From Lepidodermella squamata (lineage: Eukaryota; Animalia; Gastrotricha), in assembly GCA_047495785.1 (NCBI GenBank), contig JBLDXI010000036.1, positions 124,001 through 188,000 on the forward strand: a DNA stretch of 64,000 nt, given 5' to 3'. Each line of letters opens with the position of its first letter. Within the stretch, counting starts at the first letter, position 1. Under the pieces are notes generated by a model that did not search any database, had not been told where the DNA came from, and saw nothing but the letters and a program-made list of their open reading frames with translations. A program made the translations under genes and the position numbers. Positions 1 through 64,000 of the stretch are shown piece after piece.

Positions 1-3000
1 TTGCTGTTATGTAGAATCCAACCCATGTCCCAAATGGGTAGAACTCCTTGAATAATCTGCGAACAATGGCTTGCTCAGTTGCACTGTTGATACTAGCAAG
101 CTGCCCTGATTGCTTAACGCATTCAGCGTTCGCATCTGTGAAAGACTTCATTTCGCCGGTGAATTCAACGTCCTCATCTGTATTTGGGCTGGCGAATTCT
201 ATCAAATAGAACTCCTTTTGCAGGCTGAGGCATTGCGCTTCGCTTTCGAAGGATTCGTTAGCCGGGAAAGGTAGCTCATCGCTGAGACACCGCTGTCGGC
301 ATGACGCTGTGCCGGTTGAAACTGACACGCATCTCATGAATCCAGACTATTCAGTTAAAAGAGAAAGTTCAAAGAATGCTTTTTTCACAACCCATAAATT
401 CTAACCCTAATCCCAATCAATTCCAATTCCTAACTTAATCTCATGCATAATCCTGACCCCAACCATACAGCCCAACCCTAACTTTGAATCCAGGCTATAA
501 TCTTTCCCAAGTTTAACTGCATTATACTAAAACCCTGAACCACATGAACCCTACCCATAACTAACTCTAAGCCGGATCCCAAGCTCAGAATATCTTTTCC
601 AACAATGAATTAATCTTCGTCCGAAATCCATAACCCTGAAGCTAACCTTATTTAGCCATAACCCAATCCACAGCATACTGCTAGAATCAACTTTAAGCCT
701 CACCTTAATCCAATATCCTATTTTTTTCCATCGCTATTGTCGAACCCCAACCAAACTCGAACTGAGTCGAACCCAATCCCCTGCATAACCCTGACCCTAA
801 CAATAATCCCAAGCTCTAATCATCGCTCATATTCTCCAAGATAGATTGCATTGTTTCCGTAATTCCTAAAATCTGACCCTAACTCTAACCCCAAAGGTAA
901 CCATGAACCTAACTTTTCTTCCCTTCGTTAGGTCCCTGCCAAATGGAACGCAAAAATCAAACTTCCTTACCGAAATTTGCTGAACGACGTATGTTTCGCA
1001 GACAGCGTAGTTCTTGTATGCTACACATCCGGAATCAGTCAAATAGTAACCACCCACTACCGTATCCGTAGGATGCATGTTGTCATAGGAAAAGCACGTC
1101 CAGTCATTGCTGTTCAGCTGAGGGGAGCCAAGTAGCGGTGATATCGGCGAGTACTTGGCACCATCGATCCATCGCAGTTCGGAATTGGATTTAACCAGGC
1201 CGACCCAAGCCGAGCGCACGTTTTCTGCCGACAACAAATTGCTAGCATGCCTAAGTTCACTAGCTGTTTTCAAAGTCGCAAGTTGGCCACCCTGCGACCG
1301 ACATCTTGCATTTGCTCCGTTCCAATCAAGGCCATTGTTTAGGCTCAGTAGGAAAATCTTCCTTTCGGCTCTCAAACAGTCAGCTTCACTAGCGAAGGAT
1401 TTTCCGACAGGTAGTGTGACTTCATCCCTCGAACAGCCGATAGACAATGGCCTGCATGTAACGGCACCCTCGGCTGATCTCAAAACACAGCGAGCATAGC
1501 CATCCTGTTGAAAACGAATAGTTCAAACTGGACAAATATACTGAGAAAACCACTTACAGGTCTGTTATAAGCCGCGAATGTTTCACATATCGCATTGTTA
1601 GCAAATCCAAAGCAATAGTAGTTTTCCGTCAGGTACGGATTTTCCTGCGAATATCGGGAATATTTCAAACACTGATAACCAGTGATCGGAACAGTATTAG
1701 GCTTCCATTGATCAAAGAGCGCCGAGAAGTCACTGCCGTCTACCCAGCGATAAATGTCATCGCTTTTCAGTAAGCCAATCCAAGCTTCATACATTGACCT
1801 CGAATCGGTATACATAAGGTCCCGCAATTCCTCCTGCTCGTCGGCTGTTTTAACTGTTGCCAACTGCCCTGATTTCGCCGCACATTCATCGTAAGCCTCG
1901 TCGTACGTCACAGAGCCGGCTGATGGGAATGCTTTGAACAGCTGTTTCTTCGCTCCGAGGCATTCTTGCTCACTTGTGAATCGTACGTTCGGAGGAAACG
2001 TGACTTCGAACTGCCCGCAGCCAGGCGAAATCGGTCGACAAGCAACGACGCCGCCTCGGCTTCTCGCGACGCATCGAACGTAAGTGGTCTATTAAAAAAG
2101 TATTTAAAAACATTTTTCGAATAAGGAGGCTTCCAATCTAATCTATATCCTAATGCGTTAAGAGCAATCCGCCCCAATTGGCAACTAGGTTACCCTAAAG
2201 AGAAATTGCTCTAAAAACCCACTTTTTAAGCAAATTAATAATTCCCCTAAAACGATACATCGATGACCGATAATAATGTATTTTCAATTTATTCTCTACT
2301 TATTATCATTTTTCGGCATTAATGGCTGAAAATTTCAAAGTTAAATTTTCTAAGAGGATGTCAACCCCAGCAGTTTCAAATCTGGTTCCCCAGTTCTAGT
2401 ATGCTTGAACCTTCGGATTCCTTTATTCCAGTCTTTGTCTAGCATCAACATCTGTGGAAAAAAGGAATCCGAAAAATCAAGCAAGGTTACTCTTCCAACC
2501 TCCATGAAATCCGATTTATGTTAACGATGGGGTTTGGTTTAGGTTTAGGTTTTAGACTGATCAATTGCATCAGATGTCGAAATTAATTAAATTAATCATT
2601 ATGTTGAACCTGAAAGGTTCAGCAAAGGTTTCAGCTGCGAACTATGACCTATTAGTCGGTTTTTGGCGTTTGAACTTCGGGAAAGCTTCATCAAACAACT
2701 GAGTTAGGAATTTAATCAATGAGCAACCTTTTTAAGCTACAGGAGGAAATATTCGGAGTTTCTAGATACTGTCCATTGTTCTTAGCGATATCTGATATCT
2801 CCATCTTTAGGTATATTGCCTCGTGGGTTATCCCAATTGCCTTTTGGGAGGATCGCTTAAAACAGTACGACATATATATATATATAATTAATAGAAAATT
2901 TCTTGTCTCACTTGAACTTCTTTACATAGTAGATTGAATTTACATAGATTCTTTTCATAGATTGAATAAGTATGGTGTTCTCGCGTGAAAAAATTAATGG

Positions 3001-6000
3001 GAAAAATTTCTCACTCGAGGTTCATCTATTGATAGATTTTCAAGTTTCCTTACATTTCCTTCTGAGCTGGTAACGAAAGTCTCACAGACAGCGCCGTAAG
3101 ATGTGCCAGCACAAGATACTTTTTTAAGGTAGAATCCAGGTGGAGTGGAGAGATCGACACGGATGCGTTCGTAGATGCCGCAAGAGCTGCCAATTTCCTG
3201 CTCGCTCAGCACCAAACGGCTGAAGAAATTCACATATTCCGAACCATCGATCCAGCGAGGTCTTACTAGACCAACCCAAGCTGAGCTCACCCCACCTTCG
3301 GCTAATGCCTTTCGCACGGTCTCTTCCTCTGTAGCTGTTGTAATCGTTGCAAGCTGCCCGGACAGGTCGGAACATGCATCGCTGGCATCGCGCCAAGATT
3401 GGTACTCCGTAAATTTGATCGCCAAGTATTGTTTGCGTTGATTCAAGCATGATGCTTCGTCATCAAAGATAACGCCCCGAGGAAGAGAATCTTCATCAGG
3501 GCGGCAGCCAACTGCAGTGGATCGGCAGGCCACATTGCCGTTCAAGGACGAAACACAGCGAGCGAAACCGGTCTAGATTTGAGGGCATAAATGTAAATTA
3601 TAAGACCTTTGGTTGAAATGAAACATACCGAGGGCAGCTTTGGCTCGAAAGTCTCGCAAACAGCCGCAGCTTTTAGGCCATCACACGGCACGTCGTTGAA
3701 GTAGAGCAATCCGGAATTCCGTGTGCTCAGCTCAATACACAGCCCATCGCCAGACGGCTCACCCGCATGCCACAGCTGTTGGATCGGTCTCAATCTCGCT
3801 CCATCAATCCAGGCGAACTTCAATGAATCCGAGTCGTACCTCAGGCCAATCCATACGGGCAGTTTTGATGCGTTGCTGCGGAGAAGCTCGCGGGCTTGAT
3901 TCAACTCAATTGGTGTTTTCAGCGCGGCGAGGCGGCCATTTTGTTGGCTACAGGCCACGCTAGCCGCTTCGTAGTTGGACGCGGGTGATAGGTCAGCTAT
4001 GAATAGCCTTTTTACTGCGTAGAGGCATTCGAATTTGTCGTTGAAAGCAAAATTCGGCGGGAACTGTTCTTCGCTATTCAGGCATTGCTGGCGGCATGTT
4101 ACTCTTCCGTTTTTAGATGAATCGAAGCATCGAACGAAAGGCTGTAAAAATCAGTTCAATCAGCCTAGTTTAAAAAGGTCTAGGGCATAATCCCTTTGTA
4201 TACAATGCGTCGAGTTTTATAATTTTCCAACCGATCACAATATTTCTAAATTTTGAATTCGATTCAATCTGCCCCGTGAGCCTCTATTTATCAATCATAA
4301 TCAATCTGAAATCGTTGATTTTAAAAATTAAAATTATATAAAAATTAATTTTATAAAATTAACATTATTAATTATTAAAAATTAAATTAAATTGATTAAA
4401 TTAAAAATATTAAAAAATTAAAAAATTAAAATTAAAATTAAAATTATATACGTAAATTATATAAAAATTAAAATTATGATTTTAAAAAATTCCTAGTAAA
4501 TCTAATATAAAGAGCTTGGGAATTATAATCCCTATTTGGTCGGAATCAAAATAAAATCCAATGCTCTAGTATCCAGAAACCTTGATTTTTCCTTGGAATT
4601 TTACGACACCAGACACGAAAAGACACAAGCAATCCGAAGTTGAGACAGTCTCGATAAACTTACTCCAGGCAATGCGTCGACCATCTTCTCACAAATTGCC
4701 CCTTTCGCGGTCATCGAACAAGGCACATCATTCAGATAGATTCCAACGGGCTGTGAAGCCGTTGACCCGAAATTTTCGTAAACTCCACATTGGCCATTTC
4801 CGTCAGGGTTCCCCGGGCCCCACTGCATTCCAAGTCTTTGAAATCGCGAGCCATCAATCCAGCCGAAATCCGCCGTCCTCGTGAGACCAACCCATGCCTG
4901 ATTAAGGTAGCTCGCCGGATACTCAGCCATGAGCTCAGTCACTTGTCGGTGCTCGACCGCAGTCCTGATAGCCGCTAAGCTCCCGTTTTTCCGGCTGCAC
5001 TCTCTGTTCGCCACGTCCCAAGTCGCTGGATCCTCGAAAATAATCGAAAAGAACTCTTTCTGAGCGGTGGAGCAGTGATTCAACGTGGAATAGCTCATTG
5101 TGAGTTGATCTACTATTTCGTCACCAATACAGCCATCCGTTATCGCCCGGCAAGTAATTCCACCTGTATAGAATGAAACGCATCGAATGTAACCGGGCTG
5201 AAATAAAAAAATCATGAAAAAATCGTCATAAATATTGGGAAGGACAAACTGTAGGCTGCTCATAGCTGTAAGATTCGCACAGTGCAAAGTCTTTTTCTTG
5301 GGAGATCTGGTCGAGGCGAAGGAAAAAGTTAGAAGGTTTCACTTCAGCTGGATCGAACATGACAACCGAGCCAAAGGAATCTTCTAGGCTGTTTGGGACA
5401 GGCTCGGCTACTCCTGGCAGCTGGGCGTATTCAGCACCATCGGTCCACTTCAAAGCTGATTCACTTCTGACAAGACCGATCCAAGCCGATTCGATTGATC
5501 TGCTGGTCAAGAGTTGGCGAACTTGTTGAAACTCGGCGGCTGATTTTATTGTCGCTAGCTGGCATCTGCCCGATGCTTCGTGCCAACTACCGCGTGTTTC
5601 CAAGATGGAATATTGTTTCTTAGCTTGAAGACATTCTGCCTCGGACTGGAAAGCCGCCGACGTCTTGGCTGTTGTTTCATGGCGCTCGCAGCCTGGAGGA
5701 AATTTGCGACAAACTGCTTGTCCACCAGTTGACCTCGAAACACATCGAACGTATGAGACCTTAAAAAATTAAAATTAATTTAATTAAAAAATTAATTTAG
5801 GAATAAATAGATTAATTAATCAAATGATTTATTACACTTATAGCGTGTCCCATAGGTAACGCAAGCAAAAAGAATACAGGAAAAGGATTCATCACATACT
5901 CTAAGGGTGTTTTTTTTTATTCAGCCCGGCCTGCCCGAACAAACTGCCCATGAACATTTTTTATTCTGCCCGCACAGCCCGACTCGCCCGTATCGTCCGC

Positions 6001-9000
6001 AGAGCATTCAGCAATATTCCCTGGTTTCCCACACTTCCCGGCCAGCCCGTAACGCCCGGCCTTTTGAGACCGGGCGAAGCAAAAAATTGATCAGGCACGC
6101 GATTTCACAGCAAAAAATTGACAAAAACTATCCGATTGACTCAGTTCAACTTGGATAACTTTATACGTGATTAATCATCTCAGCCTAAGCTACCTATTTG
6201 CGATCGCATTATACCGATTTTCCAACTACGGAAGCGATTTTTCGAATTTTCCTGGGGCTAAGAAAAAGGGCCATAATAACGCCGTGACCGACCTGCACGA
6301 GCGCGAAGGAGATCATCCATTCCATGAAAACCTCATCGGTGTTGAAAACTAATGAATTCAAATTACGGAATTCGTATTTGACAGAGCTAATTATCGGAAG
6401 TCGAGATAATAAAGCGATGTGCATCACAATATCATCTATTTAAATTAACTAGAGACTACCTGATTAGCATGAATCACGCGAAACGTCAAAAACGCGTTCA
6501 TGCGATGTGGCTTTCCGGATCAGCCCGTTAACATTCAATAATTATTCCGCGTTTCCCCGCTTACCCGCGGGAGAGTTGGGCTGTATTGCTGAATGCTTTT
6601 AGGCGCCCGCCTTTCCCGGATTTTTTTATTGCTATTTTCCCGCGATTCCCAGAAAATCCGAGCTCGTCCGCAAAAAAACACGGGCGAATAAAAAAATGTG
6701 CTCATTGCCCGCCCAGCCAGGATTTTTTTATTATTTTCCCGGGAATTCCGGCGGGCTGCCCCGGGCGAGGCGGGGAATAAAAAAAACACCCAAAAGTGAT
6801 AGACGAAGTCACGTCTCGTGGCCAGAAAAATTCATAAAATCACGAGAATCGAGAATCAAGTATGTCACTTGTTAATGGGATTAAAAAAGTCCGGAGAAAT
6901 TTGGTCCAAACGGTTAAAATACCGAAAATTACCGAACCAGCTACCATCGGGTGTTTCCGGGTTTTCTCCGGTAAATTTTTCATTTCTTCGGTTAATTCGC
7001 GGATAAAAGATGGAATTTTCTCTCAAACAAACTAGTTGTATTTCCTACAAAAAGTTGCCAAATTAAAAATTGTTGCGCAACTTCTGGAACACGCTGTAAA
7101 ATCCCTGAGCTGAAATGTGCTGAATTCGCTTAATGGTATGATTAAATAAAATGACCATGAGAATTGCTGGACACGTTACGTTAGTTCCCTGGTGAATTCC
7201 TAAATTTCACTCTATTGCTATGAGATCATGAACGACTCACCGGTCTAGTTTCTTCGCGATAGGTCTCGCAGATAGCGAAGTGAGCGGCAGCATCGCACGG
7301 AGCGTCATTCATGTACAAACGCGATAGATAATCTCCTATAGTGCCGTAGCCAATATAAGCCACGCATGTTTCGTTGCTGCTCGGCTCACCAGGCCCCCAT
7401 TGCTGGACGAGCGGCTTGAACTCTGAGCCATCAACCCACGTGTATCTGTCGGAAATTATCCGGAGACCGATCCAGGCTGTATTTGAAGATCTCGCGTAAA
7501 GCAGAGCTCGAACTTGGTCTTGCTCGTCGGCTGCTTTTACCGAGGCGAGTCGCGCGGAGCTTCTCAGACACAGTTGTCGAGCGTCCTCGAAGTTGAGCCC
7601 TTGCAATGCGTCTGGAATGAATAGAACCTTGGCAGCATAGTGGCAGGCTAGTTCAGTTGAAAAGGCGAGATCGCGAGGGAATGTTTGCTCTTCTCTTTGG
7701 CAACCAGAATCGTAAGGCCGGCACGTAACTTCACCATTTCTTGCCACACACCGAACGTAACCAGCCTGAAACAGAGTTCACATAACTTTCTCATATCAAA
7801 ATCTTTCAAGGTCCACAAACCTTGACGATTGGATCATCGAAGGTCTCGCAGATCACAGCCTGAACTGTTGAATCACAGGGGACATTTTTCAGGTAATATA
7901 TCTCCTGCGCCGTATAGGGAAAGTACGCAGCACACGAATCCACACCCGGCTCATCGAAGCCCCATTGATCAGATAGCTCACTGAACACAGAACCATCATT
8001 CCAGGTCAGATTGCCTGAAATTCCGGTCAAGCCGACCCAGGCGGACAAGGTTAGTGAGCTCGAAAGCATCAGCCTCCTTAATTCGACTTGATCATCAGCC
8101 GACTTGATAGTCGCAAGCTGTGCCGATTTCGAAGAGCAGAGATGCCGAGCGGTTAATCGGTTGATTGGTTCAGAGCTAGCCTCGATGAACAGCGTTTTAC
8201 GCGCAAACTTGCAGTCGAATTCTGAGAGAAAGATTTTCTCATTCGGAAAGGTAACTTCCATCCTATCGCAACCGCGTTCGATTGGTCTACAGGCAGCAGA
8301 ACCTCCGCCATATTTAGCTAAACAACGAACAAAGCCCTATGGATAAAGAAATAAATCGGATCTAGCCGGAAAATACCATATAACTCACGTTAGAAACAGC
8401 TATTGGTCTAAAGGATTGGCATATGGCACCATTTAAGGTAGCTGAGCAAGAGAGGCTCTTGAGGTAATAATCAGGAGCTTGGGAATTCGAAGCGGTGAGA
8501 AATTCATAGATTCCACAAGAATCGACTGGGATAAGGTCGAGGTTAGGGATTTGTCCTGGAAGCTCAAGATAAAGCGAACCGTCCAGCCATATCAACTTTT
8601 CAGCCTTAGTCAGCCCAACCCAAGCTTGATTAAAAGATTCGCCCGAAATTAGGTTGCGAGAGATTTCTTGCTCTGTAGCCGTGGTTATCGAAGCCAATTG
8701 GCCTGAAGCTTCGGAACAGGCGTTTTCGGCTTCGAGCCAAGTCTTCGCTTCATCAAACTTGAGTATAAACAGATATTTTTCCTGGTTTGAACATTCTGAG
8801 CGGTTGGAATAGATGACGCCAGGTGGCGAGTGGACTTCATCCAGAGCACATCCGATCGAACTCCGCCGGCATGTCGCTGTTCCAGTTGCAAATGACACGC
8901 ACCTTTTGAAGCCGGCCTATAAACAAAAAAGAAAACGGGAATGTTTAATAAACCACGAAATTGAAAAAAATTTGAAAATAAATTTTAAAAATTTCAGAAA

Positions 9001-10276
9001 ATGTTCAAAATGTGATCAGAGCAACATACGAGTCCTACATCGGCCATGCATTTGCCATAGTTAACCGCAAAACTGTTCTCGGAAGCGTAAATTTTGACCT
9101 TGAAAATACAAACAAAATTAACTTGAATTTCGCAAACAAAACTCAAAACGATACCTGTTGCAATCCTTGCGGGCACGATGCGTAGCATACACTTGAAGTG
9201 AGTGATTCGCACTGAACAGCATTCTACAGAAACAGATCGGAAATTTTAGAATTTTATCAGTTAGAAAATTGAAAAATGAACTCACAAATCTCAAGCAATT
9301 TTCTTCAGATATGAAAGCTTCGGGCGAATATATCGAAGTCTCAGCAGGCGCTGGACACTTTTTACGGCAGGCTTTGAAATTTCGCGTCGAGGTATCGAAG
9401 CAGCGATAAACAGGGGCGAGGTCTGGAGCTTGAACTTGAAAAAATCCTAATTAAACGAAATTCAATTTTTGACTGGAAAATTTTACGCCATTTAGTTCGA
9501 CAATCTTCCAAATCATCGAATGTTCGCCCTGGTTTCTGTAATATCGAGATTTGAAACTGAGAAAAATTGACAAATTATTGTTAACCGTCCCGGCCGGGCA
9601 GTCCAATCGCTTCGGCATGCACGTCACCGTGTAACTGCCTTGATGACAGCGTTTGAAATGCTGGCTCTGAATTTGATTTTAATGGCGATAATCTGCTAGT
9701 TCCCATAGCTGGTCTTACCTCAAAATTTTTCAGAGCCACTTCGCAATCCTCGTAATTTTCTCTGAAGAATCTGACACGGTTGAAAACTTTGACCTGGAAA
9801 GAGACATTAATTTTGTGAATTTAATCTATCAAGTGAAATTTGGAAAAAAAATCCCAAATTATTTAGCTGCTCGATTATATCGAAAAATCTAACCTCAACC
9901 TCGCCTTCGCGACAACTCGTGATTCCAAAGCGGCAGATTGGCCTCAATTTTTCGTACAGGTAACAAAGTCTCGCAGCCTAAATGAAAATAATTGCCTAAA
10001 CACTGTTAAATCAATAAAAAAATAATAGAATTAACCCCCTGAGTGCAGACTGTAACATCAGTAAAATTCAGCCCTCGCTGTTAAAACAGATTTTGAAATT
10101 AGAAATTTTAATGCTGAGTAAATCTAAATTACCTGGTACTCATTTAATCGACAACCTGCAGGTAATCTTCGACATCGTTTAAACGAGGCGTCGAACTGTG
10201 AGAAGCACCGTATCCAATTTGTTGCATAAGCAACGGGTACAGCAAAAATCGCAATCAAAATAACGGAGCGTAACAT
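1..10276 (-). CDS. Secreted multi-C-type-lectin protein, paralog A (5' part; continues off the left edge of the window)
   Basis: ATG at 10276 with a signal peptide ([18 protein letters not shown]). Several small Cys-rich exons (ca. 10276-9000) follow. Then come ~510-550 nt exons at ca. 8916-8389, 8336-7821, 7766-7241, 5759-5250, 5197-4664, 4142-3630, 3572-3054, 2087-1557, 1504-971 and 346-<1. Each encodes a 4-Cys module plus a CTLD (C..GQLATIK...AWVGL...WIDG...C...C...AVCE). Colinear with copy B at 59429-46190. Confidence 0.88.
400..915. repeat. Degenerate (TAACCC)-like intronic repeat; similar tracts at ~47570-47870 and ~53730-53820
   Basis: Scattered ccctaac/aaccct units inside introns. 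Confidence 0.6.
5904..6790. mobile_element. TIR element (possibly PIF/Harbinger-like MITE)
   Basis: GGGTGTTTTTTTTTATTC ... GAATAAAAAAAAACACCC termini with GC-rich subterminal repeats. Absent from the matching intron of copy B. Confidence 0.6.
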
Positions 10277-13200
10277 TTTTAACGCAAATAAAACCGGAAA
10301 AATAAATAAATTGAATGGTCTATTAGCTTTATAAATTCAAAAAGCGAATCATTCGAGAAAGTTCTTTAGTGAAGCGCGTGTCACACGTCATAGACATAAT
10401 ATCATAGACATAGACATGATTCACGTATTTAGGACGAACACGTGTGAGGCCACTAGTGGTGTGGTACTTAGTTACTATCGGAGTTGAAATTAGTGGCCAT
10501 TCACAAAAAATACAAATGAGCGTAAATTTTAAAATAACCTCTCAATGTCCACGTTTTATCGTTATCGGCCATTGGCAGGTCAAAGTTAAATTTTTTTTTA
10601 TGATTTTCATGACGTCATCTACCGACAGAAATTGTCGCGAATTTTTATGTTGATTAATTTCAATTATATTTGATAAAAAATTGAAAATAATTATTAAAAG
10701 GGGCATGTAATCGAAGCAAAAAAATTTATTATTCGTCTGAATTTATTATAATTAACCCAAAATTTTTAAATATTCGCTGTTTTCAGCCAAAATTAATTTG
10801 AAAATTTACTTTGGGGCAAATGTTAAATAAAATCCGAGCGAAATCAAATTGATTCTCCTGAATTTTACTTTTTGACCTCATTCTTGACATTATTCTAATA
10901 AATTTGGCTGAAAATAGCTTGAAATCGACGAAAAATACCATAAATCAAATAAAATTTATGTCTTGCTCGAGGCAGGACTTGGATTTTATTAAAATATGGC
11001 TGTTTATCGCAAAATTAATCAAGTTTTTAGCTGAAATCTCTTGCGCAACAATGAAAATGCTGATTCATCGCGTATTCAGGGATACGTTTTCAGCAACACT
11101 TACGAGGACAGCAATGGTGCCATAATTTTTTCACTGTAAGGTACTGGGAAACGTAACCGAAATCTTTCATTTTGCTGAGCGATGCTCGTACATGAATGTG
11201 AATCTTATTGCTTCCAAAAATGGCTCAAATTTTGGCCATATGCAGTTTAGTATTTTCGGACCCCGCAACACGCTTGCCTCAAACCCTAACCGCGACACTA
11301 ACCTAATACTGATAATATCATCAGGGCCGTATCAGCGAGCAGCGAAAATCGCGTACATATCAGATTTATCGGCAGTCGTTCTGCATTTCATTCTGCAAAA
11401 CAGAAATTATTCATGAATTTCCAGATCAATAATCGGAATATATATGTAGCTAGATGTTACGTTGATTGTCCCGCTGCCAATTTTCAAATCAGGCAAATTT
11501 CTGGAAAATTATAATCTTGATGTCAGCCATGAGCTTGCATTACCTATTCTCCCTTCTTTCAACCCACACGAATCAAAATTTCGAAATATATCGAAGCTGC
11601 AGCTTTTCATGAATAATCCGGGCAATAATATTGGTTTGATTTATACTATCAGCGATATTAAGAGAGCCTGTATTTAACAGCGAGAACAGTGCAACACTTT
11701 CGGGTCTGACTAGTCCCGCGAGAAAAAAATTCCAAGAAAATCCGCTTCAGGCTGCATTAGCCAAATTTCACCCTAATTGTATGAAATAAGAGTTCAAATT
11801 GAATGTTCCCTTTTGCCCATGTTGTAAGCAGGTCCAGGCAAATAATCAGAGTGCGATAAAAGCCACAAAAAGCTTAAAAATCCAAATTACTGTACATGTG
11901 CTGAACAGACAGTGTTATGCAACAATTCACTCTCAGCAAACCAACGGCTGGTAACGGGTGGTAATGCGTGGGTAACGGCTGTTAACGCAAGGGAAACGCC
12001 TCCAGCCGTTAAAGCGTTTTTTTAGGGTTAGAGCGCGGCGACCCAGGGTTTTCCACGAGTCACTCAGGAATTCATAGGCGTTATTTTTATTGATGTGCTA
12101 ACGGCTGCATAGTTTGAGTTGCGGTCGAATTATCAAGCGTTATTTTTTTAACGCTTCAAAAAATCGTAATGCCTGAAAACGCCTCGATAGGCATGAAAAT
12201 GCTTGGTAACGCCTAAAAATGGCTGATGATTACATAACAATGGCCATCCCGCATGCATGCCTCCACATGCAGCAAAAGTTTCTCTTCATTTGCGTTTGTT
12301 TCACAATGAAAGTTTCACCGAGTTTAAAAATCGAGATTTCAAACTGCAAGACCGATTAAGGTCAAAATCTTTCATCGTAAGCCATCTTACTGGGTGTTAT
12401 TGGCGCAGAAAATAGCTGACCATGCCTCTTCAGGGTATATTGACTATTTTGGGCTTCGGCTCTAAATTTATCTTTTAATTTTATTATTTAAATTAATTAT
12501 TTAATTTTATTATTTAAGATTCAAGACGTGAGCTGTCCACGTTTTATCGATATCAGCCATTGTCGGGTCAAAAAATTTCAAAAAAATTCTTTTTTTTTCA
12601 TGACTTATATGATTTTAATGACGTCATTTACCAACAAAATCGCTGCGTATTAATAAATTGTCGAGCTATTGACAACTGTTTAATTTATTTCTTAATTTCA
12701 AAAACACTGTAATTTTACTCAGTTTGATTTTGCATAGTAACGTGACCTTGGGCCTTTGACTTGGACGCCGCAAGGAACTAATTGACGAGCTCTGTTGCTT
12801 GGATCTAAAATGCCGGGCTGTCTAAAACGCTAAGAACGTTACACTTTTATTAAAAAACACAATGAGCACAGTTTCCTGCCAAAAAATGAACTGTCTGCTT
12901 TTTATGGAAAATTTACAAAGCGTCGCGTGATTTTAGAAAAAAATGGCACACTTAATCTAAAATAAGTGATTTTGATCACGCAACGGTCCGTTATTGATGG
13001 GGACGAGGTCACGTCTCAGTTTCTAGCAACTTACGCTTAGGCTAACATTGATTTCGCCTGGTTTCTACGCCACAGAAAAATGTGAACTGTCCGCACTTGG
13101 ACAGTTCGCAAGATAGTTTGACCTTGAGTATATCGAGTTCAAACAAACTGGAGAACACGTGATGTTGATATCGAAATTAACCATGACGCTCGATAACGCC

Positions 13201-14188
13201 AGGACAATTTTTTCTTGGAACGGAAGAATCACGGACTAAGAATGCATACGTATGGTGAATTGTTTGTACTTATGACGCCACTACACAATCACGCACTGTC
13301 CTCGATTTCGACATTCAAAGCTGAGACAATCACTTATTAATTATTCAGGCGTGTCGTTTTTTCTCTTATAATCTGTTACACATTCGTCGCATTTACACTA
13401 GACTACCCATAATTATCCAAGTTAATTACTTCCACTGTTATGCAATCATTTTCACGAAAAAGACTGAATGCGTGGTTATATCCATTTTTCAAACAAATTC
13501 ATCATATTTGGCACTTGGTCGAGAACAAATATCACAAAATCAGCTCGACTTAGGTCTATGCATGCCTATAGCACCTCGCTTCAAGCTTGCTATGAAAAAA
13601 ATCCGAATTTTCCAAATTTTTCCGAGAAAAAGTAAAAATAATTTGAAAGCTTGAAAAATAGTATTTAAATACGACACTTCTAACTAGCGGATCAAAATTG
13701 AAGTATTCGCGGCGATGGCTGTTCCGATATTATTAAAATAATTTAGGGAGCATTATCTCATAGAAATTTAGAAATTTCAATTTAGGCTCATGGTCATGTA
13801 TAAAGGAACGGTCAACGAAAACCACGAAAATCATGAGAAAATCTCGAAACTATCAATATTTTCTTATTTTATTTTTATTTTTTCAGTATATTTTTTCTTG
13901 TTTTTTTTACAGTACCTACCGGGTGGCTGGAAACTGCCCCGGTGGCGCGATTCGTTGCATACTGTATATCTACTAATTTTCGGTGGTCATGGTTTGATCT
14001 ATGAATTCGGTGTTTTTGCAAAAATATCGGAATTAAAATAACCGAATATTAATTCTAATTAAAATAAATAGATTTTTTCCTCAACAGCCAGCCAAAAACC
14101 GAATTCAAATCCACCAAAATTTAATGTACAGGCACACATTCTCCAAAACCGAAAATTAATGACCACCGAAAATGAGTAGATATACGAG

Positions 14189-14360
14189 GTGGCCAAAAAA
14201 TTATGCAGAGCGGGAATTCGCTGCGCATCAATTTAATGAGGAGTTTTAAGAAGTTGAAGAATTTCAAGCATTCTTTTGCCAATGGAACTCCTCAATTTCT
14301 TGAAACTCCTCATTAAATTGATGCGCAGCGAATTCCCGCTCTGCATAATTTTTTGGCCAC
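14189..14360. repeat. Near-perfect palindrome / MITE
   Basis: gtggccaaaaaattatgcagagcgggaattcgctgcgcatcaatttaatgaggag is followed by its exact reverse complement. Confidence 0.85.
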
Positions 14361-14980
14361 TAATTCTTTTCAGGAGGATTTTGGCAACATTTAAGATTTT
14401 TTATGATTGCGAAATCGATCATTTCTATTTTTCCAGAAAGAGAATTTTATAGATCACGTTCCAGCCAAAAATGCGATTGCGAAATCGCGATTACTTGATA
14501 CCTCAAAATTTGAGTTTTAAATCACCTTGCTTTGACTTGTTAACAGCGCCCATAAAATTTGCACACAAAAATAATAACAGCGCTCACTCGAGTTTAAGTA
14601 AAAATGATGACGCAACAACCGAAGTAATTAACATCGATAATTACGAAGTAGCTCGTGTAAATGCGACGATTATCTTTCATTTTTCAACGCAGCGAAGGCT
14701 CTAAAATTACTATTTTTCCATACTCATTTAACATAGACAGCTGGAGCGTCACTAAAACTACTTTTTCGTAATTTCGAAAAATGTAACGAAATACGAAATT
14801 ATAAATTTGCCTGCGAGTACAAGTTTTAGTTTTGTATCAATTATTTTCTCCTGGCTGCTGAGTTTGGCTGCTGAGACATGCCAGAGTTGAATTCAGAAAT
14901 TAAACAGATCTTTGCGGTGATTTTTTGGAGCTCAGTTTGAGACTTTCACCCATAGACAATAATACAAAATCGAAAACTTA

Positions 14981-15391
14981 CAGTTCTCACATAGTGTAAA
15001 ATTGCATCAGCGGCAAGGGATTAGCGAGCCTGCTAGTTTACTTTTCTCGCTCTTGTAACGAGTGAGCTATCGCATACTTGCATTGAAAACAGTAGCGATT
15101 TCGAAGGCCGATTTCGCCAAGTGCTTAGTTTTCTACATTTTCGTAAAATAGTTAAGCTGGTAGAGAATTTTGCTGGCTGTCAGAATCAATAAACGAATTC
15201 CCGGCACCAATTTTGGTCGATTTTCTACCGAATTTCGAAAATGGCAATTCCGCGACGAAATTGCGAAATCGGCTTAAGTTTGCTGGCGAAAAATTAGGAA
15301 ATAAATTCCACTAAAGTCGAAGCGAGAAAAGTAAACAAGCAGGCTTGCTAATCCTTTGCAGCTGATGCAATTTTACACTATGTGAGAACTG
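14981..15391. mobile_element. MITE with ~70-bp TIRs
   Basis: CAGTTCTCACATAGTGTAAAATTGCATCAGC... / ...GCTGATGCAATTTTACACTATGTGAGAACTG. Confidence 0.75.
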
Positions 15392-15840
15392 CCTCTATAG
15401 CATGGCTATGGTGAAGCGATTCTGTTTGCGAATGCTGACAAAGCTATGTCATGCCAGTTCAAACACTTCAACCGAATCGGCACAACGTTCGCTTTTGAAG
15501 TTTACGATTGATAGTTGACAGAATTCGATGATGAAATAAAATAATGCCGACTTTATTCAGCTGTTTTGCGAAAATAAATATTTCATATTTCTTGAAGTTA
15601 CGGCATTTCAAGTCAATAGCATGGCCTGAATTATAGCAAGAAAAAAGCATTGAACTCAATATCAACTGACATGTTGCTCATGAGCAAGTGCAATTGGCCT
15701 TATAAGCAACATCCAGAAATCAGGTCGCAGCATAAAAGATGCCAGAAACGATAAATCACTTCAATTAAGTTTAGATATAGATGCAAAATGATTTCAAAAG
15801 AAATGACAGTGAGTAAAACTCAGACAGTCATCGATGGTAA

Positions 15841-18800
15841 TCACTCGACGGAGATCTCGCAAACGACGTGCTGTCTCATTTCAGTTACATCAAAGCACGC
15901 AGCTTGTCGCAGCAGTGAGAAGTCCGCGTTGTAATAATGAACCATCGCGCACGCTGATAGCGCTTCCGGAAGTAAAAACCAAAATACATCAGGTGTTTCA
16001 TCAATGATAGATCCATCCGCCCATTTCACAACACCATCGATATAGAATGCTCCGACCCATGCTCGATCCACGTTCAGGAATGCCATCAACTGCCTGAGTG
16101 CAGCCATGTCATCAGCTGTTTTCAGCGAAGCAATTCTCAAGTTTGCACTCTCGCACGTAGATGTAGCGTAGGTCACGTTGAAGTTGAATTCTTTCGAAAG
16201 GATCGTGTATTGCCTAACGACGCTTATGCCGGGGTAATAAGTCTCACAAATAGCGCTTTTCGAGTAGGCTTCACATAGATGATCGTTCAATTTGAGGCTG
16301 TCCAACGATTCCCAGTCATATTTGGTATATTCCACGCAGATTTCATTGCCCGGCCTGCCCGGCGCCCACAGCGGGGCAAACGCTGTAAAAGCAGAGCCGT
16401 CAATCCATTGGAAGGCGCCGGAATACTTGTCCAAGCCTATCCATCCGGATGAGAAGCCTGCAATCGCAAGAGCTGACCGAATTTGTTCTTGATCTTGCAG
16501 TGTTTTTACAGTAGCGAGTTGCCCAGATTTAGCCACACAAAGGTCTCGCGCCTCGCTGCGACTGATATCCCTTTGCTTATTAGCTATGAAGATCGTTTTA
16601 ACGGCGCTGTTGCATAATCTTTCGGAGAAGAAAAACTTATCGAGAGGGAAAGGGACTTCTTCGCGTTCGCATCCGGTAGCCGCCAATCTGCAAGTTACCC
16701 TGCCACCACTTGCTCTCGCCACGCATCTCACATAGCTACCAGTCTATATCCAATAGTTTTAAATCCAATTAAATACGTGAAAAGGCGCATCCACTTATAG
16801 GATTTTTGATTATCAGGGGAAAACCTCCCTTCTCTCAGCTCTAATGGTAAAGGCAAAAAAACCACAATGGGACCCTTCAATCCGATAATTTGGGGGCCAA
16901 AATACCATAAATATTCCGCCCTCTCTCAAAGCCCGAGGATCCTACTTCAAGACTTTCCCCGCTTGTTTTCAAGCAAAATACTTTATTGTGTTGGACGACA
17001 GTCATCAATGGCTTCATCAAAGTCGGTCAACAAAATTAGGTCCAGATACGAATTTCAATATTAAGCCAGACGTCACCTTCTGACATGTTTCGGCTTTATT
17101 AGGCCATCTTCAGGGTCTAACAACAAATTTGTTCTCTCAATGTACAGTTCAAATGCGAGCAACAAGACAAGGGTTACCTGTGTTCGTCACTAATCATCAA
17201 CAACAAGAATAAGGGTGTAATCAGTCGTACTCGCATTTGAACTGTACATTGAGAGTACAAATTTGTTGTTAGACCCTGAAGATGGCCTAATAAAGCCGAA
17301 ACATGTCAGAAGGTGACGTCTGGCTTAATATTGAAATTCGTATCTAAATGATTTCGCTATTCCATCAAACCGTGCGCTTCATAATTAGGTCCCATATTCA
17401 GCAATGGTGGCCCGTAGTAACATTTTGAACTTATATAATTAATAATGCAAATGAGTTTGAAAAAATCACGAAACAAGGTTATTTTTTCCTCGAACCTTTT
17501 GCTGGTAAATTTTTCTTGTTTCCTATTTTTTCAAACTCATCAATTTATAGTTCAAAATTCAAAATGGTGCTACGGTGATGGCTTTTGTGATTTATTTCAT
17601 TTTATTTTTATTTATGAGCATTAACATCCACGGGGTGTAGGACAGCTCCTACAATTTCGAGAATTGATTTCGAGAAAAAATCTTGAAAGAATCTTACCGG
17701 AGGCACATAGGTCTCGCAGATGCCTGCGTTGGTGTATTTGTCCGAACATGTTACGTCGAAAAGATACCGATCGGGTTGCTGTGCCGTCAGTCTCGGATCC
17801 AACTTGTAGACGCCACACGAGCCATCACCCGATGGTTCTTCGAAGCCCCACTGGGATGTCAGATTTTCAAGCGACGCTCCATCCATCCAGGTCAACAGAT
17901 TTTCGCGACGAGCCAGGCCGACCCAGGCTTCATTAATCGACTGCTTTGTCATCAAACTGCGAATTTGCTCTTGCTCGCTTGCTGTTTTGATCGAGGCTAA
18001 TTGACCAGATTGTTCAGAGCACTGCCGGTTAGCTGAGTACCACGACATCGAGTCCGAAATCACGGCGAACAACTGTTTTACCACATTATGACAAGCGGCT
18101 GCGCTTTCGTAAACAGACCCGGACGGGAAGGCATATTCGTCTAGAGAACAGCCCGGCGTTGTAGAGCGGCAATTAACTTGGCCAGTAGAAATTGAAACAC
18201 AACGAGTGAAGCCATCCTTGATCAAAAAAACAAATACCAGTAAATAATATTTTAATTGTTGACAGTAACTGGGACTTGACTTGACTAGAAAAATCAAGTC
18301 AAATTTTGCATTACTCAAGTCAAGTCTTTGATCAAGTCAAGTCATTTTTTTATTGACCAAGTCAAGTCAAAGTCAAGTCGCATGGTGGACAAGTCAAGTC
18401 ATTGATCAAGTCAAGTCATTATAATTCCTGCCAGGTCAAGTCAAGTCAAGTCAATTCAAGTCTAAGTCGAGTAGCATTAATAATCCATCGATGAACTGAT
18501 CAAACTGACTTTTCTTTAATGGTGGTTAACAAAAGACGTCCGAGACTTGAGGGGAGAGGAGGGTGGGGCCCTGAAATTTGGACGCGCCAAGTCGGACGAC
18601 AGTAAATAGCTGTAACTATAGCAACAGCATTAGTGCGTCGTTGAGCTGTGGCATTAGTCCGCGCAGCGCACATGCTCCGCATTATTGCGCGCACCTGTTA
18701 TGCAACCAATAGCCTCACGTCTGCGCACGCCAACATTGTCGCGCCCGTGTCTTTCAGCCAATCAGAGAGCGAGTTTATCTGAATGCTAATAAGTCAGCAC

Positions 18801-21800
18801 TATAGCATTCAGGTGTACCAATCAGCTAATATCATTTAGGCGCTCCTCAGTACCCAGCGCGCACTAATGCCAGAAAAATTAGACACCGAAAGACGCCATG
18901 CAATGACTGCTGGCGGCTATAGCAGATATAGTAATGACTAACCACCTTCAAGCCGCGCAGGGGAATTATGAGGTATTTTCTGGTATTTTTCAGTTTTTTT
19001 GAAAAACCGGTCAAAAACCGGTAGAACGGGCCGTTCCCGGCCCGTTCCGTTCTGGCTTCCACAGTTCGCAGGTCCGGTCTGTGTCTGAAATTCCGGACCT
19101 GTTTCCAACACTGGGTCGAAAAAGTGGCAAATTTCAGACGTCTTTTATGAACGACCGATAACCAAAAGGACTAATATTTACTGGGTAGCAAGTAGCAAAC
19201 GGCCGGCTTCAACTCACGCGTCAAGTCATATGATGACTTGAAATGACTTGAAGTGACTTGATCAAGTCACAGGTGTTGCCAAGTCAAGTCATAGTCAAGT
19301 CAAGTCAAGTCAAGTCCCAGTTACTGATTGTTGAGGAATTCAAACTAATTTCATGAAATTAAGCCCGTTTGGGGAGTCTTTCCAAGATTTTATCCAAGAT
19401 TTTTTCGTAGAAATCCCCAAAAACTCGATGTTAACAATGATTATTGGATTTTTGGGTCAAATATCATAGGATTTTTTTAACCATTAAACCTTGAACATGA
19501 GGCATACTTGAAAAAGAAACGTACTAGCTACCAGCCTTGAAGCATCTTAGATTTTTCTGATTGTCCGTTATATATGACCTCTTCCTCTCATTCTAGAGTT
19601 TCTGAACCCTTTTCTGTTTTTATTTTTATTCGCCCACTTATGTGACACGCTGTATTGGGAAGAAGATGCGTGGTGATTTGAGATTTCAAAGAGATATATC
19701 GCTTATTTAACTCGTCTAATCTGAAACTCAGGAATAAGCCTAAGAAATTGCTTCAACAAACCGGCGTTGTTCGTTTGACGAATGTCTCACAGAGCGAAAA
19801 CCTTTTCTGGTCGCGACAATTGGCGATTCGGACATGGAAATCGGCCGGATGATGGCTTGAGGCGGCAATGAACTCGAGGCTAGAGCATGAGCCATTGCCA
19901 ATCAGCTCCATAAAGCCCCATGGTGTAGGCAGATTGCTGTACAACTCGCGATCTATCCATCGCTTCTCCGAGGCTTTGGTAAGACCTATCCAAGCTGAAG
20001 TCATCGAATTCGCATTGACAACTTTCCGAGCTTGCGCCAATTCAGTGAGAGTCTTGATAGTAGCCAGCTGCCCGTTCCGTAATTGGCACTGACCGTTCGC
20101 GTCATGCCAGCCAGGTTGTTTGCTCAACTCGAGGAGAAAATAGGATTTCATCGCGTTGTTGCATTCTTCAGCACTCGAGAATGAGGTGTCCAAGGGCACT
20201 GTTAACTCATCTCGGAGACAGCCAGCCGGCCATGGTCGACAGGTAACGGCACCGTTAGCTGATCGCGAAACACATCGAGCGTAACCAGTCTGTTAAACAA
20301 ATGGAATAAATCAGTTTTAAACTAAGAGTACTGACAGTCAACTTCTGACATCAATTTCCGACCACGCTCAGCCTCAAGGCAGTGGCATCCAGCAGAAGGG
20401 TGACTCTTCATAATATTTCAAAAGATTCCCTAATTTTAAAAACCTTAGCCAAGGTGGTAAACGCCAAAAGGTTCACGTGGAGGACCCTTTGGTCATGAAA
20501 TTTGGGCCTGAAATAACTCTTAGTTCGAAGATCCTACTTCGCACACTGCTCGAATTCATCCCCATATCGTTTTTGGGTTTACCATCCACTTGGGAATAAT
20601 AACAATATGGACTGGAAAGTAGCGGAAAATTCATCTGATCGAGGCAAAAAATAAAATTTTTGCGAGTGAGGCAAAAAATGTATGAGGGTTTGTAGCAATA
20701 ATAACAAGGCCTCAGCTTAGTCTCCCATTACATTCATTTTTTTCAGGTAGACGAGACCATTAGCGATCTAACTGCTTCTCAGGTGAGGGTTCTATGACAA
20801 TGGGACTTGAATTTTTAGATTCCTCAGCTCACGAGGAATCTTTTGCCTCACTCACAAAAATCTTACTGTTTTGCCTCGATCAGATGAATTTCGTCTCGTG
20901 TAGACATTCCATGACTTCGACTGTCAAGAAGTGTCGAGTCCAGTAGACCTCCTCAGTGTGCGACTTTCAGGGGGATAGTGGTATATCATCACCCCAGCTA
21001 GGCCGGGTCAGACAACAAAATGAGAATTTATCTCAATATTTAATTTGTTGAGTTAATTTTGAGAGATTTTTTAGCTTGTTCTCGTAGAATATCTTCAAAA
21101 GTTTTTCGCTTCGCTCGCTTTATTGTTCAGTGCGCGAAGTAGGATCCTCGAGCTAGGGGGTATTTTCGGGCCCAAATTTTATGACCAAAGGGTTCCCCCT
21201 GTGGTTTTTTGGGGGATTTTCCACTTTGGCCTTGTGAACTGGGGGGTACGATACCCCTCATCCCCCCCCCCCCCCCCCCTCCCCCCGTACTTCGCGCACT
21301 GTTATTGTTAACATGACCAGAACGCTAATCAAGCTGCAGCTTCCCTGCCGGCGGGTCAGCCCACGAAGCAGTTATCGCAGAACGCCAGTGATCAGACACC
21401 CCCCTCGGGACAGAGCTCCTCTGCTGCAGTTGCTACCGAGCCGACAACACAGAACCCTGATCAAGTCGCTGCTGTTGCCAAGAAGCAAGCATCAAAGAAC
21501 GTTGATGCTCAGGTGGCCTCCGCGAGACAAACCTCCACCGCTGCAGCTGCCTCCAAGCAAGCAGAAAATCAGAACCAAGCAGCTACAAGTGGCAAACCGA
21601 CAACGCAGAACGCTGCTGCAGTTGCTAGCAATTCGACTAGCTCAAAGGCAACAATATCAGAATCGGAACCTGTAGAACGTGTCATAGCAGTCGTCGAATA
21701 CACATACACATTTCATCATGAACAAAGGACGGCAACATTCCCGCCACAGTTGGATTACGGCATGCCGTTCCTATTTCTGTATACAGATGTTATTGACGAT

Positions 21801-24800
21801 GTGTATGTCGGGAATACTCGAACGCCCCTGCTGCGTGTAATACCGACAGAAAAAGCGAGTGACAAGAGCAGTTTCTTCTCTAAAACATTTGAAAAGCCCA
21901 TATTTGTTCCGATTAAGCGTCGTGTGTTATCCGTAATTGAAATTCAGATATATAAAGACTCAGGGTTACCTGTAAAATTCGTCAGTGGTAAAGCAGTCAT
22001 CTTAGTGCAAATTAGACCTATAGCTAAATAAAGAATAAATCATGCAATCAGCTGATGCATACGAAGCCTTTTTGTTACAGCAAAGTGGTTATGGCATAGA
22101 ACCTTTTCGCGGCCAGTCCATTGTTTTTCCCACATATCAGGTATGAAAGATGACGAGTACCTACCAAATGAAGCTGTATTGCGTATGTCGTTAATAGACA
22201 GGGAATGGTTTCGGGAGTGTTGCAGCTGGGTTTTTCCGAAACCACATAATTCCGCTTCTCGGCCCCATTTTTCGCAACTTATCCCATACGACGGCGAATA
22301 TTGCAACCGACCTGTTGGAAAACAATAACGCGAATCCAAGGGAAATACTGAAAAAGAGAGCTGTAGAAGGATTGAAAGGAGTTGCCAAAGATGTTATAAC
22401 CAAAGTCGGATCTCAAATCGGGAGCGGCAAGCGTCATCGCCGTCGGCAAAAGAAGAAGCCAGCGGTGAATAGAAAGAAGAAGAAGAGCACGAAGCGGGTC
22501 TATTTTTGAAAAAGTGTATATAAAGGGATGCCGAACACTTGTAGAATAAACATCGATTAGCCATGTACGTCCATCCGTCATCGGAGAATGCCATACGCGC
22601 CGAGCTCAACGTGTTCACGTTAAACCCGACGCAAGTGGAAATAGAGAGTAATTACATTACAGAATACGGGCCAGTGTCAGCAATAGCCAATCAGTCGCGA
22701 ATCGATTTTGACATTCCACCCAGCAATGATTGGACCGATCTCAGTCGCTCGTACGTTGAAATAACGTGCAAAATCACGCACGTTGACACAGCCAAAGCGT
22801 CTGAGGAGATCAAATGTGGCCCAATAAATCTGCTGTTGCACAGTATGTTCAGCCAGGTCGATATGAGCATCAACAATACACAGATTAGCGAACCGGCTCC
22901 GACTTACAACTACAAGGCCTTCATTTCGACCTTACTGAGCTATGATCTAGCTGTAAAAGACAGCTATTTGGCGCTGCAGGGATACTATGCTGACGAGGCT
23001 GGCAAAGTCAGCGATCCTGCGGGAAACGGTCACACAAACCGACTTGCATGGGCCAAAAAAGGCGAAATGGTTCTTATCGGCAAGCCGCATTTAGAGCTAT
23101 TCTCTCAACCAAAATTCCTAATTCCAAACACGCCATTCAAGCTAACGTTTGTGCGAGCATCGGATGCGTTTGTTCTGATGCAAGCTGAGGCTGAAAAAAA
23201 CAAGTACACGTTGACTGTCACCGATGCCAAGCTCAAGCTGCGGCGTGTTCGGGTTTCACCGCAATTCACGCTGGCACTGAACCGCACTCTGACAAAAACA
23301 ACAGCGAAATACGGCGTCAACAGGTCTTTTATAAAGATCCTCAACTTGCAGAAGGGATCCTTAAACTACAACTTGGGACACGTCATACTGGGAAAAATTC
23401 CTAGGCGATTAGTAATGTGCTTTGTAAGCGATAAAGATTTCAAAGGTCATTCGAACAGCAGTCCTTACAATTTCAAAAATCCTGGCGTTCAACGAGTCTC
23501 CGTTACGATTGACAGTGAGCATGTCCCGAATAGTCCCCTGGAAATTGGCGAAAGTGAAAATAATGCTGCCCGGGCATTGAACGCTCTCCGGGAGACAATT
23601 TTTCCCTATTCGAGCAAAACTAACGGAATCAAGCTGTCGGAATATGCCAAGGACGGATTTTCGTTCCTAGGGTTCGACCTGTCACCAGATTCGAGCCGTA
23701 GCGCTTACAGTCTAGTAAAAAGCGGAGTCTTGAACATTGATATTCTACTTAAATCGGCATTGGAAGACAATCTCATTCTATTGTGTTACTTTGAAACCGA
23801 TCAAGTGATCGAATTGAATTTCGCAAGAAACGTTTTGGTGGACTTTACATGAATCTTCAACTGAATACTCTTCAATTGGATTGTCTAATGTCTTGTGACA
23901 AAGTCATTAGTAAACTTGCTGTAAAAAAGACTATTCCCTGGGACTATTTACCGCAATATCAGAAAATGAGCGAGCGACCAATGGCGTTGATAGTAAATAC
24001 CGACGCAGCTGGCCAGCCTGGAAGTCACTGGCTATCAATATACATCCCGCATAAGTTGGAACCAGCGTCGCTATTTGACAGCTATGGACAGCGAGGATTT
24101 TACTACAATGAAGCGATTGAAAATTTTTTGAACGAGATCAACGGGCATGGTTATTACAACTATAATGGGCGAAAATATCAGAGCGAAAACACTGCGGTCT
24201 GTGGCTATTACGCTTATTGGAGCTTACATTGGTTATCTCGCGGCGCAACGCTGGAAAAACTAGCATCGATGTTGAATCAGCAACACGTTTCGGATACGTT
24301 TGTTGTCGAACAAGTGACGAAGCTATTTAAAGTGAGCAAAGCTGAAAACATGTCGCGGTATTTTGGCAACTGTAAGGGACATCAATCATGTCAAGCAATG
24401 TGCCAGCAGAGACTGACTTTTCGCTAAGCTTGGAGGCGCCGTTTTGTTCACTTGTCATCGGTCCTAGCGGCGCAGGAAAGTCATGGCTTATTAGAAAAAT
24501 GTTGAATGATCCTGAATCTATATCCCCGCCACCGAAAGCTATTTTATGGTTCTATGGCGTTGATACAAAAATGCACGCAGAGGTCAAGGAAGAAGTGGAG
24601 AAAAGTCGCGGCATAACGATTGAATTTAGAAAAGGCTTGGAAAATCTCAATTTTGACGAATTTGAATCGAGCGCAAATGCAGGCGATCATACACTGCTCA
24701 TCATAGACGACTTGTATGATACGGGAAGAAATGACCCGAAAATTCATCAACTATTCTATCGCTATTCGCATCACATGCAGTTGTCCGTGTTTTTCACGCA

Positions 24801-27800
24801 ACAAGCAATATTCAGCAAAGGAAAGGTTTCCAAGGAGATGACCTTGAACGCCAAATATTTGTTCATATTCCGCCATCGGGCAGATCTTACAGCATTTCGC
24901 TATCTTGCAATGCAATTGGAACCGTTGCGCTGGCGTTTTCTAGTCGAAAGCTTCGAAATTGAAACTAGTAAAGGCGGCCATCACTACTTGTTAATTGATT
25001 TGAGCCCAAACTGCCCTGAATATATGAGATATAGGACTGGTGTGGGGAGCTATCCGGGAGTTGTTTATGTGCCGAAATGATCCAATAAAATGTATATATA
25101 AATAAGAAGTCTTGTTTCGTAAGTGATCCTGCGAAGTATGCGTAGAAAGCTTGGAAAGTCACACAGGATTTTAGGTTTTGTCAGGGAAATTCTCAGAGCA
25201 AAGACTCACGACAGACGTCGGCAACTGTTATCAATAGCCCCTGATACCGTGATAAAATTAATTTGCGAGATTTGTCTCAACCTCGCCAATAAAAATTTAC
25301 TGATACCGTCAAATCAGGCCAGGAAATTGCGTAAATTTAAAAAATCAATCGAGAAATTGAGCAAAACCGATACGACAGTCAACGGTAATCGGGAATATAT
25401 TGTTCAAAAAGGCGGCGCAGCCTTTGTAGTGCCTCTACTGACAGCCGCAGCTGGTTAGTGTTTTTTGTTTATGACCACCATTTAGCAGCTTTCCAAGCGC
25501 AAATTTAGGTTTACTGCCCACCGTTGTTGAATCGATCATCAAAGCAGCGCGCAAATGATCAAATCAACATCAACATCGGGCCAATACGCTAAGCGGTACA
25601 GTTTGGTGCCTGGGACACTAGTTGACGGATCGAAATCAACCATTGAAACGGAAAGCAAGCGGATAATTAAGGAGGCTTCTGAACCGGCGCAGAAAGGACA
25701 ACTCAAGCGTAACGCAATGCAAATGCTAAATGCGTTATCGGACAACAATGAAGATGACGCTCGCGAAAAGTTGTATAAATTCAACTCGGCTTTTCGCGAC
25801 TTCGAGCGAGCTGTAAGAGAGTTGAAAATTGCCGAATCGATCAAAGCTGAGGAAGATGAGAACGAGGAGGAAGATGAAGATGAGGAAGTGGGAGAAGAAG
25901 AAGATAGTCAGGTCATAAGTCCTAAGGAATCCTCAACGCCTATTTTGCGGAGGGCATCAAAGCTTAGTTTCATCAAAACAAGTCCGAAGCCGGAACAGGT
26001 GAACGGAAACGATGACGGAAATGAGGATGAAATTCCAGTTAAAATACCTAGAGCTGAAAATAAGAAAATTGTACTTGAGAAACTCGCGGATCAGACTATT
26101 ATAGATCATTTCCCAACAGAACAACGTCGAAAAGAAGTAGCGAGGATTTTGAACCATTTGAGGGGACAAGACAAACCGAAAAATGTATTCATTACGGACG
26201 ACAATGCTAAAATTATGCTCATGAACAACACTGGAACCTTGTCAGATTCCTGGGACTTGGTTGATTTTTTGGACAAAGCCACAAACAAGAAGATGAATTT
26301 GAGCGAAACAACACGGGGAAGAATCCGTAATTTTGTACGAGTTGGACAGCTGAACGCGACTAATCCATTAGTTTCCGCATCTCCTCGTGACATCCGAAGC
26401 CGTAATGATACAAAGCAAAAGAAGAATAAGACTCCTCATCCAACAAACAGTCAACCCGGCAAACAGAAGGGAGGTAAATGGCTAGCATGGACTCCTAAAA
26501 TTTCAAATCGACTAAAATTGGACTAAACTTTAACTCGTTATGACTGTTACACATGCTAGCGTTAATGAATTGTGTGGTTTCCGATCCCATTTCTCCGTGA
26601 CCTAAGTAAAGAGACCTTAACATGAAAAAATTAGCCTTTTCGAAGTAATTACTATCATGGCAATGTCCAAAAACATGAACTTTTGGTTTGACTCGGGACA
26701 GAACGTGATTAGTCAAGGCCAGGCAGCCCATTCGATCCCCAGCAAGAGTTTTGTCCAGGATTCCTAACGGAGGGCAATGTGTTACCAGCACATCGGTGTC
26801 GGCTGGAATCATGCGCCATTTTTCATCAATGTCAACGCCCCGATTTCGTGTGAACGCTGAATGCCAGCAGCTGTCCACGGTTGGGGTCCTAACAGTACTG
26901 ATCTCAGTTTTAGGGTTTGATTGTATTAACAAATTTCTTACCAGGGAGAACCGTAAATCTTCACGTCGTCAACCGTGATCGAGTTGTCTTGAAGATAGGT
27001 GCAATTTTTGAAATCATATTGTCGATCTTGTAGACAACGATCGTGGTTTCCGCCGATCGCGATAATTGCTCGAAAGGATGACCTGATTTCGGACAATAGG
27101 TCATCAAACGCTTTCATTTCTTGCACGGTTCCAAATTTAGAAATATCGCCGGCATGAACCAAAACATCAGCAGTCGCGGTGGGTCGTAAGAACGGTAAGA
27201 AGTTCCCATTATGAGTGTCCGACACGCACAGTAGGCGAAGAGACGGCTTTGCACCGTCGAATATGCGACGTGGCTTGTCAAGCTGGTCGAGAGGCTATAA
27301 ATCGTGATATTTTTACAACTCCTCGTTCTAATAGAAGAACCAACTTACTTCAAATGATTTCACTATTCCCCAAGCAAAATTCGGGTGCATCGGTGAAGTA
27401 TAGTTAATCCTCATTGCATAAAATATGCTAAAATAGATTGATACAAGGGAGCGTTAGTGCATCTTTTTAATTGGTCAAAAATCTGCATCGACAGAAAAAG
27501 TGCGATCAGCAAAAGGTTTTGAGCTCATCACACCCATCTTCTGATACTCGCCGACTCGTTTCTCGAAAAAATTGGTCTTTCCATCTAGCGAAATGTTTTC
27601 CATAAAGTCAAAGGGATTCAAAGTATTGAAAACCGTTGGACAATCAAGCTCTACGAGAAGACGATCAGCCACAAACTCAATATACTGATTCATCAGTGTA
27701 CGATTAATACCAATTAGAGCACAAGGTAAAGCATCCACAAGGAATTCTTGCTCAATTAGGACAGCCTCGCGAATTATCTCAGTGATACGCATGACACTAG

Positions 27801-30800
27801 GTCGATTAATCAGATGCCGGAACATAAGACAGGCAAAATCGGTGTGTAAACCCTAGGTTTCGGAGGCAAATGGGATCTAAGACTCGAGAGTGAATAAATC
27901 AACATACCTCGTCGCGGCTAATGAGTTCGTTGCTGAATGTCAACCCTGGCATAAGTCCACGCTTCTTTAGCCAGAATATGGAAGCGAACGATCCGCTAAA
28001 GAAGATGCCTTCGACGGCAGCAAAGGCGACAATTCGTTCGCCAAAAGTAGCAGACTTATCGTCTATCCATCGCAGGGCCCAGTCAGCCTTTCTCCTTACA
28101 CACGGCAAAGTCTCGATAGCATTGAAAAGTAAATCCCTGAATAAATGACTATTTAGAAAGTCAACATTAAGACATAGATTACAAACCGTTCCGAAGGATC
28201 TTTGATGTAAGTGTCTATTAGAAGGCTATACATTTCAGAATGGATGTTCTCAATTGCAATTTGAAGACCATAGAAACATCTCGCTTCAGGAATCTGAACC
28301 TCTTGAGCGAAACTTGCTACGAGGTTCTCATTCACTATTCCATCACTCGCAGCAAAAAACGCGAGGACGCGTGAGATGAAATAGCGTTCGTCAGGCTTCA
28401 ACTTCTCCCAGTCAGTCCGATCATCAGATAAATCAACCTCCTCAGTGGTCCAAAAAGACGCCTCTGCCTTCTTGTACATCTTCCAAATAGCAGGATAGCG
28501 AATAGGTAGAATAACGAAACGCCGAGAGTTCTTTCGAAGCAGTGGCTCATCAAAATCGATGGAGGCGCTCATTATAGATTATGCTAAATCCTCTAAATTT
28601 GTGAAAATCAAAGTTACCACTCAACTGCGGTTTCATTCAAATCGCATTGATCACTCCGATATAAAACTCCAAGCGTGATTTTTCACGACTAAGCCGTCTG
28701 AGATGTGGGTTGGAAAAACGGAGCGACTTGGGCAGGCAGTAATTGCCGTTACTCAATACCAATCTCCCTGGAATAGAGGGCCTGTCAGGCATGCATCCAG
28801 GCCAGTCAAACCAAAGCCAATTCAAGAACTCGCCGACAGTTTCCTCCCTGCTGTTGATTGGCCAAGATACCCTGTCGCCGTTCACCAATATCAAACCTAT
28901 TCGCAGTTGTCGCGAATTGTATGTGTCGCTCGTAACATCGAAAGGTTGCAGCGTCTCATTGCTGCTGGCGAGAGAAGGTGGTGGCGCGTTCATTAAATAT
29001 TGGTATCTCTAAGTCCTCTAAATTGTAAAACAAGACCAAAAAAAACATTCAGGTATAATTTATGGTTTAGGATTTAGGATAGAAACAAATTGCAGTTTCC
29101 GTCTCAGATAGACGATAGATAATAGCGTCGGCTGAACCCGAAGTGAAAACGCAGGCTTTGCATGGGCTGTTGCGGATGAACATTATCTAGGAAATAGAAG
29201 CGTAAGGCGCGATTATTTCGTCGAAACTAACTCACACGTAGGTTCCCGACTTCTCTGATTAATACTTTTGGCTTGAGACCCTTTGGCAATCTGAGTTTCA
29301 ATCTCCACTTTTGTTGCATTTTTCTATCGTCTTAATAATTGATCTAAGATGTAAAACAAGTCAGAAAATTATACTAGTCAGTTATATTTGTTCCGGCATT
29401 CCTTGACTTGGATAACTTCAAAATCAATGCATTCCAGTTCGACTGCTCCTGAACCCCAATATCCTGCAAGAATCCCCTATTTTAATTAATTTTTTTTTGT
29501 CATGTGAATTTATCACTTGGCAAGAAAATTACTTATAGGAGCAAAGTTGCGCTTCAACGGTAAGCCTTTGTGGAGCAGGCGAAGGTTCATGATATGCGGC
29601 TTCAATCCCCAGCTTTCAGGCCATTCGTAGTACAATTGGTAGATAATGTCCTGTACCGTGTGGGATTCGGAACAGTGCATTATGATCTGGTCTCCGTTCC
29701 GCCAATTAAGCTTGACTATAAATCCAGTATTAGGTGATCCGCTCGCTGAACCTTTCATTTTTCAATTCCTAAAAATAACAGAAAGAAAGAACGATTAATT
29801 AACAGCATTTTACTTGCGGAGACGATCAGGAAGATAATCGGATTGAAGCTTTACTAAATAAGTACATATTTTCATATTTGGGCTTGGAATACGACGACTC
29901 AATCCTGGAAATTAGAGAATTTTAGCGAAGCACGTCTATAGGTTTCATCCAGTTTTTGAACAACTAACCTTTCATCAAAACCGTTTTTCGAACTGGGCGT
30001 CCTTTGCATTGTAGTTTCAATTGCAGAAAATCAGGCTTTGGCCCCCAATTTGACGGCCATGCAGCCTGCATCTCTTTGACGCAATCAGCGATAGTCGCAG
30101 ATTCGCCGAAAGATGAGCAATAGGATGAGCCGTCCGCAAGTACAATCCGACAAACGTAAGCCATCATTTAAGAAACCTAAACTAAAAATAAAAATAAAAA
30201 CGATATTAAATATGCACATTTACTATTTACAATTGTACATCAAATTTTTGTGGTATTCAGGGAAAAGTCGCATCGGAATTTGGAGAGGGTAGAAAGGTGC
30301 ATTTACAGTTCAACTTGACCTTCTTAGGTATCTCCGGTCTCTTGTCACATTGAGTCTGATGTAGCAACACGTTGGAATACTCCAGTTTAGCTGAACAGCC
30401 GTACTTTTCAAAGGCGCAAGTGAATTTCAGGCGTGCGATCAATCGTTCAACAACTCCAGGCCCTGGAACAAGGTCGATGCACATGAAGTCAGCTCGGCAT
30501 ATCGGACATGAAGCTGGCGTGAAAATGTTGACTCGGTATTGCCCGCGACAACATCGATCCCCCCATCGACAAATGCAAAGCTCGCAAAACACGTGCTGAC
30601 AGCCGACTATGTATACTGGAGAATTCATCACTCCAAGACAAATGCTGCAGGTAATTTCCTTTTCAATGAATTCGAACTGAGTTTTGAATTCAGGTGCAAC
30701 TTGTTCGGGCGGAACGCTGTCTGAGTTTTTTTCTAACATCTAAGGAAGAGGATAGGTTGTAAATTTAGACATGTAGCCATATGGGACAGAGGTGAAGGTT

Positions 30801-33800
30801 TTAGGATCAAAAACGCGCTTGTCATTGAGATGCGGGGAAACTCGCTTATCAAGTTTTTCCAAGCTGACCGATGCCGGGACATGTCGCCTGCGGAACATTG
30901 ATTGTTCTATTGACATGCAAGCCCCAGTTGATGATTCATTCAAGTAATTGAGTAGCAGATCTACCAAAGACTCGTGCGACATTGCTGTCCCTGCCACGCT
31001 TTGGCTGATGCCTTTGAACTTGAGTTCCGTCCTGAAATTTGACCTGAAAAGTAGTAACTAGGCTACGCTATATATTGAATTTCTAACCTGAGATTTGTGA
31101 CGAATGAATATGATTTTGGTGATATACAAACCCAGGATTTAATGTACTCCCCATCCTCTAGCTCTGATTTATACTGCCCAAGATATGGCCCATTCGGTAT
31201 TCTATACTCGCCTTCACGATATGTGTATATCAAGGAATCGGCTGGAAAAAAGTGAAAGATTTTTCGCTGAATTTTCAAGTTCTCGGCAACTTACTATCGC
31301 AGTATACCAGCCGGGAACCCAGCCGAGACATCTGCGAATTTTACGTGTAGCATTTGCGTAATTTTAGCGTAAGTTGAGCCTGCTTACCTCTTCGTAGAGC
31401 AAAATCCGTGCGTAAGATGTAATGAAGGAAGCTATTATTTCCGAATTTGTCGCGCAAATTTGTTCGTAATCCGGAGCGTCTGAATACGACACTCGGACTG
31501 TCTGAAACTCGTCATCAGGTCCTACAGGCTGGATTGAATGGACGATCTTGTTCGGTGATTCTAGTAACTCAATCAATTGAGTTGGCGAACTGAGATAAAC
31601 GACTGTTGAGTTGGAGCCTTTGAGGCAGAAGCGGCCATAGAAACTGGCATCCCAAGCTTGGTAAGAGGTAAATATGGTCAATTCGAGAACTTACCTATTT
31701 TGCAATGTCTTGGAAATCTGTCGGATAGCTGGATTAGGAGATTGGAGTGCTTGCCGGTCGAGATCTATTGCATACCTTTCACGGCATTCAGACATGTACT
31801 GTTCCAAATCTATCGTCGGGTCTAGTTTTGTGTGTTCCAGCTTAAGTTTCTGCAACGAGATGATGAATTCTTTGAACTGAAGATTGCTCTTCTTCTCAAA
31901 CTCCCAAATCTCGTAAATTTCAAGCAGTTGATAGCCGTATCTGGAAACAGCCATTCTTAGTTCTTCGCTAGTCCAAACCGAAGTTATAGCGCGTTGATCT
32001 AGGTTATGATTGCACGGTGCGGATCTATTCTTCTCCAAGTAACAAGATTTACAAGAAATAAAAACTAGCCTTGAATCATCCGGTGATTTCCATGGCAAAC
32101 ATGGAATTAAAAGTTCGGGATTCGGAGCGACTTTTGCCGACACGAGACCGAACGAGGGTTGAGTTGGATGAAAGAACCTGGCCCTGAGCTTGGAATCGTT
32201 TAGCCGCCACCTTAAAACACGAGGTGAGACATCGCCGCAAGGAAATAATTGCGTATATAAAATGTATGGATACATGGAGTTAATATCAGCATATAACAAG
32301 CTGGTCTCTGAATCTTTTTCGAAAAAGCACCGAAAATTTTCGCACCTTCCACCCTGTTGTTATATAATTTCCGGAAAATTTAATAAGGTTAAGGCGGCTA
32401 GATAGGGCTTACCATTAGTGCGGATCTTGGTTTTATCGGAGGAACTACATTAACTACTTGTTGCAAAGCTCTATCTATATCCGGGTTTTCAGCTAGAAAT
32501 GCGTTGAATTCGCAAGAATAAATGGACGTAAGCTGATATCCGCTCTGCCTAATTTTCGCTTCCCTCGCTGCAGTCTCATGTGCTAGCTGGCCGAACGTCT
32601 TTCTCAATAGGGCATTAAACTTGTTTTCTTGACAACAAGTAGGATGTCCATGTATGGTACAACCTATTGCGATTCACAAGCTATATTAGTTCAAGTAGAA
32701 GGGTTGGCCGCACTTACCGTGATATTCGAGGACGTGTTCAACTTTGCCAGTGGCGTTGTTTTTGATAACACCGTCCGCTTTTATCACCGATTTATCATGC
32801 ATGACTATCCGGCATTCAGATCCGTTGAGCGCTGATTCAATTTCTACGTTGTGGGTTTTGCTGTAGTAGAGAAGCCATTTAAGGCTCTCTTGACTTGATA
32901 TATCCTTTAGCGCAAGTCCTGTTGGGCTGATGATAGAAATCGTTTTCGGCTGCATGTACTTTATCTGCGCATGTAAAACTGGAGATTTTCCTGTAATTTT
33001 TCTAACAGTAAGACTTACGCGGTATATTATATGCGAAATTGAAGAGAGCGTTAAATAATGAAAACAATTTATCCCGTTTGGAGCATAATCGCAAATCGAA
33101 AGCTTGGTGATTAGTTTTTTGAATCTGCCCGTCGCGATTCGCAATATAACCACATCTTGAACGCAGTATGTATAAGTCTCATTTTTCACGATGTATTGTG
33201 CTTGGAGAGAGCGTTTTTGACTAATGAAATCTTTCAACTTTGATATTTCGCGCTGCGACATGTTGCTGGTATCATAGCTTTCAATCCCAGGCCAAATCGT
33301 GAATGTTTTTGTTAAATTTTCGCGATTATGTAGCTTATGAGGATACGTTAGCTTTTCGATACCGTCGATCCCAAATGCAGCGGGGAGATTGGCTAATTTA
33401 GTCTGGAAATAATTGAAGCTGTCGATAAATCTTAAATTGGACTCATTTTCACATGTGGACTGCTTCTAGGTTGGAAAATGTTACCTAGGACCGCCTTTGA
33501 TTTTAAGCTCAAGTATCCTCCCTGCCCTCTCTATTGTAGTAAACTTCAAGTTCTGGTCCTGTACGTATCGCAGTACAAATATTGTGTCGAATTTCCCTAT
33601 TAAAAAGAATTATCAAATAAAAAAATTGAATTAAATCGTCATAAATTTTGCGCGATGAAAGTTATTACCTCCATAATGCGAAATGCAGGTGAGGCTTCTG
33701 AATTCATCGCGGCAAATGAATTCCATGAACTCAGCCATTGCACGAGTCTCATGATAAAAGAACAGTTGGCTACAACCGTTCTTGCAAATTGGAGTGCCGT

Positions 33801-36800
33801 TTTCAGGGTAGCGCCGAATTTCACGGTCACAGCACTCATTGCATGCGAACTCGCCAACGACGGTAGTCGGATAGAACTCGCCGTTTTCTATTAGAACGCA
33901 TTCGAGATCGAAGTATAGGACTTTCCCGGGCTCAGGTGTTGTTTTCAATTTAGGTTTTGACCAATAGCATCGATGACCGGGTTCTAGTAAGGTTTTGCAG
34001 ACTACGCATTTACGGCCGGGGCAGTTATGTTTCAGCAATTTATTGCGGGTCTTGACTTCGCCGCAACCTCGACATCGGACATACTTATCACAAATCTTAG
34101 ACTGAACATGCGATTCATAGCACTGCGCGCCGAAAAAGAACCGATTGCATCTAGAACAACATACGCTCGCGGCGTCGGAGCAGCGGTTTAACCTTTTCGG
34201 TCTAATTATAGTCCCACTCCCAGTCTTTTCAGCCGATGAAGGATTGACCCTTTGATAGCACGCATAGCAGCGGAAACTACAGTTATGGATAGTCCGGGAT
34301 ATAGGAATGAAGCATAATTTGCAATACCTCTTGCCTTGGCTGATTTGATAAAGATTTTTGAGCACTGCGAAATGACCTAGGCTGCTATATACCGCGCCTG
34401 GTAACTTGGAACTAAACCAAACCAAGTATATTTTCCGCGCTTCTTGGTCGTGAAATGCTGAGCTATCTGGCCATGTGAAGATCACCCTATCGTCTATCAA
34501 AGAGTAAACTAAAACTTGATATCCAGGGTATAAGGGCATGATTTTAGTCAGATCGGCCACGCTATAGCAGCGATTTGCATCTGGGTTGAATCCTGATTTA
34601 ATGCACAGTTCTCTAGCTAGCTTGCGCTGTAATGTCATGTCATCTTTCAATCGCAGAAATTCCATTCCGACCTTTTCCATCTCAGGGCATTCTAGGTAAC
34701 GCAAAAGATTCGAATTTTTATCAACCACGTACCTAGCATAAGTTTCATAGCTAACAGCGAGAACTACTGCGTAAAATAGGCAAAGCTGATCCCCGTTATT
34801 GTTCACAGGAATGTAAGAGCTGAGGTTCGATACCCATTTCAACGCGTTTGTCTCAATTTTTTTCTTGTGATCTATGCCCGCACCTACGTATTCGCTGGGA
34901 TTTTTCTTCAGTTTATCTAGGAATACCAAGTTAGCCTCTACGCGCCATGGATTACTAGATATTTTGAGACTCTGGCGACTTTGCGCAACACGTTCTATAT
35001 GACTCGTGATAGTGTTGGTCGTCATTGAAGCAAGCCTAATATATCCCAAAGAAATAGGATAAGCTAAATCTGAATTATACAGGGTTAATCGAGCCATGGT
35101 AGATGGATCGAATTTCGACTGTAAATTAGCTACAATTTTATCAAAAAATTCCTGAATGCGAGAGTATTGAAGTAAAACGTCGCCATCTGACTCGCCAAGT
35201 CCTGTTTGAATCCTAAACTCGTATGTTGATAGACCGTACTTTTTGCTAACGCACTCGTGCTGCAATACCTCGAATTCGGCACTCATCATGTAATTCTAAC
35301 TGAAAGTTCTGAAAGTTGATTATAAATTCGAAAATTAGATTGTTGGATTGGCGAAAACATTGGTGACAAAACAAGGAGCTTTGGTTAAAACAAAGCTCCG
35401 GCTGATACAGGAACCGGTGTAAAAAAAAGCAACTCCAGGGTCTCTCTGCTTTGATATAATAACCTAAATGGAAGGACAAAATTGTTATTGATTATAGTTT
35501 AATGATATAGTTGATTAATAGTAGGGACAGACTTTTTTTTTTTTCTTTTTAGATTACTATATTAGGTCATATGATAAGTGTAGGTCTAACGATAGGGTAA
35601 GATGTAGCGATTATTGGTGATTTAAACTTTTTCGTAACCTGATTTTTTTTTCTCCCCTATCCACCTTAACTTTCTTTAAATTTTCTGATTTTTGCGTTAC
35701 ACTAGTCGTGTCCTTTGAAAACTAGGTCACTGGTCTTGGAATATTTTACCGATTACAGATTACACTATATTACTGAATACTAAATTGTTCAGGTCACGAA
35801 AAAATTGAGAGATAAGACAAGTTATAGGAAGTTAATTTGTGAAGTTAGGGCGGAGTTTTCCGGCATTCTTTTGACACGATTGACGAGATCTTTCAAGCTG
35901 TATCAGTCACCTGCCTCAAAACAGTGTCGAAGACCCAGAAGAGCGACTGAGGGATTGAAATGCCGTCTTTCAGTGGTTTGAATTGATTTTCTTCTACCGA
36001 TTTGAATCTTCGAATGTCGACGTAGAAAGTTCGTCTGTTTGATGGGGAAAATATAGACCAACGTAGATCATTGAAAATTGGGCTACTATTGCCGCCAGCC
36101 GCAGGGTCCTTGTTTTCTACGGCGGCCAGTGCGTTTTCAATATCGATTACCCACGGAGCCTCGTTCTCGATATCAGCTAGCAATCTACGACACTCTTCGA
36201 ACGTGATATAAAGTCCCTTGTCAATCGAGGAAAATCGATTGTGGAAATCGGGAATGGCTGTTTTGCCGAGAAATATCACGTATCCGCCATCTTCAGCCAG
36301 ATATCGAATAGCCTTGAACGTTTTGGATGATTTAAAATTGAAGACTCGATCGACTATTTTAGCCTTTGATGCCAGGCTCGAGTTGTAAGGTATCAAATCG
36401 TTGTGTCTCTGTGCCATTTTTAAGATGATAATATAACAAATTTTAAATTATATTTCTCAGAATAATATTTTGCGATTTTTCTTTCTCAATATTAGGATTT
36501 TAACTTAACGCAGACATATGGCCGTGATTTTTACGTACTGTAAACGTAGTTATTTTCGCGTTATTTTTGAATTCGCGGCCGATCGATTTCGACATTTTGC
36601 CTTTGATCGGCGGCAAATTTGACTTTGAACCGCCGTCAACACGAAAATTACTGCGTTTATAGTATTGGTAATACTCATAATTTGTAGTTCATGGGCGGTA
36701 GGATAATCGGCCTAACAGCTGATTATTCGGGCTCAGGCTCTGCTGATAACCTGAGTAACGAGCTATAGGACGATTTTCCTTGATATCGCCTGTTCATTAT

Positions 36801-37453
36801 GTAGTCCGGCTGTGTGTTTGCCGGCTGTGCGTTGCGCAATTCTGTGATAATCGGTATTAACGCTAAATACGCTTGCGCAACTCGTCTCAAATAACACGAC
36901 TGCCTCAACACATATTATTCCGAGCGAGGAGGCTAGCGCTTTTACGTACTCAACCGGCACGACAAACCGCGCGCATTAGTTATAACTAACAATTATACAG
37001 GGTGTCCGCAATGTATTAAGCATTTAGCTTTAGCTCATGGCAATTAGCACGTACTAAGCTAAACTTAGTTGTGTACTTGTTATTTATTTATAAGCTTTCA
37101 CGCCCAAAAGAGGGCGGCTTGACAAGAGGTAATTTGAAAGTGAAAAATGTAATTATTTCGTGGACACCTTGTATTTAGCGTTAATTGAGACATTAACAAG
37201 CGAATTTCGCTAATCGGTGATTCGATAAAATAAATATCGATAACTTCGATATTACCTCTTGGAGTTTTGCGGATTTTTGAACAACTTGTGGCTTCGGTTG
37301 TTGTTCGGTTGCTGCTGCTGGCTGTGTTTTGTCCAGAACTCGGTCATATTTACGCTGATTCATGGCGCGTGAAAGCTATGGGGATTTTAGTGAGAATTTT
37401 CGAACGAGTTTCCACCCCAAGTTCGCTCGCCTTTTATACCCCTCTCGCGATAT

Positions 37454-37488
<35 letters not shown>

Positions 37489-40400
37489 TTCATTTATTTA
37501 TTCATTTATTTATTTATCTTCATTTGCAACGTTCTATTCCTGTTTAGCTCTTCTAATCCTCTTCTGGACAACGGTGTCCTGAGATTATCGGGTCACTCGA
37601 TAATTCCTAATTCTTATTTCTTCGACATTTTTGACACTCCTTTGGTTTCGAGATTTGTTCAAATTCCTATTTGTTCGGCTTTTTTGACACTCCCTTTGGT
37701 TTTGAGATTTGTTCAATCTCCTGTTGAATCCTTCTTCCAATGCCCTTCTCGACGACCTCGCTGGTTGGTGATTGTTTGACAGTGCTAATCGTCTTTAAAT
37801 TATTTCCTCGGGTCTGTCGATAATTCCTAATTACTATTTGTTTGAAATTGTTGACGCTCATTTTGGTTTTGAGATTTGTTCTATCCTCGTTGGTTGGCGC
37901 ATTTTTGACAGTGCTAATCGTCTTGAGATTATTTCCTATTTCTTCGGCATTTTGAGAAGTGTTCAGTCCATGACAATTGAATCCTTGATTAGCCGATCTG
38001 ATTAGCCGCGAGCGGACGCGCGCAACTTATAGATAATGATGTGATTAGTTCTTATCCGCTCGATTGGCAGATGCCCATTTGCTCCTTGTCAGGTCGCCTT
38101 ATATAAGGACTCGTATTACTACTCTTAAGTGTAATCATTTCTTACGCATTAAGTTATACTACGTTTTTCTGTTGAATTATTTTCATTAAACATAATGCCG
38201 ACCAAGTCAACTGCCTATAAATTAAAGCGTGTGTCGCGACCTCGCAATGTCATCGCTACCCGCGTGCTGCGAGTTCAGCGCTCGAACCGCAAGTCGATCC
38301 GCAGTTGTTATTCAAGTCTAGAATCTCGGTCATTTGATGATGTCCCTCCTTCGCGTCCTACGTCACGAATCGACGCCCCGCCGCCGACCATCGATGCGTA
38401 TATTTCCGAGATCAAAAGGAAACCGGTGGTTCGCATCCTGTCGATAAGATCGTTGGCTAGTCTCGGTCTCTACAACTCAAACAATTTCGATGTCAACACC
38501 TTCGAGTGTAACCACCTCGACTACACCTCCACTGCTCCAACTCAGACTCCTCCTCAGTCGCTTATATTCGAGCCTGTTGCCTCCGACGTCGACCTCAGCT
38601 GCGAGTGTTGCCTTGCCAAGTTCGAGCCTACAATTTTCATCGAAAACGAACAGCTCGCCTGCGACTATTTATGTTGATGTTTCACGATCATACCCTGCAT
38701 TTTATTTTTCAAATAAATTTTTGTCCGTTTTATTCAACGCTTTTTTTTTTATTCATCTCAGTGTGTAATAGTTGAGTCAAGACTTGTTTCGCTCCTGTTT
38801 TTTTTTTTGTATCCTATTCGTTGTCGATTCGTACCTGTTTCGTCCTGAGCTATCATCCGCGGAGATTGATTTTTTTTCTTCAGTTATTAGGAAAAGAAGG
38901 GAAAGGAAAGGAAAGGAAAGGAAAGGAAAGGAAAGGAAAGGAAAGGAAAGGACAGGAATGGATAGGTAAGGAAAGGAATGGAGATTAGGATTGTGGTATC
39001 CAACTTAAAAAATGATATTATAAAGGTCAAGGTCGACCTTGTCTTCGTTTTAATTTTTATCTGCGGTATCGAATCCTCCTCTTATCCCACTGGTTCGCCG
39101 TATTAGGGCCCTGAAGCAGTGTGCGAAGTAAGAACCGGGGGTTGAGGTGCTTTTTACTTGTTATCTAGGACCCAGCCGTAGAAACCAAAGGGTCCCCCAG
39201 TGGTTTTTTCAGCCTTCCTCTGAATGTAGTCCTAGAGCTGGGTTGTCGCGACATCCCAGCATCCCGGTACTTCGCACACTGCCCCGAAGCTTTCTATTCA
39301 AAAACGATAATAAAATCTCAGTTTCACGGTACTTATCAACGATTACGAGTTATGCCATTACATTTATGAAAATATTTTTTCTGGAATTTAAACTTTGATT
39401 TTTTACGCCCTGGCACAATCAACAACTTTCGATCATCGGGATTTTTTTAGCTACTTTTCGAATATCTCGACGACCTTGTGAAGGCCTTGGGATGATGAGC
39501 CTGGTATCGTGGAAAGAGCGCAAAAAGTTGTCCCAGGACACAAATTATCAATAAATTACAAAAATGACGTTTTTCAGAATATCGATTGGAAAATGGGTCG
39601 ATTTTACATGCGTTTAGCTATGCCCACAAGGCTCAAATAAAACGCACAAAAACGTGGCGCTGCACATGGTGACCTTTGCACCCTAACATTCTGACACTAT
39701 GGCAGGATCGTAAGCTTCCGATATTTATTATTATCTATGGTACCCCCCCCCCACCCTCCCCCCACCCCCTCTTCCCGTTCAGCAAGCCAAAGTGGAAAAC
39801 CCCCAAAAAACCACAGGGGGGCCCTTTGGTCATAAAATTAGAGCCAGAAAATACCCTCTACCCTCTACTCAGAGGGTCCTACTTTGCGCACTGTTACGCA
39901 AGGAGAAGCGTAGAAGAGCTCTGGGAGAAGGTTCGACACATCGACCGTTTGAATTTTATACGTAAATACCAATATCTCTAGATCGTAAATATGCTGTTTA
40001 GTCTTTTTGATAAGAATTATGAATCATGACATCCCGGGATTTGGTTTTAACATAATGAAAACTCACGTGTGGGTTGAATGTCTCGCAAATAGCGCTTTTC
40101 GACTTGGCATCGCAAAAGTGGTCGTTCAAATAGAAATTCGTTGCGTAACCATCGCGACCTGAATATTGAGTATACTCCGCGCATTTGTCATTGCCCGGCT
40201 CGCCTGGCCCCCACTGCTGGTTCAGCGCCGTGAAATTTGAGCCATCAATCCAGTAGTAAGCACCTGAGAACTTGCTCAAGCCAGTCCAGCCAGACGGGAA
40301 CCCTGAAGCTGCTAGGGCTGATCGAACGTCTTCCTGTTCTTGCGAAGTTTTAACAGTAGCAAGCTGCCCAGAATTCGCCAAACAGAGGTCCCTAGCTTCA

Positions 40401-43400
40401 TCGCGGCTGATATCACTGGACTTATTAGCTATGAAGAACCTCTTCTCAAACGTGTTGCAGACCAAATCGGATAAAAATACGTTATCGAGAGGGAAGGTAA
40501 CCTCGTCACGATTGCATCCATCAGACGCTAGTCTACAGGTCACCTTACCTCCATTCGATTTCGCAACGCATCTCAAATATCCATCAGCCTGGAAAATTCA
40601 GATAATTTCGAGAATTTAGTTTGCTATTAAACTCACTGGTGGGGGAACGTAAGGTGTATACATTTCGCAGACAGCTGCATCGTATGCGTCCGAGCAAGGT
40701 ACGTCATTGAGGTAGAGATCTGAAGGCTGAGATTCCGCCTCGCCGTACTCTTTGTAAACACCACACGAGCCATCGCCTGAAGGCTCGTTGACACCCCATT
40801 GCCATTTAAGGGTGTTCAGAGGTAATCCATTGATCCAGCGTTTAGCGAGCCCCACCCAAGCCTGCTTAACAAATTGCTTTACCATGAGGCTTCGAACTAG
40901 ATCCTGCTCATTAGCCGTCGTTATCGAAGCTAGCTGGCCGGATTTCTCAGAACACAAGGCATTTGCTGCGTCCCACTGCTTTGGCGAGTCGAATTTCAGT
41001 ACAAAAAGTTGTTTCGATAAATTCTGGCATGACGCTGTGTTTTCGTAAGTAGCATTCGACGGGTAGGGGATTTCATCGCCAATACAGCCAGGGGGTGTCG
41101 CACGACAGCTGACTGAGCCAGTTGACATTGAAACACAACGAGCCTTCGACAAGCCGGCCTTTGATAAAAAAGAAAGATGAAATAATTAGCGTTGGAAAAT
41201 GTTGGAAATCAGGGCGCGAAGTACGGGGGGAATGAGGGGTATCGGACCCTCAGTTCGGCAAGCCAAAGTGAAAAAACCCTAAAAAACTTAAGGGTCCCTT
41301 TGGTCATAAAATTGGGGCCCGAAAATACCCCCTAGTTCGAGGATCCTACTTCGCGCACTGTTGGAAATTATCGGAAAATTAACCCTTAGCCGCCGGCGCA
41401 ATGACGTGTTAACTCGAGCACCTTTCATAAAATCCCAGAAAATCAAGAAGAGGCTAAAATCAAATTCCGAGTCGGCAGAAAGTCTTACATTTAGCCTTAG
41501 ATTGAAAGCCGAACCTCTTTTTCAAAAGAAAGCCGTTGCTATGACATGTTAACGCGTTTTCATGACGTGTTAACAAGTCATTAAAAATTTTTCTCACTTT
41601 TTTCGACCTGTTCGGAATGGCTTTGAAAATTTGGATTTTCAGGAAGAGCTTGTTTCTTGCTATTGATTCATCTTAATTTATGACGCAAAAATGGGTTCGA
41701 TAGCCCAAATCCTACGACCACGGTAAATTTTCTCCGGAATTAACGCGTGTACACGTCTTCGGCGGCTAAGGGTCAACAAGAGAAAACAATAGTGACTACG
41801 CATTTTCTAAAGGTTTAGCAAACCTCCCCTCCCATATCTTCTACGTAATTTCTTAGCGCTCAAGATTGTACTTACCGCAGGTGGTGGTTCAGCGAAAGTT
41901 TCACAAAGAGCGAAGCGTCTCTGATCGCCACAATTGACGATTCTTGGATATATATCGGCTGGTCGGTCATTGGAAGGATACATCAACTCAAGGTTGGAGC
42001 AAGAACCATCTCCGCTTGGCGAGAACAAGCCCCAGGGTGTGGAGATACTGTTGTAATCTTCGCCATCGATCCAGCGCAATTGAGAGGCTTTAGTTAGACC
42101 AATCCAAGCTGTAGTTGTTGAATTCGAAGCTAGAATTTTCCGAGCTTGAGCTAACTCGGCAAATGTTTTGATAGTAGCCAGCTGCCCGTTCCGGTATTGG
42201 CACTGACCGTTCGCGTCATGCCAGCCAGTTTCCTTGCTCATCTCGAGCAGAAAAAAGGATTTCATCGCGTTGTTGCATTCTTCAGCACTCGAGAATGAGG
42301 TGTCCAAGGGCACTGTTACTTCATCTCGGAGGCAGCCAACCGGCCATGGCCGACAGGTAACAGCACCGTTAGCTGATCGCGAGACACATCGAGCGTAACC
42401 AATCTGAAATAAACGAGGTTTAATGAACACTTTAACAGCCAAAAATTGACTGCGTAATCCGATATTTGGATACAAATCCTAGATCTGTCAAAAGTCCTGT
42501 TTTCCGGGTCAACGATGCGTCGAAAGGCGAAATGCTTGACGGCAAAATGTAGGCGATGACCCGGTGGTACTTTCGACACTGAACACGGGGCCAAAGACTT
42601 CAAGAGACACACAGAAATCAACTTGTAAAAACAGTCAAATTGCGATTGTTGCGCCAAAATCTGGGTCTAATAATTCGTTCCGATTCTTGGGTCTAATTTT
42701 TGGCCCTAATCCAAAATTTCGACGTTATTTCACAGTAATTTTCAAAGCCCTGCTCAGACATTGTGGCCCCAAATTCGGTGTCAAAGAACCTACATTTCGC
42801 CGATCATATTCCCTTATCTTTCACCATAAAATTATACGGGTTCAGAGGTCGAAATAGTGTGAAAAAGGGGTATGCCTCTAAGGAAAAATCGTTAATCAGC
42901 TCAATAATTAAATTGATAAAAAATAATAATTCGAAATCGAACCAGGGTATTCGATGGGCGGAAGGTCTCGCAAATGGCGCTGTTTGAAGTGCTATCGCAG
43001 AAATGATCGTTCATGTACAAATTCTCGTGGAAATCAGCTTGGCTTCCGTATCGTGTATACTCAGCGCAGTCATCGTTCCCAGGCTCTCCAGGGCCCCATT
43101 GTTGGTACAAGGCGAAAAAATCACTGTTATCAATCCACTTCAAAACTTCAGATGATTTTTGAAGACCAGCCCATCCCGATGAGATTCCGGCGCTGAACAG
43201 CAATGCTCGAACTTGGTCCTGTTCGTCTGCTGTTTTGACAGTAGCAAGCTGACTCGATTGTTCCGCACACAACTGCCTCGCTGCATCACGGTTCAATGGA
43301 GAGGACGCGTTGGCAATGAACATTTGCTTCTTAACAGTACTGCATTTGATTCTAGTAGAGAAAACGGTATCGGATGGGTAGGCTAGCTCGTCCGAGCGGC

Positions 43401-46400
43401 AGCTATCGGGCCGACATGTTACTATGTCACCATCCGCTTTTTTCACACAGCGGAAATAATTAGTCGACTGCAAAAATATCACAATTCGTATTACATCGAT
43501 GAAGTTTCGAAATTTTGAAGCTAACCTGTGGAGGCTGAGATTGAAACGTTTCACAGAGGGCAAACGTTTTCTCGGCGATGCAATCCTGCATCTGGATTTG
43601 GTAACCCTCTGGCTGAACCCTCAAGAACTCGATACTTGAACATGAACCATTAGTGGATTGGTCGATCAAGAGTTGTGGTATTTGCGTGAAGTTTGACCCG
43701 TCAATCCAGCGCAAAATAGTTGTTTTCGTTAGACCAACCCAGGCGGATTCGGCTGATTCATCCCGCAGCAGCTCGCGAGCCATTTGAAGTTCATCAAACG
43801 ATTTAACAGTAGCCAACTGGCCGCCTTGCGACTGGCACAGGCCATTTGCGTTGTGCCATGAAGTTGGTTTGCCAGGCCTTAGCAGGAAGTAATGTTTGCT
43901 CGCCCCTAGGCAGTCAGTCTCGTTGGCGAAAGCTGTTCCGCGTGGAGTTGTGGCTTCTTCCCTCAAGCAGCCAGCAGGTAATGATCGACAGTTGACAAGC
44001 CCGTTTGAAGCCCGAGAAACACATCGAACATAGCCAGTCTAAGAAGTAATATCCAGAGAATAAATATTTTTCAATCAGTCCGGTCGAAAAATAGTAAGAG
44101 ACAATGGACAACAACACATTTTTAATACAGCCAAAATTATTCAAATATTGCATATTAAATCCCTACTTATGCAAAAGTCACGAATTGAGAGTAAATTTTT
44201 TATTTTGATAAATAGTGAAGGTACGGCGACAAAACAGCAACTTCGCAGAACGGCGAATGAGACAAACCAGCAAATTATTAATATTGCGACAAAACAGCAA
44301 AAACTTACAATGTAAAAGATGCGTCATGTTTCTGCTGTTGTGTCGCAAGTTGAAAAGTTGCTGTTTTGTCGCGTTTGGGTATAGAGGTACCGCGATTAAA
44401 AGTGAAAGCTCGGCACAAACCGGCGGGCCGGACCCATAAATTCAGACGAGGTCCGGGTTAACCCGGGTTTAACCGCGGTTAACCGAATTAACCGTTATGA
44501 ATTGGAAAATTCTAAAAAAATCTATCAAATCGACTATCCTATTATGAATATTCGATAATTCGGTATGCAAGGTGTGACAAAATGGATTGAAAATTCGGAA
44601 TCAGCGCAAAAATTACCCTAGAACCGACTTGTAATTATCAGAGAACGAATGATAGGGGTTATAAATCATGGAATCTCGTTTCACTTTCGGTTTTTACTTC
44701 CGGTATTCATTATAATTTCTTAAAAACCTAATTTTATTAACCAAGATATACTTACACCAGAAGAAAATCACCCTATTTTGGGTGATAAAAAATAGGACTT
44801 GTGAAATCCCCTCAATTATTGTGAGTATCCTAATTCATGGATTTTCGAAATCGGAATTCATGCCCAAAATCACCCCAATTCATCTACAAAAATGCTGTTA
44901 TTTATCTACTGAAAGCATCATCGTGTGATCATTTGAGCGTTTCAGAAAAAAATTACATGCAATTTGATCGGAGAAAAAAAATTAGAACGCTCAAATGATC
45001 ACACGATGGAATTCAGATCTGTACCAAAACTCGATAAACTATGGTGATATTTTTTCTGGTGTACTCATGAGACACACGGTAACCCAAAGTTTTTGATCTC
45101 GCAGTATTTAATGTGGGCGTGTGTCCAGTCTCTATTTTTGAAACTATTGCTTACCAGAATAGCCTGCGTTGGGGCGTAAGTTTCACAAACCGCTGCTGCA
45201 TGCCATTGGTTGCAAACCACGTCCGCAAGATACAGGTTTGTATGATAATCGCCATCTGTTGCTGCCATGCCATAAGTCGCGCAGTTTTCTGAATATTGAT
45301 CCTCTAGCCATGCTAGGGCACCCGGCTCTCTTGGTCCCCATTGTTGAGGTAAGGCAACGAAGTTGCTGCTATCGGGCCACGTAAAAACCCCGTTGATTTT
45401 CATCAGACCCACCCAAGCGTGTTCAAGCGATCGCGCGAATAACAATGCTCTCAGCTGATCTTGTTCATCAACGGTTTTGATAGAAGCTAGATCGCCAGAT
45501 TTCGAGGAACAGAGGGATCGCGCTGTGTATTGATCGATAGGATCTTCGGATGTTACAATGAATAGCTTTTTCTCGGCATTCAGGCACTCATCTGCGCTGT
45601 TGAACACGGCGTCGAGTGGGTAGGTGACTTCATCTTTGCGACAGCCTGTTGAAGCAGCTCGGCAAACTTCACCGCTACCACCAGCCACACAGCGAACATA
45701 ACCGTCCTAGAACCAAAGATAGAAACACGAAAATTTAGGACGAAAGGCGAAGAGGAGGAAAATCTGTTTGATTCAATTTCATTCTAAATTTTGTAAAATT
45801 TTAATAATTATAAGGTTTTCCACCTCACGTTTTTCCGTTGAAGAATCGCTGATCAACCTTACGATCCACCGTAAAAATTGGATCAGCAATTCTTCCAATT
45901 GTAAATTTCTGAGAATAAGGATTAGCTTAATGTCAATCAAATTTTTCTCTCGAAAAATTAGGGTATAAGATTACCAGCGCTGATCCACGAATTGTGTATT
46001 TTTCGCAGACGGCTCGGCCGTACAAGTAGTAGCAACTGCTGCTGACGAGGTAAAAACCGGCGGCGAAAGACATTGTACCCGGCCTGAAATCGTATATTGC
46101 GCATTTTTCGTAATCGATCGGTTGCCGTGGTCCCCATAGCAGTGTGAAATTTCCTAGCGGAGACCCATCAATCCAACTTGTTGTAGCTGTTCTGTAGAAT
46201 CCAACCCATGTCCCATGAGGGTAGTAATCTTTGAATAATCTGCGAACAATCGCTTGCTCAGTTGCACTGTTGATACTTGCAAGCTGCCCTGATTGTTTAG
46301 CGCATTCAGCGTTCGCATCTGTGGAAGACTTCATTTGGCCGGCAAAATCTAAAATATAGAGCTCTTTGTGCAGGCTAAGGCATTGCGTTTCGTTGTCGTA

Positions 46401-49400
46401 GGATTCGTTCGCTGGGAAAGGAAGCTCATCGCTGAGACACCGCTGTCGGCATGACGCTTCACCACTTGACACTGATACGCATCTCATGAAGCCAGACTAT
46501 TCGGGTGAAAGACAAAGTCTGAATAATACATCATTTTCACAGTCACCGATTTTCAACACTAACCCCTGAATCAGGTCCTGATCAAATCCTATGCATAATC
46601 CTGACCCTAAAAGTTATGGCTAGGCATTATATGAGACCCGCCAAGCGATTTCGGCCCAATCTTGGTCTTCAATCCCTCAAAAAGTGGGTGTTGTACACTA
46701 GTGATCATGCGTCAGACGTTGTCTTTTCAGATGATTAATGAGGGCCGAAATCACTTGACGGGTCTCATATGGCTAACCCCAATCTCTAATGAATTTCCAA
46801 AATCCCTGACCTTATTCTGACCTTATAGAGAAAAAGTGACCAGAATAAGCACTCAAGCTAAATTTTGATCTGCATTATTATAGAAGTGCTTTCTCAAAAC
46901 TAATACAGTGCGACCTTCTCTTTCACGTGGTATAAGATTTTAGGAGGGCAATTGCCGCTTAGTCTCAAAGTCATCAAAATAAATGAACATACGGGCGCCG
47001 TCTTTCACAAACTATTTTTACAAAATGTGTGTGATTTGAGATTTGAGACAATGGTCGCCATCCGTAAAAATCATTCTAGAACGCTGAAAACAGGTCTATA
47101 AGAGAAACTTTTTGAGCTAACTGGTCGAAAACTGGGCCCAAATGACATAACAAAATTTAAATCGCCGAATTTTGAGTTGAAAATGTGATTTTCGGAATCA
47201 GCGATTTGTTTAACCTTAGAAAGTGTTGAAAATTTCTCACTTTTCTGAATTTGTGAAAGACGGCGCACGTATGAAACCATAGTGGAAAATTCTATCGTAA
47301 CAAAAGCTGGGTTGCCTACCCCAAATCTTATATCACGTGAAAGAGGAGCTCGCGTTCTACATGCAAAATTTGGTTAAAACAGAGATACCCGTTTTGAGAA
47401 ATTCAACTTTGAATACGAATGACGATTTTGAAAATTTAGCCTGAGTGCTTACTCTGCCATTTTTGTCTCTACAGCGTGTGCCAGAAGTTGCGCAACTATT
47501 TTTTAATTCGGCAACTTTTTTGTAGGAAATTAAACGAACTCTGATCATTGTTGTCTCTACGCCTGGCTTCTAGCCCTAACCCTGAAATCCAACTAAGCCA
47601 TAACCTCTGCATAATCCTAACCCTAACCCTAACTAAATTCCAAGATTGTCTGTTCCAACACTGACTTCACTATTTCTGAACTTCCTAAACTCTAGATCCT
47701 AAAGCTATTCCCGAACCCCAACCAAGCTCGAGCCGAATCCTCTGCATAATCCTGATCTTGACCCTAACCTCAATCTCAAGCTCCTATCATCGAGATATTA
47801 TCTTTTCCCAGATTTACTGCAGTGCTTTCGTAATTCGGAATTCCTGAAGTCTGACCCTAACCCTAATTATTTTGCTAGTTATAGATGACGATTTCTTCCC
47901 TGCTAAACGGAAAACAAAAATCGAACTTCCTTACTGAAAGTTGCTGAACTACGTATGTTTCGCAGACAGCGTAGTTCATGTAATCTCTACACTCGGAATC
48001 CGCAAAGTAGTAACCATCCACTGTCATATCCGTATAGTGCATGTTGCCGTAAGAAAAGCACGTCCAGTAATCGACGTGTAGCCGAGGGGAGCCAAGTAGC
48101 GGTGATATCGACGAATACTTCACGCCATCGATCCATCGCAGTTCGGAATTAAATTTAACCAGGCCGACCCAAGCCGAGCGCACGTTTTCTGCCGACAACA
48201 AATTGCTAGCATGCCTAAGTTCACTAGCTGTTTTCAAAGTTGCAAGTTGGCCACCCTGCGACCGACATCTTGCATTTGCTCCGTTCCAATCAAGGCCATT
48301 GTTTAGGCTCAGTAGGAAAATCTTCCTTTCGGCTCTCAAACAATCAGCTTCACTAGCGAAGGATTTTCCAACAGGTAGCGCGACTTCATCCCTCGAACAG
48401 CCGATAGACCACAGCCTGCATGTAACGGCACCCTCGGCCGATCTCAAAACACAGCGAGCATAGCCATCCTGTTGAAAACGAATAGTTCAAACTGGAGAAA
48501 TATACTGAGAAAACCACTTACAGGTCTGTTATAAGCCGCGAATGTTTCACATATCGCATTCCTAGCAGATCCGAAGCAATAGTAGTTTCGCGTCAGGTAC
48601 GCGTTATCTGGCAAATCTCCCAGTATCTGGTTTCGGGAATATTTCAAACACTGGTAATCAGTGATTGGCCCATTATTAGGCCCCCATTGATCACTTAGCG
48701 CTGAGAAGTCACTGCCATCGACCCAGCGAATATCGTCATCGCTTTGCAGTAAGCCAACCCAAGCATCTTCATAGAAATACGTCGAATCAGTAAACATAAG
48801 GTCCCGCAATTCCTCCTGCTCGTCGGCTGTTTTAACTGTTGCCAACTGCCCTGATTTCGCCGCACATTCATCGTAAGCCTCGTCGTACGTCACAGAGCCG
48901 GCTGATGGGAATGCTTTGAACAGCTGTTTCTTCGCTCCGATGCATTCTTGCTCACTTGTGAATCGCACGTTCGGTGGAAATATGACTTCGAACTGCCCGC
49001 AACCAGGCGAAATCGGTCGGCAAGCAACGATTCCGCCTCGTCTTCTCGCAACGCATCGAACGTAAGTTGTCTACAAAAAATTGTATTTTAATAAATTTTT
49101 CGAATAAAGAGGCTTTCAATGTGGTCTGTATCCTAAAGAAGCACAAAGCAATAAGAGACCCCTTTTCAGATAAATCGGAACATGGATAACCTATAGGATT
49201 CGGAATTCGGAACTACAAACACCCAAGCGTAAAATAAAATAAACAATGATATAAATAATATACTTAATATTCCAATCATAGTCAAATAATAAGAGGCTGG
49301 AAACTCAAGCCATTTCAATACTGCCGAAATTGTTTTGTTTAAGGAGATTTTCAAGGAAATTTCCCAGGATTGGCCCACACTATATCCTGGCATTTCAACG

Positions 49401-52400
49401 AGAGTTTCCATCGGCTGTAGTCATGAAAACAGTCATCCGCCACCGATCTACCTCCAATTGAAATCAAAAGCGGCATTACCAAATTTGGGTTTTCGTTTTT
49501 ATTGAACTGCGATAGCCCACGTAAACACTCACCACATGATTTTGGCATCAAAAAAATATAAAATTCTGCATCGATCACATCCAAGTACCATTTTGGAATC
49601 CGAGGTGGGGCAGATTGTGATGCAGGCTCTCCAAGTTTTCAGAGCCCCGATTTTTGAGGAAATTCCTACGATACAGCTTTGAAATTTATATGGCTGAATA
49701 GAGCGTGAGCTACTGCCTTTTATGACTATTTTCATGACTACAGCCGATGGAAACTCTCGTTGAAATGCCAGGATATAGTGTGGGCCAATCCTGGGAAATT
49801 TCCTTGAAAATCTCCTTAAAGAGGAATTTTTTATGCAAAATTCTAACAATTTCGGCAGTATTGAAGTGGCTTGAGTGTCCAGTCTCTTATTATTTGTCTA
49901 TGGGTCAACGATGCGTCGTAGGGCAAAATGCCTGACGGCAAAATGTAGGCCATGACCCGACGGTTCTTTTGACACCGAGCAGGTGAAAATGACTGAAATA
50001 ACGTTAAAATTTTGGATTGGAGCCAAAATTCAGACCAAAGAATTGGACATAATTATTAAACCCAGGTTATGGCGCAACAATCGAAATGTCACTTTTTTTA
50101 CAAGTTGATTTCTGTGCGTTCCTTGAAGTCTTGCGCCCCAAATTCGGTGTAAAAAGAACCGCCGGGTCTTGGCCTACATTTTGCCCTACGACCAAATATT
50201 GAATCTAGCAGTATATTTTTGGCAGTTAAAGTGTTAAGAGTTCACAGACCGTGCCGTTTCTAGCGATTTCGTGAAAATTTCGGATAAAATTGATATTTAC
50301 GAATCAAATCCCAAATTACATACATAGGTACATACTTGCCTAATCAAGACCCAGACGGAAATTTAAGACCAAAACCTCGGCTTAATGTTTCGCCTGTTTA
50401 TTTGATACCCCCAAACTGTCCAAAAATTGTACTCGAAAATTTTGCCCAAATTGTCAAACGCTAAATTTGGGCCAATTTTTCGCCGAAAGTATTTCTGAAA
50501 TTGTCAAATTTCGGTGTAATTGATAGGTGAAAATTTCGGCGAAGCTGCTATCCGAGTTTATAGATGGGCCAAATCTATCATGCATTAGTTCCGATTCTTA
50601 CATGCTGGGGTATTTACTCCATCGGCCGGTTTCGTGTTCCTCAGTTCTTTTTGTCATCTCAGATCCCATCAGCTTCTCAATTATATCGTATTTTCAATTT
50701 TAATTTGATTAAAAAATTTTCACTTTAACATCACTATATAATTGCCTGCCATCACAATATTTCCATAGGCTATGAGGTTTGTTAATTCTAAATTCTTGCT
50801 GCTGTGTCGCGAAAGTGAGGAAAGTAAGTCAATCCCTAATCCCTAATCCCTCGAAAAGAAGTGTTTCACAGCCTTAATAAATATTGAAACGTCTGCTGCC
50901 GGCTATATGTAAGCCAATATAATTCTTAATATTAAATTCCAATCAAAGCCCAAAATGTCAGCGAACTGTGGAGAAATCAGTGCTCCGAGTACGGTCGACA
51001 ATTCGACAGTTAATTACAACGAAAATCAGTTCGCCTAAACTTACTCGCTCAAATAATCGAATCAAATAAGCTTTTTGTCCAACAGGTAAAAACTCAATTT
51101 TTGCTGAGAATCGTCAATGAAACAATGGTAGAAATTCTTAAAAGTGAAGTTGCCAAAAATTAACGCTACATTTGAAGAATTTTATGGGGGAAATCTTACA
51201 CCGACAAATTTGGCCGAAGATTTGGTCCTAACGCCCTCGTGGCCATACGAATTTCCGTCTGGGGAGAAATGATTCAAAATTTATTTCGAGCCAAATTATT
51301 TGTTTAAAATTCCAAGGAATTTGTTTACTGTTGACAAAAAGGGGGTTTTAGGACTATGGGGCATTTTCAATAATTTTTAAACCTTAACGATTCATAATTC
51401 AGTTGTAGGGTCAATACATATAAAATTCGATTAATATAAAGAAAGTACTACACTAATAATAGAAAATGTTCTTGCTACGTACTTTTTCCTTTATTAGTGT
51501 AGTACTTTCTTTATATTAATCGAATTTTATATGTATTGACCCGTAGAGATTTCAAAGTTTTCGACTTGCGATCCTAGCATGTAATGAATCGTTAATCAGC
51601 TCAATTTTAAATTAAAAAAAAATAATAATAATTCGATACCGAACCAAGGTATTCGATGTGCGCGAAATGTCAAGTTTCCTTACATTTTTCGCTGAGCTGG
51701 TGACGAAAGTCTCGCAGACAGCGCCATAAGATGTGCCGGCACAAGATACTTCTTTAAGGTAGAAGCCAGGTGGCGTCGACTGATCGCCACGGAAGTGTTC
51801 GTAGATGCCACAAGAGCCGCTAATTTCCTGCTCGTTCAGCGCCATACGGCTGAAGAAATTCACATATTCCGAACCATCGATCCAGCGAGGTCTTACTAGA
51901 CCAACCCAAGCTGAGCTCACTCCACCTTCGGCTATAGGTGGCTATAGGCTATAGCCTTTCGCACGGACTCTTCCTCTGTAGCTGTTGTAATCGTTGCAAG
52001 CTGCCCGGACAGGTCGGAACATGCATCGCTGGCATCGCGCCAAGATTGGTACTCCGTAAATTTGATCGCCAAGTATTGTTTGCGTTGATTCAAGCATGAT
52101 GCTTCGTCTTCAAAAATAACGCCCCGAGGAAGAGAATTTTCATTAGCGCGGCAGCCAACTGCCGTAGATCGGCAGGCCACATTGCCGTTCGGAGACGAGA
52201 CACAGCGAGCGAAACCGGTCTAGATTTGAGGGTATAAATCTTCATACGGGCGCAGTCGTTCACAAATTCAGAAAACTGAGAAATAATGGTTGCCCCCTTG
52301 AAAATAGCAAGTTTGCACTAAAAACACAACCCTGTAGGTAATCCATGACGCTCTGCACACTGGTTACCGTTTTACCTCTCAATTAGCTCACCGTAACCGG

Positions 52401-55400
52401 CAATTAGCAAAAAATTAAAAATTTTGAATCAAAGTGTTCTTTAACTCGTTTTTAGGGTTAAAAATTCATGATTCCGAAAATCATATTTTCAAATAAAAAT
52501 TCGACAATTTAAATTTTTGTACGTCATTTAGGCCCAGTATTCGACCAATTAGACTAAGAAATAAAAATCTGGAAAATTCACCGAAATGTGCGGCTCAAAT
52601 TTGATTGATTTTGATTTATCGTGAGGGATCCAATCGAAAAACTTGAAGTCTCTGACGCCGTTAGACTAAGATTTTTACCCCTTCCCTGAAATTTTATTTG
52701 GAGAGGGGCAGTAGTTTCAATTTTGCGCTATTTTTGAAGTTTCGAGCCCTCAGTTTGGTGAAAACCCTGATGAGTCGTGATTTATTGTGAGTTATCGGTG
52801 TTACTGATTTGATTTGATTTATTTAGCTCCGTGAAAGTGGGACATTGATTGATTTTGATTGATTGAGGTCCGTGATTTAAGCGGTAAATCAAATTAAATC
52901 AAATCCAAAGCACTGGTGGTGACCATTGTCTCGAATGACAAATTTTTTTTTTAAATAATCTGTGACCGACGGCACCCGGATGTGGGATCTTTGGAAACAT
53001 ACCGAGGGCAGCTTCGGCTCGAAAGTCTCGCAAACAGCCGCAGCTTTTAGGTTATCACACGGCAAGTCGTTGAAGTAGAGCATTTCGGAATTCCGTGAGC
53101 CCAGCTCAGCACACTGCCCATCGCCAGACGGCTCAAACGCATGCCACAGTTGTTGGATCGGTCTCAACCTCGCGCCATCAATCCAGGCGAACTTTGATGA
53201 ATCTGAGTCGTACCTCAGGCCAATCCAGGCGGGCTGTTTTGATGCGTTGCCGCGGAGAATCTCACGGGCTTGATTCAACTCAATTGGTCTTTTCAGCGCG
53301 GCGAGGCGGCCATTTTGTTGGCTACAGGCCACGCTAGCCGCTTCGTAGTTGGACGCAGGTGATAGGTCAGCTATAAATAGCCTTTTTACAGCGTAGAGGC
53401 ATTCAAATTCGTTGCTGAAAGCCAAATTCAGTGGGAACTGTTCTTCGCCATTCAGGCACCGCTGGCGGCATGTGACTCTTCCGTTTTTTGATGGATCGAA
53501 GCATCGAACGAGAGGCTGCGAAGGGTTAGAAAAAGTCAGTCAAATCGTTCAATAAACGGTTCATAAGCTGAAAACATTAGGGAAATGCCAGATGACTAGG
53601 TTTCGGTTTATGTAAAAGAAAATCGGGTTTCCGAAAGCGTAGCCAATTTTGTCCGCATGAAAATGGTGATTGGGGAAGCGCAAAGGCTCAAAAATCGAGC
53701 TTGGTAGAAATCCGAAACTCAAAATAATCTAAGCCTAACCTTAATCCTGAGCCCCAACCAAACCCTAACCCTAACCGAACCCTGGCACCTAACTCCTAAC
53801 CCCTAACCCGAATTCCTAATCACAGTTGGGCTAAAAAAAACAAGATTTCATACGGCCACGACCGTTCACAAATTCGAAAAACTAAGAAATTTTTAAAACA
53901 ATGGTTGCCCCCTTGACAATTGCGATTTAAATTTTTGAATCGAAGTGTTTTTCAACTCATTGCTAGGGTTGAAAAAATCGTGGTTTCCGAAAATCACATC
54001 TTCAACTCAAAATTCAGCAATTTAAATTTTTCATGTCATTAGGCCCAGGTTTCGACCAGTTAGACATGAAATAAAAATCTGGAAAATTCACCAAAATGGG
54101 CGGGTCAAAAAGTTACCATACAGACCTGTTTTCAGCATTCTATGATGCTTTTTAAGGGTGGTAACCATTGTCTTAAATGACAAACATTTTTGTCAAAATA
54201 ATTTGTGAACGACGACGCCCGTATGTTAATGAAGAAATATGTATAAAAGTTAATTTTATCATACATAAATATGTATATGAGAGTGCACTTCGTATAAAAA
54301 ATTGGATTATTCCTAATTCAAATTTCAAGTGGCTAAAAAAATTGATTAAAGATGCAACAAATTTACGGATTTTTTTAAGTATAAATGTAATATTGAATAA
54401 TCAGTAACCCCAACAAAGATAAGGGAATCGACACACCAGAAAAAATCATTTTCCGATTTTTCAATTTTTCGATACGATCCTGTTTGTTCGAGGCAGTCTC
54501 AACGAACTTACCTGAGGCAATCTGTCCACCAACTTCTCACAAATAGCCCATTTCGCGGTCATCGAACATGGCACATTAGCCAGGTATCTTCCACCAGGCT
54601 GCGAAGCCGTTGACTCGAAATTTTCGTAAACTCCACATTGGCCATTTCTGTCAGGGTTTCCCGGGCCCCACTGCATTCCAAGTCTTTGAAATCGCGAGCC
54701 ATCAATCCAGCCGAAATTAGCTGTCCTCGTGAGACCAACCCACGCCTGATTAAGGTAAGTCGGCGGGTACTCAGCCATGAGCTCAGCCACTAGTCGGTGC
54801 TCGATCGGAGTCCTGATAGACGCTAAGCGCCCGTTTTTCCGGCTACATTCTTCATTTGCCAAGTCCCAAGTCGCCGGATCCTCGAAAATAATCGAGAAGA
54901 ACTCCTTTTCAGATTTGGAGCAGTCACTCAGCGTGTAATAATTCATTGCGAGTTGATCTACTGTCTCGTCACCTGTGCAACCATTCGAGATCGGCCGGCA
55001 AGAAATTTCACCCGTAGAGAACGAAATGCATCGAATGTAACCGGGCTGAATAAAGGAAAAAAACATGAAACAAACATTCGTTGTTTCGGAAATATTGTGA
55101 AGAACCAACCGCAGGCTGCTCATAGCTGTAAGATTCGCACAGCGCAAAGTCTTTTTCTAGGGAGAGCAGGTCGAGGCGAAGGAAAAAGTTAGAAGGTTTC
55201 ACTTCAGCTGGATCGAACATGACAACCGAGCCAAAGGAATCTTCTAGGCTGTTTGGGACAGGCTCAGCTACTCCTGGCAGCTGGGCGTATTCGGCACCAT
55301 CTGTCCACTTCAAAGCTGATTCACTTCTGACAAGACCGATCCAAGCCGATTCGATTGATCTGCTGGTCAAGAGTTGGCGAACTTGTTGAAACTCGGTGGC

Positions 55401-58400
55401 TGATTTTATTGTCGCCAGCTGACATTTGCCCGATGCTTCGTGCCAACTACCACGTGATTCCAGGATGGAATATTGTTTCTTAGCTTGAAAACACTCCGAC
55501 TCGGACTGGAAAGGCGACGAGGTCTGGGCTGTTGTTTCATGGCGTCCACAGCCTGGAGGAAACTGACGGCAAGCTACCTCACCATTATTGGATCTCGAAA
55601 CGCAGCGAGCGTAACCGGCCTTTATAAAAACAGATAAAGGTGATGCATTGAAAAATATACCCGCAAATGGAAGATTGAAATAAATTTGGATTTTTAGTAT
55701 GATTTTCCGACTAATTATGCGAAATGACCGAAAATAAATGAAAAGTGGAATTTGGCGAATATTCTGTATTTTCCAGCACATCGAAAAAAGTCTGTTCACT
55801 TCTAGAAGAACGATTCTAGGATTCCAAGATGTTCTTACTCATTTTTTGTAGCGGATTTTAATTTTCCGAATTTCAGACGGATGTTCCCATCCATCATAGG
55901 ATGTTCCCATCCTCCTTGCCGAACATGAATATCAACCCCTTTTTTAAGTTTTTTTATACCATTTGACACCTCACTAATAGATCTTAAAAGTGAGATCTCA
56001 ATCTCACAATGTAAAAATTTCGCCAAACCCCACTTTTCACTTATTTTTGGTCAAATATGATTGGAATATGATGAAATCAATCTAGAATCTGATTTTTAGG
56101 AAAAACAATTTAAAACAAATTTTGAATTTTGTACATAAAATTTTTTGAATTCCAGCCTTGTTTTGACTGAACAAAAATGTACTAAGTTGACTTTCGAAGC
56201 AAATGTGGTAATCAGAGACTGATGGGTTTAATTTTTTTAAGCTTTGACTATGTCACCTGCAAATTTCGTGAGCTTCCATATATTTTACCTAATTTTACGA
56301 CTAGTCATCATTGATAAAAAAAATACGTGAATCGTGAATTTCTTGGCACGTTACGTTAGTCCGCAAATAAATTGTTATACTCACCGGTAGGGTTTCTTCC
56401 CGATAGGTCTCGCATATAGCGAAGTGAGCAATAGCATCGCACGCAGCGTCATTCATGTACAAAAGCGATTGATAATCTCCCCTAGTGCCGTAACCAATAT
56501 AGGCCACGCATGTCTCGTTGCTGCTCGGCTCACCAGGCCCCCATTGCTGGTCGAGCGGCGTGAACTCCGAGCCATCAATCCACGTGTACTTGTCGGAAAT
56601 CATCTTCAGGCCGATCCAGGCTGCATTTGAAGATCTCGCGTAAAGCAGAGCTCGAACTTGGTCTTGCTCGTCGGCTGTTTTTACCGAGGCGAGTCGCGCG
56701 GAGCTTTTCAGACACAGTTGTCGAGCGTCCCCGAAATTGAGCCCTTGCAATGCGTCTGGAATGAATAAAACCTTGGCAGCATATTGGCAGGCTAGTTCAG
56801 TTGAAAAGGCGAGATCACGGGGAAATGTTTGCTCTTCTCTTTGGCAACCAGAATCGTAAGACCGGCACGTAACCTTACCATTTCTTGCCACGCACCGAAC
56901 GAAACCAGCCTGAAACAAGATAATATTGTCCCATATCAAAGCCTGAAATATTTCTTTCAAATTCTTGAAAAATGAAAAATTTATTCAAATTGAATGAACC
57001 AACCTTGACGATTGGGTCTTCGAAGGTCTCGCAGATCACAGCCTGAACTGTTGAATCACAGGGGACATTTTTCAGGTAATAAATCTCCTGCGCCGTATAC
57101 GGAAAGTACGCAGCACACGAATCCACACCCGGCTCATCGAGGCCCCATTGGTCAGAGAGCTCACTGAACTCGGAGCCATCACTCCACATCCGATTGCCCG
57201 AAATTCCGGTCAAGCCAACCCAGGCAGACAGAGTTAATGAGCTCGAAAACATCAGCCTTCTTAATTCGATTTGATCATCGTCAGTCTTGATTGTCGCAAG
57301 TTGAGCCGATTTCGAGGAGCAGAGATGCCGAGCGGCTAATCGGTTGATTGGTTCAGGGCTAACCTCGACGAACAACGTTTTACGCGCGAACTTGCAGTCA
57401 AATTCAGTGGAGAAGATTTTCTGATAAGGGAAGGTAACCTCCAGTCTATCGCAACCACGTTCGAATGGTCTACATACAACAGAACCCTTGCCATATCTAG
57501 CAACACAACGAACAAAGCCCTGTGGATATATAAAAGACGAATCAGATCTATCCGGAGAATAAAATTAAACTCACGCTAGAAACAACTCTTGTTCGTAAGT
57601 ATTGGCATATTGCACCAGTCAAGACAGCTGAGCAAGAGTGGGTACTGAGGTAAAAATCAGGTGCTTGGGAATCGGAAGCCGCGAGAAGTTTATAGATGCC
57701 GCAAGAATCGGCTGGTATAGAGTCGAAGCTCCCGATTTGTCCAGGAAGCTCCAGATAAGGTGACCCATTCAGCCATCTCAGCTTTTCAGCCTTAGTCAGG
57801 CCAACCCAAGCTTTAATCATAGATTCGCCAGAAATTAGGTTGCGAACGATTTCTTGCTCTGTAGCCGTGATTATCGAAGCCAATTGGCCTGAAGCTTCGG
57901 AGCAGGCATTTTTGGCTTCGAGCCAAGTCTTCGCTTCATCAAACTTGAGAATAAACAGATTTTTTTCCTGGTTTGAACATTCTGAGCCGTTGGAATAGAT
58001 GACGTCAGGTGGCGAATGGACTTCGTCGCGAGCACATCCGATCGAACTCCGCCGGCATGTTGCTGTTCCAGTTGCAGATGACACGCACCTTTTGAAGCCG
58101 GCCTAGAAACAAAAAAGGAAACGGGAATCTTTTAGAATTCTAATAAATTTTAGAAATTTCAGAAAATGTTCAACATGTGATCAGAGCAACATACGAGTCC
58201 TACATCGGCCATGCATTTGCCATAGTTATCCGCAAAACTGTTCTCGGAAGCGTAAACTTTGACCTTGAGAATACAAACAAAACTAACTTGAATTTCGCAA
58301 TAACTCAAAACGATACCTGTTGCAATCCTTGCGGGCACGATGCGTAGCATACACTTGAAGTGAGTGATTCACACTGAACAGCATTCTGAAGTAAACAGAT

Positions 58401-59429
58401 TGGAAATTTAGAATTGAACCAGTTTTAAAATTGAAAATTGAACGCACAAATCTTAAGCAATTTTTTTCGGATCTGAAAGCTTCGGGCGAATAAATCGAAG
58501 TCTCAGCAGGCGCTTGACATTTCTTACGGCAGCCTTTGAAATTTCGCGTCGAGGTGTCGAAGCAGCGATAAACAGGGGCGAGATCTGGAGCTCGAACTTG
58601 AAAAATTGAAAATTAAAAAATATTCAATTTTTGATTTAGAAATTTTACGCCATTTAGTTTGGCAATCTTCCAAATCATCGAATGTTCGCCCTGGTTTCTG
58701 TAAAATCGAGATTTCAGACTCAGAAAGATTGAGAAATTATTACTAACCGTTCCAGCCGGGCAGTCAAATCGCTTTGGCATGCACGTCACCGTGTAACTGC
58801 CTTGATGACAGCGTTTGAAATGCTGGCTCTGAATTTGATTTTAATGGCGATAATCTGCTCGTTCGCAGCTGGTCTTACCTCAAAGTTGTTCAGAGCCAAT
58901 TCGCAATCCTCGTAATTATCTCTAAAAAATCTGGCACGGTTGAAAACTTTGACCTAGAAAGAGACATGAATTTTTTTAATTTATAAAGTGAACTTTGATA
59001 AAAATCCCAAATTATTTAGCTGCTCGATTATATCGAAAAATCTAACCTCAATCTCGCCTTCGCGACAACTGGTGATTCCAAAGCGGCAGATTGGCATCAA
59101 TTTTTCGTACAGGTAACAAAGTCTCGCAGCCTAAATGAAAATAATTGCCTAAACACTGTTAAATTAATAAAAAAATAATAGAATTAACCCCCTGAGTGCA
59201 GGCTGTAACATCAGTAAAATTCAGCCCTCGCTATTAAAACAGATTTTGAAATTAGAAATTTTAATGCTGAGTAAATCTAAATTACCTGGTACTCATTTAA
59301 TCGACAACCTGCAGGTAATCTTCGACATCGTTTAAAGGAGGCGTCGAACTGTGAGAAGCACCGTATCCAATTTGTTGCATAAGCAACGGGTACAGCAAAA
59401 ATCGCAATCAAAATAAATGAGCGTAACAT
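15841..59429 (-). CDS. Secreted multi-C-type-lectin protein, paralog B (~3,700 aa, 20 CTLDs; one exon frameshifted)
   Basis: ATG at 59429 with a signal peptide, small Cys-rich exons to ~58160, then GT-AG bounded phase-0 exons: 58102-57575, 57519-57004, 56909-56385, 55619-55110, 55045-54512, 53515-53003, 52219-51684 (+17 nt frameshift), 49070-48522, 48468-47935, 46496-45975, 45706-45155, 44038-43526, 43467-42943, 42403-41876, 41158-40637, 40588-40067, 20289-19762, 18216-17698 and terminal 16743-15841 (two CTLDs, stop, no TM segment). Joining across the 40066-20290 intron is inferred from matching phase and the absence of another signal-peptide exon. Confidence 0.8.
17044..17345. repeat. ~115-bp inverted repeat with Penelope-type minimal hammerhead-like cores
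   Basis: Arms 17044-17159 and 17230-17345. Core CTGAAGA-T-GGC(n8)GCC-GAAAC-AT-GTC at 17276-17307 (+) and 17082-17113 (-). Confidence 0.6.
18263..19326. mobile_element. Non-autonomous hAT element with (GTCAA)n subterminal repeats
   Basis: TIR CAGTAACTGGGACTTGACTTGACT / AGTCAAGTCAAGTCCCAGTTACTG and a perfect 8-bp TSD ATTGTTGA (18255-18262, 19327-19334). Confidence 0.9.
20627..20891. mobile_element. MITE-like inverted repeat
   Basis: aaattcatctgatcgaggcaaaaa ... tttttgcctcgatcagatgaattt. Confidence 0.65.
21128..21301. mobile_element. hAT MITE (CAGTGCGCGAAGTA family)
   Basis: 14-bp TIRs and an 8-bp TSD TTATTGTT (21120-21127, 21302-21309). Confidence 0.9.
21312..22031 (+). CDS. Minor capsid protein (penton), N-terminally truncated
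   Basis: The C-terminus [24 protein letters not shown]...FEKPIFVPI...[27 protein letters not shown] matches the Maverick penton consensus. The frame is open from 21312 through a Q/A/T-rich repeat segment. The usual N-terminal half is absent. Confidence 0.85.
   Translation, partial: HDQNANQAAASLPAGQPTKQLSQNASDQTPPSGQSSSAAVATEPTTQNPDQVAAVAKKQASKNVDAQVASARQTSTAAAASKQAENQNQAATSGKPTTQNAAAVASNSTSSKATISESEPVERVIAVVEYTYTFHHEQRTATFPPQLDYGMPFLFLYTDVIDDVYVGNTRTPLLRVIPTEKASDKSSFFSKTFEKPIFVPIKRRVLSVIEIQIYKDSGLPVKFVSGKAVILVQIRPIAK
22042..22509 (+). CDS. Maverick core/DNA-binding protein (QxGxG repeats, basic tail), two exons 22042-22140 + 22198-22509
   Basis: Removing intron 22141-22197 (GTATGA...TAATAG, 57 nt, contains a stop) gives [18 protein letters not shown]...TYQ|[21 protein letters not shown]...[16 protein letters not shown]. 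This is the typical protein encoded between penton and MCP. Confidence 0.8.
22563..23852 (+). CDS. Major capsid protein (double jelly-roll, hexon-like)
   Basis: 429 aa. The N-terminus [29 protein letters not shown], plus [37 protein letters not shown] and FDLSPD, matches the Maverick MCP pattern. Intronless. Confidence 0.93.
   Translation: MYVHPSSENAIRAELNVFTLNPTQVEIESNYITEYGPVSAIANQSRIDFDIPPSNDWTDLSRSYVEITCKITHVDTAKASEEIKCGPINLLLHSMFSQVDMSINNTQISEPAPTYNYKAFISTLLSYDLAVKDSYLALQGYYADEAGKVSDPAGNGHTNRLAWAKKGEMVLIGKPHLELFSQPKFLIPNTPFKLTFVRASDAFVLMQAEAEKNKYTLTVTDAKLKLRRVRVSPQFTLALNRTLTKTTAKYGVNRSFIKILNLQKGSLNYNLGHVILGKIPRRLVMCFVSDKDFKGHSNSSPYNFKNPGVQRVSVTIDSEHVPNSPLEIGESENNAARALNALRETIFPYSSKTNGIKLSEYAKDGFSFLGFDLSPDSSRSAYSLVKSGVLNIDILLKSALEDNLILLCYFETDQVIELNFARNVLVDFT
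23849..24427 (+). CDS. Adenain-family cysteine protease
   Basis: IVNTD...GSHW...FDSYG...YQS....CGYY (His/Asp/Gln/Cys catalytic residues). ATGA overlap with the MCP stop. Confidence 0.93.
   Translation: MNLQLNTLQLDCLMSCDKVISKLAVKKTIPWDYLPQYQKMSERPMALIVNTDAAGQPGSHWLSIYIPHKLEPASLFDSYGQRGFYYNEAIENFLNEINGHGYYNYNGRKYQSENTAVCGYYAYWSLHWLSRGATLEKLASMLNQQHVSDTFVVEQVTKLFKVSKAENMSRYFGNCKGHQSCQAMCQQRLTFR
24388..25080 (+). CDS. A32/FtsK-like genome packaging ATPase
   Basis: Walker A GPSGAGKS, Walker B LLIIDDL, plus [20 protein letters not shown] and YLLIDL motifs. Confidence 0.94.
   Translation: MSSNVPAETDFSLSLEAPFCSLVIGPSGAGKSWLIRKMLNDPESISPPPKAILWFYGVDTKMHAEVKEEVEKSRGITIEFRKGLENLNFDEFESSANAGDHTLLIIDDLYDTGRNDPKIHQLFYRYSHHMQLSVFFTQQAIFSKGKVSKEMTLNAKYLFIFRHRADLTAFRYLAMQLEPLRWRFLVESFEIETSKGGHHYLLIDLSPNCPEYMRYRTGVGSYPGVVYVPK
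25138..25558 (+). CDS. Conserved small Maverick protein (PW-like), two exons 25138-25453 + 25509-25558
   Basis: R..LL..A....[10 protein letters not shown]....L.....RKL..FK..I..L......[13 protein letters not shown] motif. Intron 25454-25508 (GTTAGT...TTTAG, 55 nt) extends it with [16 protein letters not shown], whose stop overlaps the next ATG (ATGA at 25555-25558). The name PW is from memory. Confidence 0.75.
25555..26526 (+). CDS. Maverick accessory protein (PZ-like position), acidic tract
   Basis: 323-aa ORF after the PW-like gene, starting ..AKRYSLVP and ending QKGGKWLAW... Its 3' end overlaps the convergent phosphoesterase gene by 32 bp. Family assignment is mainly positional. Confidence 0.6.
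   Translation: MIKSTSTSGQYAKRYSLVPGTLVDGSKSTIETESKRIIKEASEPAQKGQLKRNAMQMLNALSDNNEDDAREKLYKFNSAFRDFERAVRELKIAESIKAEEDENEEEDEDEEVGEEEDSQVISPKESSTPILRRASKLSFIKTSPKPEQVNGNDDGNEDEIPVKIPRAENKKIVLEKLADQTIIDHFPTEQRRKEVARILNHLRGQDKPKNVFITDDNAKIMLMNNTGTLSDSWDLVDFLDKATNKKMNLSETTRGRIRNFVRVGQLNATNPLVSASPRDIRSRNDTKQKKNKTPHPTNSQPGKQKGGKWLAWTPKISNRLKLD
26495..27414 (-). CDS. MPPED1/2-like calcineurin-like metallophosphoesterase (viral cargo), 4 exons
   Basis: Exons 27414-27349, 27294-26942, 26888-26653, 26601-26495; introns of 54, 53 and 51 nt, all GT-AG. Motifs CVSDTH, HAGD, GNHD, YGSPW|TP, LVTHCPP, FGHCHD|SHG, FINAS. Confidence 0.88.
27475..28572 (-). CDS. RRM2: Ribonucleotide reductase small subunit (class Ia R2), 3 exons
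   Basis: Exons 28572-28187, 28136-27908, 27852-27475; introns of 50 and 55 nt. Motifs [48 protein letters not shown]|[20 protein letters not shown] and C-terminal DADF. Lacks the N-terminal extension of cellular RRM2. Confidence 0.96.
28637..28993 (-). CDS. UBL3/MUB-like ubiquitin-fold protein, copy 3 (intronless, no CAAX)
   Basis: [10 protein letters not shown]...[14 protein letters not shown]...RLVLSNG resembles UBL3 (INLRLILVSG...VYDNWPMDW...LRLIYQG). Ends GVINAI. Confidence 0.65.
   Translation of the reverse strand: MNAPPPSLASSNETLQPFDVTSDTYNSRQLRIGLILVNGDRVSWPINSREETVGEFLNWLWFDWPGCMPDRPSIPGRLVLSNGNYCLPKSLRFSNPHLRRLSREKSRLEFYIGVINAI
29067..29319 (-). CDS. Orphan 67-aa protein, two exons 29319-29236 + 29186-29067 (absent from the ORF track)
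   Basis: Intron 29235-29187 (GTGAGT...CCTAG, 49 nt) joins [28 protein letters not shown] to [39 protein letters not shown]. It fills the gap between neighbouring cargo genes. Confidence 0.6.
29378..29758 (-). CDS. UBL3/MUB-like ubiquitin-fold protein, copy 2 (exons 29758-29533 + 29463-29378)
   Basis: VKLNWRNG...[18 protein letters not shown]...NLRLLHKG has the UBL3-type WPxxW and LRL.+G motifs. A phase-1 intron 29532-29464 supplies a final beta-strand (CIDFEVIQV). The exon 2 acceptor is inferred. Confidence 0.7.
29810..30167 (-). CDS. UBL3/MUB-like ubiquitin-fold protein, copy 1 (exons 30167-29969 + 29904-29810)
   Basis: CRIVLADG...[18 protein letters not shown]...LKLQCKGR. A phase-1 intron 29968-29905 (GTTAGT...TTCCAG) sits at the same alignment position as in copy 2. 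Ends DRLRK. Confidence 0.7.
30257..30739 (-). CDS. C3HC4 RING + TRAF/SIAH-type zinc finger protein (putative E3 ligase)
   Basis: CSIC...CQHVFCELC...CPIC followed by L...C.....GC.......LLH...C. Its ATG directly follows the pPolB stop. Confidence 0.88.
   Translation of the reverse strand: MLEKNSDSVPPEQVAPEFKTQFEFIEKEITCSICLGVMNSPVYIVGCQHVFCELCICRWGDRCCRGQYRVNIFTPASCPICRADFMCIDLVPGPGVVERLIARLKFTCAFEKYGCSAKLEYSNVLLHQTQCDKRPEIPKKVKLNCKCTFLPSPNSDATFP
30740..35289 (-). CDS. Protein-primed family B DNA polymerase (pPolB), 10 exons, 1350 aa
   Basis: Exons 35289-33669, 33596-33485, 33430-33019, 32964-32718, 32663-32413, 32353-31695, 31643-31388, 31331-31295, 31241-31088, 31043-30740 (4053 nt, open). 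An alternative last acceptor at 31032 is also in frame. Motifs: vOTU-like DQLC/GHF, Cys-rich region, exonuclease YFDLE, HYGGKFD, RFIDS, YCVQDV, VSR-like [29 protein letters not shown]...NSFYGRF, YCDTDS, PKSY, KFKGI, KR..PYGY. Confidence 0.93.
35893..36417 (-). CDS. PC4/Sub1-like ssDNA-binding protein
   Basis: C-terminal FYVDIRRF......PLKDGISIP matches the PC4 motif. The N-terminal half (..[10 protein letters not shown]) may be a second degenerate PC4 repeat. Confidence 0.7.
   Translation of the reverse strand: MAQRHNDLIPYNSSLASKAKIVDRVFNFKSSKTFKAIRYLAEDGGYVIFLGKTAIPDFHNRFSSIDKGLYITFEECRRLLADIENEAPWVIDIENALAAVENKDPAAGGNSSPIFNDLRWSIFSPSNRRTFYVDIRRFKSVEENQFKPLKDGISIPQSLFWVFDTVLRQVTDTA
36998..37171. 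mobile_element. Tc1/mariner-type MITE inserted in the virus
   Basis: TA|CAGGGTGTCC ... GGACACCTTG|TA (TIR with one mismatch, TA TSD). Confidence 0.65.
37431..37438 (-). promoter_or_regulatory. Putative TATA box for the minus-strand viral unit
   Basis: TATAAAAG on the minus strand, followed by an ATG at 37363 and a candidate donor GAG|GTAATA near 37255. Confidence 0.3.
37452..37517. repeat. (ATTT)n microsatellite
   Basis: tatttatttattt... directly visible. Confidence 0.95.
37570..37960. repeat. Degenerate tandem repeats in the viral right arm
   Basis: Recurrent blocks tttggtttYgagatttgttc, cgataattcctaatt and tttgacagtgctaatcgtctt. Confidence 0.75.
38100..38107 (+). promoter_or_regulatory. 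Putative TATA box for ORF 38195
   Basis: TATATAAG ~95 bp upstream of the ATG, with an ATTGG (reverse CCAAT) at ~38063. Confidence 0.4.
38195..38677 (+). CDS. Hypothetical protein in the right arm of the virus (basic N-terminus, acidic/Cys C-terminus)
   Basis: 160-aa ORF with TATATAAG at 38100 upstream and AATAAA at ~38711 downstream. No family recognised. Confidence 0.5.
   Translation: MPTKSTAYKLKRVSRPRNVIATRVLRVQRSNRKSIRSCYSSLESRSFDDVPPSRPTSRIDAPPPTIDAYISEIKRKPVVRILSIRSLASLGLYNSNNFDVNTFECNHLDYTSTAPTQTPPQSLIFEPVASDVDLSCECCLAKFEPTIFIENEQLACDYLC
38900..38951. repeat. (GGAAA)n microsatellite
   Basis: About 10 perfect GGAAA units. Confidence 0.95.
39117..39281. mobile_element. hAT MITE (related family)
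   Basis: CAGTGTGCGAAGTA / TACTTCGCACACTG TIRs; TSD CCCTGAAG/CCCCGAAG (one mismatch). Confidence 0.8.
41210..41360. mobile_element. hAT MITE (same family as 21128)
   Basis: CAGGGCGCGAAGTA / TACTTCGCGCACTG with an 8-bp TSD TTGGAAAT. Partial relatives lie at ~20400-20548, ~20955, ~39740-39893, ~50978 and ~61530-61860. Confidence 0.88.
46630..46770. mobile_element. Small MITE
   Basis: atatgagacccg..gatttcggccc / gggccgaaatc..cgggtctcatat. Confidence 0.65.
49277..49902. mobile_element. Foldback/MITE with ~150-bp TIRs (CATAG termini)
   Basis: Arms 49277-49430 and ~49728-49902. These explain the mirror ORFs [24 protein letters not shown] on both strands. Confidence 0.8.
51408..51542. repeat. Hairpin MITE
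   Basis: ~52-bp perfect inverted arms gggtcaatacatataaaattcg... Confidence 0.8.
51684..52219 (-). pseudogene. Frameshifted CTLD exon of paralog B
   Basis: The exon is 536 nt, versus 519 nt for the matching exon 3572-3054 in copy A. The extra 17 nt lie at ~51935-51953 (taggtggctataggctata replacing at), and the ORF track splits here into 51932..52180 and 51612..51920. Confidence 0.85.
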
Positions 59430-62400
59430 TTTTAACACAAATAAAACCGGAAAAATAAATAAATTGAATGGTCTATTAGCTTTATAAATTCAAAAAGCGA
59501 ATCATTCGAGAAAGTTCTTTAGTGAAGCGCGTGTCACACGTCATAGACATAATATCATAGACATAGACATGATTCACGTATTTAGGACGAACACGTGTGA
59601 GGCCACTAGTGGTGTGGTACTTAGTTACTATCGGAGTTGAAATTAGTGGCCATTCACAAAAAAATACAAATGAGCGTAAATTTTAAAATAACCTCTCAAT
59701 ATCCACGTTTTATCGTTATCGGCCATTGGCAGGTCAAAGTTAAATTTTTTTTTATGATTTTCATGACGTCATCTACCGACAGAAATTGTCGCGAATTTTT
59801 ATGTTGATTAATTTCAATTATATTTGATAAAAAATTGAAAAAAATTATTAAAAGGGGCATGTAATCGAAGCAAAAAAATTTATTATTCGTCTGAATTTAT
59901 TATAATTAACCCAAAATTTTTAAATATTCGCTGTTTTCAGCCAAAATTAATTTGAAAATTTACTTTGGGGCAAATGTTAAATAAAATCCGAGCGAAATCA
60001 AATTGATTCTCCTGAATTTTACTTTTTGACCTCATTCTTGACATTATTCTAATAAATTTGGCTGAAAATAGCTTGAAATCGACGAAAAATACCATAAATC
60101 AAATAAAATTTATGTCTTGCTCGAGGCAGGACTTGGATTTTATTAAAATATGGCTGTTTATCGCAAAATTAATCAAGTTTTTTATTTGAAATCTCTTGCG
60201 CAACAATGAAAATGCTGATTCATCGCGTATTCAGGGATACGTTTTCAGCAACACTTACGAGGACAGCAATGGTGCCATAATTTTTTCACTGTAAGGTACT
60301 GGGAAACGTAACCGAAATCTTTCATTTTGCTGAGCGATGCTCGTACATGAATGTGAATCTTATTGCTTCCAAAAATGGCTCAAATTTTGGCCATATGCAG
60401 TTTAGTATTTTCGGACCCCGCAACACGCCTGCCTCAAACCCTAACCGCGACACTAACCTAATACTGACCATATAATCAGGGCCGTATCAGCGAGCAGCGA
60501 AAATCGCGTACATATCAGATTTATCGGCAGTTCAAATTGAATGTTCCCATTTTGCCCATGTTGTAAGCAGGTCCAGACAAATAATCAGAGTGCGATAAAA
60601 GCCACAAAAAGCTTAAAAATCCGAATTACTGTACATGTGCTGAACAGGCAGTGTTATGCAACAATTGTCGCCATTGTTGCAAAACTATGAAATGCGCGAT
60701 TTTATTTAAATAAAGTAATTTTCGCCCGAAAACCTAAGTTTATTTACTTCGATCACACTTTCGAAAATTTGAAATCAATTAAAAAATATCAGGTTAAACT
60801 TAAATTTACACATTTGCTTCGATCACATCCCCCAAAGTGATTAAAAATATTAACAAATATTTTTTTTTAAATTAAATTAAATTTTTTTTAATATCAGGCA
60901 GATTTATTTTTCGGCACCAGGATAGGATGTTCGGTTTTAAAAAGAACAACCTGTGCAGACTGAATTTGAATGTACTTGTAGGTAATAGAGAGAATAAATA
61001 ACTCGCTCTTGAGACTGAAAATGATCAAATGAAAGCAAAACTTCGCGCTGCACAACAAGGGCACTGAACTTGGTCGCAGACATCATTCAGTAGAGATCGC
61101 CCATGGGTGTACGCCATGGGCGCCAGATGGTCAGCTGATTCATCAGCGGCGTGGAGGCCAAGTAATCAAAATTCTTTTTTGCTGGTTCCGATCATAATTT
61201 ACAATCTTTCCAATTTTTGTTGATGGTTCCAGATTGGTGACATCACAACAAACACAGACATTGTTATGTTTTCAACATTTTAGGAGCAATGAGAACCACA
61301 GAAATGGAATTTTGCAGACGCGAATAAAATGAACTAACACTGCGTAGAGAATCGAAATTGAATCAGTTTTATAGTGGTCCGTGTAACTCTACAATTTGAT
61401 ACTTAGATATGAATTTGTGTCGATTTTCTGCAATTCTTAAAGGAATCGGGAGCATATAATTTACATTACTGTCCCTTTGAGATTCAGGTTTGGACTCTTT
61501 CCAACCACAACACGCGCATGCGGCGTACGCGGGGTGCGAAGTAGTGTCGAGACACCCCAGCTCCGAGACCCAACTAGATAAAAACTGAAAAAACCACAGG
61601 GGGCAGCCTTTGGTTTCTTCGGCTTGGCCCTAGAAAACACCTCAGCTCCGGGATCCAACTTTGCACACTGAATTTACCCCATCAAAGTTGCAGTGCTCCG
61701 AGTACGGGGAGGGGGGGGGGGGGGGGGGGTAAATGGGGTAAACGGGGTAAACAAACCCCCCTGGCGTTCGAAAAATTCTGAAAAACGTAAGGGTCCCCCC
61801 TGTTGATTTGCAAATTTTGGGCTAAAATGGCCCGATTTACCCCCTTCAGAGCTGGACCTCGGATCATTGCAGAGTTGTCCTCGGGTCCGGCTCTTTTACT
61901 GGATTTTTTGCTGCGGTCGGATGAGGTACTTTTTCAGGAAATTTTCACCGAAATGACCTTGCTGAAATAGGTTAGCAAGTTAGCGGCCGAGATCAACACA
62001 ACGTACACCTCCGAGCTGCTTGAAAACGATTGAAAGTGTTCGAGCACGCCGATATTTATTAATCTTTCAAAGATTACTATGAAATGTATACAATTATAAG
62101 ACTGGAAACCCAATATGTTTTCGGTTTGTGATTCCAAAAAATTGGCGCGAATATAAGGATGTACACGAATAGAAGGAGCCTGTCTTTCATTAGTGTCAGT
62201 CTTATGTACGAGCAAATACGGTACCTACTGTGATTATATTAATAATTCTCATAATAATTTTAAAAACTATGTTAAACAGCTCGACCTTAATAACTATTTG
62301 ACTTCAGTAGTGAGGCGCCGTGACATTTAGTACCTATGACCATTTCGCCACTGTTGTTCGCGAACAAGAAGAAGAATGAATAATAAATAATAAAGTTCCG

Positions 62401-62886
62401 GCGGAACTCTTTCATCAAGATCCGTTACCAACGATCTCTGCGCAAGTGCAAGCGAAACAATTGGCTATAGGTAGTTATGCAGTCTGGCTTGGTCTCATTG
62501 AGTCGCCTCAGGGCGCGTTCAAGTAAAGACCCTGAGTTTATCTTGTCCAATGCTTAAATTGTGAAATTTGAAAGTAAAGCTGGAACTATTGGATTAGATT
62601 GGAGTTTGTTTCTTGTTATCTATAATTATTGGCAACGTCAATAAACTGAAAACATGGTAGACATTGCGCCTGATCGGATTACGGACTAAGGACGAAGAAA
62701 TTAGGTATATATCTCAATCGCTAATACAGACAGCTCTCATACTTTCTGGCCCGTATGCCTCGGCCACGGTTATGTCTTATGATAATGCTTCGTAGGATCA
62801 AGACAAATTCTCAATCCCTGAAACGTTGAGCGAACTACATAGGGATAAAAAAGGATGATGATCACTGTGTTTATTCTCAGCATGTA

Positions 62887-64000
62887 CTAAACAGTTACAG
62901 GCACTTCAGAGTAGAACAAATATGGGTATCTTGGCACAACGCCAAACAAAAAAATCGGTGTGATGATAATGAGAGTAATGTAAGAAAACAAGACAAATCG
63001 GTCCATAACATCAGCGATGAATTCCCACCGTTGAATTCGATAGATTTCCAACGTAATTTGCAGATCGTGATCCGCCTTGTCACTGCCAAACATTTTCTTA
63101 TCCGGATTTGTCTCAGTCGCGATCTGAATGTCGTGCTGGAAAATCGAATAGAAGCTACTGCGTAACATTTTCTCATACTCATCGTGCTGTTCTTCCTTGG
63201 TCGTTGGTAATCTCGGTTTTTTAACGCGGAAAACCGGCGCGAGAAAACACGCGGCATTGTACAACCACTCGGGCACAACCTGCTGCCGCCTTTGGTCACG
63301 GCTCTTCCGGAAGCAGATAAAGACCAAACCCTCGCCTAACATAGCTAGGCATATGTAAAGCATCGATAGATCAATGTAGTAGCACAGCAACGGGATTTTG
63401 TCAGAGGTTCGAGGTATGTCATCGATTATCATAAGCTGGAAAACGCCGTAGGCCAGGAGGCATGTGAAGGACAGCTCCAACTTTTCGCTGTCATCAACCG
63501 CAGCGGCGAATGTCGCAACTTCCGCCAGCGAAATTATCAAACTAGGCACGATAACATTGATAAGGTAGTACCCAATCTTCCTCTGAAGGACGAGGTCGAA
63601 TTCAACCCTGGAAAACGTATTGGTCGGGATGACGTACTGGACCCGTTTCACCCGTTGATCTGTACTAACAAGTGACCACTGTTCGTTCTCGATCCACCAC
63701 CTCTTCTGAATTGTGTCGCCGAAGTGGAAAACTTGGAATTCGACTGTGTACCGCCAGCTTTCCATGATAAAAGTGCAATTTTGGGTATCGAAAGGGAACA
63801 ATCGGATGTCGAAGTCACAGAATGCCTTAAAGGTCCCACCTGGCCGGTATGAGATGTAACCGTTGCTTGAGACTCGCACCATTTCCTGGTCGTGCATGAG
63901 CAACAGCTCGTAATGTTGTTCAGAGTTTATCATGGCGATTTCAGGGATCCAGATTTGTCTCTGCGGTGTTGTAACGCTGGGTACGCAGCAGTGGGGAAAG
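62887..64000 (-). CDS. Cys-loop ligand-gated ion channel subunit, nAChR-like, non-alpha (5' end outside the window)
   Basis: The frame is open from the window edge (IWIPEIAMIN). Cys-loop CDFDIRLFPFDTQNC, ENEQW, LQRK..YY..NVIVPS (M1), EKLELSFTCLLAY (M2), IPLL (M3), W..IADVMDR (M4). No vicinal Cys in loop C and no introns in the visible 1.1 kb. Confidence 0.92.
   Translation of the reverse strand, partial: FPHCCVPSVTTPQRQIWIPEIAMINSEQHYELLLMHDQEMVRVSSNGYISYRPGGTFKAFCDFDIRLFPFDTQNCTFIMESWRYTVEFQVFHFGDTIQKRWWIENEQWSLVSTDQRVKRVQYVIPTNTFSRVEFDLVLQRKIGYYLINVIVPSLIISLAEVATFAAAVDDSEKLELSFTCLLAYGVFQLMIIDDIPRTSDKIPLLCYYIDLSMLYICLAMLGEGLVFICFRKSRDQRRQQVVPEWLYNAACFLAPVFRVKKPRLPTTKEEQHDEYEKMLRSSFYSIFQHDIQIATETNPDKKMFGSDKADHDLQITLEIYRIQRWEFIADVMDRFVLFSYITLIIITPIFLFGVVPRYPYLFYSEVPVTV

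Follow-up and report, generated by a model that had tools for sequence, protein, structure and literature searches.

A RING gene and three anchor-less UBL3-like genes in a putative endogenous Maverick element of the gastrotrich Lepidodermella squamata

Why would an animal genome carry, directly behind a gene for a protein-primed family B DNA polymerase (pPolB), a RING gene followed by three small genes resembling the ubiquitin-like protein UBL3 (MUB)? This question is raised by a locus of Lepidodermella squamata, which was analysed here within a 64-kb window, i.e., the whole stretch of DNA under consideration. The original prediction, made from the sequence alone, held that a Polinton-like virus had captured, triplicated and de-anchored a host UBL3 gene and had paired it with an E3 of its own. 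All features of this cassette are present on the minus strand, at the coordinates given below. They are best explained as the cargo of a Maverick/Polinton (adintovirus-like) element that is endogenous to the animal genome, an explanation which, taken jointly with all its parts, we regard as plausible at somewhat less than an even chance.

The first gene of the cassette (30257..30739, minus strand) begins with an ATG that directly abuts the pPolB stop codon and encodes a protein of 160 aa, with a C3HC4 RING (residues 31-82) and a putative TRAF/Sina-type zinc finger (residues ~100-146). All eight zinc ligands are readable, and the protein is recognized by the Pfam models zf-RING_UBOX (28 bits, cut-off 25.2) and zf-C3HC4 (23.7 bits, cut-off 21). 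A phmmer search of the PDB recovers the RING domains of TRIM30, TRIM5, BRCA1 and TRAF6 with E-values from 2e-6, matches which belong to E2-binding RINGs, with the TRAF6 alignment covering the RING and the first finger. The Sina_ZnF match is weak (22.5 bits as against a cut-off of 32), the Cys-Cys-His-Cys spacing of the finger after the RING fits by eye, and a word-based homologue search returned no close homologue of the protein. The anticipated RING and zinc-finger gene behind pPolB is thus real on the evidence of Pfam and phmmer, and its product is a predicted RING-type E3 ubiquitin ligase.

The three small genes follow on the same strand. Copy 1 comprises a first exon that holds 66 codons and ends one base into the next, split codon (29969..30167), a 64-nt phase-1 intron with GT-AG borders (29905..29968) and a second exon of 31 codons and a stop (29810..29904). 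Copy 2 has the same organization, with a UBL3-like first exon (29533..29758), a 69-nt GT-AG intron, likewise of phase 1 (29464..29532), and a second exon of 27 codons and a stop (29378..29463). On splicing, both stay in frame and yield proteins of 97 and 103 aa, respectively. Copy 3 is a single intronless ORF of 118 aa (28637..28993) with a weaker resemblance to UBL3, in which about 26 probably disordered N-terminal residues precede a predicted β-grasp body. An alignment of the three copies displays invariant Gly, Thr, Trp-Pro, Pro and Gly columns. As had been read from the translations, copies 1 and 2 have both the WPxxW motif and the L(R/K)L..KG strand, and copy 3 has the WP only. In copy 1, exon 2 supplies a β5-like hydrophobic strand, an Arg-x-Pro-Ser at the would-be lap-bar loop and a basic, Cys-less end; in copy 2, it supplies a β5-like strand and a single Cys at position -6 from the end, with no CAAX. 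Between copies 2 and 3 there is a possible additional two-exon small ORF of uncertain status (29067..29319, minus strand), which the original prediction missed. Its first 14 residues resemble the β1-turn of UBL3 without significance, and it gave no signal against the aligned UBL3 rows.

Several lines of sequence comparison converge on UBL3 in the case of copies 1 and 2, which recognize each other in BLASTP with an E-value of 5e-13. With exon 1 alone, the single Pfam match of each is PF13881, at 19.0 bits (E 1.6e-3) for copy 1 and 18.6 bits (E 2.1e-3) for copy 2, scores which, unlike those of cellular members, fall under the gathering cut-off of 23. When a profile built from the three copies is run against the PDB, the UBL3 structures 1wgh and 2gow come out on top; run against 1.84e9 representative sequences, this profile retrieves four CAAX-type PF13881 proteins with E-values of 1e-4 to 9e-4. 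All four have Cys-rich ends, and one is a schistosomatid UBL3, so named by its sources. Three Cna_B or saposin repeat proteins, which took the highest or similar ranks in the same profile search with E-values in this range, were set aside as repeat-driven. In the reciprocal direction, tblastn of named UBL3 proteins, among them schistosome ones, against the six-frame translation of the window finds copies 1 and 2 only: exon 1 of copy 1 is matched by P0008-P0011, and exon 1 of copy 2 by P0002, P0005, P0007 and P0008. In BLASTP, exon 1 of copy 1 aligns gaplessly with the schistosomatid UBL3 (P0007) at 30% identity over 56 aa, and exon 1 of copy 2 with P0005 at 42% over 36 aa. Finally, hhalign against the UBL3 rows gives 96% for copy 1, 97% for copy 2 and 72% for copy 3, the rows having been picked in part by the window's own profile, which makes the E-values of this comparison optimistic. 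Single-sequence phmmer searches of each copy against the PDB returned nothing relevant, a word-based homologue search with exon 1 of copy 2 found nothing, and the exon-2 peptides of copies 1 and 2, taken alone, have no significant similarity to the UBL3 rows. The proposed assignment of copies 1 and 2 to the UBL3/MUB family is thereby upheld, and we consider it very likely that both descend from an intron-bearing cellular UBL3 gene.

The same assignment is less firm for copy 3, which has no match in Pfam, the PDB or BLASTP, and stands on its hhalign score, with 70 columns in register with the UBL3 rows, and on its predicted structure. AlphaFold models it with a core pLDDT of 72-87 when the UBL3 rows are included in the alignment, as opposed to a pLDDT of 49.7, too uncertain for use, when the three rows from the window are supplied alone. 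The former model has a β-β-α-β-(β)-α-β order of elements; Foldseek places only ubiquitin or ubiquitin-like chains among its top matches, and of these Arabidopsis MUB3 in complex with an E2 (4x57) has the highest TM-score. The β-grasp fold that had been expected of copy 3 is therefore predicted with the UBL3 rows and is of low confidence without them, i.e., the model hinges on their presence. Copy 3 is accordingly treated as a probable UBL3-like protein, and its descent from an intron-bearing cellular UBL3 gene is likewise the better bet, at a lesser confidence than for the other two.

A pointer to the source of these genes comes from their intron. Copies 1 and 2 share, as originally noticed, an intron of phase 1 that lies in the 11th codon following the conserved Gly, and intron 2 of the UBL3 gene of Heterobilharzia, a schistosomatid and the one animal lineage compared, has an identical position and phase. 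The fungal and metagenomic UBL3 members are intronless. This match in position and phase argues for the capture of an intron-bearing cellular gene. In this respect, the copies retain one of the three UBL3 introns (none in copy 3), and they further resemble the cellular family in their putative β-grasp body, the Trp-Pro(-x-x-Trp) loop that follows helix 1, the conserved glycines in the β1-β2 turn and in the L-x-L-x-x-x-G strand, and the absence of a di-Gly end. They differ from it in being present as three tandem, highly divergent copies within a virus-like element, and in what has happened to their C-termini.

The predicted loss of the membrane anchor is confirmed: none of the three copies has a CAAX box (in spliced or unspliced models), a pair of cysteines or a di-Gly at the end, whereas cellular UBL3 has a C-terminal Cys-Cys/CAAX tail. 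A scan for C-x-x-x-stop signatures of hidden CAAX exons found only out-of-frame mini-ORFs, arising from a repeated spacer motif and lacking a splice path to the genes. With the tail lost, neither prenylation nor the modification of UBL3 that depends on C-terminal cysteines is possible. A second feature of cellular UBL3/MUB, the lap-bar loop (K/R)-x-Pro-Phe-Gly that connects helix 2 to strand 5, is likewise not conserved: copy 1 has Arg-Ile-Pro-Ser at this site, like the Lys-Leu-Pro-Ser of the schistosome UBL3, and a similar stretch is absent from copies 2 and 3. In MUBs the Pro-Phe of the lap-bar mediates E2 inhibition (PMC4996978), and its absence weakens a reading of the copies as E2 inhibitors.

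The setting of the cassette bears on whether these genes belong to a mobile element at all. The pPolB gene (30740..35289, minus strand) matches Pfam DNA_pol_B_2 (PF03175) in two collinear pieces; its reading frame is split into seven ORF pieces by six interruptions, and the N-terminal ORF of 552 aa has no match in Pfam or the PDB. Polymerases of this class are known to bear an OTU domain at the N-terminus (PMC8502044, PMC11071308); the OTU-like look of the N-terminus here is a reading by eye, which has the class literature as its one footing. Beyond the UBL3-like genes lie a ribonucleotide reductase small subunit (27475..28572, minus strand; PF00268), whose three exons, separated by two GT-AG introns of ~55 nt, collinearly match profile positions 1-116, 124-193 and 213-281, and a calcineurin-like metallophosphoesterase with short introns (26495..27414, minus strand, start read manually; Pfam Metallophos and Metallophos_2). 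The RING and UBL3-like genes are thus placed between pPolB and a candidate capsid/ATPase module on the plus strand. This module comprises a P-loop packaging-type ATPase (24388..25080), with weak matches to Adeno_IVa2 (E 4.5e-4) and AAA_22, and three ORFs of 172, 429 and 192 aa (21513..24427), which by position, gene order and eye only are penton-like, major-capsid-like and adenain-like candidates. Neither Pfam nor the PDB yielded a match for these three candidates, and PDB searches with the protease and ATPase ORFs gave nothing useful. Genes for a fusogen, protease or kinase were not seen among the cargo, and Rfam and tRNA scans of the 64-kb window were empty.

An alternative reading of this gene order would have the RING, UBL3-like, reductase and phosphatase genes as a host array lying between two Maverick fragments. 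The host-like short introns (54-69 nt) and the acceptor-like sites before the ATGs, unlike anything in the plus-strand capsid genes, fit such an array, as does the undefined position of the element's ends. Against this, pPolB and the RING gene adjoin each other stop to start, all seven cargo genes lie on the pPolB (minus) strand with spacers of 0-89 nt, C-type lectin arrays, the true host neighbours, flank the element on either side, and intron-bearing cargo regions are documented for nematode Mavericks (bioRxiv 10.1101/2022.07.12.499685). A host array appears highly unlikely to us, as compared with cargo of a Maverick. As a separate observation, a TTAG occurs within 30 nt upstream of the ATG in 7/7 cargo genes, against a background of 8-12%, an enrichment that hints at co-expression.

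A second alternative accepts the genes as cargo and regards the host-derived RING and UBL3-like genes as neutral passengers in a dead endogenous element. The scanned ORFs of at least 60 aa between 20.2 and 40 kb gave no rve integrase match. Terminal inverted repeats with a target-site duplication were not detected either: all long inverted pairs stem from MITEs inserted separately, of which two are complete, each with its own 8-bp duplication, and others are partial. A 97%-complementary inverted pair of 65 nt (21128-21192 and 41296-41360) was considered as the element's termini and rejected, because each arm sits within a complete MITE of ~150-175 nt with its own 8-bp duplication. In the absence of a detectable integrase or terminal repeats, the element may be dead, to which may be added the six interruptions of the polymerase frame and the lack of cassette relatives in the protein libraries. 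The last point is weak evidence, since annotation seldom covers small genes located in repeats. Further, the paralogues are less than 30% identical to each other and nevertheless keep their ORFs, GT-AG splice sites and UBL3 core columns intact, as the neighbouring reductase and phosphatase genes also do. Such divergent and yet intact paralogues would point to long-term maintenance, which is counted in favour of functional cargo, and we consider neutral passengers unlikely. These same observations qualify the capture scenario of the original prediction: the shared intron supports the uptake of a host UBL3 gene, whereas the captor appears as an endogenous element with an interrupted pPolB frame and undetected integrase and terminal repeats rather than as a virus.

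If the cassette is indeed maintained cargo, how does it compare with known precedents? Host-derived ubiquitin-fold genes are found in viruses, e.g., the baculovirus v-ubi, the ubiquitins of giant viruses and the ubiquitin inserts of pestiviruses; such genes encode ubiquitin itself or generic UBLs, often conjugatable, unlike the copies considered here. The best structural matches in a viral library are virus-encoded ubiquitin or ubiquitin-like genes, and the match list contains no UBL3 type from a Polinton-class element. Comparable in context are nematode Mavericks, the cargo of which includes WASP proteases and KRMA kinases with ubiquitin-like domains (bioRxiv 10.1101/2022.07.12.499685). They share with the present element the presence of ubiquitin-fold modules in an intron-bearing, modular and fast-evolving cargo region; however, theirs are N-terminal domains fused to the protease or kinase and not assigned to UBL3, as opposed to the stand-alone UBL3-family genes adjoining a RING E3. 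Polinton-class (MELD) viruses carry an OTU-fold domain on pPolB and, occasionally, accessory genes that are TRAF-like or UCH-like (PMC8502044, PMC11071308). The RING with its TRAF-type finger fits this ubiquitin-system theme, but the pairing of a RING E3 with UBL3-derived genes is not listed there (PMC8502044, PMC11071308). In agreement with the earlier statement that UBL3 homologs had not been described in this virus group, our literature search found no work that pairs UBL3 with Polintons or Mavericks.

The combination of a RING gene with three anchor-less UBL3 genes suggests that the element tampers with the host ubiquitin machinery. Cellular UBL3/MUB binds the backside of E2s (PMC4996978), and the three proteins could be soluble β-grasp bodies that still dock non-covalently on the backside of UBE2D-type E2s. 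They would be expressed together with the element's RING E3; a splice-acceptor-like site lies just before the ATG of each gene. The copies might then feed or tune the E2 used by this RING, or else compete with the membrane-tethered UBL3 of the host for the same E2s; either option would shift host ubiquitination in favour of the element. Binding of the E2 without blocking its charging by E1 would be likelier than MUB-style inhibition, as the Pro-Phe core of the lap-bar is missing. As a mechanism taken whole, soluble E2-binding modulators working with the element's RING are a tentative proposal, about which we lean to the doubtful side. The wider notion of a kit, in which an OTU-fold domain on the polymerase, the RING E3 and the three soluble, anchor-less UBL3 paralogues act on host E2s, is somewhat unlikely.

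A different target can be envisaged. UBL3 assists MARCH1 as a cofactor and acts in sorting to small extracellular vesicles (PMC9001657, PMC6158211), and both roles need its C-terminal end: the MARCH1 function requires prenylation (PMC9001657), and the modification of UBL3 and vesicle sorting require its C-terminal cysteines (PMC6158211). A UBL3 body missing this tail therefore has the shape of a classical competitor, and the soluble copies could bind MARCH-type (RING-CH) ligases or vesicle-sorting partners, thereby blocking UBL3-dependent receptor turnover or the loading of extracellular vesicles. Yet the cited sources define no direct contact surface between UBL3 and MARCH1, the sequences carry nothing specific for such a role, and the adjoining E3 is a soluble TRAF-like RING rather than a RING-CH ligase. 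We rate this competitor role as decidedly unlikely, and return to E2-binding modulators as the preferred function of the cargo.

The shared intron neatly illustrates the uptake, by a Maverick, of a host gene in its genomic, intron-bearing form, and the capture bears on the role of Mavericks as carriers of host genes between genomes. UBL3/MUB is a conserved and poorly understood branch of the ubiquitin system, and to our knowledge its known activities all depend on the lipid anchor or the C-terminal cysteines. If the notion of a kit acting on host E2s were true, the genes described here would be the first virus-borne UBL3 family and a natural separation of the E2-binding body of UBL3 from its lipid and cysteine tail. 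UBL3 would join the short list of ubiquitin-system parts borrowed by viruses, and three tail-less UBL3 bodies kept beside the element's own RING ligase would reveal the activity of the ubiquitin-fold body alone.

The window is animal DNA, in which C-type lectin exon arrays lie on both flanks of a Maverick/Polinton-type element at about 21.3-36.4 kb, and which elsewhere contains further C-type lectin exons and one Cys-loop receptor exon. On its plus strand the element has a P-loop ATPase that weakly matches Adeno_IVa2, along with a candidate capsid module; the minus strand encodes a protein-primed family B polymerase (pPolB; PF03175). Seven small genes, arranged head to tail, lie downstream of the polymerase: a RING gene, three ubiquitin-like genes, a small ORF of uncertain status, the small subunit of ribonucleotide reductase and a metallophosphoesterase. 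The ORFs scanned yielded no integrase, and terminal inverted repeats of the element were likewise not found. A 65-nt inverted pair was rejected as terminal repeats, since its arms belong to a MITE family (~150-175 nt, short inverted ends) with its own 8-bp target duplications. Complete MITE copies at 21128-21301 and 41210-41360 (duplications at 21120-21127/21302-21309 and 41202-41209/41361-41368) and partial copies near 20459-20548 and 39774-39892 flank the element on either side, mimicking its terminal repeats.

The polymerase reading frame has six interruptions, which may be introns because the adjoining genes have short true introns. Its N-terminal 552-aa ORF (33631-35289, minus strand) contains Cys and His motifs that, judged by eye, resemble OTU and precede a Cys-rich stretch, and it has no match in Pfam or PDB. 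Beside the polymerase, ~4.5 kb without a recognisable gene (35300-39770) contain simple repeats, four ~81-nt repeats at 37585-37939 and an ORF of 174 aa that faintly matches PC4, and may represent a decayed element end. Additionally, a segmentally duplicated C-type lectin block of ~11 kb (1-11323 and 46186-60478, ~49 kb apart, 81-99% identity) brackets the element, with more diverged lectin paralogues at 15.8-20.2 kb and 40.0-43.6 kb.

All the features described in the original prediction were recovered in place. The RING and zinc-finger gene that it had put behind pPolB (30739-30257, minus) shows the complete set of eight C3HC4 ligands, scores above the cut-offs of two Pfam RING models and aligns with the RING domains of TRIM, BRCA1 and TRAF6; its match to the Sina zinc finger model is weak. 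On the same strand follow the three small UBL3-like genes, copy 1 (30167-29810), copy 2 (29758-29378) and copy 3 (28993-28637), and, as further cargo, an intact-looking reductase (27475-28572), whose three exons are collinear with the Pfam profile, and a calcineurin-like phosphoesterase (26495-27414). The introns of these last two genes are ~55 nt, with GT-AG borders in the reductase. A possible extra two-exon ORF between copies 2 and 3 (29067-29319, minus) begins with a stretch resembling the first strand and turn of UBL3, without statistical support, and could be a degenerate fourth unit. One rival explanation holds that a host gene cluster was trapped between element fragments; against it stand the zero spacer between the polymerase stop codon and the RING ATG, and the lectin arrays that are the host neighbours on both sides. 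In 7/7 cargo genes (26400-30740, minus), the 30 nt before the ATG include a pyrimidine-rich TTAG, as against 8-12% of minus-strand ATGs overall; the plus-strand capsid genes lack it. These sites look like acceptors for a shared or trans-spliced leader.

The claim that all three small genes are UBL3/MUB-like stands for copies 1 and 2 and becomes probable for copy 3. At E-values up to 1, copies 1 and 2 match a single Pfam family, PF13881 (UBL3/MUB domain), with scores below the gathering cut-off because exon 1 holds just half the domain, the exons having been searched one by one. When a profile of the three copies is run on 177,635 PDB sequences, UBL3 structures from mouse and human come first, at E-values of only 0.06-0.08. 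Run on 1.84 billion representatives, the profile brings up four PF13881 proteins (E 1e-4 to 9e-4), all with CAAX-type C termini rich in Cys. One is a schistosomatid protein, to whose relatives the sources give the name Ubiquitin-like protein 3. Three repeat proteins that scored alongside were set aside, their rank being best accounted for by scores summed over repeats. Since the UBL3 comparison rows were partly picked by the window's own profile, a six-frame reverse search of the 64-kb window was run with four schistosome UBL3 proteins not so selected: copy 1 was matched by 4/4 and copy 2 by 1/4, with no other match at E up to 1. Judged from sequence, copies 1 and 2 thus belong to the UBL3/MUB family.

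Copy 3, a single ORF of 118 codons, has no BLASTP match to UBL3 or to its neighbours; hhalign aligns it with the UBL3 rows at 72% probability over 70 columns in the correct register. The AlphaFold model built with UBL3 rows in the alignment has a core pLDDT of 72-87 and the order beta-beta-alpha-beta-(beta)-alpha-beta. Every chain among its top PDB matches listed is ubiquitin or ubiquitin-like, and of these Arabidopsis MUB3, taken from its E2 complex, has the best query TM-score; a model from the three window rows alone is unreliable. Copy 3 is hence probably UBL3-derived.

The shared motif columns that had been named are invariant in the three-way alignment, with copy 3 keeping just the WP of WPxxW. 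Copies 1 and 2 have paralogous first exons (27% identity across 60 residues, E 5e-13), both of which end, as predicted, at a canonical phase-1 donor within the 11th codon past the conserved Gly. The introns (64 and 69 nt) have canonical acceptors and agree in size with those of the neighbouring reductase, and the frames run on to stops, giving predicted products of 97 and 103 residues. In the cellular UBL3 gene of Heterobilharzia americana, mapped from its protein as four coding exons, intron 2 occupies the same position and phase, with an alignment free of gaps from the Gly to the intron. A chance coincidence has a likelihood of roughly one in a hundred (three introns, ~330 possible positions and phases), in a comparison confined to one lineage, since family members from fungi and metagenomes have no introns; the remaining two Heterobilharzia introns are absent from the window copies. 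The shared intron speaks for the proposed capture of a cellular UBL3 gene from genomic DNA, intron included, and likewise for the second exons of copies 1 and 2 being real; these exons show no detectable similarity when searched alone and are placed on strand 5 by MAFFT.

The predicted lack of a CAAX prenylation box was borne out: no copy ends in Cys-a-a-X, paired cysteines or di-Gly, spacers to the next genes are just 51-73 nt, and a scan of the cassette strand for C-x-x-x-stop gave nothing but mini-ORFs that are out of frame and lack a plausible splice path. Two spacers (29344-29358 and 29018-29032, minus) share an 11-nt motif, one frame of which encodes the CAAX-like Cys-Phe-Thr-(Ser/Ile)-stop; the motif is not in frame with the genes before it, has no usable acceptor and is probably a coincidence.

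Nematode Mavericks are known to have cargo regions with introns and also ubiquitin-like domains; in contrast to the present genes, these domains are N-terminal parts of proteases and kinases (bioRxiv 10.1101/2022.07.12.499685). In Polinton-class viruses the polymerase bears an OTU-fold domain, and TRAF-like and UCH-like genes occur now and then (PMC8502044, PMC11071308). Ubiquitin genes are common in baculoviruses and giant viruses. A literature search found UBL3 paired with neither Polinton nor Maverick, in keeping with the original statement that such homologs are undescribed in this virus group.

A predicted RING E3 and three tail-less UBL3-type genes thus sit within the cargo region. They might be neutral cargo of a dead element, in which neither integrase nor terminal repeats were detected; against this, the genes have diverged deeply and yet all have open frames and unbroken splice sites, which argues for long maintenance under selection. 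The array would be expressed through a leader spliced, in cis or trans, onto each ORF. UBL3/MUB proteins dock non-covalently on the E2 backside, and the lap-bar loop motif, (K/R)-x-Pro-Phe-Gly, lets MUBs block E1 charging of E2 (PMC4996978). This motif is not conserved in any copy; copy 1 has an Arg-x-Pro-Ser stretch, as in schistosome proteins, and copies 2 and 3 have nothing comparable. A rival reading is that the soluble copies compete at UBL3 partners other than E2. On the E2 reading, which we put forward tentatively and at less than even confidence, the tail-less proteins would retain backside docking. Membrane tethering and cysteine-linked modification are needed for the known cellular roles of UBL3 (PMC9001657, PMC6158211), and the tail-less copies would be neither tethered nor able to make such modifications; together with the element's RING they would hence, as soluble proteins, modulate UBE2D-type E2s or compete for them.
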